A stretch of 64,000 nt of DNA from NCBI GenBank assembly GCA_000996895.1, contig LCBB01000001.1, positions 2,542-66,541 of the forward strand, written 5' to 3'. Positions within the stretch are counted from its first letter, which is position 1. Each line of letters starts with the position of its first letter. The notes beneath the pieces are model-generated. The model was given only the letters and a program-made list of their open reading frames with translations, did not search any database and was not told the origin of the DNA. This document shows, piece after piece, positions 1-64,000 of the stretch. The DNA is from a candidate division WWE3 bacterium GW2011_GWC2_41_23. GTDB taxonomy: Bacteria; Patescibacteriota; WWE3; UBA101185; UBA10185. Made by a program: the position numbers and the translations under genes.

Positions 1-20
1 AATGCTTATATTTTATCAAC

Positions 21-659
21 ATGACTTCTAATGAATACGAAAAGCAGAAAAAGTTATTGATAGAAACTTTCAATAAATTATCTTCTTCTTATAAAAACCT
101 ATTTACATCCGATTCCACTCAAAGAGCTAAAGTACAGTCTCTGGTCAATTCTTGGAACATACAAAGAGGCTCAAAAGTACTAGAAATAGGTGGTGGGATT
201 GGCGATTTATCACCATACTTACTAAGAAAAATAGGAACAGAAGGAGAACTTTTTTTTCTAGATATTTCTCCCAAGATGGTTGTGAAAGCAAGAGAAAGAT
301 TGTATGGATACAATAACATACGATTTTTTTGCGGCGATATTACTAGTGCTACCTTTTCAGATTCCTTTGACAGTATTGTAGTTTTTAATACTTTCCCTCA
401 CTTTCTCAATAAGCAAAAAGCATTTTCTAATATGTATAAATTACTTAGAAAGGGCGGCAATTTAGTAATTTCTCACAATAATAGCAGATGGGGAATAGTG
501 GGTCATCATAAAAGAAAAGAATTTAGCTCTTTGGTTTCTGATTTTCCTGAGGATTCTGTCGTTTTTGAGTTATTAACCAAAGTGGGTTTCGACATCGAAG
601 TATTCGAAAATAACGAGGGGTATGATTATTATTTGGTGACGGCAAAGAAAAATACCTAA
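21..659 (+). CDS. Class I SAM-dependent methyltransferase (UbiE/COQ5-like fold)
   Basis: 212-aa ORF with glycine-rich motif I VLEIGGGIGDLS followed by acidic FLDIS (motif II-like) and post-I FCGDI. It lies in the AT-rich island segment. Confidence 0.6.
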   Translation: MTSNEYEKQKKLLIETFNKLSSSYKNLFTSDSTQRAKVQSLVNSWNIQRGSKVLEIGGGIGDLSPYLLRKIGTEGELFFLDISPKMVVKARERLYGYNNIRFFCGDITSATFSDSFDSIVVFNTFPHFLNKQKAFSNMYKLLRKGGNLVISHNNSRWGIVGHHKRKEFSSLVSDFPEDSVVFELLTKVGFDIEVFENNEGYDYYLVTAKKNT

Positions 660-688
660 TCCATTAAAGTGGATTCCTCCAGGATATA

Positions 689-745
689 CGGCTGAGCATC
701 TCGGTCTAGAACGCAACAAATTCTTTTATGTCTAAGGTACTGGTG
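689..745. repeat. Structured intergenic repeat, copy A
   Basis: ggctgaGCATCtcggtc (6-bp stem with two G-U pairs) followed by tagaacgcaacaaattcttttatgtctaagg. Confidence 0.55.
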
Positions 746-810
746 CATAGCCAGATGCTCATATAACACTGCTGTTGTAATGTCTAGGCATATATATTAG
801 AATTATATAT

Positions 811-1143
811 ATGACTATTTTAGAAATATGGTCTTTACAGAAAATATCGATGCAAGTGCTAAGTACAATATTTTTTCTTTTAATAATATTTTTTTCGTAT
901 CAGGTACACACAAAGAAAAGGGGAAAGGTATACACGGCGCTTTGGATATCAATAACATATGTATCATATCTACTCTTTCTCATAGTCCCGTCTATAGTAA
1001 TGCAAAGCATATTAACAGATCCACCGAAGATGTTGCCATTCAACCATTTATTGTTATTTATTCTTTTACTCACTCCTTTAGTTGTTATCTGGCTTATATA
1101 CTTTTTAATTAGATTATCGAAGAAGAAAGGTCAGCAAAATTAG
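811..1143 (+). CDS. Small hydrophobic membrane protein (3-4 predicted TM helices), unknown function
   Basis: 110-aa ORF made almost entirely of hydrophobic stretches. It sits upstream of the ABC transporter pair and could be a cognate small membrane or immunity-type subunit. No motif recognised. Confidence 0.3.
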   Translation: MTILEIWSLQKISMQVLSTIFFLLIIFFSYQVHTKKRGKVYTALWISITYVSYLLFLIVPSIVMQSILTDPPKMLPFNHLLLFILLLTPLVVIWLIYFLIRLSKKKGQQN

Positions 1144-1304
1144 AAGTTTTAAGTAAACCGATTGCGTTTAGACCTATTTTCAGTAGCATGTTTTTCAACT
1201 CCTTGATTCTGTTTGGAATTGCTGTTTCTTGTTTACATTAATAAGCTATAGATTTTGTTCGAATCTATCTTTTTCAAAGAGGGTTTTTTACATAGTGGTC
1301 ACTT

Positions 1305-1365
1305 GCGTGGCCATTCTGGCCGAGCATGTCGGCCTAGAACAATACTCTTCTCTAGGCTTCAAGTG
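1305..1365. repeat. Structured intergenic repeat, copy B
   Basis: ggccgaGCATGtcggcc (perfect 6-bp stem) followed by tagaacaatactcttctctaggct. The stem sequence differs from copies A and C while pairing is preserved. Confidence 0.6.
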
Positions 1366-1425
1366 AGACAGACGAAACAGTACAAGATAAAAAACTAAAA
1401 GTGGTAAGCATCGCCAATAAGGTTT

Positions 1426-2376
1426 TTGATGGTAGTTAGTCGAGATATGGATATTATAAAGGTTGAAAATTTAACTAAGGAATTTAATAGTTTCAAGGCA
1501 GTAGATAACATATCCTTTGATATAAAAGAGGGTGAGATATTCGGACTTCTTGGTCCAAATGGGGCGGGTAAGACAACTACAATTAGGATTTTAACCGGAA
1601 TTTTAAAGCCAACTAAGGGCAGTGTAAAAATAGATAAATATGATATTCAAAATAAACCTCTAGACGCAAAACAATTAATGGGAATTGTTCCAGAGACAGC
1701 AGATGCTTATCCAGACCTATCTGCTTATAAGAACCTATTTTTTATTGGGGAACTGTACGGATTACAAAGAGGAAACATAGTTAAAAAAGCAAATAAGCTT
1801 CTAGAATTATTTGAATTAAAAGAGAAAATACATAATAAAGTTAAAACATTTTCAAAAGGAATGCGTCAAAGGTTGGTTTTAGCAATGGCTTTAATGAATG
1901 AATCAAAAATACTTATTTTAGATGAGCCTACTAGTGGATTAGATGTGAAAAGTGCGAGATTAATAAAAACTTTAATTAAAAAATTTAATCAAGAGAGTAA
2001 AACCATTCTTCTAACTACTCATAATATTGAAGACGCTAATCAGCTTTGTGATAGGGTGGCAATTATGAATTACGGAAAAATTGTAGCTATTGATAGCCCA
2101 GAAAAACTTAAAGATGTAATTCAGAGTTTATCTTCGGTTGAAGTTTCCTTTGAAAAACCCACTGATATTAAAGATTTTAAATTTGTTGATATAACTAAAA
2201 CAGTAAAAGAAGGTGATAAAATAAAGTTTTATACTAAAAATCCGGAAGGAGTATTGTTTTCTTTAGTTGACTATGCTAAATCATCAGGTAATAAAATTAT
2301 ATCTTTAAATACCTTGAAACCAACTCTTGAAGATGTATTTGTAAAATTGACAGAAAATAAAAATGATAATTCTTGA
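1426..2376 (+). CDS. ABC transporter ATP-binding protein (ABC-2 / DrrA-like exporter type)
   Basis: Walker A GPNGAGKTT, ABC signature FSKGMRQR, Walker B ILILDEPTSGLD, H-loop TTHNIED. The real start may be the internal ATG at 1447 (MDIIKVENL). Confidence 0.85.
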   Translation: MMVVSRDMDIIKVENLTKEFNSFKAVDNISFDIKEGEIFGLLGPNGAGKTTTIRILTGILKPTKGSVKIDKYDIQNKPLDAKQLMGIVPETADAYPDLSAYKNLFFIGELYGLQRGNIVKKANKLLELFELKEKIHNKVKTFSKGMRQRLVLAMALMNESKILILDEPTSGLDVKSARLIKTLIKKFNQESKTILLTTHNIEDANQLCDRVAIMNYGKIVAIDSPEKLKDVIQSLSSVEVSFEKPTDIKDFKFVDITKTVKEGDKIKFYTKNPEGVLFSLVDYAKSSGNKIISLNTLKPTLEDVFVKLTENKNDNS

Positions 2377-2995
2377 ACAACTAAAACGTTCGTGGGCAAT
2401 TACAAAAAAGAATCTTACGGTATCTTTTTTAAGAGGCCCTGTTATTGTATTTGGTATAGTAATGCCTGCTTTTTTATTTGTTTCTTTTTCTTTAAAAAGA
2501 CAAATATCTATTGAATCATTAATTCCTGGTCTTTTGGGGATGAGCCTTTTTTTCACAGTTTCGTCAATTACGCCAGGAATAATGCCTTGGGAAACTAAGA
2601 TGAAAACCTTAGAAAGGATAATCTCGTCTCCAGTAAAGTTGTGGGCAATCATTTTAGGAGATGTGCTTTCTTCTTTTATATATGGCATTTTAATTACAAT
2701 ACCTATATTTTTTGTAAGTTCTTTGTTTTTAGGAAAGTTAATTATTAATATTCCGATATTTTTAGCTACAATATTGGCCGCTTTTTGTTTCTCCTCCTTG
2801 GGAGAGCTTATTTCCTCAATACCTACCGATAACCCTTCAAATGCAATGATGTTGTCAACTTTAATAAAATTTCCATTAATTTTTATAAGTGGAATTTTTA
2901 TTCCCCTCACTGAAATGGGGAGTTTAAGAATTGTTTCTTTTTTCTCCCCCCCCAACCTACTACACAGATTTATTAAGAGGGTACATAGAAAATAA
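2363..2995 (+). CDS. ABC-2 type transporter permease
   Basis: 210-aa ORF with about 6 hydrophobic helices. It overlaps the stop of the upstream ABC ATPase by 14 nt, the usual ATPase-permease operon layout. Confidence 0.6.
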   Translation: MIILEQLKRSWAITKKNLTVSFLRGPVIVFGIVMPAFLFVSFSLKRQISIESLIPGLLGMSLFFTVSSITPGIMPWETKMKTLERIISSPVKLWAIILGDVLSSFIYGILITIPIFFVSSLFLGKLIINIPIFLATILAAFCFSSLGELISSIPTDNPSNAMMLSTLIKFPLIFISGIFIPLTEMGSLRIVSFFSPPNLLHRFIKRVHRK

Positions 2996-3225
2996 GAGTT
3001 ATTTTAACGCAACAACAAATCTTTTAGTACTTCTCATCTTTTCAGTTGCCTTTTTTTCATTAGCTATTATCCTACATAAAAGAAGTATGCCAAAAAGGTT
3101 CTAATCTTGATTTTTAATCTAAATCCACTTAATCAATTGCATTCCATTTTGGCTGGGTACAAGGGATGAAGTTCTAACATTTTGTGAACACTTGCGTGTG
3201 TCTGCTACATTTCAAACGCAATATT

Positions 3226-3708
3226 CTAACTGGGAGAAAATTCTAAAAAATCTTTTAGGATTGTGTTCTGCCTTCCCCCACACTTGTCGTTTATTTCAGC
3301 TTGAGAGTGCTTCTCATCTCCATATGCAACTATTTCTTTAACTTCAGTTGTAGAGCAAGGGTGCTCACCTTTATTTCCGTAGTAAAATTTCTTCCCTACT
3401 TCAATTTCCTGATAGCGTGTTATTCCAGAATCTAGGGGCGTTTCTATATCACTTCTACCATCTTTAATTATGGTCGTACCGTCGGGACCTACCCTAATGC
3501 CGTATATATTATCGGATACCGTCCTAAAAAGAACTCGTGTGTAAACTACGGAGCCTGGAGATTTGGTGGACATGCCTAAAAGTCTTCCTATCTCAAATTT
3601 ATCGCCCGCTCTATTTGTTTCATTTGCAAGTCTTCCCCCTCCAATATCTACCGGACCACGATGCTCCTCTGCTTCAAAAGATTCGTTTGGGTTTAATGTT
3701 TTGTTCAT
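3226..3708 (-). CDS. Hypothetical protein (160 aa, soluble, Gly/Asp-rich)
   Basis: Uninterrupted 160-aa ORF with no recognisable motif. It lies immediately outside the att-like repeat at 3741. Confidence 0.35.
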   Translation of the reverse strand: MNKTLNPNESFEAEEHRGPVDIGGGRLANETNRAGDKFEIGRLLGMSTKSPGSVVYTRVLFRTVSDNIYGIRVGPDGTTIIKDGRSDIETPLDSGITRYQEIEVGKKFYYGNKGEHPCSTTEVKEIVAYGDEKHSQAEINDKCGGRQNTILKDFLEFSPS

Positions 3709-3740
3709 TATTAAAACTATAACATCAAAATACTATAAAT

Positions 3741-3776
3741 ACCTCTTGGCTGGCCATTAGGGTCCAAGTTCGAACT
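3741..3776. repeat. att-like direct repeat of the tRNA-Gln 3' flank
   Basis: An exact 12-mer, cctcttggctgg, is found here and at 12341-12352 (the tRNA-Gln 3' terminus plus flank). Here it is followed by tagggtccaagttcgaac, which resembles the tRNA T-arm sequence tagggattcgaac, and is in the same orientation. Confidence 0.35.
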
Positions 3777-3889
3777 GTTGTTATGATAATAATAGGTTAA
3801 GAGCTACATAGCAGAAGTCTGGCTTAGGAAGTGCTGAAGCTTCTTCTACATTTGGTTCGTTAGGGAACTTTTCTGGACTCATTATATAA

Positions 3890-4684
3890 TTAGTCTAAAA
3901 AGGTGAAGGATTTTGCAATTTCTTCAGTGATATTTCTTAAAATCTTCTCATCTTCAGCTGGGATTTGTTCTGGGAAAGAATAGAGAGATAAGTATATGGC
4001 CATATCTCTATTTTCCCACTCATCTCCTAAATAATAGATTACCCCATAACCAACGTAAGGGACGCCTGTATACTGCAACTCTGCTTTCATGATTTTATAT
4101 ACTCCGCCTTCTACATCGGATCGTGTTACACCCGATTGCATGGGGCTAAACTCACCCTTCAACTGACTACGGGATATCTCTATATTTACTGGTTGGACGT
4201 ATTTATATTCAAGTGGTTCTCTTTGAATCCAAATAGTTCCATTAATGGTTCCACTATCCCTCAAGTAAAGTTCTTTTGGATACTTAAAACTAATATTTCT
4301 TACCTCATCGTAAGCATAGTCAAATTTTGTCTCATATAACACCCACGTGCTTACATCCATATTTATATCTTTTACAGCCGTCTTTGTACTTTGTGTTTCC
4401 TTTTGTACATTTGGAGCATTAATTAACTCATTTGAAACTTCATATATATTTTCCATGCTAGTATCTTTGTTGGCATTACTAATATTTGAGGCGTTTCTAC
4501 TTATGGAATCGGTTATAACCTTCTGGGAATTGGTTACAAATTTTTGATAAAGAATACCCAAGATAAAGCCAATAAATGGAAGTGTTATTAGAAGAATCAA
4601 TGCTAAAGTTTTAGACAAGCGAGTAACAGTAGTAAAAGGATTTGGTTTTGGAGTAATTGTTGTAGACTGATTGGTATCTTCCAT
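3890..4684 (-). CDS. N-terminally membrane-anchored extracytoplasmic protein, unknown function
   Basis: 264-aa ORF. A single hydrophobic helix (LALILLITLPFIGFILGILY) follows about 25 N-terminal residues. The rest is hydrophilic and Asn/Ser-rich. Confidence 0.45.
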   Translation of the reverse strand: MEDTNQSTTITPKPNPFTTVTRLSKTLALILLITLPFIGFILGILYQKFVTNSQKVITDSISRNASNISNANKDTSMENIYEVSNELINAPNVQKETQSTKTAVKDINMDVSTWVLYETKFDYAYDEVRNISFKYPKELYLRDSGTINGTIWIQREPLEYKYVQPVNIEISRSQLKGEFSPMQSGVTRSDVEGGVYKIMKAELQYTGVPYVGYGVIYYLGDEWENRDMAIYLSLYSFPEQIPAEDEKILRNITEEIAKSFTFLD

Positions 4685-4764
4685 ATAAGTTAAGCTTAGC
4701 TAAATAATTCATTGGCGTCAATGTGTTGATATGACAACAAAAACCTTGGCTGTCCGCGTGGGAG

Positions 4765-5202
4765 TTAGTTGGAACTTTTAACCTTTAAAAACTGATCCAT
4801 CAATTGAATATCCGCTAAATCTTTTTCACGGCCTAATGCTTTTTTAAACCCACGAAGAGTAAGTAAGTTAACGTAAGAATGGCCATCAATAATATCCGCG
4901 TTTTTTATTTGATTTTCCACTGCACATATTTTGGGATTAGCAAAATGAGAACCAAACCCTAATAAAGTTATATTACCAATCTGTATGGTTTCAAATCTTT
5001 CGCTTCTAACAGGATACATATTTTTGTACTTATTCCATATTTCTGGAAGAACTAATATATCTATGTCGTGTGGTTCTCTTAGATTTCTTACTGCTAATGG
5101 ACCTGACCCTGTAATTACGTATTCACCAATATTTAATCCTATTTGATCAAATTCATTTAATAGTGTGGATATGCTCACATAGCTAGTATAACGTAGTTCC
5201 AA
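4765..5202 (-). CDS. Minimal nucleotidyltransferase (MNT / pol-beta superfamily) domain protein
   Basis: Motif ITGSGPLAVRNLREPHDIDILV fits the GS...DxD signature of pol-beta-type nucleotidyltransferases (antitoxin-type MNT). Length is 145 aa. Confidence 0.45.
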   Translation of the reverse strand: MELRYTSYVSISTLLNEFDQIGLNIGEYVITGSGPLAVRNLREPHDIDILVLPEIWNKYKNMYPVRSERFETIQIGNITLLGFGSHFANPKICAVENQIKNADIIDGHSYVNLLTLRGFKKALGREKDLADIQLMDQFLKVKSSN

Positions 5203-5235
5203 AGCTTGGGTAGTACTGCAGATTTAAATGTAACA

Positions 5236-5290
5236 ATCTGACTGAGCATGTCAGTCTAGAACAATTACGTTCTCCAGGCTATTTGGCTGG
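5236..5290. repeat. Structured intergenic repeat, copy C
   Basis: gactgaGCATGtcagtc (perfect 6-bp stem, GCATG loop) followed by tagaacaattacgttctccaggct. It belongs to the same family as copies at 689-745 and 1305-1365. Confidence 0.6.
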
Positions 5291-5317
5291 CGGTATTGTA
5301 CACGATTTGAATCAGAA

Positions 5318-5749
5318 TCACCCCTTTTCACTAAATGGTTTATAGGGAATGTAGGATCTAATACTCAGGCCGTATTTTTGTATTAAGTTCTTATCCAAAA
5401 ACTTACTCTTCATGTATATGTCTCTAATGTTCTGCATAAGAATTTTCTGTTTATTACCTATGCTTGTCTGATCTGGAAATTTTTTTTCATCAGTAATATT
5501 ATGAACAAGATCGTTTCTATTGCTACTTAGTTCGTTAAGTAGTGTTGCTTCTGATTTACTGATCTCTTCTTTTAATAGAAGAGTCAAGATTGCTGAGCTA
5601 AAAGTGTCACGTCCCGTGTGTTTTCTTACAATACCTTCAACTATGAATGCATGAACGAGCACATTTCGTAATTGGCTACTTCGTTTACCTGTTAGTATTT
5701 CTTCTTTAAACTCGTTTTTAATCCACCTGGGATTACTCATATTTGTCAT
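5318..5749 (-). CDS. HEPN-like protein (two RNxLVH motifs)
   Basis: 143-aa ORF with two copies of the R-x4-H pattern, LRNVLVHAF and NRNDLVHNI, which resemble the RNxLxH(xY) motif of HEPN/HepT RNases. It is adjacent to the MNT-like gene. Confidence 0.35.
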   Translation of the reverse strand: MTNMSNPRWIKNEFKEEILTGKRSSQLRNVLVHAFIVEGIVRKHTGRDTFSSAILTLLLKEEISKSEATLLNELSSNRNDLVHNITDEKKFPDQTSIGNKQKILMQNIRDIYMKSKFLDKNLIQKYGLSIRSYIPYKPFSEKG

Positions 5750-5783
5750 GTGATTTATTTACAAAGCAAGAATATCAAGTTAT

Positions 5784-5999
5784 TTAATGAAACCCACCTG
5801 GGTCAGGGTCATACTCTCTGTCATCGTTAAGAACCTTCACTTCTACCTTGTTTCCCGCATCATCCGTAAAGGTTTCTGTTGAATAATACGGCATGTCACT
5901 GTCACTGCTACTCGAGTTTGGTGGGGAGGAAAGTGTACACCCTGTCACAAAAACACTAATAAATGGTAGGAGCGCTATTAATAGTATTCTACTAATCAT
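5784..5999 (-). CDS. Small lipoprotein (71 aa)
   Basis: Signal peptide MISRILLIALLPFISVFVTGC with a lipobox-like VTGC, followed by a Ser/Asp-rich mature part. The ORF track extends the start to 6086, but the extension is hydrophobic with no signal logic, so the start at the Met at 5999 is preferred. Confidence 0.4.
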   Translation of the reverse strand: MISRILLIALLPFISVFVTGCTLSSPPNSSSSDSDMPYYSTETFTDDAGNKVEVKVLNDDREYDPDPGGFH

Positions 6000-6113
6000 T
6001 TCTAGCTCAACTATACCTTCAAAAAAACTTAAAGTACAATTGTAAACGGGTAATTTGAGTAAGAACTTGGCGGTCTTGTACGCCATTTGAAATGTTTTAC
6101 CCTGGTAAACTTA

Positions 6114-8498
6114 TCAAGCGATATGGTTATCTAATATGTCTTGGACAAAATCAATGCCCTTACTAATTGTGTTGTAATTTGTATTTGCCAAACTCCAAGC
6201 ATGAGAATCTTGCTGAGAAATATCTAAAATACTTCTTAATTTGTCGGTGTTTTCATCAGGTAGCCCTACTGAATTTGCCTTGTCGAATAGTCCTTTTATG
6301 CCTAAATTCTTTTGAACATTCTTCGCAATATTAAATGGAATAGAGTTGTACATCAAATATTCTATACACACAGATTCCATCGCCTTTCTTAACTCACCTC
6401 CTGCTGTCTCTAAAGATGTTATATCACCAAGTAAAAGCATATCTTTACAAACTTTGAGGTGTCTTTCAGTATCTCTATAGCCTATTAATTCAATTTTGGG
6501 TCCCTTTTCATCGTTATTATAAAAGTGGTATATTGCTGGTTTGGTGCTATAAAACCTTCCTTTTAACTTTAGATAGAATTCTTTGGAATGTGTCATGATA
6601 ATTAATTGTTTACGTTGCTGAATTTCAACAAGTACTTCCAATAGTGACTGGGAATGATTGTCATCCATTGATTGAACGGGGTCGTCTAGAATTACACATT
6701 CCCACGTCGCATTCCTATCTACTCTTTGAGGAAAATAGATACTTAACGCTAGGCTATTTGTGTGTGCTTCGCTAAAGAAAGTAACTGGATTTACTTGCTT
6801 TCCATATGCTTCTGCTTTTAGACTAGCCTGTCTTCTATTCTCTTTAGTCTCTATTCCGAAAAACTGTACTTTATCGCTTGGGTTAAGTTTGTGGTAATAA
6901 TCCTTAATTTCGTCGGCATGTAACGCAAGTAGTGTTTCAATCTCCTTTTTTTCAAACTCCTCAAGATCTGTTTGTATCAGGTCTATTTCTAATAGTAGTT
7001 TGTGCCGTGTAATAAATTCAGCAGAGTTGTTTAAAAACTTCGATACCTTTTCGATATAAAACCACTTTTTAAATGTGTTCTGATCAACGTCTTTCTCAAG
7101 AGATATAGCTTTTCCTATGCCCTCTTTAAGAGATTCCCAAGCGCTATTTATATCTTCAAAATGTTGTTTTATAGAATTTACAAGGTTATCAATATTTATC
7201 TCAAGCACTACATCGGTATTTTTATGAAAATATTTTTGTTCAACGTACACGCGATAAGATTCCCAGCTTTCCTTTAATGTTTGGGCTAGTCGCGCGGTAT
7301 CTGTATCTACTTTAGTTTGAAGTTGTTGAGTTGCTATAGCTAGATCTTCCAACCCAGTTTCCTTGAGTTTAATTGCAACTGCAGCCAGTTCAGTTTCATT
7401 AGGTAAGTACGTCTTACACGAAATTTCAAAATTACTTAGCCACAAACTTATTTCATCAGTCTGTGTTTTTAGGCGTGAGTTTGCAATTTGTATTTCCTCG
7501 TTATCTTTCAATAACTTGCTAATCGAATTTTTTCTTTCCTCGGTATACGTTTCTTCTAAACAAAATGGGCATACTGGGGATTTTCCTAAAACATATCCGA
7601 GGTTTAGGAATTCTAATTCGCTTTTCCCGTAGGATCCGTACGAAACCTTTATTGCTTCACTTGCGAACCCCTCAAAGCCTGTTTTAATATACTCTGCGAA
7701 TTCATCTATTTTAAACCTGTCGGGGTAGCTTATAGATGTTACTCTATTACCTAATTCTGAATTTAATAGAGCTTTAATTTTAGATGATATGGCCGCCGAA
7801 ATTGCTTCGATGTCATGGTTACTAATTGATAAGATCTTCGATAGTTCTAAGTGAAACTCCGCTACATTTAAACTAGACAAACTTTGTGTAAGAGAAATAA
7901 ATTCTGGATACTCAGTTAGCTCGGTAATAAGGGACTCGTATTTTCTTAGGGAGCTTTTGTATTCGTCAGTTTTCTTGTTATTACGAAGAGCCATCAAATC
8001 ATCTCTTGATGTTGATAGTGTATCTTGACCCAAAATACAAGATATCTGTTCCCATCTATCTTTTGGCTCAGCATCAACAAGAGCCTTAATTTCAGTCTGA
8101 GCTAGCATGGGACGAAAATAACTTTCTAGGTTTAAAGCGAGCGAACTAAAATCAGCGACCTCCAAATCGTTTATGTACAGCTTATATTCTCTCGAGATCA
8201 ATTCTTTTTTTAGCTTATACTCTATTCCTCGAATTGTGCCTGTTAACTCTACGAACGGGTTTTCAGATTCTGAGTAGAAGACGTTCTTTAAGTACTCTTC
8301 GTACTGGTATTCTGATTTACAGCGAGAGAGACGTTGCCTAGATATTTGATCAAAAAAAAGCCACTCTAAAGCTTCTGTTAAGCTACTCTTCCCAGAGCCG
8401 TTTTGTCCGTAAACAATAGTTATGTTGTCGTCAAATAATATTGTCTCCTCGGTGTTAAAACCCCGAAAGCCTTTGATAGTTATTTTTTTAAGTTTCAT
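6114..8498 (-). CDS. Rad50/SbcC/RloC-like ABC ATPase with coiled-coil and CPFC zinc-hook motif, plus a C-terminal HEPN-like domain (RDTERH)
   Basis: 794 aa. N-terminal MKLKKITIKGFRGFN...GQNGSGKSS (Walker A, RecF/SMC-head type). A long predicted coiled-coil centre carries CPFC (the Rad50/RloC hook CPxC) at about residue 305. Walker B/D-loop CVILDDPVQSMD and H-loop IIMTHS lie near residue 600. A roughly 170-aa C-terminal domain contains YRDTERHL (Rx4H). The architecture matches RloC/PrrC-like anticodon-nuclease-type or abortive-infection ATPases. Confidence 0.55.
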   Translation of the reverse strand: MKLKKITIKGFRGFNTEETILFDDNITIVYGQNGSGKSSLTEALEWLFFDQISRQRLSRCKSEYQYEEYLKNVFYSESENPFVELTGTIRGIEYKLKKELISREYKLYINDLEVADFSSLALNLESYFRPMLAQTEIKALVDAEPKDRWEQISCILGQDTLSTSRDDLMALRNNKKTDEYKSSLRKYESLITELTEYPEFISLTQSLSSLNVAEFHLELSKILSISNHDIEAISAAISSKIKALLNSELGNRVTSISYPDRFKIDEFAEYIKTGFEGFASEAIKVSYGSYGKSELEFLNLGYVLGKSPVCPFCLEETYTEERKNSISKLLKDNEEIQIANSRLKTQTDEISLWLSNFEISCKTYLPNETELAAVAIKLKETGLEDLAIATQQLQTKVDTDTARLAQTLKESWESYRVYVEQKYFHKNTDVVLEINIDNLVNSIKQHFEDINSAWESLKEGIGKAISLEKDVDQNTFKKWFYIEKVSKFLNNSAEFITRHKLLLEIDLIQTDLEEFEKKEIETLLALHADEIKDYYHKLNPSDKVQFFGIETKENRRQASLKAEAYGKQVNPVTFFSEAHTNSLALSIYFPQRVDRNATWECVILDDPVQSMDDNHSQSLLEVLVEIQQRKQLIIMTHSKEFYLKLKGRFYSTKPAIYHFYNNDEKGPKIELIGYRDTERHLKVCKDMLLLGDITSLETAGGELRKAMESVCIEYLMYNSIPFNIAKNVQKNLGIKGLFDKANSVGLPDENTDKLRSILDISQQDSHAWSLANTNYNTISKGIDFVQDILDNHIA

Positions 8499-8643
8499 TT
8501 TTTATTTTCTCCAAAAGCTTATCAAAACTTATGGACAGGGACTCATATTTTCGTGTTTTTATGTACTCTTTTAATAGTTCTTTTTGAACTTCATTTAAGG
8601 TCTCGTAAAATTTTTCTAAGGGTGTACTTATATTAGTTGTCAT
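8488..8643 (-). CDS. Small hypothetical protein (51 aa) translationally coupled to the ABC ATPase
   Basis: Internal Met start MTTNISTPLEKFYETLNEVQKELLKEYIKTRKYESLSISFDKLLEKIKNET. It overlaps the ATPase start by 11 nt and is charged and helical. The longer 98-aa version in the ORF track has an implausible N-terminus. Confidence 0.35.
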   Translation of the reverse strand: MTTNISTPLEKFYETLNEVQKELLKEYIKTRKYESLSISFDKLLEKIKNET

Positions 8644-8674
8644 AACGGGATTATAGCAGTTTTTTGGAGATGCG

Positions 8675-9445
8675 TTGTATACTCCACTTATGCTGAAATT
8701 GATTGATATCGTAGTGTTGCGCAGTGTAAATCCAATTAAAATTGTAAATCGTCCTAGTGTTAAAACATTGGAGTTTCTTAACAATCTTATTAGGACAAAA
8801 GGTATTGAGGAATTTATTGAAAACGCAAGGCGTCAATATAAGATAAGTGACGCTGGATTAGACATCCGTAAGCTAGTGGGGGTTAACTTGTATGATCTCG
8901 GTGATACAAATATTAATGCTTTTAAAATTATTGCGGACGAGTATGTTCGTAGTACTGGCATGCCTTCTGAACAAGCTCTTGAAATATTTTTACTGGTTAT
9001 GTTCAACGCTATAATAGATCTTAAGTATTTTAAAAGCGCACCTTCTGACCCCAATGAGTTTGTATTTGGGCGTAGAAAAATAGCCGATAAAATGTGGGAG
9101 TATTCGCACGAAGTAGGTGCAATTATAGTCCCTTTTGACGTGTCTAAGACCAAGCTAAAAAAATGGATAGATACAAACTGGAAGCTTATAAGTGAGGATA
9201 TGATAAACAATTTTACTTCAAACCCATTTATTCTAGGTATCCATGAAAATTTGATATACGAGGAAGAGATAAGAGAATTAAAAGAAGAGAAAGGCAAATC
9301 CTTTGCTCAGGTTACTGAAATATTACAAGGTAAATACCCCAAAGATAAGTGGAAGCTTTCCAGAGTTAAAAAAGTCTACTACGACGCACGCCAAAGGGAA
9401 ACCTTACAGAAGTTGAAACAACAACGCGATCTTCAGACACCTTGA
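8675..9445 (+). CDS. Hypothetical protein (256 aa), divergent from the ATPase operon
   Basis: Long ORF, Lys/Glu-rich at the C-terminus, no recognised motif. The start is uncertain (possibly the Met at 8690). Confidence 0.45.
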   Translation: MYTPLMLKLIDIVVLRSVNPIKIVNRPSVKTLEFLNNLIRTKGIEEFIENARRQYKISDAGLDIRKLVGVNLYDLGDTNINAFKIIADEYVRSTGMPSEQALEIFLLVMFNAIIDLKYFKSAPSDPNEFVFGRRKIADKMWEYSHEVGAIIVPFDVSKTKLKKWIDTNWKLISEDMINNFTSNPFILGIHENLIYEEEIRELKEEKGKSFAQVTEILQGKYPKDKWKLSRVKKVYYDARQRETLQKLKQQRDLQTP

Positions 9446-9647
9446 ATAGTTCCTGTTAGGTGACTAGTTTATAAATCTTATACATTCAGCTAAGTATGCT
9501 GAGTGGCAACAATCTAGACAAACTAACAGAATACCTTCGTAGACTTGGGTACACCAGTCTAAGCGTGAGCGAAACAATTTCAGCCTTTACGGCAATTACT
9601 CCTGTTTTAGCTTCAATATCCTTACGTATTTATCAGGAGAAAATGAA

Positions 9648-10730
9648 ATGATAGATACTCTAAGGTTTAAAATATTGGGCAGCAAAGAAATATATAACGC
9701 GATAAAAAATAAAGGAATAGAAAGAGTTATGTGGGATTATGCAGAAGATAAGCAAAAACATGTATCGGTTTATCAATTAATCCTAGTACCCAGTAAGGAA
9801 TGCAAAATATACATTCAAGCACAGGATTACGAGCACTTTTTTGTAGAGTTTTCCTTACCTAAAGTTTTGTTTGGTACAAATGTGTTCATGATCTACCCCG
9901 AACAGGTTACTGCCACTCTAATTGAAGTTTATAGGATAATTCGTAATTTTTTGAAGCTACCGATAGATTCAATAGATAATTGGATAGTGCAAAGGGTTGA
10001 TTATAGCTATGTTTGGAAATTTGATAATGCTATGCAAGCTCTTTGGGTACTCGAGAACATGGCAAAGTTTCAATACCCAAGGAAAAATGTAACTATCAGG
10101 GACACGTCTGTAACTATTAATGGCACGACCGAAAGAATGATCTTCTACTTAAAGCATGAAGAATATGTAGATAAGACTTACAAGAAATTAGCAAAAACAC
10201 AGCCAAGGATTGCTGAGTTTCTTTTTGAGGAGTCCAAAAACACATTGAGGTTTGAAATAGTACACATGAAGGCTAAATTAAATAGCATTTTTGGGAGTGA
10301 AGTTACTTACAAGGAAGTTTTGGGTGAGAAATATATCATTAGCACCTTGAATGAAGCACTGAAGACTTTTTGTAATTCTAATACACTGATCTCAATGACG
10401 TGGCACGAGGCAGTAGAACTTGTTTATTCAAAATTATCGGGTCGTGAGGCCTTTAATTTATACGGCTTTCTGTGCATGTATTACCCATACGACATGTCTC
10501 AGAGGGAATATAACAGAGCGTTTTTAAAGCAAAACATTAGTCCATCAACCATATATAAGTATAAAGAAAAATTCAAGGAGATTGGTGGTGGAATACTATT
10601 TAGTAATCCTGAGTTTAAGGCTATAGACTTGAATATTCCTAATATTCGTGTAATTAATACGGAAGATCGTGTCGCGGATATAGCGAAAGCGATCCGCGAC
10701 CTCCGTATTGATGATTTGCAATCTGTTTAA
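9648..10730 (+). CDS. Hypothetical protein (360 aa), possible replication or mobilisation protein of the island
   Basis: AGGAGA SD before the ATG. Long ORF immediately upstream of the serine recombinase. No motif confirmed. Confidence 0.45.
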   Translation: MIDTLRFKILGSKEIYNAIKNKGIERVMWDYAEDKQKHVSVYQLILVPSKECKIYIQAQDYEHFFVEFSLPKVLFGTNVFMIYPEQVTATLIEVYRIIRNFLKLPIDSIDNWIVQRVDYSYVWKFDNAMQALWVLENMAKFQYPRKNVTIRDTSVTINGTTERMIFYLKHEEYVDKTYKKLAKTQPRIAEFLFEESKNTLRFEIVHMKAKLNSIFGSEVTYKEVLGEKYIISTLNEALKTFCNSNTLISMTWHEAVELVYSKLSGREAFNLYGFLCMYYPYDMSQREYNRAFLKQNISPSTIYKYKEKFKEIGGGILFSNPEFKAIDLNIPNIRVINTEDRVADIAKAIRDLRIDDLQSV

Positions 10731-10773
10731 CTGCGTACTCTAATAGCAGTTAAACATTTCTATATAGAAATAT

Positions 10774-12408
10774 ATGAATGAATTAAGAAATAAGAATTGC
10801 ATACTTTTCTGTAGAGTCTCTTCAAGAGAGCAAGAAGAAACTGGCTACTCCCTTCCTGCGCAACAGTCTTATCTCCAAGCCTACACGAATAGAAGTCGTT
10901 TAAATGTGATTAGGGCTTTTAACATTTCTGAAAGTGCTAGTGGTAGAAAAGCACGTGTGGAGTTTAATCAGATGTTAGATTACGTTAGGAAACAAAACAT
11001 CAACGTAATTATCTGCGAGAAGGTGGATAGGCTGACAAGGAATCAAAAAGATGCCTTGACGATAGATGATTGGGTTAAAGAAGATGTTTTTCACGAGGTA
11101 CATTTTGTTAAAAATTCATTTATTCTAAATAAGGAGTCAAAGGCTAGTGATAAGTTCGTTTGGAATATTCACGTATCTCAAGCTCAGTTTAATATAGAAA
11201 ACCTCTCAGAAGAGGTTAAGAAGGGTCAAAACGAGAAGATTTCAGAGGGTTGGTATCCATCTCAAGCACCCGTTGGGTACAGGTCAGGTCTGAACGGAAA
11301 AAAGAAGATTATAGAGCTAGATCCAAACACAGCACCGTTAATGGAGAGGGTACTAGTTGAGTATTCTACAGGTGTTCATTCCGTGTTATCTATTTGTAGA
11401 TTTGCTCAAAAAATCGGATTAAGAAATCTCAAAGGTAATTTTATAGCTAAAACTTCCATGCACAGGATTTTACAAAACCCCTTTTATTACGGAATGTTTA
11501 CATGGAATAAAGCCAGTTATGTTGGTAATCACCCAGCCATTATTGATAAAGATACATTCGATAAAATTCAAAAGTATTTGAAGCGAAAGACTCCTCTTGT
11601 TTATAGACAACTTAATGCTCTTTATAGTGGTATTTTGCATTGTAAGGATTGTGGAGGATTAATTACTTGGGAAAGTCATAAAGGTCATCAGTATGGTTAT
11701 TGTAAGGGCTGTAGAGGTAAACGCGGAGTTAAAGAACCTGAAATTAATAAACCAATTCAAAAGTTATTTGGTAACGCTAAGATACATAAAAAGCAGGTCG
11801 CTGATGCAGTTCGTGAAGGTGTTATTTCTTATGTGAAGAACTCTTACGGTATTGTTGGTAAATCTAATGCACAGATTGAAAAGGATATTGAAAAATATAC
11901 TAATAGGTTGAGTAAGCTTTATGATGATCGTGCTGACGGGCTGTTAACTCCTGAAATGTACTTCAACAAATTTGCAGAATATAACAACACACTCACTGAT
12001 TTGAGAATTCAGTTAAAAGAAAATAGCCAGCATAAGGAGTTTTTTGATATTGAAGGTTTTAAGCAATTCTTTGAAGGTTCTCAGAATTTGGAACTGTATT
12101 ATGAGAAAGCTACTAAAGACGAAAAAAGAAAACTACTTAAATTCGCTTTTGAAGATTTAGCTTACGCTAATAATTCTTTGGGATATAACTTTTCTAAGGC
12201 TTATTTATTACTTTATAAGGCTGTTGAGATTACTAATAGTTCGGAAATCAAAAATATTAAGGAATTTCAGGAATATATTTCCGAACCTGACGAATTAGTT
12301 GCTAGTAAAACAAAAAATGACTCTTTTCGAGCTATTCGTTCCTCTTGGCTGGGGGATAGGGATTCGAACCCCAATAGGCGGGACCAAAACCCGCAGTCCT
12401 ACCGTTAG
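10774..12408 (+). CDS. Large serine recombinase (resolvase/invertase N-domain, recombinase domain and zinc ribbon)
   Basis: N-terminal CILFCRVSSREQ with the catalytic Ser in RVSS. Central recombinase domain, Cys cluster CKDCGG...HQYGYCKGC (zinc ribbon), then a coiled-coil-like tail. The last ~21 codons are read through the antisense of tRNA-Gln. Confidence 0.85.
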   Translation: MNELRNKNCILFCRVSSREQEETGYSLPAQQSYLQAYTNRSRLNVIRAFNISESASGRKARVEFNQMLDYVRKQNINVIICEKVDRLTRNQKDALTIDDWVKEDVFHEVHFVKNSFILNKESKASDKFVWNIHVSQAQFNIENLSEEVKKGQNEKISEGWYPSQAPVGYRSGLNGKKKIIELDPNTAPLMERVLVEYSTGVHSVLSICRFAQKIGLRNLKGNFIAKTSMHRILQNPFYYGMFTWNKASYVGNHPAIIDKDTFDKIQKYLKRKTPLVYRQLNALYSGILHCKDCGGLITWESHKGHQYGYCKGCRGKRGVKEPEINKPIQKLFGNAKIHKKQVADAVREGVISYVKNSYGIVGKSNAQIEKDIEKYTNRLSKLYDDRADGLLTPEMYFNKFAEYNNTLTDLRIQLKENSQHKEFFDIEGFKQFFEGSQNLELYYEKATKDEKRKLLKFAFEDLAYANNSLGYNFSKAYLLLYKAVEITNSSEIKNIKEFQEYISEPDELVASKTKNDSFRAIRSSWLGDRDSNPNRRDQNPQSYR

Positions 12409-12419
12409 ACGATCCCCCA
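12346..12419 (-). tRNA. tRNA-Gln (anticodon UUG)
   Basis: Reverse complement TGGGGGATCGTCTAACGGTAGGACTGCGGGTTTTGGTCCCGCCTATTGGGGTTCGAATCCCTATCCCCCAGCCA. U1-A72 pair, G73 discriminator, anticodon loop TTTTGGT giving UUG, T-loop TTCGAAT, CCA encoded. Confidence 0.8.
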
Positions 12420-12513
12420 ATGACAAATTATTATAGCATCTAAAAAACTTGTATCCTCAGAGAAATCTCAAATTCTTACCTCTTCCTAACCCTCCCCCAA
12501 ACTCCAACCCCCC

Positions 12514-13329
12514 CTAATCCTCCATCATCTGCCTCAACATCCCCATCTTCGCATCCATAGCCTCTTCTCCGCACGATACGATTCCTTTTTCTTTTACAAA
12601 ATTCTTGAATAAACTAAATTTTCCTTCCGGGATTTTAGGGTTTAAAGCAATGTCGGCATCGTCCAGGTTTTCTACGGCCATTCTATTTAAAAGCATTTGG
12701 TAAGAAAGTCTAAAAACCTCACGTGTGGTAAGTTTCATCTTGCCTTCTATGGCTGCGGTCAGGGGAAATATGTTTCCGTACAAGTTAACTCCTATAACAA
12801 GGTCCGCTCCCATCTGATACGCCATCTTCGCTGGCACGGGAGTTGAATTTCCTCCGTCCACCAGCTTTTTTCCGTCAATGGTTACCGGTGCCAGAACCAG
12901 GGGTATTGAAATACTTGCCCTTATTGCCGTAGCCAAATTGCCCTTACCTAAATAAACAGTTTCTCCGGTTAAAATATCGGTTGCCACGGCCTTAAAAGGT
13001 ATTTTTAGCTGTTCGATTTTCACGCCTTTTAGAAATACCTCTAAAAACTGCAGGAATTTGTTGCCTTTTAACAAACCTAAATCAGCCATCGGGTCCGACA
13101 AAACTCTGAAAAGATCCTGGTATTTGATTCCCGCGATAATCTCCTCTATTTTTGAAACTTCTCCGTAATAGGCATATAAACCCCCGACAAGAGCTCCGAT
13201 ACTTGAACCTGTAATGTAATCAACGGGAATATTATTTTTCTCGAGGGATTTTAAAACTCCGATATGCGCAAGGCCTCTCCAGCCTCCGCTCCCCAAAGCC
13301 AATCCGATCTTTACTTTTTTTCCGCTCAT
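12514..13329 (-). CDS. Patatin-like phospholipase
   Basis: Oxyanion-hole GSGGWRG and nucleophile elbow GSSIG (GxSxG), plus DGG near the C-terminal half (catalytic Asp). Confidence 0.8.
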   Translation of the reverse strand: MSGKKVKIGLALGSGGWRGLAHIGVLKSLEKNNIPVDYITGSSIGALVGGLYAYYGEVSKIEEIIAGIKYQDLFRVLSDPMADLGLLKGNKFLQFLEVFLKGVKIEQLKIPFKAVATDILTGETVYLGKGNLATAIRASISIPLVLAPVTIDGKKLVDGGNSTPVPAKMAYQMGADLVIGVNLYGNIFPLTAAIEGKMKLTTREVFRLSYQMLLNRMAVENLDDADIALNPKIPEGKFSLFKNFVKEKGIVSCGEEAMDAKMGMLRQMMED

Positions 13330-13775
13330 TTTATTTCAACAAAAGTTTCGTCAATTAAATTTCCGAATCCGTCTTCCATTGTAATCCTATATTCCCCCGG
13401 ATTTAAGTTTGTAATTGCTCCAAAGATTTCGTAGTAAACATAAATCTCCTCTTCAGTGAATTCATTGTCCCTTAAAATCACCGTGATATTAGGATCAACT
13501 ACTAAAAATGGAAAGGACGGTTGAAATTTTAACTTACGCCTCATCTGAGCGGTTTCAAAATTTCCTTTTAGGTCGTAAAACTTTGTCTCAAGTAAAATGG
13601 AATCTTCCTGCGCCGTTACTTTTAGCGGAAGTTGTTTTGCATCATCTATAACCTGACTTTTTATCTCGTAATTAAATTTTGGAGAAGACACCTTCACTAA
13701 AAGTATAAAACCGGTAGCGAGGGCGAAAACCAGCGCCAGTATAAGGACGATTTTTCTTTTTGTCTGAAACGTCAT
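13326..13775 (-). CDS. Membrane-anchored protein (149 aa), co-translated with the patatin-like lipase
   Basis: N-terminal TM helix ILALVFALATGFILLV. Its stop overlaps the patatin start in an ATGA arrangement. Confidence 0.5.
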   Translation of the reverse strand: MTFQTKRKIVLILALVFALATGFILLVKVSSPKFNYEIKSQVIDDAKQLPLKVTAQEDSILLETKFYDLKGNFETAQMRRKLKFQPSFPFLVVDPNITVILRDNEFTEEEIYVYYEIFGAITNLNPGEYRITMEDGFGNLIDETFVEIK

Positions 13776-13781
13776 GACCCT

Positions 13782-14513
13782 ATGTTACCATATACCGGTA
13801 TGGTATTACCTCAAAAACACACCGGTACTGTGGTAGAAAAGAAGGCTGTTTCTCCTTTAGTTACGTGGTTAAGACTCAAAATTGAGGGAGTTTCCGACTT
13901 TTCTTTTATCCCCGGCCAGTTCATAAATCTTGAAGTAGGTGACGGAATCTACCGTTCTTACTCTATTTGCAACGATACTGTAGGCGGGGGCTTTGTAGAA
14001 CTTGCCGCCATCACCGGACGCCCGGGTTTGGGGGCTAACCTTATCAATTCTTTGAAAATAGACTCGTCTGTGGGCTTTGTAGGCCCTTCCGGACGCTATT
14101 CTTATAGAAAAGGCGGCCGAAAGAACGTAGTTTTTGTGGCTACCTCTACCGGCATTGCCCCCTTTATTCCTATGATAGGTCAGGCTTTAGAGGATCCTTT
14201 TGTAGAGTCTATTACACTGGTATTCGGCGTACGCGACCAGGAAGACGTCTTTTTCGAGGACAAATTCAAGAAGTTTTTAGAGATGTCACCCAAATTTAGC
14301 TACTTTATATGTTTGTCGGGAGTTGCCGACGGACTTAAACCGCCCTATTTTGCAAACCGAGTAACCTTTTGTTTACCCGATTTTGTTAAGGATGCTACTG
14401 ATTTTTACTTATGCGGAAACACCGCGATGATCCGCGACTGTTCTGATATTATTAGTAAAGCGGGGTTAGAAGATTTTGCTATTTATACCGAGGCTTTTAA
14501 CCCGAATTTGTAA
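13782..14513 (+). CDS. FNR-like FAD/NAD(P)-binding oxidoreductase (ferredoxin-NADP reductase family)
   Basis: RSYSI (RxYS FAD-binding motif) and VFVATSTGIAPF (NAD(P)-binding GxGxxP-like), with the typical two-domain length of 243 aa. Confidence 0.65.
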   Translation: MLPYTGMVLPQKHTGTVVEKKAVSPLVTWLRLKIEGVSDFSFIPGQFINLEVGDGIYRSYSICNDTVGGGFVELAAITGRPGLGANLINSLKIDSSVGFVGPSGRYSYRKGGRKNVVFVATSTGIAPFIPMIGQALEDPFVESITLVFGVRDQEDVFFEDKFKKFLEMSPKFSYFICLSGVADGLKPPYFANRVTFCLPDFVKDATDFYLCGNTAMIRDCSDIISKAGLEDFAIYTEAFNPNL

Positions 14514-14515
14514 GT

Positions 14516-15358
14516 ATGGGCGGAAAAGAAGGATACACAAAAGAAGAATATTTTACTGCATCGGACGACATTGCTGATTCGATAAAAGCTGAGTATTCTT
14601 CGGTGTCTCCCGAGGAGCAGGAGTTTGTTAATGTCATAGCTCAGGGGATTAAAGACTACGTTGTCCAGACCTACGGCGAACACATCTCAAAGGATATGAA
14701 GGAGATGCTCGAGACTGCAAATAAAAGAATAGTAATGGTCGATAACGAAGGTTTTAAGAATCTATCTGAAGATTGGAAACCCGAAAGTGCGTTGCCGGCA
14801 CCTGAAGGAGCCGCATATTTCTCAAAAATCGGAAACCTGGTGATTATGCGCGATATGATAGAACACTCTAAAGTAATCTGGGAACAAGGTAAAGAAATGT
14901 TCGAATCCCTTCCCGAGGACCAAAAAAGAATGGTACTCCCGTACATACGTTTTTCGCTAGTTACACAAGCGCTTATTCACGAACTTGTACACTCTTGTCA
15001 GGAAGATACGGGCGAACACCGCAATAAGAACGTATACCGAAGGATGGCCCTGGATGAGTGCGGTGCTTCATGCCTAACCGATAAGATTATGAAAGAGAGA
15101 TACCCAAAGGGAAACTTTCTTGAAAGTAAGGATAGCAAAATCAGGATAGATACGTTCAATTATTTGCTTGGAAAGTACGGGGATGAAGTTTACGATGTTT
15201 TTTTCAACAATGTTCCTGAAGTAGCCGTTGATAAAGCAAGACACGAAGAACTTCAGAAGAATATATACTCGGAGTTTGGAACTAAAAAACTTGTACAGGT
15301 AGGTATACTTGACGATGATAAAGCGGGTGTCTACGATCACATGAGTGAGAGTTGGTAG
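14516..15358 (+). CDS. Hypothetical protein with HExxH motif (HELVH)
   Basis: 280-aa hydrophilic ORF. HELVHSCQED suggests a possible metal-binding or metallopeptidase-like site. Otherwise unrecognised. Confidence 0.45.
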   Translation: MGGKEGYTKEEYFTASDDIADSIKAEYSSVSPEEQEFVNVIAQGIKDYVVQTYGEHISKDMKEMLETANKRIVMVDNEGFKNLSEDWKPESALPAPEGAAYFSKIGNLVIMRDMIEHSKVIWEQGKEMFESLPEDQKRMVLPYIRFSLVTQALIHELVHSCQEDTGEHRNKNVYRRMALDECGASCLTDKIMKERYPKGNFLESKDSKIRIDTFNYLLGKYGDEVYDVFFNNVPEVAVDKARHEELQKNIYSEFGTKKLVQVGILDDDKAGVYDHMSESW

Positions 15359-15361
15359 TAA

Positions 15362-15400
15362 AAAAATCCCCGTCTATCTTCGCTTTTGGCAAAGTTAAAC
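15362..15400 (-). terminator. Candidate intrinsic terminator of the copper operon (minus strand)
   Basis: Minus-strand hairpin ccccgt...acgggg followed by ATTTTTTTAC. It lies between convergent genes. Confidence 0.4.
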
Positions 15401-15416
15401 GGGGTGTAAAGCAGGG

Positions 15417-15647
15417 TTACTTAATCATCAGCAGATACACGGAAACAATCACTCCGAGGAAGGAAGCAATGGCAGATTTAGTGTATTTTGCCAAGGCGAA
15501 CCCGACCGCGGAAATAAAAAGGGAGCCGCCGAGAAAAATAATTGGTGTGAAGTGGTGTCTTCCGAATATAACCAGGGTTATTAACGCCCAGCAGGTAAAA
15601 TTTAGGCCCAACATTCCAAAGGTTGCCGCTATCGATTTTTGCTCCAT
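15417..15647 (-). CDS. Small two-TM membrane protein (76 aa) at the end of the cop operon
   Basis: Two hydrophobic helices. Preferred over the overlapping plus-strand 110-aa ORF because of operon context and hydrophobicity pattern. Confidence 0.4.
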   Translation of the reverse strand: MEQKSIAATFGMLGLNFTCWALITLVIFGRHHFTPIIFLGGSLFISAVGFALAKYTKSAIASFLGVIVSVYLLMIK

Positions 15648-15721
15648 TTCATTCTCCTTTTCTAGCGCTGATTTTGTCCTATAGTATACAAATGGGGGTA
15701 AAAAGTCAACAGTACCGCTAA

Positions 15722-17947
15722 TTAGCCTTTTCTGCCCAGCCTCAAGCTGTTTGCCACAACACTAATAGAACTTAATGCCATCGCGGCGGCCGCTATTGCA
15801 GGAGAAAGCATTATTCCGAAAAAGGGATATAAAATACCTGCAGCTACGGGAATTCCCACCGAGTTGTACCCGAATGCCCAGAATAAATTCTGTTTAATAA
15901 TACGTAAGGTTCTTTTAGAAATCTTAATTAGTTTATAAACCCTTGAAATATCCCCGCCCAGCAGTATTACATCCCCCGACTGCATTGCTATATCCGTTCC
16001 TGTTCCCATTGCGATGCCTACGTCGGCCGTAGCAAGAGCAGGAGAATCGTTTATGCCGTCTCCTACCATTGCAACCGGTTCTTCCGGGTGGGTTTTCTTA
16101 AGGTCCAAGATTACATCCGCTTTTTGTGACGGAAGCACTTCTGCCATAACATTTTTTATTCCCGCAATCTGCGCCGCGTAATTAGCATTTGATTTTGTAT
16201 CCCCGGTTAAAAGATATGTGGTAATTCCGATATTATGTAGTTTTTCAATTATTGAGGGCGTATCTTCTTTCATCTCATCTCTCAGGAAAAATATACCCAC
16301 AACGTCGTTATTTATTGTAACGGCTACAGGAGTTGAGACACCGTCTCCTTTGTATTCTTCTTCACTTACTCTTCCCACAAAAATTTGGTTCTCCCCTACC
16401 CTACCCTCTATTCCTTTTCCGGGAATGTTTTTAAACTCGTTCACGTCTTCCGACTTAACAACGCCCCGTTCTTTTAAAAAATCAACAATTGCCCTTGCCA
16501 ACGGGTGTTCTGATCGGGATTCAAGTGCCAAAACGTTTTGATAAACAGTGTCCTGATTTATTTTTTTAGAAATATGTTTGTATGTGTGAACTTCGGGGTA
16601 ACCCATTGTAATGGTTCCGGTTTTGTCAAAGACAATGTGCTTTATTTTTCCCGCCCGCTCCAAAGTTTTCGCGTCTTTAATTAATATTCCGTCCCGAGCT
16701 GCTGTACCGGAAGCGGTAACGATTGCGGTAGGTGTTGCTAAACCGAGCGCACACGGACACGCGATGATAAGGACGCTTGTAAAGGCGTACAGAGCGGTCC
16801 CGTAATCGCCGGGCTTTAATATCAGCCAAGCAGCCAGCGTTATAAAGGCCACGATTATTACTATCGGAACAAACACCGAGGAAACTTTGTCAGCAAGCCT
16901 TTGAATATCCGCGCGCGAACCCTGTGCGTCTTCCACAAGTCTGATTATCTGAGCTAAGACTGTGTCACTTCCGACGTGAACAGCTTCGTAAATAAAATAA
17001 CCGTCGTTGTTTATTGTTCCTCCAATTACTTTATCTCCTTCTTTTTTCTCAACCGGCATTGCTTCCCCTGAAATCATTGATTCGTCGACCGTGCTTTTTC
17101 CTTCCGTGATTACACCGTCAACGGGGATTTTAGTTCCGGGTTTTACTATTACTTTATCGTCTACTTTCACATCGGCGGCGTCAATTTCCTCTTCCTTGCC
17201 GTATTTCACTATAATCGCTTTCTTAACTTGCATTCCGATGAGGGATTTAACCGCCGAACCTGTATGTTTTTTACTGTTAGATTCTAAAAACCTACCGAGA
17301 AGAATAAAAAATATTATGAAAACGGCTGCCTCAAAATATTGTTCGCGTGCTGACAGCAGGTGTGGGAAAAAAGTAACAACGGTTGAATAAGCCCAAGCTA
17401 TAAATGTTCCCATCGCGATTAACGTATCCATATTTGCTGTACGGACTAGTATAGATTTAAACGCGGCCCGAAAAATCGATCTTCCGCCCCAAAAGACTAT
17501 TAAGGTAGCTAAAACGAATTGTCCGTAAATAAGAACAGGCGCGGCACTTCCAAGCATCATTTCAGGATCCGGAACTAACCCGGCTTTCGCTAAAAACATC
17601 CAGATCATTAATATAAAAAACGGAATAGCTCCCAAACCCGTAAGAATAACCGTTTGTTTGAGTTTTCTGTTTTCTTCGTGGTGCATATGGTCGGCGTCGT
17701 GTTCGTGACCTTCGTGGTGTTCTTCTTTACCGTCTACTATTTTATAGTTTCCTGCAGACGAAACTGCATGAGATATATCACCTAACGTAGTTAAAGAATC
17801 ATCGAAGCTTACCGTCATTTTTTCCGTGGCGAAATTCACAAAAACATCTTTGACACCGGCAACATTCTTTACGGAATTTTCTATTAATGCCTTGCAACTC
17901 GCGCAATGCATTCCGATGATTGGATAGGATTCTTTATTTATGGGCAT
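15722..17947 (-). CDS. copA: Copper-translocating P1B-type ATPase
   Basis: N-terminal [11 protein letters not shown], His-rich linker, CPC motif ([11 protein letters not shown]), DKTGT phosphorylation site, GDGINDSP hinge, 741 aa. Confidence 0.9.
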
Positions 17948-18010
17948 AATTTCATTTTATGAGCAGAAGAAGTATCTTCTGCGAAGAAAAGAAGATGTTT
18001 ATTAACATCT

Positions 18011-19336
18011 TCATTTAATTACAATTGTGACGGGAGGTACCATTCCCATCGAGCATGTCAATTTATAGGTACCGGGAATGTCGGTGTTAATCTCAAACTC
18101 ATTATAACCCTCGTCAATATGAATTGCCCCCTTAAACAGACCTCTGCTTACAATAGAAGTAGCGCAACCGTAAGCTCCCTCGTTATAAAACTTAACTTTA
18201 GCGGGTTTTCCTGCCTCGAGTTCCGAATATTTAGGAAAATATTCAAATCCCTGGGCGTACATTTCGAGTATTTGATAATCACCAACTTGTTTTACACGTT
18301 CTACGTTGGCAGTTTTACCGCTTGTAAAACGGGGAGCTCCCAGCACATTTAACTGCGAATTAATCGTGTACATAGAAAAGAAAAACACGAGTATCCCTGC
18401 CGTATAACTAAAAAGCTGTGAAAATTTATGGTTAGAAAACAGTTTAATACTGCTGAAACTCACGAGCGCGAGCATTGGAAGAGTTCCCAGTGCGAAAGAA
18501 AGAAGCATTAACGACCCTTTTACAAAACTACCGGTTGCCAAAGCATTTGTCTGAGCAACTATAGTAAATCCGCAAGGCAAAAAGAATGTGGCGGCTCCGA
18601 TAACCAACGGCATATATTTACCTTTAAAGTTTTTCTGATCCCCCGTGTATTCAGTAAAAAACTTCGGAGGTTTAATGCGAAATCTCTGCAACCATTTTAA
18701 ATCCAGCATTTGAAGACCCATAAGGGCTACCAGTAAGGAAATTATTATGGTAAACACCGCAGTTACAGTCACATTATAAGTGAACAGAGTTCCCACCAGC
18801 CCTAATACCCCACCCATAATTGCGAATGAGGCAAGACGACCTGCGTTAAACAAAGTAAACGGCAAATGCCTTTGACCTCCCGAATATATATTACCCCAGG
18901 TCTTGGAAAGGGATAAAAGTATCCCGCCCACCAGTGCTGCGCACGAAGAAGCTCCTGCAGCCAGACCAAATACAAAGTAAGAGATATACCCCGATGTTCC
19001 GGTAACTGTATATTTTGCAAGAAATCCCGTTTTTTCGTTGATATAAAAAAGAGCTGCCGTTAGAGCCACAATTAAAATAGCCTTCGTCATAACATCGCTT
19101 TTGCTGACTTGGGGAGAAGTAGAGAAAGAGTACCCGAGGTCGCTGAACTCCTTGTTAAGTTCAGAGGTATTTACCGCAGTACTTGACGACATTTGAAGGT
19201 TTAATTTGTTATCAGCAAGAGAAGCTTTGGCGTCTTTTACCCAGGGCTTATCTTTAAATCTTTGTTCGATTATAGATTCGCAGGCTGCGCAGTGCATGCC
19301 TTCCACGTAAAGTACTTGCTCGGTTGTTTTACTCAT
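18011..19336 (-). CDS. Heavy-metal-associated (HMA) domain membrane protein with C-terminal cupredoxin-like domain
   Basis: N-terminal GMHCAACESI (MxCxxC), a polytopic membrane core, and about 90 C-terminal residues with Cys/His/Met (GCATS...HIDEG...CSMGM) suggestive of a copper-binding beta-sandwich. Confidence 0.65.
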   Translation of the reverse strand: MSKTTEQVLYVEGMHCAACESIIEQRFKDKPWVKDAKASLADNKLNLQMSSSTAVNTSELNKEFSDLGYSFSTSPQVSKSDVMTKAILIVALTAALFYINEKTGFLAKYTVTGTSGYISYFVFGLAAGASSCAALVGGILLSLSKTWGNIYSGGQRHLPFTLFNAGRLASFAIMGGVLGLVGTLFTYNVTVTAVFTIIISLLVALMGLQMLDLKWLQRFRIKPPKFFTEYTGDQKNFKGKYMPLVIGAATFFLPCGFTIVAQTNALATGSFVKGSLMLLSFALGTLPMLALVSFSSIKLFSNHKFSQLFSYTAGILVFFFSMYTINSQLNVLGAPRFTSGKTANVERVKQVGDYQILEMYAQGFEYFPKYSELEAGKPAKVKFYNEGAYGCATSIVSRGLFKGAIHIDEGYNEFEINTDIPGTYKLTCSMGMVPPVTIVIK

Positions 19337-19369
19337 TTTCTAAAATAGTTTCCGGAATTTTATACATGT

Positions 19370-19639
19370 TTACACCTTGTACTTATAAATACCCAGAAGT
19401 TCCTCTACCACTTTTTTTGTATCTCCCTTTTTAGCCTGTTCGATTACGCAGTGGTTAAGGTGACCTTCCATTAGTTGAAGGTCCAATCCTTTTAATGCTT
19501 TTTGAACGGCAAGAGATTGATTTAGGATATCGACGCAGTAAGCATCGTTGTTAATCATGTCTTCTATAGCGTTCAGGTGCCCCTTAATAATTTTTATTCT
19601 GTGGATATTTTGTTTTTTTCTGTCATCGTGTTCGTGCAT
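19370..19639 (-). CDS. csoR: CsoR/RcnR-family copper-sensing repressor
   Basis: RIKIIKGHLNAIEDMI...YCVDILNQSLAVQKAL...HLNHCV (the Cys-His-Cys ligand pattern of CsoR). Start taken at MHEHDD, because the longer ORF-track start would place the operator inside the coding region. Confidence 0.7.
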   Translation of the reverse strand: MHEHDDRKKQNIHRIKIIKGHLNAIEDMINNDAYCVDILNQSLAVQKALKGLDLQLMEGHLNHCVIEQAKKGDTKKVVEELLGIYKYKV

Positions 19640-19643
19640 ATGG

Positions 19644-19658
19644 TCCCCCACTGGGGGA
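19644..19658. promoter_or_regulatory. Candidate CsoR operator
   Basis: Perfect GC-rich palindrome TCCCCCA-c-TGGGGGA immediately upstream of the csoR start. It resembles described CsoR operators with a CCCCCAGTGGGG core. Confidence 0.55.
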
Positions 19659-19689
19659 TACATTAAAAAGTAGCACATATAGAAGGAGG

Positions 19690-19735
19690 ATGCAAGAAAA
19701 AGCCCCGAAGTGTAGTTAATTACATTCCGGGGTTG
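19690..19735 (-). terminator. Hairpin plus T-run downstream of the 80-aa ORF and upstream of csoR
   Basis: Minus strand ccccggaatgtaattaactacacttcgggg followed by ctttttcttgc. Confidence 0.35.
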
Positions 19736-19739
19736 GGGT

Positions 19740-19982
19740 TTAGTAGATAAGAATGACTTTTTCGGATTCTATATCTACCGCGACAAGATGATCTTCCTGT
19801 CTTCCATCTATGCGCATGACGTCAAAGGGAATCTTAAAAGACTTCTTGGAAAGACGTGTTTCCTGGTCTACATAAGTTATCTCCGTGTCTTTAACAAATA
19901 TGGAAGCTTCGGGTACGCAAAACTCAGAAACTGCAAATAGTTTTACGAGCACTTTTGCTGAAAATATACTCCTGACAGTCAA
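19740..19982 (-). CDS. Hypothetical small protein (80 aa)
   Basis: ORF only, no motif, coding status uncertain. Confidence 0.3.
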   Translation of the reverse strand: MTVRSIFSAKVLVKLFAVSEFCVPEASIFVKDTEITYVDQETRLSKKSFKIPFDVMRIDGRQEDHLVAVDIESEKVILIY

Positions 19983-20248
19983 CTTACCCTCCTTTACTGA
20001 TTTTCGGCTATTTTAGTGGAAAAACTCACAGAAGTAAAATTACGTAGTATTGATGGCTGAGTCAAAGGCGGACCGGAGAAAACGTCGCTTAGAAATTAGC
20101 TCTCCAGAAGGTGACGCCGAAGACTATCACAAAACTTGCTACGAAAATAAGGGTAGTTTTGATACCTTTATTTTTTATATAGTCCAAATTTATCATGTTT
20201 ATATAGTATCACTTTATGGGTTCTGTCAAAATACCGAAAGATGTATAT

Positions 20249-20291
20249 ATGGTGGGCCTGCCTGGGCTCGAACCAGGGACCTTTCGGATGT
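20249..20291 (-). repeat. 43-nt duplicate of the tRNA-Val 3' half (att-scar-like direct repeat)
   Basis: Identical to 20317-20359 (anticodon loop through CCA of tRNA-Val), in the same orientation, with a 25-bp spacer. Confidence 0.7.
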
Positions 20292-20317
20292 CTGCTTCGC
20301 AGCATCCTCATAAATAA

Positions 20318-20394
20318 TGGTGGGCCTGCCTGGGCTCGAACCAGGGACCTTTCGGATGTAAACCGAACGCTCTGACCAACTGAGCTACAAGCCC
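20318..20394 (-). tRNA. tRNA-Val (anticodon UAC)
   Basis: Reverse complement GGGCTTGTAGCTCAGTTGGTCAGAGCGTTCGGTTTACATCCGAAAGGTCCCTGGTTCGAGCCCAGGCAGGCCCACCA. Cloverleaf parses, anticodon loop TTTACAT, CCA encoded. Confidence 0.85.
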
Positions 20395-20491
20395 CAACAT
20401 CTATCTAGACGGAACAAGGTCTGCAGAACCGTCCGTCCATTATTCTATCAAATCTCTTTGAAATTGCGACATTATTTGGTTAAATTAGTGT

Positions 20492-21469
20492 GTGCCCGAG
20501 ACTGCTCATAGACCGCGAGGAAACAACAGAGATACCGACTTTCTTTTGATATTTTTACCCGTATTGGCGGCTGCAACCCTTTTTGTACTCGTTCTGAGCG
20601 ATAAATTCAATATAAAGCTGTTCGGAAGAAACTTTATAAAAGAGGTCGTTTATCAACGTAACAGCACACCCCAAACCTCCACAAAGCCCGTTATCCGTGA
20701 TGAAGTAACTTATACCAAGGTAGAAACCCAATTCCTCGAGCTTACGAAAAAGCTAACTATAGAGCCAGGTGTTTACGGCCTATACATCAAAGACGTAGGA
20801 TCGGGAAAGGAATTTAAATATAACGAATCAACCGAGTTCTACGCGGCCTCCCTATACAAAGTTCCTATAGCAGCGGCAGTTTTAAAAGAAGTAGAAGCAG
20901 GAAGACTTAAACTGGACGACACGGCAACCTACCTTCCATACGATTATTCTTCCGGTACCGGCGTCATAGGCACTTACTCTCACGGAATTCAATTAAAAAT
21001 AAGCGACATTTTGTCCGAACTGTTAAAAAATAGTGATAACACCGCCCAAAATATTTTGTTGCGCACCTTAAGTTATAAAAACGTTCAGGAAACGTTTAAC
21101 GCTGTCGTACCCGATAAAAACACCAGTACTTATTACAGATACAATCTGAGCACACCAGCCGAAATCGGATATGTTTTTGAAAAACTATATTTTGGGGATT
21201 ACTTAAGCGCAGATGACAAAAAGTATTTGTCCGATCTTATGACCAATACCTCGTTCGAAGACAGAATAAGCGCGTATCTTAAAGAAGGCTTGGTTTTTTC
21301 CCACAAAATAGGCAGCTGGCCTGATTCATGGCACGATTGCGGGGTGGTGTACACAGAAAATAGGGAGTCGGAGTTAATGGTATGTCTGATGAGCCAACGT
21401 GCACCTTACGAAAACTTTTTGAATTCAGCCAAGATGACCGGGGAATTTGTAAACATTTTAATAAACTAA
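20492..21469 (+). CDS. Class A beta-lactamase-like serine hydrolase, N-terminally membrane anchored
   Basis: TM anchor, then SLYK (SxxK), SDN loop (NSDNTAQN), and HKIGSW (KTG-box variant). Confidence 0.6.
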   Translation: MPETAHRPRGNNRDTDFLLIFLPVLAAATLFVLVLSDKFNIKLFGRNFIKEVVYQRNSTPQTSTKPVIRDEVTYTKVETQFLELTKKLTIEPGVYGLYIKDVGSGKEFKYNESTEFYAASLYKVPIAAAVLKEVEAGRLKLDDTATYLPYDYSSGTGVIGTYSHGIQLKISDILSELLKNSDNTAQNILLRTLSYKNVQETFNAVVPDKNTSTYYRYNLSTPAEIGYVFEKLYFGDYLSADDKKYLSDLMTNTSFEDRISAYLKEGLVFSHKIGSWPDSWHDCGVVYTENRESELMVCLMSQRAPYENFLNSAKMTGEFVNILIN

Positions 21470-21774
21470 AGGTGTCACTATCCTTTAAAAAGAAAACAGA
21501 AGATTTTAAGTGTCGTAACTGTGGCAAGTTTGTTACGGGAACAGGTTACACCAATCACTGCCCTAACTGCTTATTTAGTGAGCACGTAGACATAATGCCC
21601 GGCGACCGGGCAAACCCCTGCAAAGGAATGATGAAACCTGTGGGCATCGTAAAAAAACGGGGGGAATTCTTTGTGGTCCATAAATGCGAAAAATGTGGTG
21701 AAATAAAACACAATAGAACTTCCGAGAACGATAATCAGGAAAAAATTATTGAGATTTCGGTCTTACCTGTCTAG
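21382..21774 (+). CDS. RNHCP-domain zinc-ribbon protein
   Basis: CRNCGKFVTGTGYTNHCPNCLFSEHVD matches the RNHCP family signature, and a second Cys pair CEKCGE follows. It overlaps the 3' end of the upstream gene in another frame. Confidence 0.55.
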   Translation: MSDEPTCTLRKLFEFSQDDRGICKHFNKLKVSLSFKKKTEDFKCRNCGKFVTGTGYTNHCPNCLFSEHVDIMPGDRANPCKGMMKPVGIVKKRGEFFVVHKCEKCGEIKHNRTSENDNQEKIIEISVLPV

Positions 21775-23131
21775 TCGATCTCTTCCAAAGTTTGATATTA
21801 AAAACCCGGGTAAAAGTTCCTTCCCTATCGTCCCCGTAACTTAAAAAATCTACCAGAGATCTCATCGCTGTTTTTGGTTTATATAAAACAGTTAATGATA
21901 AGGCAACAATTGTAACGACGACTCTATAAAATAAACCGGGTTCACTGGATGTCCTGAAAAGATACGCGATTGATAGCGCGTAAACAATGTACTGAAAAAT
22001 GGATAGATAATCCGCGTAGTTAGTATCCAGCATGCTTTGGGCGTATCCTTCTTTATGTTCCCGTACCTTTTTGCCCGCAGCTATGCTTAAATACGCCAAT
22101 ATATCCGTAATAATAATTGCCAGAAAACTTAGGGGGGACACCGATGCCAAGAATAATCCCGTAATTAATTTCATAGAATGAAGAACGGTAGACATTACAA
22201 TATCTGCCACAGGAATTTTTCTCAAAAAGAAAAGGTAGAGTAAGTTCAGTATTAGAAATGCTCCCAAAGCAACAAACAGTACGTGGGATAGAAGAAGCGC
22301 GAACACAAAAGAAAAGAAAAGAAGTATTTTAAATATCCTGCGGGCAGTTGCGAGTGAAATCTCTCCGGAAGCTATCGCCCTTCCATGACTTTTTACCGGG
22401 TGCTTGCGGTCCAATTCGAGGTCCCGGATATCATCCATAATATAAACCGCCCCGTAAAAAACCGGACTGAAAAGAAAAGTTGCTAAAAAGATAAACCCCA
22501 GTTCCTTTAACGATAGATTAAAATCATTAGCCAGAAAATACCCGTAAATCAATGGAAACGAGCTTAATACATTTGGGAAAAAGCGGATCAGTTTTGCAAA
22601 AACAAAAAGCTTCTTTAAGAAAAACGGCGTATTTATTTTTTCGCGCTTAAAAAGTAGAAACCAATTTGGGTTAATTCTCCCAAGGAGTAGCCAGTCCTCA
22701 AAAATATCGTACGAGTAGTGCGAAATCATTCCCAACGTAAAAATAGCCGCCCCATAATTTTCCTGTGCCAAAGCAAAGTACAAAAAAAATATTACGGCAA
22801 TTAATACGGTAACTAAATTGTGGGAATAAATGCCGGTGTTAAACTTATGATTCTCCATAACGAATCTTTGGAATCCACGCAGTTCTTTATTCCTTAAGAA
22901 ATGCCTCAGATTTTTTGCGTAGTCGGTTTTACGCCCGTAAGTGAATATGTAAAACAGGTGGTCGGCGTCCGGGATCATCGCGCCAATAGCGCCTAGAATT
23001 ACAGAAGGTACTGCGCCGTAAGCCGGTTGGAAATAGAAAAAAACGTATCCAAGAACTGCCCCCACAGATGCGTGTAGAAACATGTGGTAGCTATTACTAA
23101 GCTTAGATAGTGTGTCCTTTGAGATAAACAT
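21746..23131 (-). CDS. UbiA-family prenyltransferase-like polytopic membrane protein (C-terminal half), fused to an additional N-terminal membrane domain
   Basis: MDDIRDLELDRKHPVKSHGRAIASGEIS resembles the UbiA NDxxDxxxD ... K.RPL.SG motif. 461 aa, many TM helices. Confidence 0.5.
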   Translation of the reverse strand: MFISKDTLSKLSNSYHMFLHASVGAVLGYVFFYFQPAYGAVPSVILGAIGAMIPDADHLFYIFTYGRKTDYAKNLRHFLRNKELRGFQRFVMENHKFNTGIYSHNLVTVLIAVIFFLYFALAQENYGAAIFTLGMISHYSYDIFEDWLLLGRINPNWFLLFKREKINTPFFLKKLFVFAKLIRFFPNVLSSFPLIYGYFLANDFNLSLKELGFIFLATFLFSPVFYGAVYIMDDIRDLELDRKHPVKSHGRAIASGEISLATARRIFKILLFFSFVFALLLSHVLFVALGAFLILNLLYLFFLRKIPVADIVMSTVLHSMKLITGLFLASVSPLSFLAIIITDILAYLSIAAGKKVREHKEGYAQSMLDTNYADYLSIFQYIVYALSIAYLFRTSSEPGLFYRVVVTIVALSLTVLYKPKTAMRSLVDFLSYGDDREGTFTRVFNIKLWKRSTRQVRPKSQ

Positions 23132-23175
23132 AATGCCTTCGTATTATACCGTGGGCAGGTTGTTGACGGATTTAA

Positions 23176-23985
23176 CTAGAATATCGGCTGAAAACTTTTA
23201 TTCATCTCGTCGTCATAATATTCAGTACCGCCTATATCTTTTGCAAAACTGTATGCCTGGCCGATGTCATATGCATAGACCATTTTTGCGTCAGGTACGT
23301 ATTTGAGAACATAGATGTAGTTTATTCCGCACTTTGATTCTCCCAACTCTAATCCATCGCCTTGTATTTTTACGTCGTAAACTTTGCTGTTAACTGCGGT
23401 ACTTGTCATTGTGCCAACCGAGCAGCCTGAACCAAATTTCGACTTAACAAAGGTTTCGAGATCTTCTTTAGTTGGTACTGATTTTGCGATAATATTCCAT
23501 GATTTTTGAGAAGATGTTAACCAATTTAGCGCTGTTGTAACTTTTTCGCACGAACCAAAATAAGACACGTTATCGACAACTTTAGAATCGGACAACTCAT
23601 ACCTATATTCCGGATAGATGAATATTCCATCAACTTGCTCAAATATTTTTATGGGCACCAAAGCGACTTTATGTCTATAAGAAGCCGTGTCACCGCTTCC
23701 TACTTTTTCGCACGCACCCTGTTGAGTATAGACCGCTTTAGGATAGTTAATTGAAAACTTAAGATCGGCGTTTGAATATGCTTTCCAGCCTACCGGAACA
23801 AGGTTATCCTCCGGCCCACTTTCCTGAGTGTCCGTCGGAAGAGGTTTAGTAACTTTTTCTGCCACTGTGTTGAATGTGTTGGCGGCCGAACCCGCAGGGT
23901 CTTTATTAAGTATTACAAACAGCCCGCCTCCGATAATAATGAGTAGAAAAGCAAAGAAAACAATCATTAGTGAGTTATTTTTCAT
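23176..23985 (-). CDS. N-terminally anchored extracytoplasmic protein, unknown function
   Basis: 269 aa with a signal anchor MKNNSLMIVFFAFLLIIIGGGLFVIL and several Cys in the mature part. Confidence 0.45.
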   Translation of the reverse strand: MKNNSLMIVFFAFLLIIIGGGLFVILNKDPAGSAANTFNTVAEKVTKPLPTDTQESGPEDNLVPVGWKAYSNADLKFSINYPKAVYTQQGACEKVGSGDTASYRHKVALVPIKIFEQVDGIFIYPEYRYELSDSKVVDNVSYFGSCEKVTTALNWLTSSQKSWNIIAKSVPTKEDLETFVKSKFGSGCSVGTMTSTAVNSKVYDVKIQGDGLELGESKCGINYIYVLKYVPDAKMVYAYDIGQAYSFAKDIGGTEYYDDEMNKSFQPIF

Positions 23986-24061
23986 AGTGTTATTCTAGTC
24001 CTTTTTAAAGATTGGAGAAAGAAGGTTGGCAAAGTAAGGTGCAATGACCTTAAATTTTCTA

Positions 24062-24137
24062 TGGTGGGGAGGGTGGGGATCGAACCCACATAGCCGGTTT
24101 TTCAGACCGGTGCCTTGACCAACTTGGCTACCGCCCC
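24062..24137 (-). tRNA. tRNA-Phe (anticodon GAA)
   Basis: Reverse complement GGGGCGGTAGCCAAGTTGGTCAAGGCACCGGTCTGAAAAACCGGCTATGTGGGTTCGATCCCCACCCTCCCCACCA. Anticodon loop CTGAAAA, CCA encoded. One C-U mismatch in my reading of the acceptor stem. Confidence 0.7.
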
Positions 24138-24161
24138 GCGAGGCAACAAAACAAATATTTC

Positions 24162-24237
<76 letters not shown>

Positions 24238-24307
24238 GTGCAAACGTTATTATAAAGGAGGGTATCTAAAAATCAACAACTACGGCAAAAACGACACCAC
24301 TAACTTC

Positions 24308-25966
24308 TTACCAACTTCCGCCGCCCCCACCGCCTCCCCCACCTCCACTGGAACCTCCCGAGAATCCGCTTCCGAAGCCTGAAGAGCTCCTGGATGACGC
24401 GCCGGCGCTGTGAAAAGAGCTGTTCACTACCGAGTTCATTACTGCCAGCCGAGTCAAATCGTCGCCCCTATACCACTCTGGGTTAGTGTTAAACAAGTCC
24501 TTAAACCGTTTAATCCATACATCTTCGACACCAAATGCGGTCGCGTAAGGCAAAAGCTTTTCAAAAAACATCATTTCCTGGGCCTGAAAATCAAATTGAG
24601 GATCCTGACTTACCAAAAAATTCTTCAGGGACACTGCTTCGGAGTATGTTTGAATCCCTTTTTCCGGTCTTGCCGGGCTTTTTCTACCTAATATAAAGGA
24701 CACCAAACCTAAAAATATGTTTCCGATGAAAAATGACATTACTGCAAGTCCGGTATAGGCTCCCGAAGTATTTACTGGATTGGATTTGAACACGTCAGCT
24801 TTTTTTAAATATTCTCCTGCTGTTGTAGCAAGTGAAGTTCCCGCGGCTCCGAACTTTTCGTTTTTACTTAATTCTTTTGTCGAAACTTCTTCAGACAGTC
24901 CGGAAAACATAGCCTCATAAAGATCTTTTTCATATTTTCTTAGTGGGTCTATGTCGGTTTTTTCGGTTTTAGAAAAGACAAATTCTTTTTTATCTTTTTG
25001 AGTGATTTTTATATAGCCTCTTTGAGCTAGGGAAATGATTGTGGCAGGGACAGCTTTGCTTCCTGCGGTAACATCTGCCGTAATCGCTGTTTCTACCGCA
25101 GTCAAAGGCTCTCCATCCGCTGTCTTAGGAGGAGAAAACCACGCAGCGACAATTCTGGCGTTATCTTTTAAATATTTTTTCTCTCTTAACCACTTAAATA
25201 GTAAAAAGACCGGTAAACCTAAGTAAAATCCTACTGCAACTAACCCAATAAAAATACTTAAAATGGCTACGAAAATAGACGACTTGTCTTCTTTAGGCTC
25301 AAGTTGAAGCGCGTAGCCCTTCGGAAATTTCGTGGCGATAGTAAAGGCTTCTCCCGGTCTTACCGAACCGGTTGTAAATTGCAGTTTGTTGCCTTCTTTA
25401 GTCACTATGCAGTTACCTGCAGTTACCCCTGTAGGACCCGTGTAACAAACTCCGTCCAATGTACCCTCATTAAAAGTTTGATCAAAATTGACAACTGCGG
25501 AAACATTATTTATGGGTGCTGCCCATCCCGGACCAACGGCGTTCCAGTAAAATTCATCGAAATCACTGAAATATGTAAGGGCACCCCCCAAAGTGTATTT
25601 AATGACGTAAGTGTGTTGCCCCGTAATAGTTTTGTCCGGATCGCCTGCTTTAATCGTTACTTTATCGTCTGATTTACTTGTCGTGTATTGGTAAGAATTT
25701 CCGTTCCCGTCGCTCACTCCTTTAAAAGCTATGTCTAGGATAAAAGACTTGCCATCCTGATTAACTTTTTTAAAAGGGATGTAGTAAAAAATACCGTGGC
25801 GTTGCTCGGTCCCAAAATCGTAAAGTATTGTTTCTGTGACATCTACTGTTCCGTCCTTATTTACAAAAGCCTCGAATTCTAAAGAGTGAATAAAATCTGC
25901 GGCCGACGCAAAATGCGGAAAAAATAGGAGTAACCCAAGAACAAATATTTTTCGTAAAAATCTCAT
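24308..25966 (-). CDS. DUF2207-like membrane protein with a glycine-rich C-terminal tail
   Basis: Signal peptide MRFLRKIFVLGLLLFF, a beta-rich N-domain, central TM helices, and a C-terminal SGFGSGFSGGSSGGGGGGGGGGSW. The start is trimmed from the ORF-track 26026 because that extension overlaps tRNA-Leu. Confidence 0.5.
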   Translation of the reverse strand: MRFLRKIFVLGLLLFFPHFASAADFIHSLEFEAFVNKDGTVDVTETILYDFGTEQRHGIFYYIPFKKVNQDGKSFILDIAFKGVSDGNGNSYQYTTSKSDDKVTIKAGDPDKTITGQHTYVIKYTLGGALTYFSDFDEFYWNAVGPGWAAPINNVSAVVNFDQTFNEGTLDGVCYTGPTGVTAGNCIVTKEGNKLQFTTGSVRPGEAFTIATKFPKGYALQLEPKEDKSSIFVAILSIFIGLVAVGFYLGLPVFLLFKWLREKKYLKDNARIVAAWFSPPKTADGEPLTAVETAITADVTAGSKAVPATIISLAQRGYIKITQKDKKEFVFSKTEKTDIDPLRKYEKDLYEAMFSGLSEEVSTKELSKNEKFGAAGTSLATTAGEYLKKADVFKSNPVNTSGAYTGLAVMSFFIGNIFLGLVSFILGRKSPARPEKGIQTYSEAVSLKNFLVSQDPQFDFQAQEMMFFEKLLPYATAFGVEDVWIKRFKDLFNTNPEWYRGDDLTRLAVMNSVVNSSFHSAGASSRSSSGFGSGFSGGSSGGGGGGGGGGSW

Positions 25967-25971
25967 ATAAA

Positions 25972-26058
25972 TGGTGGGCGAGACAGGACTTGAACCTGCA
26001 CCGGTTTTACCCGACAACGACCTCAACGTTGCGCGTATACCAATTCCGCCACTCGCCC
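25972..26058 (-). tRNA. tRNA-Leu (anticodon GAG)
   Basis: Reverse complement GGGCGAGTGGCGGAATTGGTATACGCGCAACGTTGAGGTCGTTG...GGTTCAAGTCCTGTCTCGCCCACCA with a long variable arm. Anticodon loop TTGAGGT. Confidence 0.8.
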
Positions 26059-26088
26059 AAACAGAAGGAATTATACCAGATTAAACTC

Positions 26089-26550
26089 CTACTTAATTAC
26101 TATTTCTTCGGCCTGGATAACGCTGGATTCTGCATACCCCCACGTTATGTTACCCTGAATCTCCACATGTTTACCGTCAAAAACGTCCATTCCTTCTGTT
26201 TCGCGTGAAGGAGGATTGACCTGTATTTTGTCTATATCCATAGGAAATCCTGCTGCAGTTTCTTCTAACGTGTATGGCTCATCGAAATACAGCCAGTACC
26301 AGTAATCCCCCAAATCCAGCTCCGCGGGTATCTGTTCCTTTTTAAGTGTTCCCGTAAATGTTTCTAAGGCTACGGGTGTTTCTTCGGTGGCGACATCGGT
26401 AGGTACGGTGTCGGGAACGTTAACATCCAGACTTGTCTCTACACTTAGGAGTCTTAATTCAATTTCTCTAAGGTATAGATAGTTATAGATGGAAATAAAT
26501 ACTGCTACGAAAGCGAAAACAAAAACCAAAACGATTTTTATATTTTTCAT
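26089..26550 (-). CDS. N-terminally anchored small extracytoplasmic protein (153 aa)
   Basis: Signal anchor IKIVLVFVFAFVAVFISIY, then a Glu/Thr-rich hydrophilic domain. Confidence 0.45.
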   Translation of the reverse strand: MKNIKIVLVFVFAFVAVFISIYNYLYLREIELRLLSVETSLDVNVPDTVPTDVATEETPVALETFTGTLKKEQIPAELDLGDYWYWLYFDEPYTLEETAAGFPMDIDKIQVNPPSRETEGMDVFDGKHVEIQGNITWGYAESSVIQAEEIVIK

Positions 26551-26569
26551 TTTATAAGTTAATTAATTA

Positions 26570-26654
26570 CTGGTGCCAGAGGTGGGACTCGAACCCACAC
26601 ACCTTGCGATACAGCCTTCTGAAGACTGCGCGTCTGCCAATTTCGCCACTCTGG
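26570..26654 (-). tRNA. tRNA-Leu (anticodon CAG)
   Basis: Reverse complement GCCAGAGTGGCGAAATTGGCAGACGCGCAGTCTTCAGAAGGCTGTATCGCAAGGTGTGTGGGTTCGAGTCCCACCTCTGGCACCA with a long variable arm. Anticodon loop TTCAGAA. Confidence 0.75.
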
Positions 26655-27104
26655 CATTCAATAATCAGATTATAGACTATCTGCTTGATTATAAATAGAA
26701 AAAGAGAAGGCCCTAAGCTTTTGATAGTTATGCTTTGGGCCTTGCAGTGTATGTTATTGTTTATGCTCTTTTCTTGTGTGCTGGCGTCTGCGACGGCGTT
26801 CGTTGGGGGCGTTCTGACACTTGGTGGAAGCGTTGCTAACTGTATTGTTCCCATTTTTTATTGCGCTGCCGTTTGTAACCGTTTTTCCCGTCCAAGGATT
26901 TGTTCCCATGTACTCCCCTTTCAGATGTTATTTTTGTTAGCTTAGACTACCCCGATGTTGTTAAACACACCTACGCGTACGATTGTAAAACAGTAGCTCA
27001 AATATTAAAAGAGCGTTTAGTTATGCAACCGAATTATTTGTGCGTGGAACACTTGAGCACAAAAGCTGAACTAAACGTTATTCTTTCTCGAAGTAGTAGC
27101 CCCT

Positions 27105-27575
27105 TTAGTTTCGCAGCATAATCTTCAGTAAAAATCCCGCAAAACCCGAGGCGAGAAGAAAAGCCGCAAAAACTCTCAGCATGAGAGCCTCGCTCGTTAG
27201 TTTGAATGCAAGTTCCAGGCTATCGGTAGAAATAAACTCAAGGGAGACGTTTCTTCCCATTTCAATTAACCATTCGCCTTTTGGCATATTTTCTAAACTA
27301 ACGCCAAAATACTCCTTATGCTGCCACCCAAACGGGGCGGGCGCATTTTCATCGTGCAGAATTTCCCCCGTCATACTGTTTCTCAGTATAAAAAGGTATG
27401 GAGACCCCGCACTGAACGCTACGCCTTTGGTTTCTATAAAGAAACGTCTCGAATAGTTTGTCTGTTTAAAGATGTCCGTGCCGGACATTTCGTCGGGCTG
27501 AGTGAACGCGAGTACCCCGGCAGAAAAGACAACTATCCACGCAATCACACCAACAATCACCTTTGTTCGCATCAT
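27105..27575 (-). CDS. Membrane-anchored hypothetical protein (156 aa)
   Basis: An N-terminal TM helix and a second hydrophobic segment near the C-terminus. No motif. Confidence 0.4.
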   Translation of the reverse strand: MMRTKVIVGVIAWIVVFSAGVLAFTQPDEMSGTDIFKQTNYSRRFFIETKGVAFSAGSPYLFILRNSMTGEILHDENAPAPFGWQHKEYFGVSLENMPKGEWLIEMGRNVSLEFISTDSLELAFKLTSEALMLRVFAAFLLASGFAGFLLKIMLRN

Positions 27576-27780
27576 CTCTTCTCTCCTTTTAAGAGTTTAT
27601 TGATTTCCGGGCTTTAGAATTCGCTAATTGTGCTATAGGATATTAATTTTGTCAATTTCGGAAACTATGGGCGTGACACCGAATAAATTTCCCTCACGAC
27701 AATGGGAATAACAGTGAGAGTCAGACGGGTGTCGGTAAAGAGAGATTAGGTATGGAAGTACGTCACCGTTGTCGGCGAAC

Positions 27781-27855
27781 AACGCTCGCATGGTGAGGAC
27801 GGAGGGATTCGAACCCTCGACAAACCGGTTAAGAGCCGGTTGCTCTACCACTGAG
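27781..27855 (-). tRNA. tRNA-Lys (anticodon CUU)
   Basis: Reverse complement GGGGACGTAGCTCAGTGGTAGAGCAACCGGCTCTTAACCGGTTTGTCGAGGGTTCGAATCCCTCCGTCCTCACCA. Anticodon loop CTCTTAA. Confidence 0.75.
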
Positions 27856-27881
27856 CTACGTCCCCAAGCCGCGTAATTATA

Positions 27882-28382
27882 CTACAAGGATTTATTACCA
27901 AAAGCGGTTTCTACCCATTTCCCAAGGAAAAAAGTAATAATTACCACCGCGAATCCGACTAAAAGGTGTTCTGTAATGACTTCGTAGCGATTCTGGTTAG
28001 TCTTTTTTGCAATTCTCAGGCTCATAAGTATTAAAACAAGCGCGGAATACAAAACGCTAATTGTGACGGCGTGACTTACCGAAAACAGTACAAACGGAAT
28101 AACAAAAGACAAACCTATTAGAAGTTTAGAAACAAACGTGGCGATAGTGATATTACGAACATCCTGCGCCGATGGATGGCTTTTAGACTCTTCCGATATA
28201 TGCTCACCTAACGCGTCAGACATGGCGTCAGCAACACTGACGGTAAAAATTCCTCCGATGATAGCAAGTCTTTCTGCCGAAGACGAATAAAGCCCCACAA
28301 TCATTCCGAGCGTTGTAATAACCCCCGACGTTGTCCCAAACCCGAAACCTGCCATGAGTGAATCACCTATTTTTAGTTTCAT
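27882..28382 (-). CDS. VIT1/CCC1-family-like small membrane protein (possible Fe/Mn transporter homologue)
   Basis: GFGFGTTSGVITTLGMIVGL resembles the Gly-rich first helix of the VIT family. 166 aa with about 4 TM helices. Confidence 0.35.
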   Translation of the reverse strand: MKLKIGDSLMAGFGFGTTSGVITTLGMIVGLYSSSAERLAIIGGIFTVSVADAMSDALGEHISEESKSHPSAQDVRNITIATFVSKLLIGLSFVIPFVLFSVSHAVTISVLYSALVLILMSLRIAKKTNQNRYEVITEHLLVGFAVVIITFFLGKWVETAFGNKSL

Positions 28383-28470
28383 ACCGTAAATTATATTTTA
28401 TGGGGAAGTTAAAGCAAGAAAAAGAAACCGGACATGCGGATTATTAATAATCTCCGTATGCCCGGCTCAT

Positions 28471-28683
28471 TTATTTGTTACGAATATACAATTTTCCCTC
28501 ACCGTCAAATAAAACCCCTTTTGTCACAATTATTCCGTCGAGTGTTGAGTCCGTGTAGCCTACAAGATCTTCGAGCTGCATCTCTTTTATCACTCTATCT
28601 GTAAGCGCGGATCTTTCCATCGGGCCTTCTTCCTTTAACACCATTCGAATCGCCTGCGTGATAAATATCATTGTATCGGGCAT
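28471..28683 (-). CDS. Small hypothetical protein (70 aa)
   Basis: ORF with a plausible hydrophilic composition. No motif. Confidence 0.3.
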   Translation of the reverse strand: MPDTMIFITQAIRMVLKEEGPMERSALTDRVIKEMQLEDLVGYTDSTLDGIIVTKGVLFDGEGKLYIRNK

Positions 28684-28771
28684 CTATCTCTCCTTTTATA
28701 ATAAATGGGATTCTAAACGAAAAGCTTCGAGATTTCAAACGCACGTTGTGTAAATAAAAATCTGGAATATA

Positions 28772-28792
28772 TGGCGCCCCCAGAGGGATTCG
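28772..28792 (-). repeat. 21-nt duplicate of the tRNA-Arg 3' end
   Basis: tggcgcccccagagggattcg is identical to 28917-28937, in the same orientation and 145 bp downstream of the tRNA. The intervening 124 bp is GC-rich and full of short hairpins. Confidence 0.65.
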
Positions 28793-28873
28793 GTCACCGG
28801 TTCGTGTCTGCTGACACGCCCGTCGACCCCGCCTCGCTCGCCTACGCTCACTCCGCCATTCGAATCCCGGGTA

Positions 28874-28916
28874 ATTCAAACAAATTTCGTCAGGGAAAAA
28901 CCCTGCCGAAATTTCT
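28874..28916 (-). terminator. Long hairpin terminator immediately after tRNA-Arg
   Basis: Minus strand GAAATTTCG-GCAGGG-TTTTT-CCCTG-A-CGAAATTT followed by GTTTGAATT (U-rich). Confidence 0.5.
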
Positions 28917-28993
28917 TGGCGCCCCCAGAGGGATTCGAACCCCCGACCCCTCGTTCCGAAGACGAGTGCTCTGATCCGCTGAGCTATGGAGGC
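28917..28993 (-). tRNA. tRNA-Arg (anticodon UCG)
   Basis: Reverse complement GCCTCCATAGCTCAGCGGATCAGAGCACTCGTCTTCGGAACGAGGGGTCGGGGGTTCGAATCCCTCTGGGGGCGCCA. Anticodon loop CTTCGGA. Confidence 0.8.
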
Positions 28994-29053
28994 ATAATAA
29001 AAAGCTTTAGCTTACTTGTAAATTATACCACCGTAATCTGCTAAAATAGGTGT

Positions 29054-29497
29054 ATGAGTAAGCTGAATAAATTGTTGGTGCCTCTGTACACCTTGTTTCT
29101 AATAGGTTCATTTTTTTATGTAAAGTCGGTTTTAAAGGGGGTTCCCGTTTCCGTGGAAGACAATTCGGACGAAAAGACGGTCGAAACAAGAAGCGTGAAG
29201 GTCTCGCTTACCGTTAAAGCACCTTTTTACACTAGAACGTATTCGCAGGAATCGAAAAACACTGATTCCGTCTCCGACCTTTTATTAAAAGTCAGAGAGA
29301 ACAATAAGGATTTTACATATGACCGCACCGCCTATTCGTACGGCAGCAAGTTAGACCAAATAAACGGTATAACAACAACCGAAACAATGGAATGGAGAAT
29401 TTACGATGCTGAAAAAGATGTTACTTTAAAAATGGACGACACGGCGCTGGAAGATGGGAAGAACTATATTCTTACGTATCAAAAAACAAACGAATAA
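29054..29497 (+). CDS. N-terminally anchored small extracytoplasmic protein (147 aa)
   Basis: Signal anchor LLVPLYTLFLIGSFFYV. Hydrophilic remainder. Confidence 0.45.
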   Translation: MSKLNKLLVPLYTLFLIGSFFYVKSVLKGVPVSVEDNSDEKTVETRSVKVSLTVKAPFYTRTYSQESKNTDSVSDLLLKVRENNKDFTYDRTAYSYGSKLDQINGITTTETMEWRIYDAEKDVTLKMDDTALEDGKNYILTYQKTNE

Positions 29498-29498
29498 C

Positions 29499-30692
29499 TT
29501 ACTCAAACCTTAAAGCTTCTATTGGATCTTTTTTGCCGGCACTTAAAGCCGGATAGGTACCGAACACTATACCAACAAATATTGAAAACCCCATCGCCAG
29601 TACAACGGCCCACCACGGTATTGTTGCGCGTATAAAACTGCTTACGGCAAGCGTAGCCAGATAACCTAAAAGTAACCCTACCACCCCACCCCCAATACTT
29701 ATTACAACAGCTTCTGTTAAAAACTGTCTGCCGATATTTTTTGATGTTGCTCCCAGGGCTTTTCGTAAACCTATTTCCTGCGTACGTTCAGTGACAGAAA
29801 CAAGCATAATATTCATTATTCCTATACCTCCAACTAACAAGGAAATACCGGCCACGGCGGCCAGAGCGGAAGATAAAACCCCGAGTATCTGATCTATAGA
29901 AGATAGCACGTCTTTTTGTGTTACAACAGAAAAATCATCTACCCTCATGTCTTTCAAAAGCGCCACTTTAATTTCACGCATTAATTCTTCCGGATCCTGT
30001 CCTTCCTTAGCTTTTACTGCAATGCTTGATAAGACTTCCACATTAAAGGCTGTCTTCAACGTAGTATCTGGTATAAATATCCTGTCATCAAAAGTGCCGC
30101 CTTTTGGTTTTGCGACTCCCACTACCTCAAAACTCGTATTTTCTATTTTTATTTTTTCTCCTAACGGGTTACGGTCACCAAACAATTCTTTTTTAACATC
30201 CGAGCTAATGAACGCAACATTAGCTTTTTTAGAGTCGTCGGATTTTGTGTAATAAGTACCTGATTCCGTTTCCAAACCGTAAATAGAATAAGATTGGTAA
30301 GTACCTCCTACAACCGTGCTTGCGTAAGTTTTTGTTTTATATTCGGCAGTTTTAGCTATCCTCACGGAAGGTGTAACGGCACTTATCTTATCGCCTACGT
30401 ATAAATTTATGGCATCAATATTTTTAAGACTCAGTTTATTTCCCATGAAAGCTCTTGAAGGGTCTTGTCCTTCTCCTATACCGGGAGTTACTAAAATTAG
30501 ATTTGAGCCAAGTGCATCAAATTGGTCCGTAATATAGTTCTCGAATCCTTGCACAACCGCGACTAAAGATACTACAGAAAACACACCTATGATGACACCC
30601 AGCATCGTGAGAAACGTCCTTATTTTATTTAGCGCCAGAGCTGAAAATGCACTTTTTATAGTTTCAGGAACGTATATCATTTGACAACACAA
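29499..30692 (-). CDS. ABC transporter permease, MacB/FtsX type
   Basis: N-terminal TM helix, a roughly 220-aa extracytoplasmic domain, and a C-terminal FtsX-like 3-TM bundle (GIMNIMLVSVTERTQEIGLRKALGA). Confidence 0.8.
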   Translation of the reverse strand: MCCQMIYVPETIKSAFSALALNKIRTFLTMLGVIIGVFSVVSLVAVVQGFENYITDQFDALGSNLILVTPGIGEGQDPSRAFMGNKLSLKNIDAINLYVGDKISAVTPSVRIAKTAEYKTKTYASTVVGGTYQSYSIYGLETESGTYYTKSDDSKKANVAFISSDVKKELFGDRNPLGEKIKIENTSFEVVGVAKPKGGTFDDRIFIPDTTLKTAFNVEVLSSIAVKAKEGQDPEELMREIKVALLKDMRVDDFSVVTQKDVLSSIDQILGVLSSALAAVAGISLLVGGIGIMNIMLVSVTERTQEIGLRKALGATSKNIGRQFLTEAVVISIGGGVVGLLLGYLATLAVSSFIRATIPWWAVVLAMGFSIFVGIVFGTYPALSAGKKDPIEALRFE

Positions 30693-31348
30693 CCGTCTTT
30701 TAAGATTATTTTTCTTTGTGCGATTTGTGCAAGTTCGTCGTCGTGAGTAACAAGTACAATTGTTTTTCCCTGAGAATTTAGTTTTAAAAAGTTATTAATT
30801 ATTTCTTCCCCGGTTTTTGTGTCCAGATTTCCTGTAGGTTCGTCGGCCAGGATCATACTGGGATCATTTACCATCGCACGCGCGATTGCAACTCTTTGTT
30901 TCTGACCGCCTGATAACTCGTTTGATTTGTTTTTCAGGCGGTCTTGTAATCCCACAATTTCTATCATTTCTTTCGCTTTCTTTTCCCACTCAGAGCTAGG
31001 GACACTGCTGTATTTGAGGGGAAGTATCACGTTGTCTAATACGGTAGTACGCTGCAATAAGTTAAAGGATTGAAACACGAATCCTATTTCACTGTTCCTG
31101 ACTTGAGCCAGTTGTTTTTCGCTCATTCCCTTTGTATTTATTCCGTTAAGAATAACTTCTCCCTCGGTAGGGGTATCTAGTAAGCCAAGTATGTGCATTA
31201 AAGTTGATTTTCCGGATCCGGATTTACCCACAATGGCAACAAACTCGCCCCTACCGATTTCAATATCAACTCCCAGGAGAGCCTCTATTTTGGTAGTACC
31301 CATATCGTATATTTTTGATACATTTTGAGCCTGTAAAATGGGCGTCAT
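30677..31348 (-). CDS. ABC transporter ATP-binding protein (MacB/LolD type)
   Basis: [29 protein letters not shown] and [11 protein letters not shown]. Confidence 0.9.
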   Translation of the reverse strand: MTPILQAQNVSKIYDMGTTKIEALLGVDIEIGRGEFVAIVGKSGSGKSTLMHILGLLDTPTEGEVILNGINTKGMSEKQLAQVRNSEIGFVFQSFNLLQRTTVLDNVILPLKYSSVPSSEWEKKAKEMIEIVGLQDRLKNKSNELSGGQKQRVAIARAMVNDPSMILADEPTGNLDTKTGEEIINNFLKLNSQGKTIVLVTHDDELAQIAQRKIILKDGCVVK

Positions 31349-31349
31349 T

Positions 31350-32411
31350 TTAATTTATAATTTTTGCGGTGTAACCTTCAGTAAGTTTTTGATTTTCCTC
31401 TGCAGGAACAACAACTTCACTGACATCGGTCTTAATCTCGGTGTAAATATCTCCCTCAACGCCAAGTTCCACAGGAAGTTGTTTGAGCTTACCGTTCTCT
31501 TCCACCCACACAAAAGGTTCATCGGTTACGTCGTAGAATATTTCGTCAATTGTGAGAGCACGTACTTCGCTGGTTGTAGATAAAACATCAATATACGCGT
31601 CACCTGACATTCCGATTGCTAACTGATGTTCCGCGTCACCCGATAAAGGTATTTCTATATCGAACACGCCGGTGACAGGGTTTGCAGTCAAGGGTACCTG
31701 AGCAACTTTAGTTTCAAATTCATACGAACTATAGGAATCCAGCTTTATTTTAGCAGGCTGTCCCAACTTGATATAACCGTAATCTTCCTGGTCAATTGAT
31801 ATTTCGAATATAAATTTATCCATATCGGCTAAAGTCATAACCGATTCTCCCACCACTGCAGTTTCTCCAACTTTTTTGTCAACCTCTATAATAGTTCCAT
31901 CAAACGGAGCGTAAATATAGGAATTGCGGAGCACGGAAAGTTGAGCTTGGTAAGTTGCCTCGGCCTGACTAATTAGTTCGTCAAGCTGTCTAAGTTTAAT
32001 ATTGTATTCATCCTCACCCCCGAGTGCCGTTATGTTGGCTTCCCTATCTTCCTCAAAAAGGTCCTTATTTCTTAGGGCAATGTCACGGGCATCTTTGTAA
32101 GCCTGTGATGTTTGAAATTGAGTAGATCCGTCGATATAAGCAAGAGGCTCTCCCTGCTTTACCGCATCACCTTTATTAACTAAAACCTTAGTTATTTTTC
32201 CGGCCGACATAAAAGTAAGGTCAGCCTGTTCTTCAGCTTTTACCTGACCGCTTGCCGATACACTTCTGGACACAACTTTATTTTCTACCGAGACTCTTCT
32301 TACAAGAGCTGTTAACTGCTTTGGCCTTAATAAAAAAAACCACAATATCGACGCCAGTGGTATTCCTATGAGCAAATACTTAACAATTTTTTTAAACGCA
32401 AAATTTTTCAC
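31350..32411 (-). CDS. HlyD-family periplasmic adaptor (membrane fusion protein)
   Basis: N-terminal TM helix, coiled-coil segments, and lipoyl/beta-barrel-like regions. It is the first gene of an ABC efflux operon. Confidence 0.7.
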   Translation of the reverse strand: MKNFAFKKIVKYLLIGIPLASILWFFLLRPKQLTALVRRVSVENKVVSRSVSASGQVKAEEQADLTFMSAGKITKVLVNKGDAVKQGEPLAYIDGSTQFQTSQAYKDARDIALRNKDLFEEDREANITALGGEDEYNIKLRQLDELISQAEATYQAQLSVLRNSYIYAPFDGTIIEVDKKVGETAVVGESVMTLADMDKFIFEISIDQEDYGYIKLGQPAKIKLDSYSSYEFETKVAQVPLTANPVTGVFDIEIPLSGDAEHQLAIGMSGDAYIDVLSTTSEVRALTIDEIFYDVTDEPFVWVEENGKLKQLPVELGVEGDIYTEIKTDVSEVVVPAEENQKLTEGYTAKIIN

Positions 32412-32429
32412 CTGTGATATTATATTACC

Positions 32430-32819
32430 ATGCTAGGATTTTTAAAATCTCATCACCCCTTAAGACACGCCAGAAGTTTCAAACATGCATTTCAGGGAAT
32501 TTTTAAAGCTCTTGTCGAAGAACCTAACTTCAGAGTTCAGATAGTTATCTTAGTGATATCAATTATGTTGGGTGCCCATTTTAATATCACGAACACCGAA
32601 TGGGCACTGCTCATACTTTCTATGGGATTGCTTTTGATGGCAGAAGTTCTTAATACGGTTGTTGAGGACACAATAGATTTTTTTATCAAAGACTTTGATG
32701 AAGGTGTAAAAGTGATAAAAGATTTGTCGGCAGGTTTTGTACTAATCACTGCAGTAACATCACTAGCAATACTCATATTGATATTCTGGCCTTACTTTAT
32801 GGTTGTGCTACCTGCTTAG
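32430..32819 (+). CDS. dgkA: Diacylglycerol / undecaprenol kinase, DgkA family
   Basis: AFQGIFKALVEEPNFRVQ...AEVLNTVVEDTIDF matches the conserved prokaryotic DAGK catalytic core. 129 aa with 3 TM helices. Confidence 0.75.
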   Translation: MLGFLKSHHPLRHARSFKHAFQGIFKALVEEPNFRVQIVILVISIMLGAHFNITNTEWALLILSMGLLLMAEVLNTVVEDTIDFFIKDFDEGVKVIKDLSAGFVLITAVTSLAILILIFWPYFMVVLPA

Positions 32820-33296
32820 GTAGATTAAAACTGCTAGATAAATCCCGCCGAAAATATATCCTACAACAATGTCCTGTACCGTATGCGCTCCTATTAACAC
32901 CCTGGAGACACCGATCAGTATTATGTGATATACGCTAATGATGCGGATAAGGTTAACTGCTAAACCGTCCCCAAAAAACCCTTTTTTGAAAGATAAGAAA
33001 AGAAGCAGTCCCCAGAAACAAACGTAAAATATTACATGACTGCTTGGAAACCTGTACATATCTCCCAGCTTTGTAGGATCTCCCACGTAAGTGTCTAAGC
33101 GCGGAATTTTAAATATATTCTTTAGCAACACAGAATATAAAAGACTGAGTATAGCGAGTAAAAATATTCCAGCTTCTTTTAAATAACCCGAAGCAATGAA
33201 GTAAGCAATAAACGATAGGGATACGACTGCAACTATAGGAATACTGTTGCCAAAGAAACTCGCTGATTCGATAAATACTTTTAAAAAGACAGGCAT
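32808..33296 (-). CDS. PAP2-family lipid phosphatase (undecaprenyl-diphosphatase-like)
   Basis: PSSH (PSGH-like) and SRVLIGAHTVQD (SRx5Hx3D) PAP2 motifs. Confidence 0.7.
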   Translation of the reverse strand: MPVFLKVFIESASFFGNSIPIVAVVSLSFIAYFIASGYLKEAGIFLLAILSLLYSVLLKNIFKIPRLDTYVGDPTKLGDMYRFPSSHVIFYVCFWGLLLFLSFKKGFFGDGLAVNLIRIISVYHIILIGVSRVLIGAHTVQDIVVGYIFGGIYLAVLIYLSR

Positions 33297-33301
33297 GCTG
33301 T

Positions 33302-34852
33302 TTAGTAACCCTTCTCGTTAATCTCCTTTAAGGTACCGGGTTCCATAATATACATTCTTACGTAATCCTGGCTAGATTTTGTTAAAGTAAATATGGGATC
33401 GTACTTCTCCATCCAATATTGTGATTTTTCGCTGGAGGCGGTTTCGGTAAATGTTTGAGGATTTCTAATGTGAATATAAAACCCGGCTTTATTTGTATCT
33501 TTTTCCAGAGGCACAAAGTAACGCACAATTGATTTTCTCTCATTTGTAGAATATGAGGTTATCTCAGGATATTGTTTAACAAACGCCGATATACCCTCCC
33601 AATCCCTAAAATACGGAAACCCGAACAAACTTAAGTGGTATACCGGTGTTGGCTCAGGAAATGTCCACGCTAAAAACCGTTCTTCTTCCCACGGGTATTC
33701 CTTTGAATTATCCACGAAAACCGCGTAGCTTTGAGCAAAAATGAACATAAATATTAAAAATAAAATGACTTGAAACCCCCATGCAAAAACCGTCCCGGGC
33801 AGCTTTTCTAAAAGAAAATCCAACATCCCGTCCAATCCAATACCAATAATTATCATAACGGGAAGAATATAAGCGTAAATGTGTGTTCCCGGAATGTAGA
33901 CAAGCCCTTCCATAAAAGCGAAAGGTATAAAAAACCATGCAAATAAAGCTAAGTAGGACGCCGCGCTTTTAAACTTAATCTTTTTAGGCAGTTTTGCTCC
34001 GTAGGCTTTGTAGTAAAGAAACGCGAAACCCAAAAGAGACGCCAGGATATAAAAATGCACGACATAAATAGGCTGGTAAACCGAAAATAAGTATTTAGAG
34101 CTGGATATTTTCGCCGAAACATCGCCGGAAATTCTTCCGGACCAGTAGGAAAGTGTTGATTCAGAAATAGAAAGAACAAAAGGAATATAAAAAGCCAGAA
34201 GCATCGCCCCCGATATTGCTAAAGATATTATTAAAGTTTTTAAAGCTTTCGGGTCGGATTTGAAGTTTCTTTTGAGCCAAACAGACATCAGGTAAACAAC
34301 AAAGGGAAGGATAAAAACCGCGTCGTAATGTGAAAGTATGCCTAAAGCCCAAAACACAAATGCCCAAATTACCCCTTTGTGTTTGTAGTTAGGTCTTTTA
34401 ACTGCCAGCGTAAGCATGTACAAGGCGAGTATCATAAATAGAACCACAAACGATTGGTACTGTACTATACGGGAAAATGCCACAAAAAATCCATTGCTTC
34501 CCAGTAGTAACGCGGAGATAAGCGCTACTCTTTTACCAAAATGTGCCCGAACAAGTTTATAAAAGAAAAATACTGAAAGTATTCCGGCTAGGGAGAACGG
34601 CAGTCTAATAAGAAGCTGGTTTGTATAATCGGGATTAATAAATTTCAGAAGGTAAGTGATGATGAATTGAACCGGGCCTTTTCTCTGATCCAGTAGATAG
34701 CTAAAAAAATTCTGCCCGTCTCCCGGAAGATAAAGAGCTTTTATTTCGTCACCTTGATAGTCGGAATATCCCAGGTTAAAAAGCCTCAATATTACGGCAG
34801 GAACCATTAGCCCGAAAAAAACCAGATTAATCTTTTCTATTAGTTTTTTCAT
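33302..34852 (-). CDS. GT-C fold glycosyltransferase (family 39 / ArnT / PMT-like)
   Basis: 516 aa with about 12 TM helices. N-terminal loop motif YSDYQGDE (DE-type). The architecture is typical of lipid-linked sugar transferases. Confidence 0.5.
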   Translation of the reverse strand: MKKLIEKINLVFFGLMVPAVILRLFNLGYSDYQGDEIKALYLPGDGQNFFSYLLDQRKGPVQFIITYLLKFINPDYTNQLLIRLPFSLAGILSVFFFYKLVRAHFGKRVALISALLLGSNGFFVAFSRIVQYQSFVVLFMILALYMLTLAVKRPNYKHKGVIWAFVFWALGILSHYDAVFILPFVVYLMSVWLKRNFKSDPKALKTLIISLAISGAMLLAFYIPFVLSISESTLSYWSGRISGDVSAKISSSKYLFSVYQPIYVVHFYILASLLGFAFLYYKAYGAKLPKKIKFKSAASYLALFAWFFIPFAFMEGLVYIPGTHIYAYILPVMIIIGIGLDGMLDFLLEKLPGTVFAWGFQVILFLIFMFIFAQSYAVFVDNSKEYPWEEERFLAWTFPEPTPVYHLSLFGFPYFRDWEGISAFVKQYPEITSYSTNERKSIVRYFVPLEKDTNKAGFYIHIRNPQTFTETASSEKSQYWMEKYDPIFTLTKSSQDYVRMYIMEPGTLKEINEKGY

Positions 34853-36893
34853 GTTCCCCTACACCATATATTACCAGTTCGTTCATTGCTCTGGTAGTAA
34901 CAACAAAAGCTTTCCTGGCCTCTTCAAAGTCTGTAATTTTGTCAGGATTCAACCCCAAAACGTACACTTTTGAAAATTCTAGACCTTTTGAATTTAGAGT
35001 ATTCATCACGTAAACGCCCTTAGGTATATAGTTTACGCGTGTTCCGGAGTCTAAGATAACCAACTGTCCCTCATTTTTAATAATTTTCTTCAATTCATTA
35101 GAAACACGGTCAAATAATAAATTGTCGTAGCAAATGACACCGATACTTTTGTCTAATTTCTTTGCGTCTTTCTTAATATCCGAAACAAACTCGTTAAATA
35201 TCTCGTCATTTGTTTTTACTAATTTTACAGACGGCTCGGGTCCCATTCTATTAATGGACTCCGGCATAAAATCTTCGGTAAACGGAGCTAAAATCTTTCG
35301 TGCAAATTCTATAATCGGCCGGGTACTTCTGTAATTAGTAGATAGTTCAAATCTAATCGAAGATCTGGCCTCTTTTATAATATCGAAAAGATCTTCCCAT
35401 TTTTCAATACCCGAAGGATCGAGAGACTGGTTAAGATCGCCGAATATTCCGAACCTCCCTCTTAATATAACTTTTGACATTATTGCGTATTCCAGAGGAG
35501 AAAAATCCTGACCTTCGTCGACGACGCAGTACTCGTAAGTCGGGTGTTTTTGAATGCCCATAAGGGAGAGATAAATGTACACATAAAGAATGGATTCCGC
35601 GTAGTTAAGACTTTTCTTATGATCTATACCGAAGCTTTTTGCCAGTTCCGGGACGCCACTTGTCTTTATTTCATTTTTCATTTCCGAAAGCTTGCTGACT
35701 AGTTTTCTTAAGCTTTTTATGTTTTCACGGCACAGGTAAGCTTTTATAGAGTCCGTAGGCAGCTCTTTAAGTTCGTCTTTCTGATTAACAAGCTCTTCTT
35801 CCAGTTCTGTAAGTATTTCATTTATATTTTCCGAAGGAGACATATTTGTTGAATACTTATATCCGCCGAATGGTTCAAACTCAGTGACTTTAAAAATGTC
35901 GCTAAGTTTTTTCTCGAAGGACCCGTGAATTTTTTCTAAAGAAACATAAAGTTTTTTTAAATCCTTAAGTTTAAAAGCTTTAAGATTACCCCGGGTATCA
36001 AGGTCGGTTTTTATTTGTATCTGTTCACGGAAAATTAAATTAACAAGTATCTCCCGTACGGTTTTATAATTTATGTCGAATATTCCGAGTCTCGGGAAAA
36101 GCGTTGAGAGATAGCCTACAAGTATCTGATTTTTTGCAACAACGATAGATTTTTCGGAGTGAATTAAATTCGGGTAGTTAAAGAAAATATGTGCCAGTTT
36201 ATGAATCGCTACCGTGCTTTTTCCGCTTCCGACACAGCCCTGTACTATGCATATTTGTCTCGGATCCGACTCTATAATATCCATCTGTGACTGCTGTATG
36301 GTCTCAACAATATCCTCTAAAACTCCCCCTGTTTTCTTTCCGATTCTATCGATGATTATTTCGTTCTCATCTAATTGAATATCGTTGTTGTAATACTTTA
36401 TTAATTCTCCATCCGAGATTTCGTAGGTGCGTTTTAGCAACAGGTCTCTTCTTTCTACGCCGCCCGGAGTATCGTAGTATACGTCCTTTTGAGGGTATCT
36501 GTATCTATAATAGACTGAAGCAATTTTTGCACGCCAATCAGTAACGGATAAACCTGATTCCGAAAGACCGAACTTACCTATGTAAATATTCTGTGTGTGT
36601 TTTTTATCTTTTAAATCTATGCGCGCAAAATACGGTTGGGTAAATAGATATTTTAATTCTTCAAGTCTTTTAAATTTATCCTTCAGATTTAGAGAAGCAT
36701 TCTTTTCATGTAGTTGTTCGAGGAACATTAAAAAATCCGGACCGAACTCACCCTCGGTTTTTAATTCTTTCAATCTGTCCAGATTAGAAATTCCCACAGC
36801 CTTGAGTTTCTCTTGAAGATTTGAAAGAGTTTTTTTCACAAAAGTTTTTAGTTTTTCGACATGTCTTTTTTCTTCTATGAAAATCTTATCCAT
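34827..36893 (-). CDS. UvrD-like superfamily 1 DNA helicase (HelD-like)
   Basis: Walker A GCVGSGKST, motif II VVDEGQDFS (DExQD), and C-terminal helicase motifs (VILDSGTR... / TTRAMNEL). About a 190-aa N-terminal extension. Confidence 0.6.
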   Translation of the reverse strand: MDKIFIEEKRHVEKLKTFVKKTLSNLQEKLKAVGISNLDRLKELKTEGEFGPDFLMFLEQLHEKNASLNLKDKFKRLEELKYLFTQPYFARIDLKDKKHTQNIYIGKFGLSESGLSVTDWRAKIASVYYRYRYPQKDVYYDTPGGVERRDLLLKRTYEISDGELIKYYNNDIQLDENEIIIDRIGKKTGGVLEDIVETIQQSQMDIIESDPRQICIVQGCVGSGKSTVAIHKLAHIFFNYPNLIHSEKSIVVAKNQILVGYLSTLFPRLGIFDINYKTVREILVNLIFREQIQIKTDLDTRGNLKAFKLKDLKKLYVSLEKIHGSFEKKLSDIFKVTEFEPFGGYKYSTNMSPSENINEILTELEEELVNQKDELKELPTDSIKAYLCRENIKSLRKLVSKLSEMKNEIKTSGVPELAKSFGIDHKKSLNYAESILYVYIYLSLMGIQKHPTYEYCVVDEGQDFSPLEYAIMSKVILRGRFGIFGDLNQSLDPSGIEKWEDLFDIIKEARSSIRFELSTNYRSTRPIIEFARKILAPFTEDFMPESINRMGPEPSVKLVKTNDEIFNEFVSDIKKDAKKLDKSIGVICYDNLLFDRVSNELKKIIKNEGQLVILDSGTRVNYIPKGVYVMNTLNSKGLEFSKVYVLGLNPDKITDFEEARKAFVVTTRAMNELVIYGVGEHEKTNRKD

Positions 36894-36894
36894 T

Positions 36895-37581
36895 TTAATA
36901 ATCCCTTTTTGCTATCAGTACAACAAATTCGCCTTTAATTTTCTTTTGTAAATAATGGTTGGAAAGTTCCGTCAAACTACCCCTTACGACCTCTTCATAC
37001 ATTTTAGTAATGTCGTTACATACGCACGCCTGCCTATGTCCTAATACTTTTTGGGCAATTTGCATAGACGTCGATAGTCTAAACGGAGACTCGTAAAATA
37101 TCAAGGTGGCATCTATATCCGCATACTTTTCAAAAAACTTTTCTTTTTGAATTTCTGTCTTCGGTAAAAATCCGACAAATAAAAATTTATCGGTGGGAAG
37201 TCCTGAAACCGACAACGCAGCCGTAACTGCAGAAGGCCCCGGGACAGATTCAATTTCGATATTCTCTTCGATTAGATCTCTGACAAGTTTGAATCCGGGA
37301 TCAGAAATTAAAGGTGTTCCGCTATCAGATACCAGTGCTAATGATTTACCGCTCCCAAGCATATTTTTTATCTGCTCGATGACTCTTATGTGATTTTGAT
37401 CCCTATACGAAATCTGAGGTTTCGAAAATCCGTATTTTTTTAAAAGCTTATCGGTTTCCCTCGTGTCTTCGGATAAAATCATATCTACAGCCTTTAGAAC
37501 CTCTATCGCTCTAAAAGTTATATCGGCCATATTTCCAATCGGAGTAGATACAATATATAATTTCGGCTTAGACATAAACAT
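36895..37581 (-). CDS. rsmI: 16S rRNA (cytidine1402-2'-O)-methyltransferase
   Basis: KLYIVSTPIGNMADITFRAIEVLK...ILSEDTR matches the tetrapyrrole-methylase fold of RsmI. Confidence 0.85.
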   Translation of the reverse strand: MFMSKPKLYIVSTPIGNMADITFRAIEVLKAVDMILSEDTRETDKLLKKYGFSKPQISYRDQNHIRVIEQIKNMLGSGKSLALVSDSGTPLISDPGFKLVRDLIEENIEIESVPGPSAVTAALSVSGLPTDKFLFVGFLPKTEIQKEKFFEKYADIDATLIFYESPFRLSTSMQIAQKVLGHRQACVCNDITKMYEEVVRGSLTELSNHYLQKKIKGEFVVLIAKRDY

Positions 37582-37599
37582 TGTTCATTTTAGCACTAT

Positions 37600-38652
37600 A
37601 TGGGTCTAAACACTAAACACGGCACAATTAAATACCCCGCATTCTTCCCCGACGCAACCCACGCGGTTATTAAGGGCATTTCAACACAGGACATTTTAGA
37701 TTCAGGAACTACGGGGCTGGTTGTAAACACATATCACGCCATTGTTGATAAGACGGTTGATATTATTGAAAAGTGCGGAGGTCTTCATGAGTTTATGGGT
37801 TTTAATTTTCCTGTTATCACGGATTCAGGAGGCTTCCAGGCCATGTCTTTGATAAGAAGAAGCCCCGGTAACGGAAAAATAATAAGAGACGGTATTAAAT
37901 TTAAAATAGACGGTTCGAGAAAAAGTATTACTCTCACACCTGAGAACTGCATACAAACGCAGGCTAAGCTTGGAGCTGACATTATGGTGTGTCTTGATGA
38001 TTGTACCGACCCCGGAGAATCTCAAAAAGAACAGGAGCTCTCAGTTGCCCGCACGGTAGCTTGGGCTAAAAGATGCAAAGAAGAATTTCAAAAGATTAAA
38101 AAAGAAAAACCTTTGCTGTTTGCAATAATCCAGGGCGGAAATAGTAAAGAATTACGTAAAAAATGTGCAGAGGAACTAATTAAAATCGGCTTCGACGGTT
38201 ACGCCTACGGGGGTTGGCCGGTTGACGGCGACGGTAAGTTTTTGGATGAAATAGTGGAATACTCCGCATCCTTAATGCCAGACGGAATGCCAAAATATGC
38301 GATGGGCATAGGAAAACCGGAGGATATCAAAAAGTGCGTAAAAATGGGGTATAACATGTTTGACTGTGTTTTGCCGACCCGCGATGCAAGACATAAAAGA
38401 CTCTACGTTCTTAATGGCTCTGCAGAAAAAGGATACGAGTTTGTTTATATGAGAGCCCAAAAACACGAGACCGACTCTAATCCTGTTTCAGATTCCTGCA
38501 ATTGCGAAGCTTGTAAAAATCACAGCCGCGCCTATCTCTACCACCTTTTCAAACAAGGGGACTCAAACGCCGGGCGTCTTGCCACAATACACAACCTGAC
38601 CTTTTATTCAAAGCTGATGGAAGAGTTGCATCCATTGACACTATTGAGATAA
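37600..38652 (+). CDS. tgt: Queuine tRNA-ribosyltransferase (tRNA-guanine transglycosylase)
   Basis: DSGGFQ active-site motif and zinc site CNCEACKNHSRAYLYHL (CxCxxC...H). Confidence 0.8.
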   Translation: MGLNTKHGTIKYPAFFPDATHAVIKGISTQDILDSGTTGLVVNTYHAIVDKTVDIIEKCGGLHEFMGFNFPVITDSGGFQAMSLIRRSPGNGKIIRDGIKFKIDGSRKSITLTPENCIQTQAKLGADIMVCLDDCTDPGESQKEQELSVARTVAWAKRCKEEFQKIKKEKPLLFAIIQGGNSKELRKKCAEELIKIGFDGYAYGGWPVDGDGKFLDEIVEYSASLMPDGMPKYAMGIGKPEDIKKCVKMGYNMFDCVLPTRDARHKRLYVLNGSAEKGYEFVYMRAQKHETDSNPVSDSCNCEACKNHSRAYLYHLFKQGDSNAGRLATIHNLTFYSKLMEELHPLTLLR

Positions 38653-38680
38653 TAAGTGTGGAGAATTTTTCACCTTAAAC

Positions 38681-40087
38681 ATGATAGATAAAGGCGTTGT
38701 CGAAAAAGCAGGGGCTCTTGCTCTCAAAATACACGAAAACTGTACCCGTTTATCCGGAGAGGGTTATTACTGGCACTTACACAGGGTTGCCGGACTATTG
38801 GAAGAAAATAATGTTAACGATCCTGAAATACTGGCGGGTGCTTATCTGCACCATATTCTGGACAGTAAAAAATACTCAAAGGAAGATCTAAAAAGGGACT
38901 TTGGTCCTGAAATTGCTGAAATAGTTGCCGAATATCACCGAATATCGGGCAACGAAATCAGCTCTATAGACCCGAAGAATTACAACGAAAGCATAATCGT
39001 TCAAACTTATCTGAACCTGATAAAAAACCCTAAAACGCTGATTATCCGACTGGCCGATAAGGTCGATAATATAAGATCCGCGTACGTTTTGCCTAAAGAA
39101 AACGCCCGTCGTGTTGCTGAAAAAGCAATGTATTTATATTCCCCGATATGCCAGCTTCTCGGTATTCACAAATTTGTCGTGGAATTGGAAAACGAGGCTT
39201 TTAAGTTATTAAACCCCGGAGAATATTTCTCTATCGAATCCTATTTAAAAAAGAAAATGCCTGAGATGGAAAGTGTTTTAGAGGACACTGCCGAATTTGT
39301 GAAAGACATTCTCGATGAAAAAGGAATCCCCGCCAAAGTCGATTACAGAGTAAAACACACATATAGTATTTATAGAAAAGCTCAAAAATACAGAGAAACT
39401 AAAAACTACAAAGGACTCAGTCAAATTTACGATATTGCGGCAATGAGGGTTCTTGTTGATTCCATAGAACAGTGTTATTTAACAGAAGATATTTTAAAAC
39501 AAGTGTGGACAGCAGTGCCTGGCGAACGTGACGACTACATTATGCATCCAAAACCCAGCGGTTACAGAAGCATACACAATACCTTCGCTGTTAGTCCGAC
39601 CATGTACTTGGAAATACAAATAAAGACCAAGGAGATGCACGAAAATAACGAGTTCGGTATTGCCAGCCATACATTCTACAAAACAGGAGAGCAATTAAAG
39701 AAAAGCTTTCAAACATCGCCCGACTGGCTTACGGACATAAGCTTTATTAAGAATAAGGGTGATCTTCGAATAGACCAGTTTAAAAAGTACGTTTACGTAT
39801 TTACCCCTAAAGGCGATATTAAACAACTGACGCGCGGAGCCACACCCATAGATTTTGCCTACAGTATCCACAAAGACCTGGGTAACGCCTGCGTAGGAGT
39901 TACTATAAACGGGGATTTCCAGAAGCTCAGTTACGAACTAAAAGATGGGGATAGGGTTGAAATAAAGACCTTGAAGCACAAAAAACTACCCAGCCCCGAC
40001 TGGTTGGACTTTGTTAAAACGCGTAAAGGTAAGGATGAGATCAGAAAAGCCTTAAGAAAGGGTTCTGAGAGGAAAGAGCTTAGTTAA
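38681..40087 (+). CDS. RelA/SpoT-family (p)ppGpp synthetase/hydrolase
   Basis: N-terminal HD-like region (YWHLHRV...AYLHHIL), synthetase motifs RVKHTYSIYRK and GYRSIHNT, and a C-terminal TGS domain. 468 aa. Confidence 0.8.
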   Translation: MIDKGVVEKAGALALKIHENCTRLSGEGYYWHLHRVAGLLEENNVNDPEILAGAYLHHILDSKKYSKEDLKRDFGPEIAEIVAEYHRISGNEISSIDPKNYNESIIVQTYLNLIKNPKTLIIRLADKVDNIRSAYVLPKENARRVAEKAMYLYSPICQLLGIHKFVVELENEAFKLLNPGEYFSIESYLKKKMPEMESVLEDTAEFVKDILDEKGIPAKVDYRVKHTYSIYRKAQKYRETKNYKGLSQIYDIAAMRVLVDSIEQCYLTEDILKQVWTAVPGERDDYIMHPKPSGYRSIHNTFAVSPTMYLEIQIKTKEMHENNEFGIASHTFYKTGEQLKKSFQTSPDWLTDISFIKNKGDLRIDQFKKYVYVFTPKGDIKQLTRGATPIDFAYSIHKDLGNACVGVTINGDFQKLSYELKDGDRVEIKTLKHKKLPSPDWLDFVKTRKGKDEIRKALRKGSERKELS

Positions 40088-40102
40088 AAACGACCGGAAG
40101 GG

Positions 40103-40279
40103 TTATTTAAGCCTCTGTACTTCTTTGTGAAGAGTGTGCTTTCTCAGTTTGGGATTATATTTCATCAACTCGACCTTATCCGTTGTATTGATACGGTTTT
40201 TCTGAGTTACGTAAGATCTCATACCCGTTTCGGTACACTCAAGACCTACTATTAACCTGTTACCTTTTTTCTTTGCCAT
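40103..40279 (-). CDS. rpmG: 50S ribosomal protein L33
   Basis: Translation [58 protein letters not shown] matches the L33 pattern (GNR..V.LEC...G...Y.T.KN.......LEL.KY.P..RKHTLH.E.K). It is absent from the ORF track because it is shorter than 60 aa. Confidence 0.8.
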
Positions 40280-40335
40280 AGGGTGAAATATATTATAAAA
40301 TCAACTAAATTACAACCTTTTTTTAGCGGAAATAT

Positions 40336-42795
40336 ATGGAAATAAAGTACGACCACAAAAAAATAGAAAACAAATGGAAAGAACACTGGTACCGTGACAA
40401 TATCTACGAGGCTGTAGATTTTTCAGAAAAACCGAAGAAATATATTCTCGCCGAACTTCCCTACCCGTCCGGACCTTATTTACACGCCGGGCATATGATG
40501 AGATACACCGTGCCCGACGTTTACTCCCGTTACTTAAGAATGAACGGCTACAACGTCATGTATCCTATGGGCTGGGACGCATTCGGGCTTCCGACCGAGG
40601 GATATTCCTTAAAGATGGGAAAAACACCACAGGAGGTAACTGAGGAGCTTGCCAAGGGGTATAAACAGTCTGCACAGGATTTTGGCTACGGAATAGACTG
40701 GAACCGCGAAATCACGACGTCCGACCCCAAATACTATAAATGGACGCAGTGGCTCTTCCTGAAATTTTTTGAAAACGGGCTGGCTGTCCGGGAGGAAATG
40801 CCGGTTTGGTGGTGCAAAGAGCTGGGCGTCCTTGCCGAAGAAGAAGTTTTGACGGGAAAAGGCGGTGAAAAAATTAGCGAACGAGGCGGCCACGCTGTTG
40901 AAAGAAAGATGTTCAGACAGTGGGTTTTGAAAATTCCTGAATACGCCGAAAAATTAATTGACGGGCTCAAAGAAACAGATTTCCCTGACTATATAAAAAC
41001 CGCCCAGATTAACTGGATTGGTAAGTCGGTAGGAGCGGAGGTTGAGTTTGAGTCCGAGGGTAACTCGATAACTGTTTTTACAACAAGAATTGACACTATA
41101 TACGGCGCTTCCGCTGTTATTATTTCTCCCGAATATCCGGATTTGTACAATTTTGTATCCGCAGAACAACGTGGCGAAGTTGAAAAGTACGTTAAGGCCG
41201 CAAAACAAAAAAGCGAGATGGAAAGAACTGCCATCCAGAAAGATAAATCAGGAGTATTTACGGGCTCGTACGTTTTGAACCCTTTTAGCGGAGAAAAATG
41301 CCCGGTTTGGGTAGCGGATTTTGTTTTGACAACTTACGGAACGGGAGCAATTATGTGTGTTCCCGGTCACGATGATAGAGACCACGAGTTTTCGGTTAAA
41401 TACGGACTGGAGATTAGACAAGTAGTAAAACCCTCTAATGATGCGGTCGTCGATGTCCAAAAAGAACCTTTTACCGGATACGGAATTTCTTTAAATTCCG
41501 GCGAGTACTCAGGTAAAACATCGGAACAGGCAATAATGGAAATGACGCAAAAGGCCGAAAAAGAAGGGTTTGGTAAGTTTAAAATAAACTACAAACTTAG
41601 AGACTGGGTATTTTCCAGGCAAAGATATTGGGGAGAACCCATTCCGGTTGTTTATAAACAAGACGGAACCTTAGAGGCTGTTGTCGATACAAAAAACATG
41701 GAAGAAGTTTACAAGAAACTTCCCGTAGAGCTTCCTTATACAAAAGACTACGAACCTGCCGAAAACGGGGGAGCTCCTCTGGCAAGATTAACCGACTGGG
41801 TTGAAACTACAGACAAAGACGGTAACCCTGCAAAAAGAGAAACCGAAACAATGCCTACATGGGCAGGCTCGAGCTGGTATTACATAAGATATTGTGACCC
41901 CAAAAATGAAAGTGCTTTTGCCGACCCCGAAATACTAAAATATTGGCTACCCGTCGATAAATATTTCGGAGACGGCGGTCACACAACCGCGCATCTTTTG
42001 TATTCCAGATTTTGGCATAAGTTTTTCTACGACCTTGGCTTGGTTCCCACTCCAGAACCTTATAAATGGAGGATGACGGGCGGACTACTACTCGGCGCCG
42101 ACGGGCAGAAGATGTCTAAATCAAGAGGTAACGTAATAAATCCAAAAGAATTGGTGGATTATTTCGGCGCCGACGCATGCAGGCTGTACCTGTGCTTTAT
42201 CGGACCTTACGATGAAACTTACCCATGGGACAATCACGGAGTAAAAGCCACAAAAAAGTTTATCGACAACCTGTTTTTACTAAAAGAAAAAGTTAAAAGT
42301 GAAGAAAACGCCGGTCTTGAGCTAGAAAAAGATTACAACTTGATGGTAAAGAAAGTTACGGAAATGTGCGAGGCTCTTAAAATGAATACTTGTGCCAGCG
42401 AATTTATGATATTTGCGAATGCCGCTAAAAAAGCGTCTTCACTTAGTGTAGAACAGTGGAAAGGATATATAAAACTATTGGCACCCTTTATTCCTTTTGT
42501 TGCCGAAGAACTTTGGCACGAAATAAATAACTTCTCCGGCTGGGACAAAAAGAATAGCGTGCATTTGCAGGAATGGCCAAAGTTCGACGCGTCAAAACTT
42601 GCGGAAAACACTCTTACTATACCTATCCAAATAAACGGAAAGGTTCGCACTGAGATTCAAATCGACACAGAAGCAAGCGAACAAGATGTTGAAGAACTGG
42701 TTAAAAATAATGTTGACGTTATTAAATCGTTAGACGGTAGAGAAATAATGAAAATAATCTACATAAAGGGAAAAATCGTCAGTTTAGTCGTTTAA
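40336..42795 (+). CDS. leuS: Leucyl-tRNA synthetase
   Basis: HMGH variant PYLHAGHMMRY, KMSKS (QKMSKSRGN), the CP1 editing-domain region, 819 aa. Confidence 0.95.
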   Translation: MEIKYDHKKIENKWKEHWYRDNIYEAVDFSEKPKKYILAELPYPSGPYLHAGHMMRYTVPDVYSRYLRMNGYNVMYPMGWDAFGLPTEGYSLKMGKTPQEVTEELAKGYKQSAQDFGYGIDWNREITTSDPKYYKWTQWLFLKFFENGLAVREEMPVWWCKELGVLAEEEVLTGKGGEKISERGGHAVERKMFRQWVLKIPEYAEKLIDGLKETDFPDYIKTAQINWIGKSVGAEVEFESEGNSITVFTTRIDTIYGASAVIISPEYPDLYNFVSAEQRGEVEKYVKAAKQKSEMERTAIQKDKSGVFTGSYVLNPFSGEKCPVWVADFVLTTYGTGAIMCVPGHDDRDHEFSVKYGLEIRQVVKPSNDAVVDVQKEPFTGYGISLNSGEYSGKTSEQAIMEMTQKAEKEGFGKFKINYKLRDWVFSRQRYWGEPIPVVYKQDGTLEAVVDTKNMEEVYKKLPVELPYTKDYEPAENGGAPLARLTDWVETTDKDGNPAKRETETMPTWAGSSWYYIRYCDPKNESAFADPEILKYWLPVDKYFGDGGHTTAHLLYSRFWHKFFYDLGLVPTPEPYKWRMTGGLLLGADGQKMSKSRGNVINPKELVDYFGADACRLYLCFIGPYDETYPWDNHGVKATKKFIDNLFLLKEKVKSEENAGLELEKDYNLMVKKVTEMCEALKMNTCASEFMIFANAAKKASSLSVEQWKGYIKLLAPFIPFVAEELWHEINNFSGWDKKNSVHLQEWPKFDASKLAENTLTIPIQINGKVRTEIQIDTEASEQDVEELVKNNVDVIKSLDGREIMKIIYIKGKIVSLVV

Positions 42796-42833
42796 AAAAA
42801 CGCCCCTTTTTCAAGGAGCGTTCCGTCCGTTTT
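42796..42833. terminator. Bidirectional intrinsic terminator between convergent leuS and the downstream minus-strand gene
   Basis: aacgccccTTTTTCAAggagcgtt hairpin. On the minus strand it is followed by TTTTTTTA, and on the plus strand by ccgtccgttttc. Confidence 0.5.
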
Positions 42834-42843
42834 CAGTTAGCAG

Positions 42844-43590
42844 TTATCTCAGTTCGAACATCACTGTTACGTTTTTGTATGCTGATGTAGACCCCGGTTC
42901 AACCGGAATTCCACCTCCGCCCCCCGCTCCCATACCCATATCATATTTAACCCCGCCATACATGTACTGAGCAGAACCCTCGTTAATCATAACGACTCTA
43001 CCGAGCTTTTTTCCCACTCCCGTGGCTATAGCTGTTGCTTTGCTTCTGGCATCCTCTATTGCAGCGTTAAGTAAAGCCTCTTCATCTATCGTTTGGTCAT
43101 CGATAGTTAAATTAGGGCCCCACATAGAAGCTTTTTCGACGGTTGCAAGTAATGCGGTTAAATCGTCGGATTTTGAGAGGTCACGTAACTTTGTGTTAAT
43201 TGTGTAAGATGCGTACCAATCACCAAGCTCATAAGTTGTAACACCGCTGCGGTATACGGAATCCTGGCGCTGATAAACATTCAAGCTTGTCGTCTCAACG
43301 TCGGCTTCGGGAATTCCGAAATCCTTTATCATTTGAATAACGCTTTTAGCTCTGTCGGTAAGAGCTTGAACGGCTTTGGCTTTGTCCGCGTCCGAAACTT
43401 CTATCGTCAGTGAGTACGAAGCGATTTGGTTTTTTACCAAAGAAGTAGATGAGCCGGAGACCGAAATGGTCTGAGGTGTCAAAACTTTAAACAAATACCA
43501 AACACCCGTACCGACTAAGGCCGCAAATACAATCGAAACGAAAATATTTACTAAAAGGGAAACATTTATAAGTTTATTATCATTGGGCAT
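42844..43590 (-). CDS. N-terminally anchored periplasmic-type protein (possibly SIMPL/DUF541-like), Gly-rich C-terminus
   Basis: TM anchor LLVNIFVSIVFAALVGTGV, then a mixed alpha/beta-looking domain ending in GMGAGGGGG. The family assignment is tentative. Confidence 0.4.
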   Translation of the reverse strand: MPNDNKLINVSLLVNIFVSIVFAALVGTGVWYLFKVLTPQTISVSGSSTSLVKNQIASYSLTIEVSDADKAKAVQALTDRAKSVIQMIKDFGIPEADVETTSLNVYQRQDSVYRSGVTTYELGDWYASYTINTKLRDLSKSDDLTALLATVEKASMWGPNLTIDDQTIDEEALLNAAIEDARSKATAIATGVGKKLGRVVMINEGSAQYMYGGVKYDMGMGAGGGGGIPVEPGSTSAYKNVTVMFELR

Positions 43591-43645
43591 AACGGAATAT
43601 TATCATTTTTCTTATATTAAGAAAACCCGATAAGTCTGGGGTATA

Positions 43646-44425
43646 ATGGACTATATGGGCTTTGTTAAAAACACCGAAGATATAAATAAAATGAGAAAAG
43701 GCGGAAAAATTCTTGCCGAAATACTGTCGGACCTTAAAAAAATGCTCGTTCCGGGCAAAAATTGTTTAGATCTTGAAAAAGAGTTTGTAAAAATGTGCCG
43801 GAAAAATGACGTGTCCCCTACCTGCAAAGGTTACGCTCCATATGGTATGCCCCCGTTTCCGACGGGACTTTGTTTGAGTATAAATAATCAATCCGTACAC
43901 TGTTTTCCAAGAAAAGGAGTTGTTTTGGAGGACGGGGATGTTGTGACTGTAGACACGGTGATAAATTATAAAGGGTTGAACGTCGACGCTGCATTCTCAA
44001 CCATTGTCGGGAAAGAAGACAGCAAACTAAAAAAGAAGCTGGTAGACACCGCAGAGAAAGTACTTTACGAAACTATTTCGGAAGTCGGCCCCGGGGTGCG
44101 GATTGGCCGGATTAGCAACAAAATGCAAAAAATAGTAGAATCACAAGGTTTAAACGTACTTAAAGACTACGCGGGACACGGAATAGGCCGCGAAATGCAC
44201 GAATACCCCGAAGTACCTTGCTACGGCGATATAAACGACGGTGCGAAGCTTCTGGAGGGCATGACCATATGTATAGAAGCCTTGATTTGTACAGGCAGCG
44301 ACAGTGTAGTCAACGTCAGTGAGTGGGAAACGTGTATGGAAGACGGCGGGTACTTTGCCCAGGCCGAACATACAATTTTAGTAACAAAAGACGGTTACGA
44401 GATATTAACTTTAAAAGATAAATGA
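43646..44425 (+). CDS. map: Methionine aminopeptidase type I
   Basis: YAGHGIGREMHE, VHCFP and TVDT metal-ligand regions. The start may be the downstream Met (MRKGGKIL). Confidence 0.9.
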   Translation: MDYMGFVKNTEDINKMRKGGKILAEILSDLKKMLVPGKNCLDLEKEFVKMCRKNDVSPTCKGYAPYGMPPFPTGLCLSINNQSVHCFPRKGVVLEDGDVVTVDTVINYKGLNVDAAFSTIVGKEDSKLKKKLVDTAEKVLYETISEVGPGVRIGRISNKMQKIVESQGLNVLKDYAGHGIGREMHEYPEVPCYGDINDGAKLLEGMTICIEALICTGSDSVVNVSEWETCMEDGGYFAQAEHTILVTKDGYEILTLKDK

Positions 44426-45528
44426 CATTAAAAGATATATTTACAGGCCAAGTCGGTAAAAACAATATGGATCGAAAAGTATTTCAACTACTTACTACAT
44501 TGATAGTAATATTGGCGCTGTTCCTTGCCGCAGGTTTTCTTTTTCCGGAGACTGTTTCAGTAATACTGAATGTTGTCTGGATTATTCTTATGGCATCGGC
44601 AGCAATTTTTTTCACACTAGGTATTCTGGTAATTATTGGTATGAAAAAAGAAGCGGGTAGAGTCCTGGATCTTTTACTCGAGGGAGCTCTCACATTTATT
44701 GATTTTTTGGAATTCTTAAAAAACCTTTGGAAAAGATTTGTTGACCTTCTAAAAGAATTTTTATTATTCGCATCCCCTATCTTCGCTTACATAGCGGCAT
44801 TTTTAGTTTACATTTTCCTTTTATACATTTATAAAACAGTAGGTAAAAGCTACGACGTCACAATAATGACCGTGATTATAACGGCTGCGGCCATCCTGGG
44901 CTTTGGCTTACTAAGCAAACCACAACCCGACACAATAATAGAGCTTACCTGGAAAGGACAATTTCAGAAAAGGTTTAAGGCTGGTTTTGTGGACGGCGTC
45001 GAGGTTGTTTTATTTGTTTTCTTCTTAACAATGGATAGCGTTAACCTTTTTTTCTTACCCGCCGACCTTAATATTCCATTGAAAGCTGAGTATAAAGACT
45101 ACGACCTTATGATTAGAAGTTTTGTTTACGACCAACACGTTATTACCACCATCGCACTTATAGTTACAACCGTATCACTTGAAGTACTGAGAAACATGAT
45201 AAAAATATTTGCCAATGCCAGAAAATATTACTTAAACTTTTCTCACGAATTAGAAAACTTCGGGGGCACCAAGAGAAATACAATGGACATGCTTAAAGAG
45301 GCGATTAGAAAAAGTTTTAACGACGCAAAAAGAGATTTAATTAAATTCGTAACATTCAACACAGTGTTATTCGGAGTTTTTCTGGTATTTCCAAGACTAA
45401 AACTACTAACTTTGGCCGTGGCAAGTGTTACCAATCTGGCACTGGACCTTACAATCCGTTCAAGGCTAACGGCCAAAAAAGGAAGCGATCTTATTGCCAG
45501 AATACTGCAAAAAGCATTTAGACTTTGA
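44422..45528 (+). CDS. Polytopic membrane protein, unknown function
   Basis: 368 aa with 8 or more hydrophobic helices. Overlaps the map stop by 4 nt. Confidence 0.5.
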   Translation: MTLKDIFTGQVGKNNMDRKVFQLLTTLIVILALFLAAGFLFPETVSVILNVVWIILMASAAIFFTLGILVIIGMKKEAGRVLDLLLEGALTFIDFLEFLKNLWKRFVDLLKEFLLFASPIFAYIAAFLVYIFLLYIYKTVGKSYDVTIMTVIITAAAILGFGLLSKPQPDTIIELTWKGQFQKRFKAGFVDGVEVVLFVFFLTMDSVNLFFLPADLNIPLKAEYKDYDLMIRSFVYDQHVITTIALIVTTVSLEVLRNMIKIFANARKYYLNFSHELENFGGTKRNTMDMLKEAIRKSFNDAKRDLIKFVTFNTVLFGVFLVFPRLKLLTLAVASVTNLALDLTIRSRLTAKKGSDLIARILQKAFRL

Positions 45529-45570
45529 CGGGTGTCTTTTCGAATTGTATTATTTCTTTACGGGTAATAT

Positions 45571-46812
45571 TTGGGTATTCAAATGCAACCTTTAGCAGAT
45601 AAAATCAGACCTAAAAATATAAGTGAAATGTCAGGCCACGAAAAGCTTTTGGGCGGTGGCGGTATTATTTCCGAACTGCTCAAAAGTACGGTACAGACAG
45701 GATTTTTCCCTTCTTTAATACTCTGGGGACCTCCCGGTGTCGGAAAAACCACGCTGGCAAGAATAATCGCTACCGAAACAAACCGTAAGTTCTACGAGTT
45801 CAGTGCGGTAAACACTTCAGTTAAAACAATAGAAAAAGAATTGGAAGATAACGGTAAAACGACTTCTCCTAATCTGTGGTCTCAGGATTCTTCTTTAAAG
45901 AAAAAATCCGGAGCACCTGTCGTTTTCATAGATGAAATTCATAGATTTAATAAAGCTCAGCAGGACGCCTTACTTCCTATGGTCGAACAGGGAAAAATAA
46001 TATTTATGGGGGCGACAACCGAAAATCCTTCATTCGAAGTTATTGCTCCTCTACTGTCAAGGTGTCGGGTAGTGATAATGGATCAATTGTCCGAAGAAGA
46101 CCTTGAAAAAATTGTGGAAAGAGCTTTGGAAGATATTGGCAAAAAACTGGAAAAAGACGCGCGTAAATTTTTAATACAAAGTAGTAACGGAGATGCCCGT
46201 ACCTGCATAAATGTTTTAGAAATTGCTTTTCACTTACAACCCGGAAATGAAATTACCTTTGACGATATTAAAAAAGCTTTGCAAAAAAGTCAGCTAACGT
46301 TTGATTTACAGGGCGAAGAATTTTATAACACAATCTCCGCACTACATAAATCCATCCGCGGCTCAGACCCGGATGCAGCACTTTACTGGCTGGCGAGAAT
46401 GTTAGAGGCAGGACAGGATCCGACTTATATTGCCCGGCGTTTAATAAGACTTGCTTCCGAAGACATCGGGCTTAAAGACCCGCAAGCACTTGTGATTGCA
46501 GTGGCGGCTTTTCAAGCTTGTGAAAGAATCGGCATGCCGGAGTGTAATCTGGCTCTCGCCGAAGCCGTCGTTTATTTTGCAAAATCTCCCAAATCCAACG
46601 AACTTTATATTGCTTACGGCAAGGCAGCAGATGACGCCGTAAAATACGGAAATCTTCCGGTGCCCTTACACATTAGAAACGCTCCCACAAAATTAATGAA
46701 AGATGTCGGGTACGGAAAAAATTACAATTATTATCACAGCCCCGAAGGTAAAAAACTTCCCGATATAGAATATTTCCCCGACAAACTTAGGGGAACAAAA
46801 TATTTACGTTAA
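45571..46812 (+). CDS. rarA: Replication-associated recombination protein A (AAA+ ATPase, MgsA/RarA)
   Basis: LWGPPGVGKTT, FIDEIHRFNK, and the C-terminal MgsA helical domain (ARRLIRLASEDIGLKDP). Confidence 0.85.
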   Translation: MGIQMQPLADKIRPKNISEMSGHEKLLGGGGIISELLKSTVQTGFFPSLILWGPPGVGKTTLARIIATETNRKFYEFSAVNTSVKTIEKELEDNGKTTSPNLWSQDSSLKKKSGAPVVFIDEIHRFNKAQQDALLPMVEQGKIIFMGATTENPSFEVIAPLLSRCRVVIMDQLSEEDLEKIVERALEDIGKKLEKDARKFLIQSSNGDARTCINVLEIAFHLQPGNEITFDDIKKALQKSQLTFDLQGEEFYNTISALHKSIRGSDPDAALYWLARMLEAGQDPTYIARRLIRLASEDIGLKDPQALVIAVAAFQACERIGMPECNLALAEAVVYFAKSPKSNELYIAYGKAADDAVKYGNLPVPLHIRNAPTKLMKDVGYGKNYNYYHSPEGKKLPDIEYFPDKLRGTKYLR

Positions 46813-48071
46813 TCCTGTAGTGTAAATTCCTCGAGCTCTTTTATTCCACCGAACGCTATTCTGTCGTGAACATGCTTTTTGGCGCACAACATTCTTGCCG
46901 GCGTAATTACAAACTCTCCCCACTTATCCGTAATTTCGTCGACGGCTGAATAAAGTTTTTCTTTTCTCTCGATATCCTCAAAAAGATCAAGTTGAGTGGT
47001 GTCATTATCAAAAATATCAAACACGGACTCCGCTAATATAGCCACTACTTTTCCCGCGTAAGGTGACCTGCACATTATTCTGTAAGCTTCTTTAAAAATG
47101 TCCCGGGGATCGAAGAGAGTTTTTCCGGTAATGTGCCCGTGATGCCAATATGTCCCGTCCCGGTAGTTTATGGAAACGTGAACTCCCTTAGCTTTGTAAC
47201 CTGCTTTCCTTAGCCGGCGGGCGGTTTTCTCGACCAGTTTATATAAGATGGGGGCAAGATCTTCGTTTTTCGACAGACGATCGGGTATCGCGTAGGAATT
47301 TCCATAGCTCCGCCTTCCCCACTCCACATCATCTATTTCCCAGCCTCTTAAGCGCAAGTACCAGTAGTAGCCCGTTATAGAGCCGAAAGCGCGTTCGAGA
47401 GTTACGGACGGGGCTCGGTAAAAATCCATGACCGTGTAAATATTTTGTGTAGCAAGACGGGCGGCATTTGCCCTTTTTATCCCATGAAGCCCGGTAATTT
47501 CCAGTTTTGAGTAAACGGATTCGAAATTCGAGATGTTTATTTCTTCCAGGCCGTCGGGTTTTTTAAGACCTGCGGCTGTCTTTGCCAAAAAAATATTCGG
47601 TCCGATACCGATAGAAACCGTTATCCAATCACCGACGTCCTTTTTAATCAGTTCTTTTATTTCTAAACCGGTGCTTGTCATTCCTTTTTTAAAAGACGGG
47701 CATCCTTCGAGGTTGACTATAAATTCATCAATGGACTTTGGAATTACCACGTCCGAAAATTTGCCGAGGACAGCGCGAAGCTTTAAATGTACATCACGGT
47801 ACTTTTGTGGATCCGGAGTTAAAACAACGAGGTCGGGGGCCAAAAGTTTTCCTTCCTTTACCCGCATACCGGTTTTAACACCCAGCGACTTTGCCTCATA
47901 AGAAGCTGCGAGTATACATCCGGACAGAGTATCATAAGCCGCAACTGCCACAGGATGGCCTCTTAATTGCGGATTTGCCTGCTGTTCTATCGTGGCAAAA
48001 CATGAATTTATGTCCACCAGCATTAACGTCGGTGGTTTGGGGTTAAAAGAAAGGTTAGTCAGCTTGTCCAT
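46809..48071 (-). CDS. dinB: DNA polymerase IV (Y-family)
   Basis: MLVDINSCFATIEQQANPQLRGHPVAV (catalytic Asp, Phe steric gate) and a little-finger domain. 420 aa. Confidence 0.85.
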   Translation of the reverse strand: MDKLTNLSFNPKPPTLMLVDINSCFATIEQQANPQLRGHPVAVAAYDTLSGCILAASYEAKSLGVKTGMRVKEGKLLAPDLVVLTPDPQKYRDVHLKLRAVLGKFSDVVIPKSIDEFIVNLEGCPSFKKGMTSTGLEIKELIKKDVGDWITVSIGIGPNIFLAKTAAGLKKPDGLEEINISNFESVYSKLEITGLHGIKRANAARLATQNIYTVMDFYRAPSVTLERAFGSITGYYWYLRLRGWEIDDVEWGRRSYGNSYAIPDRLSKNEDLAPILYKLVEKTARRLRKAGYKAKGVHVSINYRDGTYWHHGHITGKTLFDPRDIFKEAYRIMCRSPYAGKVVAILAESVFDIFDNDTTQLDLFEDIERKEKLYSAVDEITDKWGEFVITPARMLCAKKHVHDRIAFGGIKELEEFTLQD

Positions 48072-48315
48072 CCGATATTTCCTCCACCTCCCAAGACAAA
48101 TTATCGGTATTCAGGACTAATTTAAAGAAAATAGTTTCAGAAGCTCCCGAAAACACGTGAAAAAGGGCCTTTCCTGCGCGCAAAGTGTGATGATAGCCCA
48201 ACTTTACTATTTGGTGCCTATGACCCTCCCAAACAACCACTGAGGGCCTAAAATCCCTTTTTTTATGGTCATAGATGGATATAACTGATACCGGCGCCTT
48301 AACTTTGGTAATCAT
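48055..48315 (-). CDS. Small hypothetical protein (86 aa) co-transcribed upstream of dinB
   Basis: Its stop overlaps the dinB start region. His-rich, beta-strand-like composition. No motif. Confidence 0.4.
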   Translation of the reverse strand: MITKVKAPVSVISIYDHKKRDFRPSVVVWEGHRHQIVKLGYHHTLRAGKALFHVFSGASETIFFKLVLNTDNLSWEVEEISDGQAD

Positions 48316-48396
48316 AGATACGAATAAAACCCGAATATTAAGTAGAGTTTAGTGTGTAAAAATCAAACAGTCAACAAAGTATATAAATACTATAAG

Positions 48397-48425
48397 TTGA
48401 CAGAGGAGAAGAAACTAGATAAAAT
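48397..48425 (+). promoter_or_regulatory. Sigma-70-type promoter for the 48459 gene
   Basis: TTGACA at 48397-48402, a 17-bp spacer, TAAAAT at 48420-48425, and an AAAGGAGG SD before ATG 48459. Confidence 0.55.
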
Positions 48426-48458
48426 GGTGACAATAAACAACAATCAAAGGAGGAGAAA

Positions 48459-48818
48459 ATGCAAGACGATCTAAGCTCGATTCACGAAAAGCTTCAGAAG
48501 ATTCAGAAGTATTGTGACGAAAGAAAATCGGAGTGGGTAGGAAACCAGCAATCCGCGGATACTTTAATCAGACTTATCACGGATACTGTGGAAAACATTG
48601 CCCCGGGAAAAATACACGTGGAACGCATGGGAAGCCACACAAATAGTGGTGTTCCTGACTACCCGGTCGTTACTTTAACAGCCAGGGTTACAGCAAACTT
48701 CTTTCCCGTTGTGTCATGGAGGATTGACGCGGGAGGAACTTTTCCCCCACCAAACCTAAGTGTGGAAGATATTGTAAAACAGGTTAACGAGGGATTGAAA
48801 AATATTCGTCTGGATTAA
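48459..48818 (+). CDS. Hypothetical protein (119 aa)
   Basis: Strong SD and promoter. No motif. Confidence 0.45.
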   Translation: MQDDLSSIHEKLQKIQKYCDERKSEWVGNQQSADTLIRLITDTVENIAPGKIHVERMGSHTNSGVPDYPVVTLTARVTANFFPVVSWRIDAGGTFPPPNLSVEDIVKQVNEGLKNIRLD

Positions 48819-48880
48819 CCAAATTGGCCTCAATGCATGGAAATCACAACAGATTTCTTATTGCACCGAGGCCTTTCTTT

Positions 48881-49597
48881 TTAGTCTCTAGAAAACAAAC
48901 GCGCCAACCAACCGAACAATGAAAACCCACTTTCCTGTGCACTTAATTGGTTGTTTATAATCGTGTTTTGATTTTCAATTGAACCGGAAAGTGCGTCTAA
49001 AGCTTGTTGTTCTTCCGGGGTTAACGCCTCGTTTCGAACTTGTTGTATCTGCTCGAGCATCCTCGTATTGGCTTCAATAATTTCCTGAAGTTTTCTTATA
49101 GATTCAAGGTTAGGCCCTACCAAGAATTTAATAACACCGTCTCTTTCAGAGATTCTTTTAAATTGCTCCGTTGACTCTTCCTGTAAATCTTTTTGGGATT
49201 CGACAAAATTTTCTAACTCACCTTTTAAATCCTCATCTTCATCGTCAATTTCATCGCCATCCTCATCTTCATCCTCATCCTCATCAATATCGTCTAGCTC
49301 GTCATCGTCTTCAAGTTCGTCGGAATCATCGGAATCATCCTCATCAATATCGTCAATCTCATCGTCATCATCTGAACCATCGCTGTCTTCTGAATCTTCA
49401 TGTTCTTCTCGATCATCATCATCAGACAAAACACTAGCACGATTCTCGGCCAATGCTTTGGAAAGTCTGTAGGTACCATAAAAACTACCCGAAAAAACTA
49501 ACATCAAGCCAAGTACTAAAAGGAAGGAAATACTATATATAGATATTGAATTTTTGGATTTACTAGTCTGCATTTGAGAATTCTGGGTGATTTTCAT
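48881..49597 (-). CDS. Membrane-anchored protein with an extremely acidic D/E repeat region
   Basis: TM anchor ISIYSISFLLVLGLMLVF, then about 80 residues that are almost entirely Asp/Glu in DDDDEIDDIDEDDSDDSDELEDDDELDDIDEDEDEDEDGDEIDDEDED-type repeats, then a helical tail. Confidence 0.5.
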   Translation of the reverse strand: MKITQNSQMQTSKSKNSISIYSISFLLVLGLMLVFSGSFYGTYRLSKALAENRASVLSDDDDREEHEDSEDSDGSDDDDEIDDIDEDDSDDSDELEDDDELDDIDEDEDEDEDGDEIDDEDEDLKGELENFVESQKDLQEESTEQFKRISERDGVIKFLVGPNLESIRKLQEIIEANTRMLEQIQQVRNEALTPEEQQALDALSGSIENQNTIINNQLSAQESGFSLFGWLARLFSRD

Positions 49598-49639
49598 CTA
49601 TGTGTCAAATTGCCAAAGTTTTGTTTTGTCAAAGCTTGC

Positions 49640-50845
49640 TTACTTTGTTAAAACTACTGCGTTTGGCAAACTTCTGCCCGGTCCGACAACATACTTGCCA
49701 CTTATATACATTGCAGACGAGCCGCCCCCGTCAAGATTTAATGCGTGTTTTGCGCCTAGCGACCTTATAACATAGGCAGCATCAATGACGTTGGCTCCGC
49801 TAACTATTGCCAGGTATAAATTTTCCCCTCCTACACCTATAACTCCCCTTGGACCTTTTATGTCTTTTTGGAAAGAAGTAAGATCATCTTCGTCGACCAC
49901 AATGTCCCCGTCTTTAACAAGTGACGGGTAGTTAGAAATTCCGGCAGTAACTCCTCCGCCGCCGTAATCGGAAGTTTCTCTATAAAAAGAAGGATCTCTT
50001 CCGTTAAATGTAATGAGCCCCGTCTCAAACCACGATAAGGCGTCTTTGTGCTCCCACTTACCCTCGTTGCTATCGTACAGGGCAAAATCGAAGGAGTTTA
50101 TCTTACCGTCACACGACGCATAGTCAGGCGGACAAAAATAGGATCCGTTCATTCCCGCAAATCCTCCGCTATCTTTGACGTAATCGGCAAGACTTTTGGT
50201 GTCACAGTCATTACTGCAGGAGCCGGATGAAGCTGAAACCGTTTTTACTTTTACTTCATTTAAAGGGAGTTTAATTACGTGTGCACCGAACGTACCTCTT
50301 TCTGTTTGCACGGTCTGATAACTATATCCGGACGCCGCTACTCTTGTTTGCTCCAGTTTCGTTAGATAAGCCGAGTAATCTTTATCTAAATCGGCGGTTT
50401 GTTCATTTATTCCCGTCGTTATAGAAGCAAAATCCTTCTCTATTAAAAAATCCCCCCATGCGTCCTTTTGTTCGGTAAGGTCGGGGGACTTCAGACCGGC
50501 TTTTAAGTTTCTGTTTATTTTTTGTTCGAGTACTAAAAGTGAATCGTACACATCTTTTATCGTTTTCTCATCGGAAGTATCTTTCGCTTTCAGTGTATCC
50601 AGTTCTTTTTGTAGAGATGCAAAAGAGGCTTCGGTGACCATGGCATTTGTAACTTTCAAGTGATCTTCAAACAGGGCGTCTGAAAAGTTTTCACGCAAGT
50701 TGGTTTGGGACGATTTAATAGCAGACAGTGATTTTTCAGTGCTGTCGAGTCGGAAATTTAAATATACTAGCCCCCCTACAAGAATCAAGGAAATTAATAA
50801 AAAACTCGGAAATTTTAACTTTTTAAAAATGGACAGTATCTTCAC
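49640..50845 (-). CDS. Membrane-anchored protein with a C-terminal phosphodiester-glycosidase-like (DUF2233/NAGPA-like) domain
   Basis: TM anchor, a long coiled-coil, then C-terminal ALNLDGGGSSAMY (the NLDGGGS motif of DUF2233-type domains). Confidence 0.5.
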   Translation of the reverse strand: MKILSIFKKLKFPSFLLISLILVGGLVYLNFRLDSTEKSLSAIKSSQTNLRENFSDALFEDHLKVTNAMVTEASFASLQKELDTLKAKDTSDEKTIKDVYDSLLVLEQKINRNLKAGLKSPDLTEQKDAWGDFLIEKDFASITTGINEQTADLDKDYSAYLTKLEQTRVAASGYSYQTVQTERGTFGAHVIKLPLNEVKVKTVSASSGSCSNDCDTKSLADYVKDSGGFAGMNGSYFCPPDYASCDGKINSFDFALYDSNEGKWEHKDALSWFETGLITFNGRDPSFYRETSDYGGGGVTAGISNYPSLVKDGDIVVDEDDLTSFQKDIKGPRGVIGVGGENLYLAIVSGANVIDAAYVIRSLGAKHALNLDGGGSSAMYISGKYVVGPGRSLPNAVVLTK

Positions 50846-50891
50846 CCATCAAATTATAGCAACGGGCATGATTTCCTGTATATAATTAGGC

Positions 50892-52262
50892 ATGCCCGTC
50901 GAAACTTTAGAATCTTTAACTGAACAGGAACCGTCCTACGTACAACTTGTTGAGACATTGACCCCTGAACAAATAGAAACATCACGAGAAAAAGCCGGAA
51001 ATTACTTATATGAAAATGGTGCTCATTCCGCAGGTAAACGCGCAACTGACATACTATCCGTAGTCAAAGAAGCTTCCGATAAAATGCGCACGGAAAGTGC
51101 GGAAGCCAAGATAAAATTCACAGTTGCGAATGTGAGAGGCCTTATAGCGGAAATGATCAGTAAGAAGCTGGATCTTTCTGAGTGTGAAACTGTATTCAAA
51201 CTAAAAGAATTTTTACCCCAAAGCGTAGCCATTGATCCATACGACCATTATATAGATATGGGCGGTTTGAGAAAGGACGCCATTCTTGTAAACAATTTTT
51301 TTGAGACCGGGGTACAGGATACTCTTCCCAAAGAAGGCGAGTCGGGTTACATAACCCCGGATGAATTAAACACATTGAAAAAAGACACTATAACAGCTCT
51401 TGTTGATTACGAAAATATTGAAAAAAGGATGAACGTGAAAAATACCGGTAGGGACCAGTTAATAAGGTGGCACATCCAAAATCATGGTCATTATCTGGGT
51501 GGTAAAAAAACTAAAACACAAAATAAATTGTTATCTGATGCGCTCTCTGTTACGGATAGGCGTGATACCACAACTCTTAAAACTCTCATCGAAAACCATG
51601 CCGAACCCGCATACGTTGCTACAACTCTTCCGGATGAGTTCTTAGAAGACGCCGAAGGTAAAATAATAGGAGTAATCGAGGTAAAAGCTTATACGCCCTC
51701 TGAGGTAAAAGATTGGATAAATGCTCTCAAATTAAGCACCGTGCAGGAATTTAACACTTTTGGACTTTCAGAACAGGAAAAAAGCGACAGGGCGGCCGAT
51801 GCAGCTCTTTACGACAGAAGAGGCTCTCAGGTAAATATATTAGGTAAAGATATGAACCCTACAGGAATGAGGTTAGGCGTAAATTTTGAAGGCCTTAGGT
51901 ATTTTATAAACGTAGCGAATAACGAAGCGCCTCACTCGGCATTAAAAGTTAACGTAGATTTAATAAACGACGAAACAGCGGAGGTAGTTCAAAAAGAGAT
52001 AGACCTTGAATATCCGGTCATAGTCCGTCTTCCGCAGGACATACCGAACGAAGATATACTGGAGCTCGGTGCCGTTCTGGAGAAACTGAGTATTTCTAAC
52101 ATCGCCATTCAAAAACTGCCTTTCACCTCGCAGGAAATAAACGAAAAAGGATTCGGCGTATATCACCGATTCGGGGATACCAAAGAAATGGAAAGATTGA
52201 AAAGAAGTATTGATCCGAACGTTACTTTCGCGTTAAACCGCAGACCCGCCTGGGTGGAATAA
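50892..52262 (+). CDS. Hypothetical soluble protein (456 aa)
   Basis: Long uninterrupted ORF with no recognised motif. Confidence 0.5.
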   Translation: MPVETLESLTEQEPSYVQLVETLTPEQIETSREKAGNYLYENGAHSAGKRATDILSVVKEASDKMRTESAEAKIKFTVANVRGLIAEMISKKLDLSECETVFKLKEFLPQSVAIDPYDHYIDMGGLRKDAILVNNFFETGVQDTLPKEGESGYITPDELNTLKKDTITALVDYENIEKRMNVKNTGRDQLIRWHIQNHGHYLGGKKTKTQNKLLSDALSVTDRRDTTTLKTLIENHAEPAYVATTLPDEFLEDAEGKIIGVIEVKAYTPSEVKDWINALKLSTVQEFNTFGLSEQEKSDRAADAALYDRRGSQVNILGKDMNPTGMRLGVNFEGLRYFINVANNEAPHSALKVNVDLINDETAEVVQKEIDLEYPVIVRLPQDIPNEDILELGAVLEKLSISNIAIQKLPFTSQEINEKGFGVYHRFGDTKEMERLKRSIDPNVTFALNRRPAWVE

Positions 52263-52303
52263 TTCTCATTAAGCCTCAGCTAATTCTCAGTAAAAAGTCT
52301 ATA

Positions 52304-52993
52304 ATGCCGTATATGCGCTTACTTGTAGTAGAAGACGAGCATAAAATCGCCAATTCAATTAAGAAGGGCTTGGAGCAGGAAACCTACTCTGTTGATGTTT
52401 CTTATGACGGTTCAGATGGTTATGACCTTGCCTCTACAGAAGAGTACGACGCAATCGTGCTTGATCTGATGCTACCTGGGATGAACGGTCTTGAAATATG
52501 TCAAAAACTAAGAGAACAAAAAATTCACACGCCGATACTTATGCTGACCGCAAAAAGTGAGCTTGAAGATAAAATCTCAGGATTGAACAACGGAGCCGAT
52601 GACTATTTAACAAAACCGTTCGCCTTCGAAGAACTCTTGGCAAGAATTAGGGCTTTACTAAGACGCCCGTCTGCAACTCTACAAACAATCTTAAAATTTC
52701 AGGATTTAACTCTCGACACCACCAACTTTGATGTAATCAGAAACAAAACTAAAATTGTCCTTTCTAAAAAAGAGTTTTCACTTTTAGAGTATTTGATGCG
52801 TAATCCGGGAAAGGTTCTTACAAAAGAAAATCTTGCAAATCATGTTTGGGATTATGACTCGGATATTCTTCCGAATACAATCGAGCAGTACGTGGGATAT
52901 CTGAGAAATAAAATTGATAAACCGTTTCCAAACAAAAAACCGTTAATTAACACTGTAAGAGGTTTTGGTTATAAACTGGGAACTGATAACTAA
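52304..52993 (+). CDS. OmpR-family response regulator
   Basis: Receiver domain (LLVVEDE...DLMLPGMNG...MLTAK) and a winged-helix trans_reg_C domain (TVRGFGYKL). Confidence 0.9.
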   Translation: MPYMRLLVVEDEHKIANSIKKGLEQETYSVDVSYDGSDGYDLASTEEYDAIVLDLMLPGMNGLEICQKLREQKIHTPILMLTAKSELEDKISGLNNGADDYLTKPFAFEELLARIRALLRRPSATLQTILKFQDLTLDTTNFDVIRNKTKIVLSKKEFSLLEYLMRNPGKVLTKENLANHVWDYDSDILPNTIEQYVGYLRNKIDKPFPNKKPLINTVRGFGYKLGTDN

Positions 52994-54024
52994 TGTTTAA
53001 ACAAGCAAGGATAAAACTCACTTTGTGGTACGTGGCTATTTTGATGGTAGTAACGGTAAGTTTTAGCTTTTTTGTTTATGCAAGCGTCGACAGCGTAACT
53101 TCAAGAGCGCTGGAAAGCCAGAAACTAAGAATAGAGCGCCAGTACAATAACAATTGGGGTATGAACCGGATGACCCCGCCCCCTCTTCCCCATTTTAACA
53201 CCGAAACATTGATGGAAATACGTCAGAAGACTGTGAACTTGCTAATCGTTCTGAACATAACGATACTTTTTCTATCCGCAGCTCTTTCCTACTTTCTTGC
53301 CGGAAAAACTCTAAAACCGATTGAGGAAACGGTAAAAAAACAGAAAAGATTTATTTCCGATGCTGCTCACGAAATAAAAACTCCCTTAACAGCTATGAAA
53401 ACGGAGTTAGAAGTTACAATACGAGACAAAAACTTTAAAAATGAGGAAGTTAAAGAAACTTTAAAAAACTCAATTGAAGAGGTCGACAAACTCAACGAAC
53501 TGACAGAACGTCTACTCACTTTAAGTAAATATCAAGCGCTAAACGGGACCGGAAAAAAAGAAAAACTAAACCTTAAGGAATTGCTCTCAAAAATTGTTAC
53601 TAAATATAATAAGGTCGCTAAAAGTAAGGGCTTTGAAATAGAATTTTTACCGGCTGATGCTTCTATTTTAGGATCTCGCGAAGAAATTGACAGACTGTTC
53701 GGTAATTTAATGGACAACGCAGTTAAATATAACTCGGGTAAGAAAAACGTTGAAGTAGAAATGGTTACAAAATCAGGACACGCTGCTGTACGTGTTTCAA
53801 ACGAAAGCCCGGAGATAAAAGAAAAGGACACCTCTCTCATTTTTGAACCTTTCTATAGAGCTGAAGAATCAAGGAATAAACACCGCGCGGGTGGCGTCGG
53901 ATTAGGACTTTCTATTGTCAAAGAAATCGTCTTAGGGCACAAAGGCAAAATAGAAGTTAGGAATGAAAGAGAAAATGTGGTTTCTTTTGTAGTTACTCTG
54001 CCCCTCTCAGACAATTCTCAGTAA
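52993..54024 (+). CDS. Sensor histidine kinase
   Basis: Two TM helices, H-box AAHEIKTPLTAM, N-box LMDNAVKY, and G-boxes GGVGLGLSIVKEIV. Confidence 0.85.
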   Translation: MFKQARIKLTLWYVAILMVVTVSFSFFVYASVDSVTSRALESQKLRIERQYNNNWGMNRMTPPPLPHFNTETLMEIRQKTVNLLIVLNITILFLSAALSYFLAGKTLKPIEETVKKQKRFISDAAHEIKTPLTAMKTELEVTIRDKNFKNEEVKETLKNSIEEVDKLNELTERLLTLSKYQALNGTGKKEKLNLKELLSKIVTKYNKVAKSKGFEIEFLPADASILGSREEIDRLFGNLMDNAVKYNSGKKNVEVEMVTKSGHAAVRVSNESPEIKEKDTSLIFEPFYRAEESRNKHRAGGVGLGLSIVKEIVLGHKGKIEVRNERENVVSFVVTLPLSDNSQ

Positions 54025-54043
54025 TTTATATTAATTTTTTAAA

Positions 54044-55276
54044 ATGAGCAAAGCTATGAAATACATCAAACAACATAAAATTGTTTTCGCACTTATCTTG
54101 TTAATTCCTATAATTATTTTCACAGGCCAATATTATTTAAATAAAAGCTCGGTGGAAATCTCGTCTTCTCAACAAATACAAACAGAGGTGAAAAAAGGAA
54201 ATATCAGTTCTACTGTTTCAGCTTCAGGTCAAATAGAAACAGCAAATTATTTGGCTATCACAACCAGCGTCAACGGTATAGTCAAGAAAGTTTATGTTAA
54301 AGAGGGCGACATAGTTAAAAAGGGTCAAAAAATAATTGAAGTTACATTGGACTCGGAGGGAGAGATAAGTTTAGCAAACGCCTACGCCTCCTATCTAAGG
54401 GCTAAGAACGCTTTAGACTCTGCAAAAAACTCACTCATTCCCCTTGAATCGGCTGTTATTCAAAAAGAAGAGGCGTTTGATACTGAGAAAGAAGAAAATA
54501 GCTATCAGTCCCACGATGAGAGAATTTCTTATAAATTAGCCGAAAACGACTATTTTACCGCTAAGAATAACTATGAATCCAAAAAAAACGAACTTACTCA
54601 ATTACAAATTTCGGCAAACAGTGCCTGGAATGAATACCAGTCGCAATCTCCTGTAATTACGGCAAGTTACGACGGTTATATTGCGAACATTGTTGCAGTG
54701 GAAGGTACCAGAATCGAGAACTCTGTGTCCGAAAGATCAGTACAAACTGTAGCCTCGATAAAAATCGAAGGAACCCCGATTGCTGTACTGAACATAACCG
54801 AACTCGATATAAACAATATCAAAGTAGGCCAAAAGGCAAAAATATTACTAAACAGCGTACGAGATGAGACTTTCACCGGTACCGTTGTCGGAATCGATAA
54901 AATAGGCTCTCTCACAGGCGGAGTTTCAAACTACCCGGTAATCATTAAATTCGATCAAAACACTGATAAAGCACTACCCAACATGGGCGTGGAGGCAGAC
55001 ATTATTTTGGAAAGCAAAGAAGGGATTTTGTATGTTCCTACCGCAGCTGTGAAATCTACGAAAAACGGAAAAGCGGTCACTGTAGTGGCAAACGGACAAC
55101 AAATTAATACTGCCGTAAAAACCGGTATTTCAGATTCCTCTAATACAGAAATACTAGAAGGTTTAAATGAAGGCGACGTTGTTTTAATGGAAACCTTACC
55201 CACCTCCGGGTTTTCCACAAATAGTCAGGTACAGTTTAGAGGTGTCGGAGGAGTCGTCCCTTTCGGAGGAAGATAA
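54044..55276 (+). CDS. HlyD-family periplasmic adaptor (MFP) of the ABC efflux system
   Basis: TM anchor, coiled-coil, and beta-barrel/lipoyl-like segments. 410 aa. Confidence 0.7.
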   Translation: MSKAMKYIKQHKIVFALILLIPIIIFTGQYYLNKSSVEISSSQQIQTEVKKGNISSTVSASGQIETANYLAITTSVNGIVKKVYVKEGDIVKKGQKIIEVTLDSEGEISLANAYASYLRAKNALDSAKNSLIPLESAVIQKEEAFDTEKEENSYQSHDERISYKLAENDYFTAKNNYESKKNELTQLQISANSAWNEYQSQSPVITASYDGYIANIVAVEGTRIENSVSERSVQTVASIKIEGTPIAVLNITELDINNIKVGQKAKILLNSVRDETFTGTVVGIDKIGSLTGGVSNYPVIIKFDQNTDKALPNMGVEADIILESKEGILYVPTAAVKSTKNGKAVTVVANGQQINTAVKTGISDSSNTEILEGLNEGDVVLMETLPTSGFSTNSQVQFRGVGGVVPFGGR

Positions 55277-55957
55277 GTGATAAGAGTTAAGGACGTAACA
55301 AAAGTATACGAAAATGACGGTACCGTAACCGAAGCCTTATCGGGAGTGACGTTTAACGTAGATAGGGGTGAGTTTGTTGCAATAGTAGGCCCCTCTGGTT
55401 CCGGAAAATCCACGCTGATGCACATTCTGGGAGCTTTAGACATTCCGACATCGGGAGAATACATATTAAACGACAGCGTGGTTCAAAACCTTTCTGACGA
55501 CAGACTTGCCGAAATCAGAAACAACGAAATCGGCTTTATATTTCAGTCCTATAACTTACTTCCCCGTATGTCTGCACTAAAAAACGTTATTTTACCCATG
55601 ATGTACGCCGGAATCGGCAAAGCCGAGAGAACAAAACGCGCCATGGAAGTGCTGAAAGAACTGGATCTTGAAGATAAAATTAACAATGCACCGAATCAAC
55701 TTTCAGGCGGCCAAAGACAGCGCGTAGCAATAGCACGGGCTTTAACAATGAACCCTAGTATTTTATTGGCAGACGAACCGACCGGCAACTTACCCACTCT
55801 GCAAAGTGACGAAATAATTTCCCTATTTGAAAAATTAAATAAAAGTGGAAGGACAGTTTTAATTATTACTCATAACGATGAGATAGCCGCAAGAGCGCAA
55901 AGGGTTATTACTTTAGTAGACGGAAAAATTGTAAAAGATGAAAGGAAGCGCAAATGA
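55277..55957 (+). CDS. ABC transporter ATP-binding protein (MacB type)
   Basis: [29 protein letters not shown] and [10 protein letters not shown]. Paralogous to 30677-31348. Confidence 0.9.
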
Positions 55958-57177
55958 CTTTTCTAGAAACACTGGAAGAAAGCGTTTCAGTATTAAAAGT
56001 AAATAGAATGAGAACTTTGCTATCCATTCTTGGCATCGTTATAGGTATCGGTTCCGTGATAGCACTTATGACACTGGGAGAAGCAACGCAGCGTTCTATT
56101 ACAGATAGAATCCAATCTCTCGGGGCCAATTTATTAACAATAAGGCCAGGAAGTCAACAGCAAGGATTTCTAAAAATGAACTCAACCGAAAACACGTCAC
56201 TTAAATTTGACGACGCTTTAGCCATTCAAGAGTCACCGCGTATTACTACTGTTTCCGACGTGTCTGCCGAATATAGCTCAAGATCACAGGTCTCGTTTGA
56301 AAGAAATAATACAAACGTTCAGGTTACAGGGGTTTCCGGAAATTATTTCGAAATAAGAAATATTAGTATTGAAATAGGTAGTTCTTTCGGACCGTCAGCC
56401 AGCGACAATTATGAAAAAGTCGCTGTATTAGGCCCGACGGTAGTTGAAGATTTGTTCGGAGAAAACGCAAACCCGATAGGGCAAAGCGTTAGAATAGGAA
56501 GTTCTACGTTCAAAGTTGTGGGTGTTACAAAATCCAGCGGAACCGGAGGATTTAGCGGGTCGGATGAGGCAGTATATGTTCCTCTCACTGTTGCCCAGGA
56601 CATAATTTTTGGAAAAGATTATGTGAGCGCTGTATATGTTGTGGCAAAAGATCAAACCGTAATTGACGCGGCTCTTAACCAAGTCGGGTTTTTCTTGTTG
56701 GAAAGACATAGTAAAGAAAATGTTGAAGATGCCGATTTCTCGATAACATCTCAAGAACAAATTATTGAAACAGTCAGCGAAGTAACCGGAACTTTTACTA
56801 CCTTACTCACAGGAATTGCCGCAATTTCGTTGGTCGTGGGTGGTATTGGAATTATGAACATAATGCTTGTCACGGTTACCGAGAGAACTCGTGAGATAGG
56901 GTTGAGAAAGTCGCTCGGGGCCAAAAGAAAAGCAATAGTAATGCAATTTCTGACCGAATCGATAATTCTGACAATCATAGGGGGATTAATAGGCGTTTTA
57001 ATCGGCCTTGGTGTTTCCATGATTATTACCTCGAAGATGTCTCTCCCGACAACGATATCCGTGGGTTCGATATTTTTATCCGTAGGAGTTGCCACGGTTA
57101 TCGGAATTTTATTTGGTTGGTATCCTGCAAGAAAAGCTTCAAAATTGCAACCTATCGAGGCTTTAAGGTATGAATAA
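55954..57177 (+). CDS. ABC transporter permease, MacB/FtsX type
   Basis: Same architecture as 29499-30692 (GIMNIMLVTVTERTREIGLRKSLGA). Confidence 0.85.
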   Translation: MTFLETLEESVSVLKVNRMRTLLSILGIVIGIGSVIALMTLGEATQRSITDRIQSLGANLLTIRPGSQQQGFLKMNSTENTSLKFDDALAIQESPRITTVSDVSAEYSSRSQVSFERNNTNVQVTGVSGNYFEIRNISIEIGSSFGPSASDNYEKVAVLGPTVVEDLFGENANPIGQSVRIGSSTFKVVGVTKSSGTGGFSGSDEAVYVPLTVAQDIIFGKDYVSAVYVVAKDQTVIDAALNQVGFFLLERHSKENVEDADFSITSQEQIIETVSEVTGTFTTLLTGIAAISLVVGGIGIMNIMLVTVTERTREIGLRKSLGAKRKAIVMQFLTESIILTIIGGLIGVLIGLGVSMIITSKMSLPTTISVGSIFLSVGVATVIGILFGWYPARKASKLQPIEALRYE

Positions 57178-57400
57178 AATTTTAGGAGTAAATATGGACA
57201 AAAAAATGTTGTTAATTATAGGCTGCGCGGTAATTATTTCGGGATTACTTGGTTTCTACGGGGGAAGATACTACGAACAAACTCGCCTTAGAAGCAGATT
57301 TAAATCAATGCCTGGTACAATGCGTCAGGACGGTTCCGGTATTTCTTCTGGAGGGGGCACCAGACTTGACCATATTCCCGGACAAGGTTCTGGATTCTAA
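57170..57400 (+). CDS. Small membrane protein (76 aa or less)
   Basis: One TM helix LLIIGCAVIISGLLGFYGG and a Gly/Ser-rich tail. The start is probably the internal Met at 57194. Confidence 0.35.
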   Translation: MNKILGVNMDKKMLLIIGCAVIISGLLGFYGGRYYEQTRLRSRFKSMPGTMRQDGSGISSGGGTRLDHIPGQGSGF

Positions 57401-57474
57401 CAGGCTTATCAAACTAATAGTGTGCAACCTCGCGAGTATTTTGGCTACTATTTTTTAACATAACCTCCAATAGC

Positions 57475-59328
57475 GTGTATAATGAGCAGTTGCCTATGAA
57501 GCTTAGAAATATCGCTATAATCGCACACGTCGACCACGGAAAAACCACCATTGTAGATGGTTTGTTAAAGCAGTCCAAAACCTTTAGGGACAACGAATCC
57601 GAGATGAGCCAGGACCTGATACTTGACTCCAACGATCAGGAACGCGAAAGAGGAATTACAATTCTAGCCAAAAATACCGCGGTAATTTATAAAGACACCA
57701 AAATTAACATAATAGACACCCCCGGACACTCCGATTTCGGAGGCGAAGTTGAGCGTACTTTAAATATGGCAGACGGCGCACTTTTGGTAGTGGATTCTCA
57801 GGAAGGCCCGATGCCCCAGACAAAATTTGTTTTAAAAAAAGCTTTGGAACTGGGTTTAAAAATAATTGTTGTTGTAAATAAAATCGATAAGAAAGATGCG
57901 CTGATAAAAAACTCACTTCACAAGATTTATGACCTATTTTTGGAACTTGCCACCCACGAGAGTCAGCTTGAATTTCCTATCCTATACGCAATAGGTAGAG
58001 AAGGCAAAGCCTGGAAAGATTTTGATTTTTCAAAAATTACCGAACTTACGGCGGCCCCTGCAGATTTCACTGATATTTTTGAGGCTATATTAAAATATGT
58101 GCCGCAACCCGAAACAAGAGATACTGAACCTTTTCAAATGCTAATCTCAACCCTGGATTGGGACAATTATAAGGGTAAATACGCTATCGGAAGAGTGACT
58201 AAAGGCGTAGTTAAAGCAGGCACACCTGTGGTTCTAATGTCCGCGGACGGTAAACAGGAAAAAACTACCGTAGAAAAAGTATTCGTTAACCAAGGGTTAA
58301 AAAGAATTGAAACTGCTGAAGGAGTATCGGGAGACATAGTTTCACTTACAGGAGTTAAAAACGCAAGCATAGGAGATACCGTTTGCGACGCTTCTAACCC
58401 GAAAGTTTTGCCTACAATAAAAATCGAAGATCCGACGTTGGCAATTTCAATCGGACCAAACACTTCCCCCTTCTTGGGAAAAGAAGGAAAATTTTTAACC
58501 GGACGCCAAATCCTTGAAAGAATAGAACGGGAATTACAAACAAACGTCGCTATGAAGTTTAGAGTTGCGGACGACGGACAGTATGTTTTATCAGGCAGGG
58601 GCGAACTTCACCTTTCCGTTTTTTTAGAAACATTAAGAAGAGAGGGCTTTGAACTAAGTGTCGGAAAACCCAGAGTTATTACTAAAATTATCGATGGTGT
58701 TGAAATGGAGCCTACAGAGGAATTAACTATCGATGTTGAGAACGCACACGTAGGGGCAATAAAAAGCGAGCTGGGAAGAAGACACGGGGTTCTAATTTCT
58801 CAAGAGGAACTTACTTCCGCTTCCTCAAGACTGACCTTCGAAATTGCTACCAGAGGTATTCTAGGACTGCGAAGCGTACTATTAACCCTTTCAAAAGGTA
58901 CTGCGATACTTAGCTCTATGTTTGTAAGATACGAAAAAATGGGCCATGCCATACCAAAGCTAAGAAAAGGCGCTATTGTAGCCTCTCACAGCGGTAAAGC
59001 AGTTCCCCACGGACTTGTGCCCGCTCACGAAAAAGGGCCGGTTTTTATCGGTCCCCAAACAATGGTCTACCAAGGCATGATTGTAGGCTTAAACGGCAGG
59101 GATGAAGACGTGGAAGTGAATGTGTGTAAGGAAAAGCAGCTTACTAACAACAGATCTTCGGGAGAAAACGGTATCACTATTCCTCCGCCTGTAGAGATGA
59201 GTTTGGAGCAGTATTTGGGCCTTTTAGAGGACGACGAGCTTTTAGAGATAACGCCGGAGTCCTTAAAGTTAAGGAAGAAAATCCTTGACCCCACAGTCAG
59301 GCGTAGGACTGCCGCCAGGGCACTTTGA
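57475..59328 (+). CDS. typA: Translational GTPase TypA/BipA
   Basis: IRNIAIIAHVDHGKTT (G1), DTPGH (G3), NKID (G4), then EF-G-like domains. 617 aa. Confidence 0.9.
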   Translation: MYNEQLPMKLRNIAIIAHVDHGKTTIVDGLLKQSKTFRDNESEMSQDLILDSNDQERERGITILAKNTAVIYKDTKINIIDTPGHSDFGGEVERTLNMADGALLVVDSQEGPMPQTKFVLKKALELGLKIIVVVNKIDKKDALIKNSLHKIYDLFLELATHESQLEFPILYAIGREGKAWKDFDFSKITELTAAPADFTDIFEAILKYVPQPETRDTEPFQMLISTLDWDNYKGKYAIGRVTKGVVKAGTPVVLMSADGKQEKTTVEKVFVNQGLKRIETAEGVSGDIVSLTGVKNASIGDTVCDASNPKVLPTIKIEDPTLAISIGPNTSPFLGKEGKFLTGRQILERIERELQTNVAMKFRVADDGQYVLSGRGELHLSVFLETLRREGFELSVGKPRVITKIIDGVEMEPTEELTIDVENAHVGAIKSELGRRHGVLISQEELTSASSRLTFEIATRGILGLRSVLLTLSKGTAILSSMFVRYEKMGHAIPKLRKGAIVASHSGKAVPHGLVPAHEKGPVFIGPQTMVYQGMIVGLNGRDEDVEVNVCKEKQLTNNRSSGENGITIPPPVEMSLEQYLGLLEDDELLEITPESLKLRKKILDPTVRRRTAARAL

Positions 59329-59367
59329 TTAAACGCCGGCACGTGTTATACTTCTCGTTGTGTCTGA

Positions 59368-60663
59368 TTGAGATTAACTTGTTTTTCTCTTTCCCCACTA
59401 AAAAATATGCATACTAAAAGTTATGGACATAGTAATAGGTTTGCCCGCAGCCGAAGAAAGTTCGGAAGTGCCCGTAATTACGGGTCTAATAGTAATTATA
59501 GCGGTTCCGGCAATATCTTCGGAGCAAGCAGATTTCAAAGAAGAAACCCCTATTCAGGGTCATATATAAACACCGACTTATTCGTCTCTAAGGCCGTCAA
59601 GGGTGAGACAGAATCTATGTACGTTCCCACAATGACCTTTAACGACTATGTGCTCGTCCAATCTTTACAAAAAAACATCTCTAAAAAGGCGTATCTTCAT
59701 CCCACTAAAATCCAGGCAGAAATAATACCCCAAATATTGGGCGGACAAGATGTTCTCGGAGTCGCCTGCACAGGATCGGGGAAAACAGCTGCCTATCTCA
59801 TACCTATGATAAATAAGGTAATGAAAAACCAGGGACAGAAATGCTTGATAATTGCCCCTACCAGAGAATTAATTAATCAAATCAGAACCGAGTACAGCCT
59901 GCTTATCTCAGGAACTCACTTAAGAGATGTCGTTATTATGGGAGGTGCCAGCTATTCTGAACAAATAAGACTTATTAAAAAAGACCCTCACTTTGTTATC
60001 GCTACTCCCGGAAGACTTTTAGATCTTTGTGAAAGAAAGCAAATAGACTTAAGCTCTTTTAATAACATCATTCTTGATGAAGTTGACGAAATGCTGGACA
60101 TGGGATTTATCAACGATGTTAAAAAGATTATCGCGAAGCTAAATAATTCCAGACAATCATTATTTTTCTCCGCTACCCTATCTAAAAAATCCGAAGAAGT
60201 TGCAAATTCATTATTAAGAAATCCCTACAAAGTAGAAATAGAAAAACAGGAAGCTGTTAAAAACGTAGACCAGGATATTGTTAGAGTAGATTCAAGTAAG
60301 AGCAAAATAGAGGTTTTACACGGTTTACTTATTAACGCCGATTTCAAAAGAGTTTTGATATTTTCAAAAACCAAAAGAGGGGCTGAAGAAGTATCCTCTG
60401 AGTTACGAAAAAGAGGGCATAAATCAGGTTCTCTTCACGGAAACAAATCTTTAGGGCAACGTTCAAAAGTGTTAAGCGAATTTAAAAAGTACGAAATAGA
60501 CATTCTTGTAGCTACCGACGTCGCATCAAGAGGAATTGATGTGCCTGATATAACTCACGTTATTAACTACGATCCTCCCGCGACCTTTACAGACTATATT
60601 CACCGTGTAGGTAGAACCGGAAGAATGGGTAAAAAAGGCGTTGCGTTGACTTTCGTCAGATAA
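59368..60663 (+). CDS. DEAD-box ATP-dependent RNA helicase with an Arg/Gly/Ser-rich N-terminal extension
   Basis: Q-motif region, motif I ACTGSGKTAAY, Ia PTRELI, II DEVDEM, III SAT, VI HRVGRTGR. The start may be the Met at 59407. Confidence 0.85.
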   Translation: MRLTCFSLSPLKNMHTKSYGHSNRFARSRRKFGSARNYGSNSNYSGSGNIFGASRFQRRNPYSGSYINTDLFVSKAVKGETESMYVPTMTFNDYVLVQSLQKNISKKAYLHPTKIQAEIIPQILGGQDVLGVACTGSGKTAAYLIPMINKVMKNQGQKCLIIAPTRELINQIRTEYSLLISGTHLRDVVIMGGASYSEQIRLIKKDPHFVIATPGRLLDLCERKQIDLSSFNNIILDEVDEMLDMGFINDVKKIIAKLNNSRQSLFFSATLSKKSEEVANSLLRNPYKVEIEKQEAVKNVDQDIVRVDSSKSKIEVLHGLLINADFKRVLIFSKTKRGAEEVSSELRKRGHKSGSLHGNKSLGQRSKVLSEFKKYEIDILVATDVASRGIDVPDITHVINYDPPATFTDYIHRVGRTGRMGKKGVALTFVR

Positions 60664-60693
60664 TTTTCACTTACTACTCCTTTACATTATAGG

Positions 60694-60721
60694 TTGATTT
60701 TCCTTATAACAGCTGTATAAT
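60694..60721 (+). promoter_or_regulatory. Sigma-70-type promoter for the 60765 gene
   Basis: TTGATT at 60694-60699, a 16-bp spacer, TATAAT at 60716-60721, and AAAAGGAGAG before the ATG. Confidence 0.5.
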
Positions 60722-60764
60722 CTCCTAGCTAAACTATTCCGTAAGCTCTAGAAAAGGAGAGAAA

Positions 60765-61058
60765 ATGAAACCGGATGAGTTCGAGGATGCAGTTAACAGA
60801 TATTTGTCTTTAATCCCAAAAGACTCTTTGAAAGCTGATCAAATCGAAGAAGTTGTTTTGAAAATGAAGCCCGGAGAAAAAAGAACTTTTCGTTTTGATC
60901 CCAGAGATACGAAACTTTGTGGAGTCAAAGAATTACAGTACTTCCAAGCGGCACTCGACATGAAAGTGAATCACATTTTAACCGGCTCTTACGAAGTAGA
61001 TGTCAGGCGCGGGAAGTACTTTTATACAATCGTCATCGGAGCCAAGGTCGGGAAATAG
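60765..61058 (+). CDS. Hypothetical protein (97 aa)
   Basis: Strong SD. No motif. Confidence 0.45.
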   Translation: MKPDEFEDAVNRYLSLIPKDSLKADQIEEVVLKMKPGEKRTFRFDPRDTKLCGVKELQYFQAALDMKVNHILTGSYEVDVRRGKYFYTIVIGAKVGK

Positions 61059-61159
61059 AATTGTTTGCACTACCTGCATTTAAGGAACAAAGGCGTTTTA
61101 CACTCTTTGTTCCTTTTTTTATTGCAGTATCTCAAAAAACATCGATCGATTTTAGATTA

Positions 61160-61888
61160 CTAGTGGTTCTCGCAAAAGTGCTGAAACGGTTCGTTATCAT
61201 AATCCTCATCAAAACTTTCCTGTTCTTCCCTAAGTTTGTTGAATGCATCGGCGTACAAACTTTCAACCTCTGAATTTAATGCGGTTTCCGTAGGGTAATC
61301 TCCGAGGTTATTTAACGTGTTTACGAACTCCGTAGCATTCTTTACCAGAATTCTTTGATGTTCATTCTCGTGTGCCACTACGGCGTCTTTAAATCTTCTC
61401 CAATCGTTTTTCGTATCCTCCGATGCTCCCCCGCTCGATGTCCATTGCGGTACAGTAATTACAGAGTCGGTTGTTACCGTAAAATCCCCTATCGTATAAC
61501 CTTTAGAGGTCAGGGTGGGGTAGTACTCATACCGCATGGTGGAATTAATATAGCCTAGTTGGACTCTATCTTCTTCAACCCTTCTTTCCTCTGTGTCTAT
61601 CTTATCGCATAATACCTCCCTATCGTTTCCGCTAACAAAGTAACTTTCATTCCTGATTTTTACTACCGGGCCTGCCTGATACCCGTGTTTGGGTTCTTCG
61701 GGCTCTTTATATTGTGTGATAGGCTGGGGTAACAATCGTTTCTGAACAGATTCTTCAACATTCTTTACCTGTGTGATTACGTCGTCAGAAATAGGTAACA
61801 AGCTGATGTAGATATACGCCGCCAAGCCTGCAACTCCGAATACTATAAGTATCAATAATACTGTGACAAAAACCTTAACGTTGGCCAT
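61160..61888 (-). CDS. Secreted HExxH-motif protein (possible DUF922-like Zn-dependent peptidase)
   Basis: Signal anchor VTVLLILIVFGVAGLAAYIYISLL, and the motif HENEHQRI (HExxH) in the C-terminal third. Confidence 0.4.
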   Translation of the reverse strand: MANVKVFVTVLLILIVFGVAGLAAYIYISLLPISDDVITQVKNVEESVQKRLLPQPITQYKEPEEPKHGYQAGPVVKIRNESYFVSGNDREVLCDKIDTEERRVEEDRVQLGYINSTMRYEYYPTLTSKGYTIGDFTVTTDSVITVPQWTSSGGASEDTKNDWRRFKDAVVAHENEHQRILVKNATEFVNTLNNLGDYPTETALNSEVESLYADAFNKLREEQESFDEDYDNEPFQHFCENH

Positions 61889-62051
61889 TATTGTTATGCA
61901 CCTTTGTAATAAATTGCGAAAGATGTAACTTCTAGCTTGAGTATAATACGCATTTTGTAATTCGCCAGAACTAAAACGGCATCTTACTTTTAGGAATTCC
62001 TAACTTGAAGATGCCGTAGTATTTATTAAATTGTTTTTGATTTAGACTGCT

Positions 62052-62252
62052 TTACTCTGCGAGTTTTACGTTTTCCGCTCTCGGACCTTTATCGCTGTTG
62101 ACTACGTCAAATGTGACCGCAGCTCCGACTTGAAGCTCGTCAAATGTAACTCCAGTAAGGTTGTTAGAGTGAAAGAAGAGATCCTTTGTTTCTCCGTCAC
62201 GAGAAATGAATCCAAATCCTTTGTCTGTCTTTGTTTTAATTGTACCGTTCAT
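62052..62252 (-). CDS. Cold-shock protein (CspA family)
   Basis: MNGTIKTKTDKGFGFISRDGETKDLFFH carries the RNP1 KGFGFI and RNP2 FFH motifs. 66 aa. Confidence 0.9.
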   Translation of the reverse strand: MNGTIKTKTDKGFGFISRDGETKDLFFHSNNLTGVTFDELQVGAAVTFDVVNSDKGPRAENVKLAE

Positions 62253-62395
62253 AGTTTTTTTTGATTGGTGGTTAAACCTACTTATACCTCCTTTCGCCTT
62301 GCTATTGTACTACTTTAGGCGTAAATAGGCTAATTATCTTATAACAACAACTTAGCTAAAGCCACACCCGGTAAACCTTGGTAAACTATTAAAAT

Positions 62396-62734
62396 ATGCG
62401 TTCAAAAAACCACTACCTTGAAAACAAGAAAGTCGCCAGAAAAATTATATTAGAATATCTGCATTTTTTTGCCGCATTGTATAAAGTAAAGTTCCGAAAA
62501 GTTGCCATTAGAAACCAAAGGTCTAAATGGGGAAGTTGTTCTAAAGCAAAAAATCTGAACTTTAACTACAAAGTTGCCTTTTTACCAAACGATCAAAGAG
62601 ATTATGTTGTAGTTCATGAACTATGCCACCTGATTGAGTTTAACCACTCTAAGAAGTTTTGGGCAGAAGTCGCGAGAACTATTCCAAATTACAAGGAAAT
62701 TAGGAAAAAGGTTAAATCGACGAGTCTGCGTTAA
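62396..62734 (+). CDS. YgjP/DUF45-like (SprT-like) metal-dependent hydrolase, C-terminal half only
   Basis: SKWGSCS...YVVVHELCHLIEFNHSKKFW matches the DUF45 zinc-binding core. The N-terminal half expected for this family is missing at 112 aa. Confidence 0.5.
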   Translation: MRSKNHYLENKKVARKIILEYLHFFAALYKVKFRKVAIRNQRSKWGSCSKAKNLNFNYKVAFLPNDQRDYVVVHELCHLIEFNHSKKFWAEVARTIPNYKEIRKKVKSTSLR

Positions 62735-62836
62735 AATTCTAGAATAAGTAGTTTATGGGGTGGTAGTGGAGGTTAAGTTGAACCAATTAATTGATACTTT
62801 GGTGATGTTTCAAAATGTAATTTGCTCTTCGCAAGT

Positions 62837-63283
62837 TTAATAAACTAAAATTAAAGACAATGCATTAACAATCACATCGCAGGCTTCTTTAGATAAACGC
62901 CTTTTGCCTTTGTGAACATAGCAGTAATCACAGCGTAGATTGCAGGTATCCGTAACATGGATCCAAAGTGCAATTGATTTCGGCTTTTTGGATGCGGAGC
63001 AAGTTTTTGGTTTTCCCTTGTCTACAAAAAGTCCTTGATCTGTGAAGTACTCAATCACTGCCTGCACGGTTTCTTCCCATTCCGGAGATTGTGAGGTATT
63101 GGTTATTTCCTCAACAGTTAAACCGTTTTCAAGAAGTTCGTACACCTGCAAGGCAACGCCGGATAAGACAAATGCTTTGCCGGAGCCGTAAGGACTATAG
63201 ATCACTGCCTCGCCATTTAAGAGGTTTAACTTAGTGTGACCTGCTTTGTCCAATAACAGCCCCCGATAAGTCAGGTCTGCCAT
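62837..63283 (-). pseudogene. PqqD-like RiPP-recognition element fused to a radical SAM core that stops about 26 aa after the CxxxCxxC cluster (truncated RiPP maturase remnant, or a novel short form)
   Basis: The N-terminal ~90 aa (GEAVIYSPYGSGKAFVLSGVALQVYELLENGLTVEEI...AVIEYFTDQGLF) show a PqqD/RRE-like pattern. This is followed by HVTDTCNLRCDYCYV (radical SAM Cx3Cx2C) and then a TAA stop, where a full enzyme would need about 200 more residues. AAAGGAGAG SD before the start. Confidence 0.45.
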
Positions 63284-63387
63284 AGCTATCTCTCCTTTTT
63301 TACAAGATATTTTGGATTATTGGCGTAGTTATAGCATAAAAAGGTTTTTATCTCAACTCAAAGTATGTTTTTATGAAACCATTTCAC

Positions 63388-63939
63388 TTATTTTTGGATC
63401 AAACTGTTAAATGTATCGTAATTCAATTCCAACTGGTAAACATCCCTAAAAAGATTTGAGAAGTCTCCAGAGAAAGTCTTATACCCTTTTAGTAACTGTA
63501 AAAGTTTTTCCTTGCCGAACTTAGTACTTAGCAACGACATTGCATACCCAGCTTCCGTATAAACATCACTATTATCTAAAAAAGTTCTAAATGCTTCGGG
63601 TTTCTTCCATCTTTCTACTTGACCCGATGCAAAAATTGAAACACCCTCCCATAACCACTTGGGCTGTGTTCTCCCACCAGTAGCAACTCGAAAGTAGGCA
63701 TGGGCAAGTTCGTGTTTAATTAGCATTTTATAATCCTCATCCGTATATGGGTGGCTGCTATCAGTTTCAAAGGAAGATTTACTTAGCACGAATACAAAGT
63801 TATCGGAATCCCATCCAACTAACCATTTTGGCGTCTCTTGATCGCGTAATGCGTCTATAGTCACTCGATCCGGAACCACACATACCCTTGGTTTGTTTCT
63901 TACCCATTTAATTTGGAAAAAATCGTTCAAATCCTCCAT
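63388..63939 (-). CDS. Gluzincin-like HExxH...E putative metallopeptidase (183 aa)
   Basis: HELAH followed 18 residues later by WEG (the HExxH-x18-E spacing of MA-clan zinc peptidases). The N-terminus may lie at or beyond the window edge. Confidence 0.4.
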   Translation of the reverse strand: MEDLNDFFQIKWVRNKPRVCVVPDRVTIDALRDQETPKWLVGWDSDNFVFVLSKSSFETDSSHPYTDEDYKMLIKHELAHAYFRVATGGRTQPKWLWEGVSIFASGQVERWKKPEAFRTFLDNSDVYTEAGYAMSLLSTKFGKEKLLQLLKGYKTFSGDFSNLFRDVYQLELNYDTFNSLIQK

Positions 63940-64000
63940 TGCTTGTGTGTAAATGATTTCAAGTCCTTCGTTTGGACTAATTGTTATCTGGAATATGTTA

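What the first reader, a model, noticed from the sequence alone, without database searches (positions are those of the whole stretch)
1..12419. AT-rich accessory island inserted at the 3' end of tRNA-Gln(UUG), with a large serine recombinase gene running into the tRNA
Seen in the sequence: an abrupt composition change at about 12.35 kb. The serine recombinase gene (RVSS catalytic motif, zinc ribbon) is the tRNA-proximal gene, and its last ~21 codons are encoded on the antisense of the intact tRNA-Gln. Everything to the left is accessory-type cargo: transporter, methyltransferase, toxin/antitoxin-like and defence-like genes, and a private repeat family. Elements that target tRNA 3' ends place their recombinase next to the tRNA in this way and rebuild the tRNA 3' end from element DNA. 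The island is at least 12.3 kb, and its left end may lie outside the window. The island is the most plausible carrier of any novel system here.
Basis: partly seen in the sequence, partly recalled or inferred. Interest (0 to 1): 0.7.

Follow-up and report, generated by a model that had tools for sequence, protein, structure and literature searches.

The report
Serine-recombinase element array at tRNA-Gln
A 7-kb mobile element sits at the very end of a glutamine tRNA gene in a groundwater "candidate phyla radiation" bacterium; it uses a serine recombinase, a type not known for targeting tRNA genes, the recombinase gene reads across the insertion site into the tRNA, and a string of older one-gene insertions lies behind it.

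Summary
An intact tRNA-Gln(UUG) lies at 12346-12419 (-). A 544-aa large serine recombinase (LSR) gene (10774-12408, +) ends 63 nt inside it. GC is 0.31-0.39 to the left against 0.41 to the right.

The island is not one element. Four related elements share a conserved end sequence. This places the intact element at 5284-12352 (7.06 kb), with a TGGCTG core at both ends. TGGCTG is the antisense of the last 6 nt of the tRNA, CCA included. The element carries the LSR, a rolling-circle Rep (Phage_CRI), two conserved small genes and a Lamassu LmuB-like ATPase.

From about -50 to 5283 there are seven shorter units of one gene or operon. Each begins with an att-like relic (689, 1317, 3150, 3747, 4747, 5239), always in the tRNA's orientation and always intergenic.

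The recombinase reading frame crosses the att core. Integration therefore swaps its C-terminus: a predicted ...WLAVLYTI* when excised becomes a tRNA-antisense tail when integrated. The same holds across a large clade of LSRs from candidate phyla radiation (CPR) bacteria.

Excision was not observed. I rate this a new variant of a known kind.

The parts
12346..12419 (-). tRNA-Gln(UUG), intact. It is the attB-derived target, and its last 6 nt (CAGCCA) form the crossover core.
   Evidence: ARAGORN; Rfam tRNA 54.2 bits.
12346..12351 (+). attR core TGGCTG. It encodes the W-L codons of the recombinase. The P arm ...ATTCGTTCCTCT lies immediately to its left, inside the recombinase coding sequence.
   Evidence: The P arm and core are conserved in five related elements, and the sequence diverges right after the core (alignment A3).
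10774..12408 (+). Large serine recombinase (544 aa). Its last 20 codons and the stop are encoded on the tRNA antisense.
   Evidence: Pfam Resolvase and Recombinase; PHROG 95 integrase 2e-70; 1576 homologues; sequence read directly.
9648..10730 (+). Rolling-circle replication initiator-like protein (G2P/CRI family).
   Evidence: Pfam Phage_CRI 1.3e-07, 32 bits against a cut-off of 21.7; phrog_702 replication protein; 64-65% identical in L024 and L026.
9496..9651 (+). Conserved 51-aa ORF overlapping the Rep start.
   Evidence: ORF list. A 51-aa gene is called at the same position in L025 and L026.
8675..9445 (+). Conserved core protein of unknown function (251-256 aa). It always lies upstream of Rep in related elements.
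   Evidence: 43-54% identical in L024, L025 and L026. No significant family hit.
6114..8498 (-). Cargo: SMC/ABC-type ATPase, closest to Lamassu LmuB. A 51-aa ORF lies upstream of it at 8488-8643.
   Evidence: PADLOC LmuB 3.8e-38 and 2e-26; Pfam AAA_23, SMC_N and AAA_13.
5318..6086 (-). Cargo: p143 (5318-5749, weak HEPN-like with an RNDLVH motif) and p100 (5784-6086, possible membrane or lipoprotein).
   Evidence: PADLOC CARF_HEPN and TmtA at E 0.002-0.009 only. No Pfam hit.
5284..5311 (+). attL of the intact element: core TGGCTG(G) plus the element's own P' arm CGGTATTGTACACGATTTGAA. In the excised circle this would complete the recombinase ORF as ...WLAVLYTI*.
   Evidence: The same arm lies at the far end of four related elements with different adjacent cargo: window 5284, L068 134, L024 5259, L026 3115. 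Predicted translation.
5239..5283 (+). Hairpin-type att relic with no gene, a 'null unit': TGACTGAGCATGTCAGTCTAGAAC...TTCTCCAGGCTATT.
4747..5238 (+). Older unit. A relic (TGGCTG...GTTGGAAC) is followed by p145 (4765-5202, -), which is nucleotidyltransferase-like. Its left arm GTTGATATGACAACAAAAAC matches the tRNA-proximal flank in L013 and L014.
   Evidence: phrog_12854.
3747..4746 (+). Older unit. A relic (TGGCTGGCCATTAGGGTCCAAGTTCGAAC) is followed by p264 (3890-4684, -).
   Evidence: (D6). A p264-like gene sits next to tRNA-Gln in L013.
3150..3746 (+). Older unit. A relic (TGGCTGGGTACAAGGGATGAAGTTCTAAC) is followed by p160 (3226-3708, -).
1317..3149 (+). Older unit. A hairpin-type relic (TGGCCGAGCATGTCGGCCTAGAAC) is followed by the ABC ATPase (1426-2376) and ABC-2 permease (2363-2995).
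   Evidence: In L068 the sequence up to 1316-1320 is joined directly to a related intact element.
689..1316 (+). Older unit. A hairpin-type relic is followed by a 110-aa membrane protein (811-1143). The unit ends with the arm GTGGTCACTTGCGTGGCCATTC, also seen next to tRNA-Gln in L018, L024 and L011.
1..688 (+). Methyltransferase unit (gene 21-659). It begins at a hairpin-type relic 49 nt left of the window.
   Evidence: Pfam methyltransferase families. Relic at L006 6252.

Best explanation
Window 5284-12352 is an intact 7.06-kb integrative element. Its own large serine recombinase inserted it into the last 6 nt (CAGCCA, CCA included) of tRNA-Gln(UUG).

The element's attP lies inside the 3' end of the recombinase gene. 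The P arm is the codons ...AIRSS, the core TGGCTG is the codons W-L, and the P' arm supplies six more codons and a TGA. After integration the reading frame instead continues into the antisense of the host tRNA, giving ...WLGDRDSNPNRRDQNPQSYR*. The tRNA stays intact.

The element also carries a rolling-circle Rep, so it probably replicates as a small circle after excision. Its variable slot holds a defence-type gene, here an LmuB-like ATPase.

It is the newest, tRNA-proximal member of a tandem array. Each integration regenerates the target, so earlier insertions are pushed leftwards. They survive as seven one-gene or one-operon units, each headed by an att relic in the same orientation.

Shown: the recombinase identity, the overlap with the tRNA, the element ends, the relics and the sporadic distribution among relatives. 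Inferred: actual excision and integration, rolling-circle replication, the defence function, and the order of the integration events.
For: 1. Recombinase identity: Pfam, PHROG and NCBIfam hits, an invariant S16 and four Cys.

2. Element ends: five related recombinase genes (55-94% identical) share ...ATTCGT(T/A)C(C/A)T(C/T)T-TGGCTG, and the sequence diverges exactly after the core. Four related elements carry the same 27-nt arm TGGCTG(G/A)C(G/A)GT(A/T)TTG...TTTGAA at the other end, next to unrelated cargo genes.

3. Independent insertions: the elements sit in tRNA-Gln(UUG) (window, L068), in tRNA-Gln(CUG) (L026), and next to another element (L024).

4. Extra DNA behind the element: L068 joins window 1184-1320 (99% identical) directly to its own element. 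Window 1317-5283 is therefore additional DNA.

5. Variable left flank: relatives with a syntenic right flank have no recombinase (L013, L014, L021) or a different one (L016, L017, L019, L022) to the left of the same tRNA.

6. Relics: all att-like modules found in 19 loci have the orientation of the tRNA core. None occurs in the other 51 kb of the window. All four exact TGGCTG sites on the + strand of the island are intergenic.

7. Family-wide trait: 47 of 117 full-length homologues end in a tRNA-antisense translation in the same frame (D-S-N), against 1 in each of the other two frames. This was checked on DNA in L016, L023, L011, L026, L068, L069, L070 and L074.

8. Composition.
Against: No excised circle, attP junction or empty attB of the same species was found. 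The metagenome, viral and cluster look-ups returned nothing, so current activity is unproven.

The shared core is only 6-8 nt. The crossover dinucleotide and any half-site symmetry could not be defined.

The older units contain intact genes and no recombinase pseudogenes. Simple 'integrate then decay' does not predict this.

Contig L005 is 100% identical to window 774-12421, which includes those older units, yet its right flank belongs to another species. That is either an assembly chimera at the tRNA or evidence that more than the 7-kb unit moves.

The Rep assignment rests on a 32-bit Pfam hit.
Confidence: 0.8

Rival explanations
1. The units to the left of 5284 are not decayed elements. They are non-autonomous gene cassettes, each an att arm, one gene and another att arm. 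Serine recombinases capture, excise and reshuffle them in trans. On this reading the tRNA-Gln locus works as a cassette platform, like an integron or an SCC composite island.
For: Every intergenic gap between -49 and 5317 holds a relic, and no gap inside the intact element does.

Each unit holds one intact gene or operon and no recombinase remnant.

The same few end types recur across genomes: TTCTCCAGGCTATA, GTGGTCACTT...CATTC and GTTGWTATGACAA on the left of a core, and the hairpin type on the right.

L073 shows gene-relic-gene-relic spacing at 1773, 2492, 3553 and 4217.

The hairpin stem keeps its pairing through changes on both sides (GGCCGA/TCGGCC against GACTGA/TCAGTC).

A gene-less 45-nt unit exists at 5239-5283.
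Against: No identical cassette was seen at two different array positions or genomes, and no circular cassette junction was found.

Genes lie in both orientations.

The window has only one serine recombinase, and its own arms differ from the hairpin type. Nothing in this genome is shown to act on these units.

Relics are equally expected from plain serial integration.
Confidence: 0.3
2. One reading: the whole 12.3-kb or larger AT-rich region is one element carrying all the listed cargo. Its far end lies outside the window.
For: Low GC extends from about 0.8 kb left of the window to the tRNA. L005 is 100% identical over 774-12421 while its other flank is only about 80% identical.
Against: The element end at 5284 is conserved in four relatives of 6.3-8.5 kb. 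L068 lacks 1317-5283. Internal att relics are present. L005's right flank is 99.96% identical to a genome whose own assembly has a different recombinase at this tRNA, so a chimeric join at the 74-nt identical tRNA is plausible.
Confidence: 0.07
3. The 7-kb unit is an integrated filamentous (inovirus-like) prophage, not a plasmid-like element.
For: The Rep belongs to the phage G2P/CRI family. Sizes of 6.3-8.5 kb fit inoviruses. Small membrane-like ORFs are present. Inoviruses that use serine recombinases, and inoviruses in CPR hosts, have been reported (PMC6813254).
Against: No pI/Zot-type morphogenesis ATPase or coat protein was detected with Pfam, PHROGs or NCBIfam. The non-core part differs completely between relatives and holds defence-type genes: LmuB-like, AbiEii, HEPN_AbiU2 and OLD-like. 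No relative of the window's recombinase or Rep was found in IMG/VR when each was searched alone; a family-alignment search found eight distant recombinase loci, at most 35% identical.
Confidence: 0.05
4. The recombinase is not an integrase for this DNA, for example a resolvase or invertase. On this reading its overlap with the tRNA is chance read-through.
For: The tail after W-L varies and shows no sign of being needed. All three antisense frames of this tRNA are largely open.
Against: It has the domain set of integrases. The same fusion, in the same frame, is seen across a large clade and with several different tRNAs. The element ends are defined.
Confidence: 0.03

Closest known systems
Staphylococcal SCC / SCCmec composite islands (Ccr large serine recombinases at the 3' end of rlmH/orfX)
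   Same: A large serine recombinase integrates an element at the extreme 3' end of a conserved housekeeping gene. The gene stays functional and the target is regenerated. Elements therefore pile up in tandem, separated by short att repeats, and they include recombinase-less units. The best NCBIfam hits of this recombinase are CcrB, CcrA and CcrC.
   Different: The Ccr scores are far below the family cut-offs (96.7 against 900 bits). The target is a tRNA gene, not rlmH. The recombinase ORF itself crosses the att core. The element has a rolling-circle Rep. The units are mostly single genes. The host is a CPR bacterium.
tRNA-targeting genomic islands and prophages with tyrosine integrases (Islander/TIGER type; Williams 2002)
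   Same: The integrase gene lies next to the tRNA. Insertion is at the tRNA 3' end and the gene is restored. The elements are sporadically distributed, differ in composition from the host, and form tandem arrays at one tRNA.
   Different: The recombinase here is of the serine family. The shared core is 6-8 nt rather than tens of nt of tRNA. Mageeney et al. 2020 found 4.9% t(m)RNA use for serine integrases against 44.5% for tyrosine integrases, and called the former unreported.
SSV1-type archaeal integrases, and integration-dependent immunity in mycobacteriophages (from my own knowledge, not checked here)
   Same: attP lies inside a coding sequence of the element, so integration changes the encoded protein's end.
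   Different: SSV1 uses a tyrosine integrase whose gene is split in two. In the mycobacteriophages the gene concerned is the repressor. Here only the last 6 codons are exchanged (about 30 in related 'WDDFRT' forms), and a functional consequence is not shown.
Integrons; CIME/ICE accretion-mobilisation in streptococci (from my own knowledge)
   Same: An array of short units is bounded by recombination sites in one orientation beside a recombinase gene. Some units lack a recombinase.
   Different: There is no IntI, attI or attC and no common promoter. Genes lie in both orientations. The recombinase is of the serine family. Cassette mobility is not shown.

Membership tests
Large serine recombinase (serine integrase) | N-terminal resolvase catalytic domain with a serine nucleophile | tested here: met
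   PF00239 1.1e-21. R14, V15 and S16 are invariant in 18 homologues.
Large serine recombinase (serine integrase) | Recombinase domain followed by a zinc-ribbon domain | tested here: met
   PF07508 1.3e-14. C290, C293, C310 and C313 are invariant. PF13408 is precomputed for many homologues, but it did not hit the window protein itself.
Large serine recombinase (serine integrase) | Short shared core between the att sites, with no long direct repeats | tested here: met
   The core is TGGCTG(G), 6-8 nt, at both ends in four elements.
Large serine recombinase (serine integrase) | Catalyses attP x attB recombination | not testable with these tools
   No attP or attB junction was found in the collections searched.
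tRNA-targeting integrative genetic element | Present or absent among relatives that share the flanking genes | tested here: met
   L013, L014 and L021 lack it. L016, L017, L019 and L022 have other recombinases. The right flank is syntenic.
tRNA-targeting integrative genetic element | The target tRNA is kept intact after insertion | tested here: met
SCC (Ccr) elements | Recombinase reaches the CcrA, CcrB or CcrC family score | tested here: not met
   96.7, 68.7 and 46.8 bits against cut-offs of 900, 700 and 900.
SCC (Ccr) elements | Tandem units separated by att repeats, some without a recombinase | tested here: met
   Relics at -49, 689, 1317, 3150, 3747, 4747, 5239 and 5284. There is one recombinase gene in 64 kb.
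Integron | IntI tyrosine recombinase with attI, and promoterless cassettes in a single orientation | tested here: not met
   No tyrosine recombinase is present in the island. Genes lie on both strands.
Inovirus prophage | pI/Zot-like morphogenesis ATPase and small coat proteins | tested here: not met
   No such hit in Pfam, PHROGs or NCBIfam.
Lamassu defence system | LmuB SMC-type ATPase | tested here: met
   PADLOC LmuB 3.8e-38 (residues 1-255) and 2e-26 (residues 1-646).
Lamassu defence system | Adjacent LmuA effector (and LmuC) | tested here: inconclusive
   The neighbours p51, p100 and p143 have no LmuA or LmuC hit. p143 has only weak HEPN-like hits.

The most novel reading that the evidence does not exclude
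In a large clade of serine recombinases from CPR bacteria, attP is embedded in the 3' end of the recombinase gene and the target is the 3' end of a tRNA gene.

Integration would then act as a built-in switch. It would replace the recombinase's native C-terminus with a tRNA-antisense-encoded tail. The native end is 6 residues here and about 30 conserved residues ('WDDFRTLKW...') in related phage-like forms. Integration would also make the mRNA 3' end complementary to an abundant tRNA.

Because the target is regenerated each time, the same locus would serve as a serine-recombinase cassette platform that collects single-gene units, many of them defence genes.
Probability: 0.3. Interest if true: 0.8.

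Novelty: new variant of a known kind. Interest (0 to 1): 0.6.

Why it matters
Serine integrases are generally held not to use tRNA genes. Here a whole clade of at least hundreds of members in the little-studied CPR bacteria appears to do so as a rule.

These recombinases come with sequence-defined attP and attB sites that could be tested directly. They could also be used as new integrases aimed at a universally conserved target.

The recombinase gene spans its own attachment site. That makes a long-discussed idea directly testable in a serine system: that integration state can be sensed through the integrase's own coding sequence.

The tRNA-Gln locus also shows how very small CPR genomes collect accessory and defence genes.

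Tried and rejected
1. First candidate for the far end: the 12-nt repeat CCTCTTGGCTGG at 3742-3753 and 12341-12352. I rejected it as the end of the intact element once the conserved arm at 5284 was found in four relatives. I kept it as an older relic.

2. Dyad symmetry and central dinucleotide of the reconstructed attP: I compared the arms by hand. I found no convincing symmetry and make no claim.

3. Search for attP, attB or excised forms. The pattern CCTCTTGGCTGGNNNNTAGGG in metagenome and viral contigs gave almost only chance matches, plus L055, which is the L018 type. An attP pattern in viral contigs gave 0 hits. Members of the recombinase's 90% clusters all carry tRNA-type or relic-type tails, and none has the predicted excised tail.

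4. Relatives in IMG/VR with single proteins: none. With an alignment: eight distant loci. One of them, L074, again ends in a tRNA.

5. Rfam: no RNA family matches the repeats.

6. Promoter and terminator scan: no more sites than in shuffled sequence.

7. Solved structures: only the catalytic domain matches (TP901-1 integrase, 3g13). Nothing matches Rep.

8. Inovirus reading: rejected because no morphogenesis genes were found.

9. L005 as proof of horizontal transfer: not used, because a chimeric join at the identical tRNA cannot be excluded.

10. Literature: no description of tRNA-targeting serine recombinases in CPR bacteria was found in the library searched.

Full report
**1. Source and reproducibility**

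Exact-protein look-ups place the window in groundwater (Rifle aquifer) assemblies of candidate division WWE3, a lineage of the candidate phyla radiation (CPR). They include NCBI GCA_001773275.1, contig MEWI01000003.1. The recombinase itself is deposited as 'Resolvase-like protein' of WWE3 bacteria. At least 24 contigs from independent assemblies carry the same arrangement, so it is not an assembly accident.

**2. The observation**

ARAGORN and Rfam find an intact tRNA-Gln(UUG) at 12346-12419 on the - strand.

The ORF 10774-12408 (+) encodes a 544-aa protein with Pfam Resolvase and Recombinase domains. It has an RVSS motif (S16 invariant) and four invariant cysteines. Its best PHROG is 'integrase' at 2e-70. 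The stop codon lies at 12406-12408, so 63 nt of the ORF are antisense to the tRNA.

GC is 0.351 for 5284-12345 and 0.31-0.39 further left. It averages 0.407 to the right, where the lowest 7-kb window is 0.381. GC3 shows the same step. All elements of the observation are confirmed.

**3. Relatives**

I scanned one genome per species for the 3' 45 nt of this tRNA. This gave 14 loci, mostly WWE3.

- The right flank (patatin-like gene, p149, ferredoxin-reductase-like gene, P-type ATPase) is syntenic in L013, L014 (the complete RAAC2_WWE3_1 genome), L016, L017 and L021.
- The left flank is different in every case.
- L013, L014 and L021 have no recombinase there.
- L016, L023 and L011 have other large serine recombinases (about 25% identical) that also read into the tRNA, in the same frame.
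- L017, L019 and L022 have a roughly 430-aa serine recombinase next to the tRNA without overlap.

The site is therefore a hot spot for serine-recombinase elements.

**4. The ends of the intact element**

A protein search found 1576 homologues. I fetched contigs for the closest ones: L068 (94% identity), L026 (77%), L024/L025 (78%) and L073 (55%). All have the module p250-p51-Rep-recombinase, preceded by unrelated cargo.

At the recombinase end, all five share ...ATTCGT(T/A)C(C/A)T(C/T)T-TGGCTG and diverge immediately after it. What follows is:
- tRNA-Gln(UUG) in the window and L068;
- tRNA-Gln(CUG) in L026;
- a hairpin-type sequence in L024 and L073.

At the other end, four elements carry the same arm, TGGCTG(G/A)C(G/A)GT(A/T)TTG(T/C)A....TTTGAA. 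It lies at window 5284, L068 134, L024 5259 and L026 3115, each next to a different cargo gene.

The element in the window is therefore 5284-12352, or 7062 nt plus one core. Its relatives measure 6.3-8.5 kb.

The common core TGGCTG is the antisense of CAGCCA: the last two acceptor-stem bases, the discriminator and CCA. The element thus rebuilds at most 6-8 nt of the tRNA.

**5. The recombinase gene spans the att site**

The P arm is the codons ...A-I-R-S-S and the core is the codons W-L. After integration the frame runs on through the tRNA antisense.

In the reconstructed circle it would end ...WLAVLYTI*. By my own reading of the arm sequences printed, the other three arms also carry an in-frame TGA at the same place and encode similar tails: WLAVLHSI*, WLAVLYAV* and WLTVLYAI*.

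Among 117 full-length homologues:
- 47 end in a tRNA-antisense translation in the D-S-N frame (GAT TCG AAC, the T-loop), against 1 in each of the other two frames;
- 29 more stop within two or three codons of the junction.

I checked DNA in further cases:
- L070/L071: tRNA-Gln, with Phage_CRI Rep and OLD-like cargo.
- L069: a tRNA interrupted by a group I intron, with type I restriction-modification cargo.
- L074: an IMG/VR contig ending in a tRNA.

Reading across the att core into a tRNA is thus a clade-wide trait.

A subgroup of 14 of the 117 instead continues for about 30 conserved residues (WDDFRTLKW...). One of these lies on a phage-like contig with no tRNA, L082. Displaced pieces encoding this tail occur as relics at L006 3976 and L072 1415. 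This fits a gene whose end is split off on integration, but I did not pursue it further.

**6. What lies to the left of 5284**

L068 bases 1-137 are 99% identical to window 1184-1320 and then continue directly into L068's own element. Window 1317-5283 is therefore additional DNA between an older flank and the intact element.

That stretch, and the DNA further left, is punctuated by sequences that begin with the core or a one-base variant. Each continues as one of three things:
- a hairpin-type module, (T/C)G(G/A)C(T/C)GAGCAT(G/C)TC(G/A)G(T/C)CTAGAAC, at 689, 1317, 5239 and at -49 in L006;
- a tRNA-3'-end-like module, TGGCTG...GGG...AGTTCGAAC, at 3150, 3747 and 4747;
- the 'WDDFRT' type at -2325.

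Several controls support their being att relics:
- All four exact TGGCTG sites on the + strand of the island are intergenic, whereas the three on the - strand lie in genes.
- Every intergenic gap from -49 to 5317 has a relic, and none inside the intact element does.
- In a scan of 19 loci, all modules have the orientation of the tRNA core, and none occurs in the other 51 kb of the window.
- Recombinase ORFs are fused to the hairpin module at exactly the core position in L024, L072 and L073. The tails ...SWLSMSV* of P0007 and P0038 show the same fusion.
- In L024 the hairpin module heads a 6-kb unit that contains a roughly 430-aa recombinase and ends with GTGGTCACTT...-TGGCTGG-tRNA. The same two arm types bracket window 689-1316.

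Each unit holds one gene or operon:
- the methyltransferase;
- the 110-aa membrane protein;
- the ABC ATPase and permease;
- p160;
- p264;
- p145;
- one unit with no gene.

Low GC starts about 0.7-0.9 kb left of the window. An att relic at -2325 suggests the array may reach further, into a radical-SAM/SPASM peptide-modification cluster.

**7. Cargo of the intact element**

The 794-aa ATPase is closest to Lamassu LmuB (PADLOC 3.8e-38 and 2e-26). No LmuA or LmuC partner was recognised.

p143 has an R-x4-H motif and weak HEPN-like hits. p100 and the upstream 51-aa ORF have no assignment.

[quoted passage not shown] The variable slot is a defence-gene slot by annotation. No function was tested.

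**8. Mechanism proposed**

- Excision by the recombinase would join 12345 to 5284 and give a 7.06-kb circle. Its attP would lie within the recombinase gene's 3' end. This is inferred.
- The Rep (Pfam Phage_CRI, 32 bits against a cut-off of 21.7; phrog_702) would replicate the circle by a rolling-circle route. This is inferred.
- Integration into CAGCCA of a tRNA-Gln regenerates both the tRNA and the target. Serial integrations therefore build the array. The structure is shown; the order of events is inferred.
- Whether the older units are decayed elements or cassettes moved in trans is open. I give the active-cassette reading 0.3.

**9. Comparison with what is known**

The behaviour is that of a tRNA-targeting genomic island, but the recombinase is of the serine family. 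Mageeney et al. 2020 report t(m)RNA use for 4.9% of serine-integrase elements against 44.5% of tyrosine-integrase ones. They state that such use had not been reported before (PMC7192596). Streptococcal surveys likewise place serine integrases inside protein genes or intergenic regions (PMC7563491).

The closest analogue in architecture is the staphylococcal SCC composite island. Both have a large serine recombinase, the 3' end of a housekeeping gene as target, tandem units and recombinase-less units. The Ccr family scores, however, are far below their cut-offs.

An att site inside a coding sequence recalls SSV1-type integrases and integration-dependent immunity. That comparison rests on my own knowledge.

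I found no description of this clade in the library searched. This is not proof that none exists.

**10. Caveats**

- No excised form or empty site of the same species was found.
- L005 combines this array at 100% identity with the right flank of another species, whose own assembly has a different recombinase there. It may be a chimera.
- L018 and L055 have ...CCCATTC-GTTCCTCT-TGGCTGG-tRNA and no recombinase. I read this as a scar of a microhomology (CCATTC) deletion of such an element. This is inference only.

**11. Verdict**

The finding is real and largely correctly read. It resolves into a defined 7-kb serine-recombinase element and an accreted array of units behind it. It belongs to an apparently undescribed tRNA-targeting clade of serine recombinases whose gene spans its own att site.

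I rate it a new variant of a known kind, with interest 0.6.

Noticed in passing
L006 1-6300 (DNA left of the window; window 1 = L006 6302): Two radical-SAM/SPASM genes, two transglutaminase-core genes and 43- and 47-aa ORFs lie here. This is a peptide-modification (RiPP-like) cluster directly left of the methyltransferase. An att-like 'WDDFRT' relic lies inside it at L006 3976.
   Followed up: partly
L005 (ENA ERZ28564009 scaffold_4255) against window 774-12421: L005 is 100% identical to the window up to 2 nt past the tRNA. Beyond that it is about 80% identical to the window but 99.96% identical to WWE3 RIFOXYD1_FULL_43_17 (L016), which carries a different recombinase at this tRNA. This is either transfer of the whole array or a chimeric assembly.
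   Followed up: partly
L018 and L055, immediately 3' of tRNA-Gln: There is no recombinase, yet the 8 nt next to the tRNA (GTTCCTCT) equal the last 8 nt of the recombinase-side arm. They are preceded by the GTGGTCACTT...CCCATTC arm. It looks like a deletion scar through a CCATTC microhomology.
   Followed up: partly
L069 11592-11797 (- strand): The tRNA targeted by this related recombinase is interrupted by a group I intron (Rfam 99.6 bits). That is why ARAGORN missed it.
   Followed up: partly
L082 9000-9215; L072 1415; L006 3976: A subgroup of the recombinases continues past the core for about 30 conserved residues (WDDFRTLKW...). Their DNA mimics a tRNA 3' end (TGG...TGGGAYGATTTYAGAAC). Displaced copies occur as relics, which suggests the gene end is split off on integration.
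   Followed up: partly
window 12277-12291, and the equivalent position in homologues: 113 of 117 homologues have an (F/S/L)-E-(P/L/Q) motif within the last 75 residues; in those where I read the DNA (window, L069, L073, L082) it lies about 20-30 residues before the junction. The DNA there reads TTCGAACC or a close variant (TTCCGAACC in the window, TTCGAACA in L069), like the tRNA T-loop but in another frame. It is unclear whether this is a protein motif or a DNA site.
   Followed up: no
window 1341-1400; L072 8612-8700; L073 11603-11651; L024 2022-2100: Downstream of several hairpin relics lies a conserved stretch, ...TTCTCCAGGATGTAAATGAGACAAATGAGACAGTATAAAAAG...GTGTCTC..TTGACA. It contains an inverted repeat and a -35-like hexamer, and may be a regulated promoter at the unit's edge.
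   Followed up: no
window 4765-5202 (-) and 5318-5749 (-): A nucleotidyltransferase-like protein (GS...DID motif) and a weak HEPN-like protein (RNDLVH motif) are neighbours, as in HEPN/MNT toxin-antitoxin pairs. The attL of the intact element lies between them, so they belong to different units.
   Followed up: partly
window 20318-28993 (- strand): Seven further tRNA genes (Val, Phe, Gly, Leu x2, Lys, Arg) are scattered over about 9 kb of core genome. None was checked for insertions.
   Followed up: no
window 35001-37000 and 60001-63000: Further patches of lower GC (0.36-0.37). Not examined.
   Followed up: no
L013 500-4430 (oriented; left of tRNA-Gln in WWE3 RIFOXYB1_FULL_43_24): A Dcm-like methyltransferase, a Vsr-like endonuclease and a 675-aa protein occupy the equivalent position. 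I identified the first two by eye from N-terminal motifs. The locus also holds defence-type genes in genomes without a recombinase.
   Followed up: no

Follow-up and report, generated by a model that had tools for sequence, protein, structure and literature searches.

Why should a 64-kb stretch of a candidate division WWE3 (Katanobacteria) genome, hereafter the window, carry three similar intergenic repeats, each able to fold into a small hairpin, close to a tRNA gene? A sequence-only reading of this DNA, the host of which is a Patescibacterium, held that the secondary structure of these repeats was under selection and that their stems had undergone compensatory changes. The analysis presented here replaces the covarying RNA hairpin with a testable explanation in terms of DNA recombination, and now gives exact boundaries for the hypervariable island of this uncultivated WWE3 bacterium.

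Repeats and modules of the island

The repeats lie in a region of low GC content (33–36% at 1–12 kb versus about 40–43% across most of the remaining window). This island is bounded by a tRNA-Gln gene, next to which lie genes for Rep and for a large serine recombinase. Counting 2.3 kb to the left of the window, it constitutes a 14.7-kb array of about nine modules, each of one or a few genes (0.05–2.3 kb, mostly a single gene), the terminal unit being a 7.1-kb Rep + recombinase element (table 1). Single-ORF modules were found in the window and in contigs L013, L094 and L009, with ORFs on both strands and a leader in some units.

The sequence-only reading had placed three copies at 689–745, 1305–1365 and 5236–5290, all of them intergenic, each comprising a 6-bp stem, a GCAT[G/C] loop and TAGAAC, then a second inverted repeat (AGAAC...GTTCT or CTAGA...TCTAG); all of these particulars were recovered. 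The corresponding c-type cores are located at 694–712, 1322–1340 and 5244–5262. By chance, 0.03 matches to the c-type pattern are expected, and none of 100 shuffles reached three. A profile built from 30 family members retrieved only these three copies from the 64 kb (E = 3e-14, 7e-11 and 2e-6), and a fourth lies 49 nt to the left of the window start (L001:6252). Since one metagenome scan yielded 38 more copies, the similarity between the copies of the window is not owing to chance. Site 1 forms the joint between a methyltransferase module and an orf110 module, site 2 stands at the head of an ABC-transporter module, with a degenerate version of the family leader (AAGTGAGACAGACGAAACAGTACAAGATAAAA) at 1361–1394, and site 3 is an ‘empty’ unit of 45 nt.

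Weaker relatives had also been reported, at about 3753–3776 and 4745–4770. They are real, at 3747–3775 and 4747–4775, and retain only the core TGGCTG and a distal GAAC-type motif, without the hairpin; two further relatives, beyond those claimed, occur at 3150–3178 and 5284–5312. To judge by their sequence, the weaker relatives are a second type of arm, resembling a tRNA (w-type). The w-type pattern matches three times in the island and nowhere else in the window; shuffles give 0.013 matches. The site at 3150 is the joint between the ABC module and an orf160 module; that at 3747 has a left flank similar to the end of the recombinase gene, and a near-identical arm is found with other neighbours at L092:9375; the arm subtype of the site at 4747 is also present in L009, L072 and L073. 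Plus-strand TGGCTG occurs five times in the island, all five at intergenic joints described here.

Table 1. Positions in the window of the sites, the terminal element and the tRNA gene.
Feature	Positions	Strand	Description
c-type site 1	689–733	+	mutated core CGGCTG 689–694, arm AGCATCTCGGTCTAGAAC 695–712, degenerate TTCT tail 721–730
left arm (‘tail’) of site 2	1295–1316	+	GTGGTCACTTGCGTGGCCATTC
c-type site 2	1317–1394	+	core TGGCCG 1317–1322, arm 1323–1340, TTCTCTAGG 1348–1356
w-type site	3150–3178	+	TGGCTG + 23-nt tRNA-like arm, end TTCTAAC
w-type site	3747–3775	+	TGGCTG + GCCATTAGGGTCCAAGTTCGAAC
w-type site	4747–4775	+	TGGCTG + TCCGCGTGGGAGTTAGTTGGAAC
c-type site 3	5239–5283	+	core TGACTG 5239–5244, arm 5245–5262, GTTCTCCAGGCTATT tail 5269–5283
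left junction (attL) of Rep + recombinase element	5284–5312	+	TGGCTG + GCGGTATTGTACACGATTTGAAT
Rep + recombinase element, autonomous, integrative, 7.1 kb	5284–12351	.	
large serine recombinase, 544 aa, KKS03556.1 family	10774–12408	+	Resolvase + Recombinase domains
tRNA-Gln(TTG)	12346–12419	-	3'-terminal CAGCCA = complement of core at 12346–12351

Tests of secondary structure

The repeats could be structured cis-acting RNAs or single-stranded DNA hairpins with a stem under selection, acting as attenuators, as small RNAs or as processing or stability elements at gene ends. The copies of the window lend themselves to this explanation, as their stems (ggctga/tcggtc, ggccga/tcggcc and gactga/tcagtc) do all pair, the first only through two G.T wobbles, and as copy 1 resembles a G.U intermediate between copies 2 and 3. 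Folds of copies 2 and 3 also beat those of shuffled sequences (z scores of -3.25 and -2.28). However, copy 1 does not stand out from shuffles (z = -0.18), the best fold of copy 2 is another hairpin, and copy 3 is antisense to both neighbouring genes.

The 41 distinct cores of the c-type family were then aligned and compared with 500 shuffles. Stem pairing was found in 78.9% of cells versus 79.0% in shuffles, 381 of the 500 shuffles being at least as high, and the covariation score was 0.138 versus 0.136, hence no covariation is detected in this larger alignment. At three of the six stem pairs, 11 to 18 of the 41 sequences are unpaired, and only about one-third of the distinct cores keep all six. 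A single double-sided change was seen in the stem among the 41 sequences. The scan pattern held GAGCA and one stem base fixed, so that at two of the six pairs compensatory substitutions were not recoverable. The 5' arm of the stem is the nearly invariant core TGGCTG, and the 3' arm drifts freely. As for the ‘compensations’ in the window, they amount to four transitions at two G.T positions, and a transition at any G.T position produces a Watson–Crick pair. Since the 5' arm is the core plus one base and the 3' arm belongs to what would be a recombinase half-site, the hairpin can be seen as a by-product of these copies. As a selected feature, it is thus largely refuted, although in copies 2 and 3 the four transitions fall exactly at the two wobble pairs and create perfect 6-bp palindromes, which counts against pairing being irrelevant.

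The suggestion of a small RNA or an attenuator fares no better. Indeed, Rfam at gathering thresholds reports only eight tRNAs in the whole window, and an intrinsic terminator was rejected within 600–1460, where no GC-rich hairpin with a T-run was found, the hairpins being succeeded by TAGAAC instead. Tandem units, moreover, occur even without the left arm of the stem. A structured RNA or DNA hairpin is accordingly considered very improbable.

Breakpoints and exchange of arms

Although the core was not included in the scan pattern, the c-type units retrieved from metagenomes are almost always immediately preceded by TGGCT. Comparisons between contigs place breakpoints at this very position. L068 and L089 do not differ at any of 10,795 nt (100% identity), through TGGCTG inclusive, beyond which L068 continues into a c-type arm and L089 into tRNA-Gln with the host flank of the window organism. 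In L071 and L082, the 1,500 nt rightward of the core match at every position (100% identity), and nothing is shared to its left. The window genome (L001) has an outer flank in common with L068 and L089 up to TGGCTG (92% over 571 nt) and is then entirely different; between this outer flank and tRNA-Gln, the latter with the host flank behind it, lie 14.7 kb here and an unrelated 10.5 kb in L089.

Four types of left arm recur, namely the recombinase-end, GTGGTCAC, TTATGACAA and TTCTCCAGG types, and each of these is paired with at least two of the right-arm types (tRNA, c-type and w-type). The tail of site 2 (GTGGTCACTTGCGTGGCCATTC) is joined elsewhere to tRNA-Gln (L005:17640 and L081:5232) or to c-type arms (L077:5007). 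Arms are thus shuffled between contigs and, as judged from these junctions, strand exchange is shown to occur at the core TGGCTG. Breakpoints and arm shuffling together lend strong support to one candidate function put forward earlier, a binding site for the serine recombinase.

A miniature mobile element had been put forward too, and a MITE- or REP-like transposable element, non-autonomous and either targeting TGGCTG or duplicating it, would be in line with the numerous copies across metagenomes and with the short ‘empty’ units of 45–109 nt flanked on both sides by TGGCTG (window 5239–5289; L086). Yet copies within the 64 kb are confined to the tRNA-Gln island, those found elsewhere go together with the TGGCTG core, and all share a single orientation relative to the tRNA. 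Neither a transposase nor terminal inverted repeats spanning a unit are present, and the identical core ends both the serine recombinase gene and the tRNA. We regard such an element as extremely improbable.

The recombinase gene and tRNA-Gln

The core TGGCTG is the complement of CAGCCA, the 3' end of tRNA-Gln, and tRNA-Gln forms the right junction (attR), being the target into which integration originally took place. The final 21 codons of the recombinase run through the core and then antisense into tRNA-Gln. Such a fusion of the recombinase ORF to tRNA-Gln exists in the window, L007, L010, L011 and L100, and to another tRNA in L014; the fusion partner of the ORF is a w-type arm in L009 and, in L005 (recombinase 78% identical), L013 (55%) and L099 (57%), a c-type arm abutting the stop codon, the relatives with a c-type arm being 530–532 aa long. 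No recombinase Pfam other than the serine type was found among the 12 scanned island ORFs of at least 100 aa.

Besides the recombinase, the terminal element carries three minus-strand genes, including an SMC-like ATPase (6114–8498), together with orf256 and a Phage_CRI-type Rep (9648–10730). Its left-end arm, TGGCTG-RCRGTWYTGTAYRCKATTTGAAH, is common to five Rep + recombinase elements (window 5284, L005 5259, L007 3115, L009 5357 and L013 5531), the left flank being unrelated in each. The recombinase gene thus ends exactly on the core, and the ends of the Rep + recombinase element are conserved. In the repeat family, large serine recombinases have the six final bases of tRNA-Gln as their target and a gene of their own that ends on the crossover core, whereas the usual agents at tRNA genes, in the account given by PMC4383910, are tyrosine integrases and not serine recombinases.

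The repeats as putative attachment half-sites

The explanation that we favour, with a probability of roughly three in four given the junctions compared, is that the repeats are attachment half-sites located at the joints of modules accreted in tandem downstream of tRNA-Gln. Every joint consists of a variable left arm, TGGCTG and a right arm, the latter being the tRNA itself, a tRNA-like w-type arm or a c-type arm. The c-type arm reads AGCATGTCGGTCTAGAAC, usually with TTCTCYAGG and then the leader AAATGAGACAAATGAGACAGTATAAAA after it. Within TGGCTG, the central dinucleotide would be CT. Because modules with c-type heads are devoid of a recombinase of their own, the recombinase family probably acts on c-type sites in trans. 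Arrays would grow as one unit after another integrates at the tRNA-proximal joint or close to it, and the c-type arm could be the arm that leads recombinase-less cassettes or, alternatively, a landing pad imitating the end of the tRNA.

The spacing of the distal motif differs between the types of arm. TTCGAAC lies 16 nt after the core in w-type arms versus 11 in the tRNA, i.e. 5 bp farther out, and in serine integrases the distal motif is likewise 5 bp farther from the centre in attP than in attB half-sites (PMC3783163). With 12 nt between core and TAGAAC, the spacing of the c-type arm is attB-like (host-type) and not attP-like. Neither a circular junction nor an empty attB was recovered in this analysis.

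Alternatively, the c-type unit might serve mainly as promoter or operator of the cargo gene that lies downstream, its inverted repeats binding a dimeric regulator and its association with TGGCTG being secondary. The unit is indeed succeeded by a conserved leader containing a direct repeat of 10 nt (AAATGAGACA twice), after which TATAAAA and a stretch rich in purines precede plus-strand ORFs; a GAAC-N6-8-GTTC dyad recurs, and tandem 55-nt c-units exist in which the TGGC part of the core is missing. However, consensus scans of the plus strand of the unit revealed no sigma-70-like promoter, many c-type-headed modules have minus-strand ORFs (L013 and L094), and both the breakpoints exactly at the core and the recombinase gene-end fusion would be left unaccounted for. 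Regulation is hence an unlikely replacement for attachment sites, yet compatible with them as an added function; the tandem 55-nt c-units, which plain attachment sites do not predict, hint at such an extra protein-binding or promoter function.

Gene flux and a possible cassette platform

The repeat family is widespread in groundwater and other metagenomes (34 contigs in one scan). As its cargo includes defence genes (restriction-modification, OLD-family nuclease, AbiEii and SMC-like ATPase), gene flux in the reduced, symbiotic Patescibacteria may have one of its main routes in this system.

A bolder and rather doubtful extension of the attachment-site explanation is an integron-like cassette platform in Patescibacteria, in which a large serine recombinase would replace the tyrosine integrase. 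Single-gene cassettes of 0.5–2 kb, each with a head site of 25–90 bp (c-type or w-type) and a short tail, would be taken up and rearranged where tRNA-Gln ends in CAGCCA, or at sequences imitating that end. A Rep + recombinase helper element of 6–8.5 kb would supply the enzyme in trans, and the c-type head, with its tRNA half-site spacing, would be a portable landing pad letting arrays grow. If the one-gene modules are indeed mobile cassettes, they would represent a serine-recombinase analogue of integrons, and would offer genome engineering a supply of att sites that are compact and multiplexed by nature.

Comparison with known systems

In staphylococci, SCCmec and SCC composite islands are integrated by large serine recombinases (Ccr) at the 3' end of rlmH (orfX), a protein-coding target; their cassettes measure tens of kb, and the integration-site sequences repeated between them, including around recombinase-less pseudo-SCC units, are direct copies of the target end. 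The serine recombinase, the 3' end of a conserved gene and the composite arrays are thus shared with the present island, which differs in its tRNA target, its small modules and its several distinct arm families.

The cis-mobilizable elements (CIMEs) of the ICESt1/ICESt3 islands of Streptococcus (PMC5704250) are similar in that integration likewise takes place in a conserved gene, at its 3' end, each module lies between repeated attachment sites that all point the same way, and only one module keeps the recombinase, the recombinase-less ones retaining both end sites. That recombinase is a tyrosine recombinase, whereas the WWE3 island has a large serine recombinase, mostly one-gene modules of 0.05–2.3 kb and at least four conserved arm families, lacks conjugation genes and resides in a Patescibacterium. 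Tycheposon islands of Prochlorococcus (bioRxiv 10.1101/2020.12.28.424599) likewise integrate at tRNA genes, push older elements outward, separate their cargo by partial-tRNA repeats and carry replication genes; a minority, 27 of 937, have serine recombinases of the large type. Their repeats are, however, true partial tRNAs of about 40 nt, whereas only 6 nt of tRNA are common here and the c-type arm does not resemble a tRNA; that source describes no one-gene modules for tycheposons.

With the attP/attB sites of serine integrases (LI, Bxb1 and phiC31; PMC3783163), the repeats share a short common core and a distal motif that the host-type half-site (tRNA) places 5 bp nearer the centre than the element-type one (w-type) does. 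Here, by contrast, the P arm of attP lies within the coding sequence of the recombinase itself, the target is a tRNA end, and the c-type arm is host-type in spacing despite being on mobile DNA. Finally, integron cassettes with attC resemble these modules in having one ORF and one site per unit, a single site orientation and a hairpin-like imperfect palindrome. No IntI tyrosine recombinase was found among the 12 scanned island ORFs, and attI, the R''/L''/L'/R' organization and the GTTRRRY core of integrons are absent here, no GTTRRRY/RYYYAAC pair being found in the c-type site sequence; unlike integrons, the WWE3 array carries ORFs in both orientations and is anchored at a tRNA.

Repeat copies and the proposed stem

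The sequence-only reading described three intergenic hairpin repeats (c1, c2 and c3), whose stems were said to covary under selection on secondary structure; the best-supported interpretation is now that these repeats are attachment-site arms that remain where modules integrated in series meet. The description itself was confirmed. The pattern GAGCATSTCRGYCTAGAAC matches the plus strand of the window at 694-712, 1322-1340 and 5244-5262 (0.03 matches expected by chance; three reached in 0 of 100 shuffles), all three copies are where they were reported and intergenic, and each combines a 6-bp stem (ggctga/tcggtc, ggccga/tcggcc and gactga/tcagtc, respectively) with a GCATS loop, the motif TAGAAC and another short inverted repeat. 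A fourth copy, c0, is found 49 nt beyond the left edge of the window, on a longer contig from this genome (L001), and the ‘weak relatives’ are tied by repeat search to the tRNA 3' end (families D8 and D9).

The covarying structure, however, was not supported. A metagenome scan in which the 3' stem arm and all upstream sequence were left free retrieved 38 matches on 34 contigs, nearly all directly preceded by TGGCT, though this motif was absent from the pattern. In the resulting family (consensus TGGCTGAGCAt-nnnGgTCTAGAAC-N7/8-TTCTCcAGG-..AAATGAGACAAATGAGACAGTATAAAA), the left stem arm is constant while the six bases of the would-be 3' arm vary (GTCGGT, CTAGGA, TTAGGG, AACGGT, GCGGAT, ACCGAT, GGCTGT). 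Among 41 distinct cores (alignment A3), 78.9% of helix cells were paired versus 79.0% in shuffles (381 of 500 shuffles at or above the observed value), and the covariation score was 0.138 versus 0.136; three of the stem's pairs were unpaired in 11, 14 and 18 sequences, and a double-sided change occurred in one cell only, with the reservation that GAGCA and the last stem base were constant in the scan pattern, which would hide compensation at two pairs. The ‘compensations’ seen in the window are four transitions, all of them, oddly, at the two positions where the consensus stem has G.T; since every transition at such a position gives a Watson-Crick pair, this pattern is weaker evidence than it appears. 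Folding z-scores were -0.18 for c1, -3.25 for c2 (via a different hairpin) and -2.28 for c3.

Other identities were considered. No terminator-like site and no promoter were found at the units by the corresponding scans, and an Rfam search matched only tRNAs. A tRNA fragment or split tRNA was rejected, as the hairpin loop has neither U33 nor R37 whichever strand is read, and so was a C/D-box sRNA, for lack of a C box. Quasi-palindrome template switching would convert the whole arm of c2 or c3 in one event, which is not seen.

A six-base core shared with tRNA-Gln

The host is a groundwater candidate division WWE3 (Katanobacteria) bacterium, whose contig is present in groundwater samples from Rifle and elsewhere (for example JGI 3300025121, ERZ909574), and the repeats occupy an island (1-12.4 kb) with a GC content of 33-36%, versus about 40-43% in most of the remaining window. 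At the inner end of this island, the open reading frame (ORF) of a large serine recombinase crosses the last part of tRNA-Gln antisense (table). Every site reads, in plus orientation, [left arm]-TGGCTG-[right arm], where TGGCTG is the complement of the terminal CAGCCA of tRNA-Gln; the 5' stem arm GGCTGA of the original hairpin is thus this core plus one base. The five plus-strand TGGCTG of the island are all intergenic sites (3150, 3747, 4747, 5284, 12346), and the pattern of the tRNA-like (w-type) arm matches three times within the island and nowhere in the other 51 kb, against 0.013 matches in shuffles. The interval 12346-28993 carries eight tRNA genes (Gln, Val, Phe, Gly, Leu x2, Lys, Arg) within less than 17 kb, all on the minus strand and with an encoded CCA, judging from ARAGORN versus Rfam ends.

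Features of the island (window and L001) and of related loci; modules are listed from the outer flank inward, ending at the tRNA
Feature	Locus	Position	Strand	Content or detail
Module, w-like head	L001	3976		radical-SAM / peptide / transglutaminase-like genes
Module, head c0	L001	6252		methyltransferase
Module, head c1	window	689		orf110
Module, head c2	window	1317		ABC transporter
Module, w head	window	3150		orf160
Module, w head	window	3747		orf264
Module, w head	window	4747		orf145
Module, head c3	window	5239		empty
Rep + recombinase element	window	5284-12351		head at 5284; then tRNA-Gln
Rep gene	window	9648-10730		Phage_CRI-type rolling-circle; near tRNA-Gln
Large serine recombinase	window	10774-12408		adjoins tRNA-Gln; KKS03556.1
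tRNA-Gln(TTG)	window	12346-12419	minus	inner end of island
Other element left ends	L005; L007; L009; L013	5259; 3115; 5357; 5531		
Defence-type cargo	window; L010; L007; L014; L012; L068	6114-8498; 3440-4834; 7248-7853; 97-2256; 81-1241; 423-8444		
Tandem 55-nt c-type arrays	L065; L068; L076; L005	~10960-11080; 60-160; 1-110; 11573-11660		
Right arm, tRNA				GGGGATAGGGATTCGAAC after TGGCTG; 18 nt
Right arm, w-type	window	e.g. 3747		GCCATTAGGGTCCAAGTTCGAAC after TGGCTG; always 23 nt
Right arm, c-type (c1-c3 repeat)				AGCATGTCGGTCTAGAAC after TGGCTG; 18 nt
Recombinase end, then tRNA-Gln	window; L007; L010; L011/L012; L100			
Recombinase end, then another tRNA	L014			
Recombinase end, then complete c-type unit	L005/L006; L013; L099			
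Recombinase end, then w-type arm	L009			

Modules and their cargo

One ORF per module is again found in three further contigs, with sites as follows: L013 (1773, 2492, 3553, 4217, 5531), L094 (2470, 3415, 4407, 4972) and L009 (11576, 13121, 14396). Two c-type-headed modules illustrate such cargo: that of L081 (3.45 kb) encodes HTH, ImmA-like and SEC-C proteins between its head and a tail, GTGGTCAC, that is fused to tRNA-Gln, and that of L068/L089 an OLD-like ATPase, a type I restriction-modification system and a PD-(D/E)XK nuclease; no recombinase was found in either. In ‘empty’ modules of 45-109 nt (L086 11344-11453, minus strand; L072 2907-3016; window 5239-5289), the c-type head leads straight into a tail and then the next TGGCTG, and no ORF is present.

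The cargo of tRNA-Gln modules is rich in defence-type genes (SMC/AAA_23 ATPase, AbiEii, HEPN AbiU2, KAP NTPase, SduA_C, OLD-like nuclease, type I restriction-modification). The outermost module (L001 3976-6250) encodes a radical-SAM/SPASM enzyme, a 43-aa ORF and a transglutaminase-core protein, a set resembling a small RiPP-type cluster, and L001 has a second radical-SAM/SPASM gene just beyond the island boundary. In the ABC transporter module, a run of about nine C at about 2946-2954 (window 2931-2995) breaks the ABC-2 permease frame into ORFs 2363-2995 and 2931-3104, which could reflect a frameshift, phase variation or an assembly error.

The core as breakpoint

In every close relative of the recombinase (53-94% identity), the gene reads ...ATTCGTnCnTCT-TGGCTG, followed by different partners (table). 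The protein measures 544 aa if fused to tRNA-Gln and 530-532 aa if fused to a c-type arm: the junction partner sets the C-terminus, with 14 extra residues antisense from tRNA-Gln (window 12346-12408) or WLSTRV*/WLSMSI*-type ends (L005 11573-11593; L013 11579-11599; L099 4446-4466).

Comparisons between loci place breaks at the same core. L068 and L089 match at 100% identity over 10,795 nt, TGGCTG included, beyond which L089 continues into tRNA-Gln with the host flank of the window and L068 into tandem c-type units; between L071 and L082, identity is 100% over the 1,500 nt that follow the core on its right, whereas the sequences on its left are unrelated. The outer flank common to L001 and L068/L089 (92% over 571 nt) ends on ...GATACCAGCTAGATT-TGGCTG, beyond which the two are wholly different; this flank places the outer boundary of the island at L001:3961-3981, a distance of 2.3 kb to the left of the window. 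Between the two conserved flanks lie 14.7 kb in the window genome and an unrelated 10.5 kb in L089, and an unoccupied site would read GATACCAGCTAGATT-TGGCTG-GGGGATAGGG. Several left arms (the recombinase end, GTGGTCACTTGCGTGCCCATTC, TTGTTATGACAAnAAAAAC and TTCTCCAGGyTATT) recur with varied right-arm types. The dyad of the c-type palindrome was rejected as crossover centre: no dinucleotide right of TGGCTG is common to tRNA, c-type and w-type arms, so that the exchange must fall inside the core.

Five Rep + recombinase elements have the left-end arm TGGCTG-RCRGTWYTGTAYRCKATTTGAAH in common, with unrelated left flanks, which gives element lengths of 6.0-8.5 kb; the element's own site would join the recombinase end, TGGCTG and GCGGTATTGTACACGATTTGAAT. 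No terminal overlap indicating circularity was found for L099. A TTCGAAC-like motif lies exactly 5 bp farther from the core in w-type arms than in tRNA, and a 5-bp shift has been published as what distinguishes attP from attB half-sites of serine integrases (PMC3783163). With the CT of TGGCTG as central dinucleotide, TTCGAG in the recombinase-end arm of the window would be symmetrical to the w-type TTCGAA. The c-type arm has the host-type spacing, with CTAGAAC where tRNA has TTCGAAC.

Besides these close relatives, 50 distant homologues (31-41% identity) were retrieved from Patescibacteria genomes, most ending on an antisense tRNA 3' end (Gln, Asn, Leu, Ser or Glu); no c-type site was found beside them. 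Some end on a tRNA 3' half diverging at the anticodon loop, which suggests, from these junctions, other crossover positions in other recombinase subfamilies. Scans of viral contigs gave no match to the c-type pattern, the Rep-element left arm or the recombinase protein.

Two further arrangements were noted. A conserved TGGCTG followed by a perfect hairpin GGAAGACGTAGTCTTCC occupies the spacer that separates the Rep gene from the recombinase gene, about 120 nt ahead of the recombinase start (L009 9884, L013 9884, L099 2757, L100 1627), and could be a Rep origin or an autoregulatory site; it is missing from the window, where the spacer measures 43 nt. The c-type units also occur as 55-nt tandem units, GAGCATGTCGGTCTAGTAC-CCACCCAC-TTCTCCAGG-TTCTAATTCCCGTATAAT, with the TGGC part of the core in the first unit only of each array. 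Together with the conserved leader AAATGAGACA, these units suggest a possible additional promoter or protein-binding role.

A probable accretion array at a tRNA end

Taken as attachment-site arms, the repeats would belong to an accretion array worked by the large serine recombinase at the tRNA end. The c-type heads could be the leading arms of recombinase-less cassettes inserting beside the tRNA. Alternatively, c-type sites might imitate the tRNA half-site and so offer Rep + recombinase elements a landing pad, in which case their host-type spacing and the three recombinase-end/c-type junctions would be accounted for by ordinary attP x attB chemistry. All c-type copies of the window have mutated cores (c1 CGGCTG, c2 TGGCCG, c3 TGACTG; c2 has CC at the proposed central CT) while the family core is nearly invariant, suggesting that these three joints are no longer active.

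Accretion arrays of this kind are described for ICE/IME/CIME tandems (PMC5704250) and tycheposon islands (bioRxiv 10.1101/2020.12.28.424599), and attachment-site repeats within them are already well known; nothing was found in the literature searched on such a system in Patescibacteria. What is new is a serine recombinase targeting six tRNA-end bases, several conserved arm families and very small one-gene modules.

Follow-up and report, generated by a model that had tools for sequence, protein, structure and literature searches.

Do two overlapping genes on a mobile element of an uncultured groundwater bacterium of candidate division WWE3 encode a defence module and, if so, of what type? The original prediction, made from the 64,000-nucleotide stretch of DNA analysed here (the window), described an RloC/PrrC-type ATPase with a C-terminal HEPN nuclease domain, coupled to a small ORF. 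Both genes were recovered where predicted: a 794-aa ORF (6114–8498, minus strand) and a 51-aa ORF (8488–8643, minus strand) that overlaps its start by 11 nt (ATGAAACTTAA), an arrangement that proved to be conserved.

An ABC ATPase with a putative zinc hook

The ATPase portion of the larger gene comprises the following features.

6114–8498, minus strand: 794-aa ABC ATPase with putative zinc hook and C-terminal HEPN-fold domain (ORF, Pfam, LmuB models, homologues, AlphaFold2 (AF2), Foldseek)
8385–8408, minus strand: Walker A/P-loop GQNGSGKS, residues 31–38; G31, N33, G34, G36, K37 and S38 invariant in 41 sequences
7587–8099, minus strand: N-terminal helical arm, residues 134–304 (AF2 DSSP helices and heptad signal)
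7542–7586, minus strand: predicted hook loop GKSPVCPFCLEETYT, residues 305–319; C310, P311 and C313 invariant
6885–7541, minus strand: C-terminal helical arm, residues 320–538, with long helices, e.g. 384–424 and 493–538
6663–6776, minus strand: signature-like FSEAHTNSL (575–583) through Walker B/D-loop CVILDDPVQSMD (601–612), with conserved residues

All motifs of an ABC head (Walker A, Q-loop, signature, Walker B/D-loop and H-loop) are present and are invariant or nearly so. In an alignment of 41 homologues sharing 27–49% identity, invariant positions included Q134 of the Q-loop, C310, P311 and C313 of the central insert and, from signature to D-loop, F575, S576, E577, N581, L604, D605, D606, P607, Q609 and D612. 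Because these residues are invariant among sequences so diverged, the head and hook features lie far beyond chance, and the SMC/RecF-type head with Walker A and Walker B that had been proposed is borne out. Pfam models AAA_23, SMC_N and AAA_13 all passed their cut-offs. The top matches in the PADLOC defence library were LmuB models (3.8e-38 over residues 1–255; 2e-26 over residues 1–646 with a 611-position model), placing the protein among LmuB-type SMC ATPases; the PADLOC "PDC-S06" models have no description in the preprint. Foldseek indicated that the head resembles those of Rad50, SMC and LmuB proteins (E 1e-14 to 1e-8), with LmuB 9hqu_B among the matches.

The AlphaFold2 model is confident overall (mean pLDDT 86.1) and places CPFC (residues 310–313, nt 7560–7571) inside a Pro/Gly-rich loop, 305–319, flanked by two long helical regions, 134–304 and 320–538. 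The predicted arms are of unequal length (171 versus 219 residues), and Pro plus Gly make up just 1.8% of the C-terminal one. Heptad periodicity exceeded the 95% null in 37% of windows of the C-terminal arm and 18% of those of the N-terminal arm (residues 160–304), versus 0–3% in the heads. Helices on both sides of CPFC, heptad enrichment in the arms and an invariant CPxC agree with the central coiled coil originally predicted. CxxC was found in all full-length relatives, including distant ones. A glutaredoxin-like redox role for CPFC/CPYC was considered and dismissed, as the motif lies in a loop between long helices and lacks thioredoxin-fold elements. On sequence and model, the CPxC-bearing helical insert is a putative zinc hook.

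Homology searches collected 84 homologues. About 100 full-length relatives of roughly 775–845 aa are known from both Bacteria and Archaea, and the ABC-HEPN family thus defined extends to CPR bacteria. It is rare: an exhaustive profile search of 1.84 billion sequences yielded 67 representatives. Curated plasmid and phage collections held no close relatives, the best match having about 29% identity and covering the ATPase only. Family members are currently annotated as "AAA family ATPase" or "SbcC".

The C-terminal HEPN-fold domain

The ATPase is followed by a domain with the features below.

6120–6473, minus strand: C-terminal domain of HEPN fold, helices 676–793, with a beta-hairpin (655–672) before it
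6459–6476, minus strand: RDTERH, residues 675–680, no functional motif; R675 in 1 of 41 and H680 in 9 of 41 sequences
6375–6389, minus strand: R704-K-A-M-E708, the R-x3-E half of a putative catalytic triad; R704 in 41 of 41, E708 in 36 of 41
6201–6206, minus strand: S765-H766, putative catalytic His with Ser before it; H766 in 41 of 41, S765 in 38 of 41

The domain spans about 120–147 aa (648/676–794) instead of the 170 aa first proposed. In the model it forms the four-helix up-down bundle of HEPN proteins; its nearest structural neighbours are MNT-associated HEPNs, and Foldseek returned no significant match for it. Searched on their own, 11 of 28 and 8 of 10 C-terminal domains matched DUF4145, a family that PMC3710099 assigns to the HEPN clan; it is frequently linked to restriction-modification (R-M).

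Fold and DUF4145 matches thus sustain the assignment to HEPN; the motif on which it had been based does not survive. RDTERH is the sole Rx4H of the 794-aa protein, where 0.49 are expected, and at least one arises with a probability of 0.40 in the whole shuffled protein and 0.10 in the last 170 aa. Being non-conserved and in the wrong place in the fold, it is discarded as an active site and regarded as a chance match. The canonical HEPN Rx4-6H motif is absent: where the last core helix begins, conservation is limited to H766 with its preceding Ser. Motif statistics were taken over 96 full-length members. Glu occupies the R+4 position in 79 of these, with A, G, C or S there in about 18%, and Ser precedes the His in 87. 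The spacer between Glu and His is 57 residues in the 794-aa protein and ranges from 44 to 72 in the family, with a mode of 56. The loop that carries H766 is modelled with low confidence (pLDDT about 53–66). HEPN families that keep the His and have a relocated Arg exist, and some HEPN domains are non-catalytic binders (PMC3710099). As judged from the alignment, invariant R704 and S765-H766, together with the mostly conserved E708, are arranged as is the catalytic triad of RloC/PrrC, and the domain is a probable RNA-cutting HEPN domain.

The coupled small gene and the mobile block

The smaller gene and the mobility end of the element have the following coordinates.

8488–8643, minus strand: gene for the 51-aa partner (MTTNISTPLEKFYETLNEVQKELLKEYIKTRKYESLSISFDKLLEKIKNET); stop codon 11 nt into the ATPase gene
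9648–12419: mobility end of the element, with Rep gene, serine recombinase and tRNA-Gln (Pfam, tRNA detection, strain comparison)
9648–10730, plus strand: Phage_CRI/G2P-like replication gene (Pfam)
10774–12408, plus strand: large serine recombinase (Pfam)
12346–12419, minus strand: tRNA-Gln, right boundary of the element (tRNA detection)

Loci from diverse phyla were compared, and at 21 of the 22 the ATPase gene is preceded by a small ORF whose end falls no more than 26 nt into it; 17 show the identical 11-nt overlap. This ORF is the sole conserved neighbour of the ATPase-HEPN gene. The small proteins can be aligned as a single family; the homologue from locus L027 scored 17 bits versus at most 5.2 for 400 shuffles. 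The gene is at times overlooked by gene callers and was left uncalled in locus L031. No match to the protein was found in Pfam, PADLOC, NCBIfam, PHROGs or PDB, and no DNA-binding domain was detected in Pfam and PDB searches. Kinship with Mre11, SbcD, LmuC or another solved structure was set aside after a PDB search that gave no sequence similarity of any kind. Actinobacterial partners are strongly acidic (11–14 D/E versus 1–4 K/R), and those of low-GC lineages are near neutral in charge.

In keeping with the mobile island first proposed, the module belongs to a block of 11.6 kb or more that was transferred recently. Two diverged WWE3 strains show 0 differences over window positions 774–12421 and then 20–30% divergence, and the identical block, which includes the recombinase, ends exactly at tRNA-Gln. 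A probable HEPN-MNT pair adjoins the module within the same element. A 12-nt repeat (3740–3751 and 12339–12350) was rejected as attL/attR of an 8.6-kb element since strain identity extends left to at least position 774. Strain-variable cargo beside the recombinase was also ruled out, the same island being found in 24 of 24 WWE3 contigs. The module sequence is identical in all 24, so that dN/dS analysis is impossible, and with the element fixed in all sampled WWE3 contigs no presence/absence polymorphism speaks for a defence role. Promoter and terminator scans gave nothing above chance.

Homologous loci are set among integrases, transposases, T4SS, Type III R-M, AbiE, DRT and plasmids, without conservation of the Rep and recombinase genes as neighbours. 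A housekeeping context of the SbcCD-operon kind was not encountered: the settings are mobile, and no Mre11/SbcD partner featured in the top 25 Pfam families by frequency when 112 neighbours at 20 loci were tallied. The absence of a nearby R-M partner, as originally noted, holds for the window, which has no hsd locus; among homologous loci, the only R-M genes are of Type III, with Mod and Res directly adjoining 2 of 20. Four loci contain degraded copies, as is commonly seen with costly or toxic genes.

Relationship to RloC, Lamassu and other ABC ATPases

RloC is a wobble-nucleotide-excising anticodon nuclease with anti-phage activity. Its zinc hook keeps the nuclease silent; activation comes from its DNA-dependent ATPase and from inducers of DNA breaks. 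Like the family described here, RloC is a single polypeptide of about 740–800 aa with an ABC head, a CxxC helical insert, a DDP-type Walker B and a C-terminal nuclease domain that carries R-x3-E...S-H; in both, the CxxC hook lies about 35–39% along the chain. C310/R704/E708/H766 of the 794-aa protein compare with C291/R692/E696/H737 of GkaRloC (Geobacillus kaustophilus, 804 aa). The published RloC motif is R-x3-E-x36-52-H, often with Ser before the His, and each of its three residues is essential for nuclease activity. The most frequent spacer of the family is longer than the 36–52 residues of RloC, as is that of the 794-aa protein, with some members at 44–52. The hook of E. coli RloC, STCPFCQEKT, occurs at the equivalent point and in nearly the same context (CPFCxExT in the 794-aa protein). 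BLASTP against authentic E. coli RloC (APEC O1, WP_000423308.1) was collinear from the hook to the end of the ATPase, and hhalign gave 97.5% probability for the C-lobe of the ATPase. Both families are laterally mobile, and in both most loci have no R-M link and a minority adjoin Type I/III R-M; the frequency of R-M adjacency seen here comes close to the rate reported for RloC, roughly 11%.

The resemblance is not matched in the nuclease domain. AAA_13 (PF13166) is the RloC model, because E. coli APEC O1 RloC aligns with it over the whole length (374 bits, positions 11–713); the model's match to the 794-aa protein is weak (47.7 versus a 36-bit cut-off) and limited to model positions 256–604. 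Isolated C-terminal domains did not match AAA_13 positions 585–713. Alignment of the family (A2) with the nuclease domain of one E. coli RloC sequence by hhalign gave a probability of 0.1%, and the exhaustive profile search of the family did not reach RloC. The P0133 subfamily was examined as a bridge to the nuclease part of AAA_13 and rejected: its long AAA_13 alignment had looked promising, but isolated C-terminal domains match DUF4145 and not AAA_13, so the alignment is a run-on. In homology searches from A2 and P0133 for proteins named RloC at source, one fragment alone bore that name; JGI names one family fragment "wobble nucleotide-excising tRNase". PDB searches brought up no solved RloC structure. 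By these comparisons the nuclease domain has no detectable sequence homology to that of RloC; remote kinship within the HEPN superfamily is possible. The family also differs in its signature (FSEAH versus LSEGE), in the DUF4145-like sequence of its nuclease domain and in its obligate upstream ORF, as no ~50-aa ORF precedes E. coli RloC at the one locus checked. Of the RloC/PrrC-type architecture first suggested, hook-to-ATPase collinearity and triad-like residues remain; homology of the nuclease domain is not detectable in sequence, and the best defence-library match is LmuB.

Other ABC systems share parts of this plan. PrrC, APECO1_4465 and ERFG_01251 (Anantharaman et al. 2013, PMC3710099) likewise join an ABC ATPase to a C-terminal HEPN domain in mobile or defence contexts. 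PrrC, unlike the 794-aa protein, has neither coiled coil nor hook and always lies inside a Type Ic R-M locus. ERFG_01251 couples its ABC domain to a classical MNT-type HEPN (PMC3710099), the type to which the family domain is structurally nearest, but is reported to keep the canonical Rx4-6H that the family lacks. Rad50-Mre11 and SbcCD share head fold, coiled coil and zinc-hook logic, whereas the family has much shorter arms, an added HEPN domain and a mobile instead of a housekeeping context, with the Mre11/SbcD partner not seen among the frequent neighbours surveyed above.

We infer that the locus functions as an ABC-HEPN module that resembles RloC and has a micro-protein as its obligate partner and, by analogy, consider it fairly probable that it is a two-gene, horizontally mobile stress or anti-phage module of RloC type. 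If experiments on RloC are a guide, two protomers would be paired through zinc held by the four hook cysteines, and the RNase would be silent in the resting state. The heads would bind DNA, with ends, abnormal phage DNA or damaged DNA as the probable ligands, leading to ATP hydrolysis and to a conformational change that would turn the HEPN RNase on. HEPN RNases generally work as dimers, and head engagement therefore probably brings two HEPN domains together. The active RNase would then cut tRNA or other RNA and so stop translation. The ~50-aa protein would be a stoichiometric subunit whose amount is tied to that of the ATPase-HEPN protein by translational coupling; most likely it binds the larger protein as a silencer or adaptor. 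More tentatively, it could be an obligate third functional element that has no counterpart in canonical RloC: either a remnant of the SbcD C-terminal domain, analogous to LmuC and seated on the coiled coil or heads, or a dedicated silencer displaced by a phage or DNA-damage cue, whereupon the HEPN RNase would fire.

A reading that overlaps with the RloC-type explanation, and does not exclude it, is a Lamassu-type system with a fused effector, in which an LmuB/SbcC-derived ATPase would sense DNA ends, the partner would be a minimal LmuC or SbcD C-terminal-domain remnant on coiled coil or heads, and the HEPN domain would replace LmuA and act by effector release or oligomerisation, with no internal switch of RloC type. 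The PADLOC and Foldseek results cited above accord with it, as do the SbcC/Rad50-like ATPase, single CxxC and hhhhDD Walker B that the family shares with long LmuB, and the small gene occupies exactly the position of LmuC, which directly precedes LmuB and has been proposed to be a derivative of the C-terminal domain through which SbcD binds SbcC. However, no LmuA-like effector gene or other conserved neighbour was found around the 22 loci, the effector being fused at the C-terminus in RloC fashion, and the ~50-aa partner matches no LmuC model and no SbcD/Mre11 chain and is far below the size of LmuC proteins, which the Lamassu paper describes as globular domains. We regard this reading as unlikely.

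An addiction module that stabilises the mobile element, with a labile antitoxin blocking the HEPN RNase and post-segregational killing instead of phage sensing as its main role, is improbable, although addiction and defence can coexist. A small first gene with translational coupling is the arrangement of type II toxin-antitoxin systems, the module resides on integrative elements, conjugative elements and plasmids, and both the acidic actinobacterial partners and the adjoining HEPN-MNT pair suit such a role. Simple addiction would have no need, though, of a Rad50-like sensor of 800 aa whose ATPase and hook residues are invariant, and the near-neutral partners of low-GC lineages and the lack of a detected DNA-binding domain also count against it. 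The absence of canonical Rx4-6H, the precedents for non-catalytic HEPN binders (PMC3710099), the non-significant Foldseek result and the Rep gene adjoining the module in the window could instead point to a HEPN fold that binds nucleic acids or nucleotides or serves dimerisation, the protein being an SMC-like DNA-handling factor, for example in replication or partition of a rolling-circle Rep element. Yet R704 and H766 are invariant, Ser-His and Glu at R+4 prevail among full-length members, and a mutationally proven RNase triad has the same pattern; Rep and recombinase do not accompany the homologues, and the degraded copies also run against this explanation, which we hold to be very improbable.

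Few defence proteins are believed to link the sensing of DNA damage directly to a halt in translation, and RloC is one of them. The RloC-like plan is known; as far as sequence comparison goes, what is new is the DUF4145-type HEPN domain and the conserved micro-protein partner. The family appears to retain the sensor-hook-nuclease plan of RloC, with another HEPN type swapped in and a coupled micro-protein added. If the partner is a regulator, its 51 codons would give a simple genetic means of studying the control that Rad50-like sensors exert over a fused effector, and would bear on whether small proteins upstream of SbcC-like ATPases, such as the SbcD C-terminal domain and LmuC, are a recurrent adaptor. 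The locus is an example of a defence-type module carried by a newly transferred element in a CPR (WWE3) genome, with relatives also in Archaea. Should the partner be a third functional element, the pair would constitute a distinct two-component defence system and an evolutionary link between SbcCD, Lamassu and RloC, at work in CPR bacteria, Bathyarchaeia and Aenigmatarchaeota, lineages with few characterised defence systems.

Architecture and conservation of the module

The module occupies the minus strand as two overlapping genes, and the sequence motifs quoted in the original prediction were each found in the larger product.

Genes (window coordinates) and motifs (residues of the 794-aa protein)
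6114-8498, minus strand: ORF of the 794-aa ATPase
8488-8643, minus strand: ORF of the 51-aa partner
residues 31-38: Walker A, GQNGSGKS
residues 310-313: CPFC
residues 601-607: Walker B, CVILDDP
residues 675-680: RDTERH

The stop codon of the 51-aa ORF lies 11 nt within the 794-aa ORF (junction AAAAATGAAACTTAA), and GGAG is located 10 nt upstream of the ATG of the latter. On the minus strand at 8644-8662, TGCTATAAT fits the extended -10 consensus and ends 6 nt ahead of the ATG of the 51-aa ORF. With no Shine-Dalgarno sequence before that ATG, the transcript may be leaderless; the promoter scan overall did not exceed chance.

Of 5.8 billion proteins searched, 84 matched the 794-aa protein; roughly 75 of these were full-length (788-817 aa, 29-49% identity) and one was identical. 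Scanning of genomes recovered 22 loci, distributed among Omnitrophota, Saccharibacteria, Ignavibacteriales, Clostridia, Thermodesulfobacteriota, Chloroflexi, Acidimicrobiia and many Solirubrobacterales/Actinomycetes, together with Bathyarchaeia and Aenigmatarchaeota. Across a 41-sequence alignment, the P-loop, Q134, the signature region FSE..N..L.S.YF.QRV, L604-D605-D606-P607, D612 and C310-P311-x-C313 were invariant and H637 nearly so, which argues that the predicted ATPase of this family is under selection to stay functional and that the CPxC hook is, on sequence grounds, a defining family feature.

An AlphaFold2 model built from the family alignment was confident (mean pLDDT 86.1) and divided the protein as follows.

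Segments of the AlphaFold2 model
residues 1-133: beta-rich N-lobe
residues 134-304: helices of the N-terminal arm
residues 305-319: Pro/Gly-rich loop with CPFC
residues 320-538: helices of the C-terminal arm
residues 544-672: ATPase C-lobe
residues 676-793: helical C-terminal domain

Foldseek matched the model to Rad50, SMC, cohesin and condensin heads with coiled coils, and to the Lamassu subunit LmuB (E 1e-14 to 1e-8). Coiled-coil arms, as originally predicted, were also indicated by a crude heptad test on the family alignment, where windows exceeding 95% of the null made up 37% of the C-terminal and 18% of the N-terminal arm versus 0-3% of the heads. The hook is predicted to lie at the apex of these arms, which are of unequal length (171 versus 219 residues). 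Its position approximately 39% along the protein resembles that in RloC of Geobacillus kaustophilus (36%; C291 of 804).

At 21 of 22 genome loci the stop of a small ORF falls no more than 26 nt into the ATPase gene, with exactly the 11-nt overlap of the window in 17, and the product is usually 48-59 aa counted from the best start. Because these genomes differ widely in base composition, conservation must act on the protein. Aligned partners share the pattern h-L-E-x-h ... L ... L-L/h ... [FW]-[DA]-x-h-h, and those of actinobacteria are strongly acidic. The arrangement extends to more distant relatives. Among these, the sister subfamily member P0133, from a conjugative element, has a 66-aa partner with significant similarity (17 bits versus 5.2 or less for shuffles); a further relative, P0142, keeps the arrangement with a 79-aa ORF in which similarity to the partner was not detectable. 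Distant pairs annotated in RefSeq include one on a Nitrosospira plasmid (WP_213539971.1 and WP_213539970.1) and another on a Bradyrhizobium conjugative plasmid. Searches of Pfam, PADLOC, NCBIfam, PHROGs and PDB gave zero matches to the partner. Four loci (L009, L025, L026 and L030, comprising a Clostridia MAG, two actinobacterial MAGs and a Bradyrhizobium plasmid) carry a frameshifted or split ATPase gene, each with the small upstream ORF intact.

C-terminal domain and relationship to RloC

The original prediction was right about the architecture and wrong about the motif behind its HEPN call. Within RDTERH, read there as the HEPN Rx4H signature, R675 occurs in 1 and H680 in 9 of the 41 aligned members. 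The match is due to chance: 0.49 are expected per protein of the same composition, and at least one arises in 40% of shuffles of the whole protein and 10% of those of the last 170 aa. Canonical Rx4-6H is absent from the C-terminal domain of the family, where only the His is kept, usually as [DN]-x-x-S-H. Some HEPN families likewise retain the His, with the role of the Arg taken by a basic residue elsewhere (PMC3710099). G691, R704 and H766 are the invariant residues here, and conservation is also high at S765 and E708. Among 96 full-length members, Glu occupies position R+4 in 79 and Ser directly precedes the His in 87, the Glu-to-His spacer being 44-72 residues (mode 56; 57 in the window protein). 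DUF4145, a member of the HEPN clan (PMC3710099), was matched weakly by the C-terminal domains of 11 of 28 family members (best E 8e-4) and of 8 of 10 from the sister subfamily (E 7.6e-5 to 2e-3). Some family members, such as P0110 (896 aa) and P0135, carry an additional C-terminal extension of about 90 aa beyond this domain, with a weak resemblance to the Peptidase_U32_C beta-barrel (E 7e-4 to 2.5e-3).

For comparison we turned to E. coli APEC O1, a strain that supplied RloC for the work in PMC3458546. The candidate RloC is WP_000423308.1 (738 aa; 45933-48149 of L036, the APEC O1 locus; NC_008563.1 925932-928148), which lies in the defence hotspot of a P2-like prophage between replication endonuclease and portal genes and is annotated only as 'AAA family ATPase'. 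It contains CPFC at 254, LSEGEK, IVIDDPISSL and R646-x3-E650-x39-S689-H690; each residue of the RloC triad is required for nuclease activity in published work. Pfam AAA_13 covers this protein from one end to the other (374 bits), and the nuclease domain taken alone aligns to model positions 585-713 (77.5 bits), which identifies AAA_13 as the RloC model. The window protein also exceeds the AAA_13 cut-off (47.7 versus 36 bits), with an alignment limited to the stretch between the hook and the ATPase end (model 256-604). BLASTP aligned it collinearly with E. coli RloC at Walker A and over residues 309-645 (RloC 253-579), and hhalign gave 97.5% probability for the ATPase C-lobe, whereas the nuclease domains did not align (0.1%). 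An exhaustive HMMER search of 1.84 billion representatives with the C-terminal profile likewise did not reach RloC; it retrieved 67 proteins, nearly all of approximately 790-845 aa with the domain at the C terminus, or fragments of such proteins. Unlike the partner-bearing loci, E. coli RloC has no such small gene before it, since the three reading frames preceding its start are closed (one locus); some 500 nt upstream of the gene are devoid of ORFs. By these alignments, the predicted sensor and hook of the window family are homologous to those of RloC. To judge from sequence, the effector has RloC's fold class and residue pattern but belongs to a different, DUF4145-like HEPN lineage. The strongest defence-library matches of the window protein were LmuB models, consistent with the SbcC ancestry common to LmuB and RloC that has been discussed (PMC12663957).

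Mobile setting and neighbouring genes

The host belongs to candidate division WWE3 (Katanobacteria, CPR), and flanking proteins are identical to those in Rifle groundwater MAGs. G+C content is 31-37% in the first ~12 kb of the window versus 38-46% in the remainder, and the low-G+C stretch terminates in a G2P-like Rep gene, a large serine recombinase and tRNA-Gln. Two WWE3 strains (L031 and L033) show zero differences over window 774-12421, against 78-82% identity in the adjoining host genes, which is direct evidence for recent transfer or exchange of a block that spans at least 11.6 kb and contains the module. The match stops precisely at the 5' end of tRNA-Gln (12346-12419), with divergence directly beyond. 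The left boundary lies beyond 774, and the element therefore also takes in an ABC transporter (1426-2995). At 10774-12419, the recombinase ORF draws its final ~20 codons (...WLGDRDSNPNRRDQNPQSYR) from the antisense strand of tRNA-Gln, so that this gene abuts or enters the probable integration target, tRNA-Gln. No empty site was found; the element was present in all 24 + 24 contigs examined. A second 51-aa ORF (9496-9651, plus strand), without family match, shares 4 nt with the start of the Rep gene (9648). Within ~17 kb (12346-28993) there are eight tRNA genes (Gln, Val, Phe, Gly, Leu, Leu, Lys, Arg), each on the minus strand.

The small ORF is the only conserved neighbour. Among 112 neighbouring proteins from 20 loci, we found tyrosine and serine recombinases, transposases and T4SS genes, in addition to AbiEi, a DRT-type reverse transcriptase, PD-Lambda-3, Ymh-type HEPN and DUF5615; Type III Mod and Res occurred in two loci. 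The housekeeping SbcCD setting, weighed in the original prediction as a counter-indication, was not seen, as Mre11/SbcD is not in the 25 most frequent families of this set.

Immediately 3' of the ATPase gene, a 100-aa ORF (5784-6086, minus strand), without family match and not conserved with the module, probably encodes a small lipoprotein, since an internal Met is followed by the lipobox-like LLPFISVFVTGC. Two genes downstream of the module (4765-5749, minus strand) look like a HEPN-MNT toxin-antitoxin pair.

Putative HEPN-MNT pair
5318-5749, minus strand: 143-aa HEPN-like protein, two canonical RNxLVH motifs (residues 28-33 and 78-83)
4765-5202, minus strand: 145-aa MNT-like protein, minimal nucleotidyltransferase GSG...DIDILV

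The former weakly matched HepT, DUF4145 and CARF-HEPN, and the latter matched phrog_12854 (1e-5) and, weakly, AbiEii; PDB sequence searches with the pair were negative, and it is not conserved beside module homologues elsewhere. A 47-nt direct repeat (79% identity; 1312-1358 and 5234-5280) has one copy upstream of an ABC-transporter gene and the other between the HEPN-like and MNT-like genes. Its hairpin carries two compensatory pair changes (GGCCGA-GCATG-TCGGCC versus GACTGA-GCATG-TCAGTC) and precedes a conserved CTAGAACAAT. On the plus strand each copy folds with z about -3.2, exactly two occur in the window versus 0.02 expected by chance, and Rfam gave no match.

Predicted function of the module

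The ABC ATPase with its CPxC hook is conserved and apparently functional, and the HEPN-fold domain bears a RloC-like invariant residue set. The partner is obligate and translationally coupled, and the module is mobile. By analogy with RloC experiments, the hook would silence the nuclease, the DNA-dependent ATPase would activate it on DNA ends or damage, and cleavage of RNA, probably tRNA, would arrest translation. The partner may serve as a silencer or an adaptor, the latter role being attractive from the analogy with SbcD-CTD/LmuC. The module is real, conserved, rare and composed of two genes, and is best described as a RloC-like ABC-HEPN system with a micro-protein subunit.
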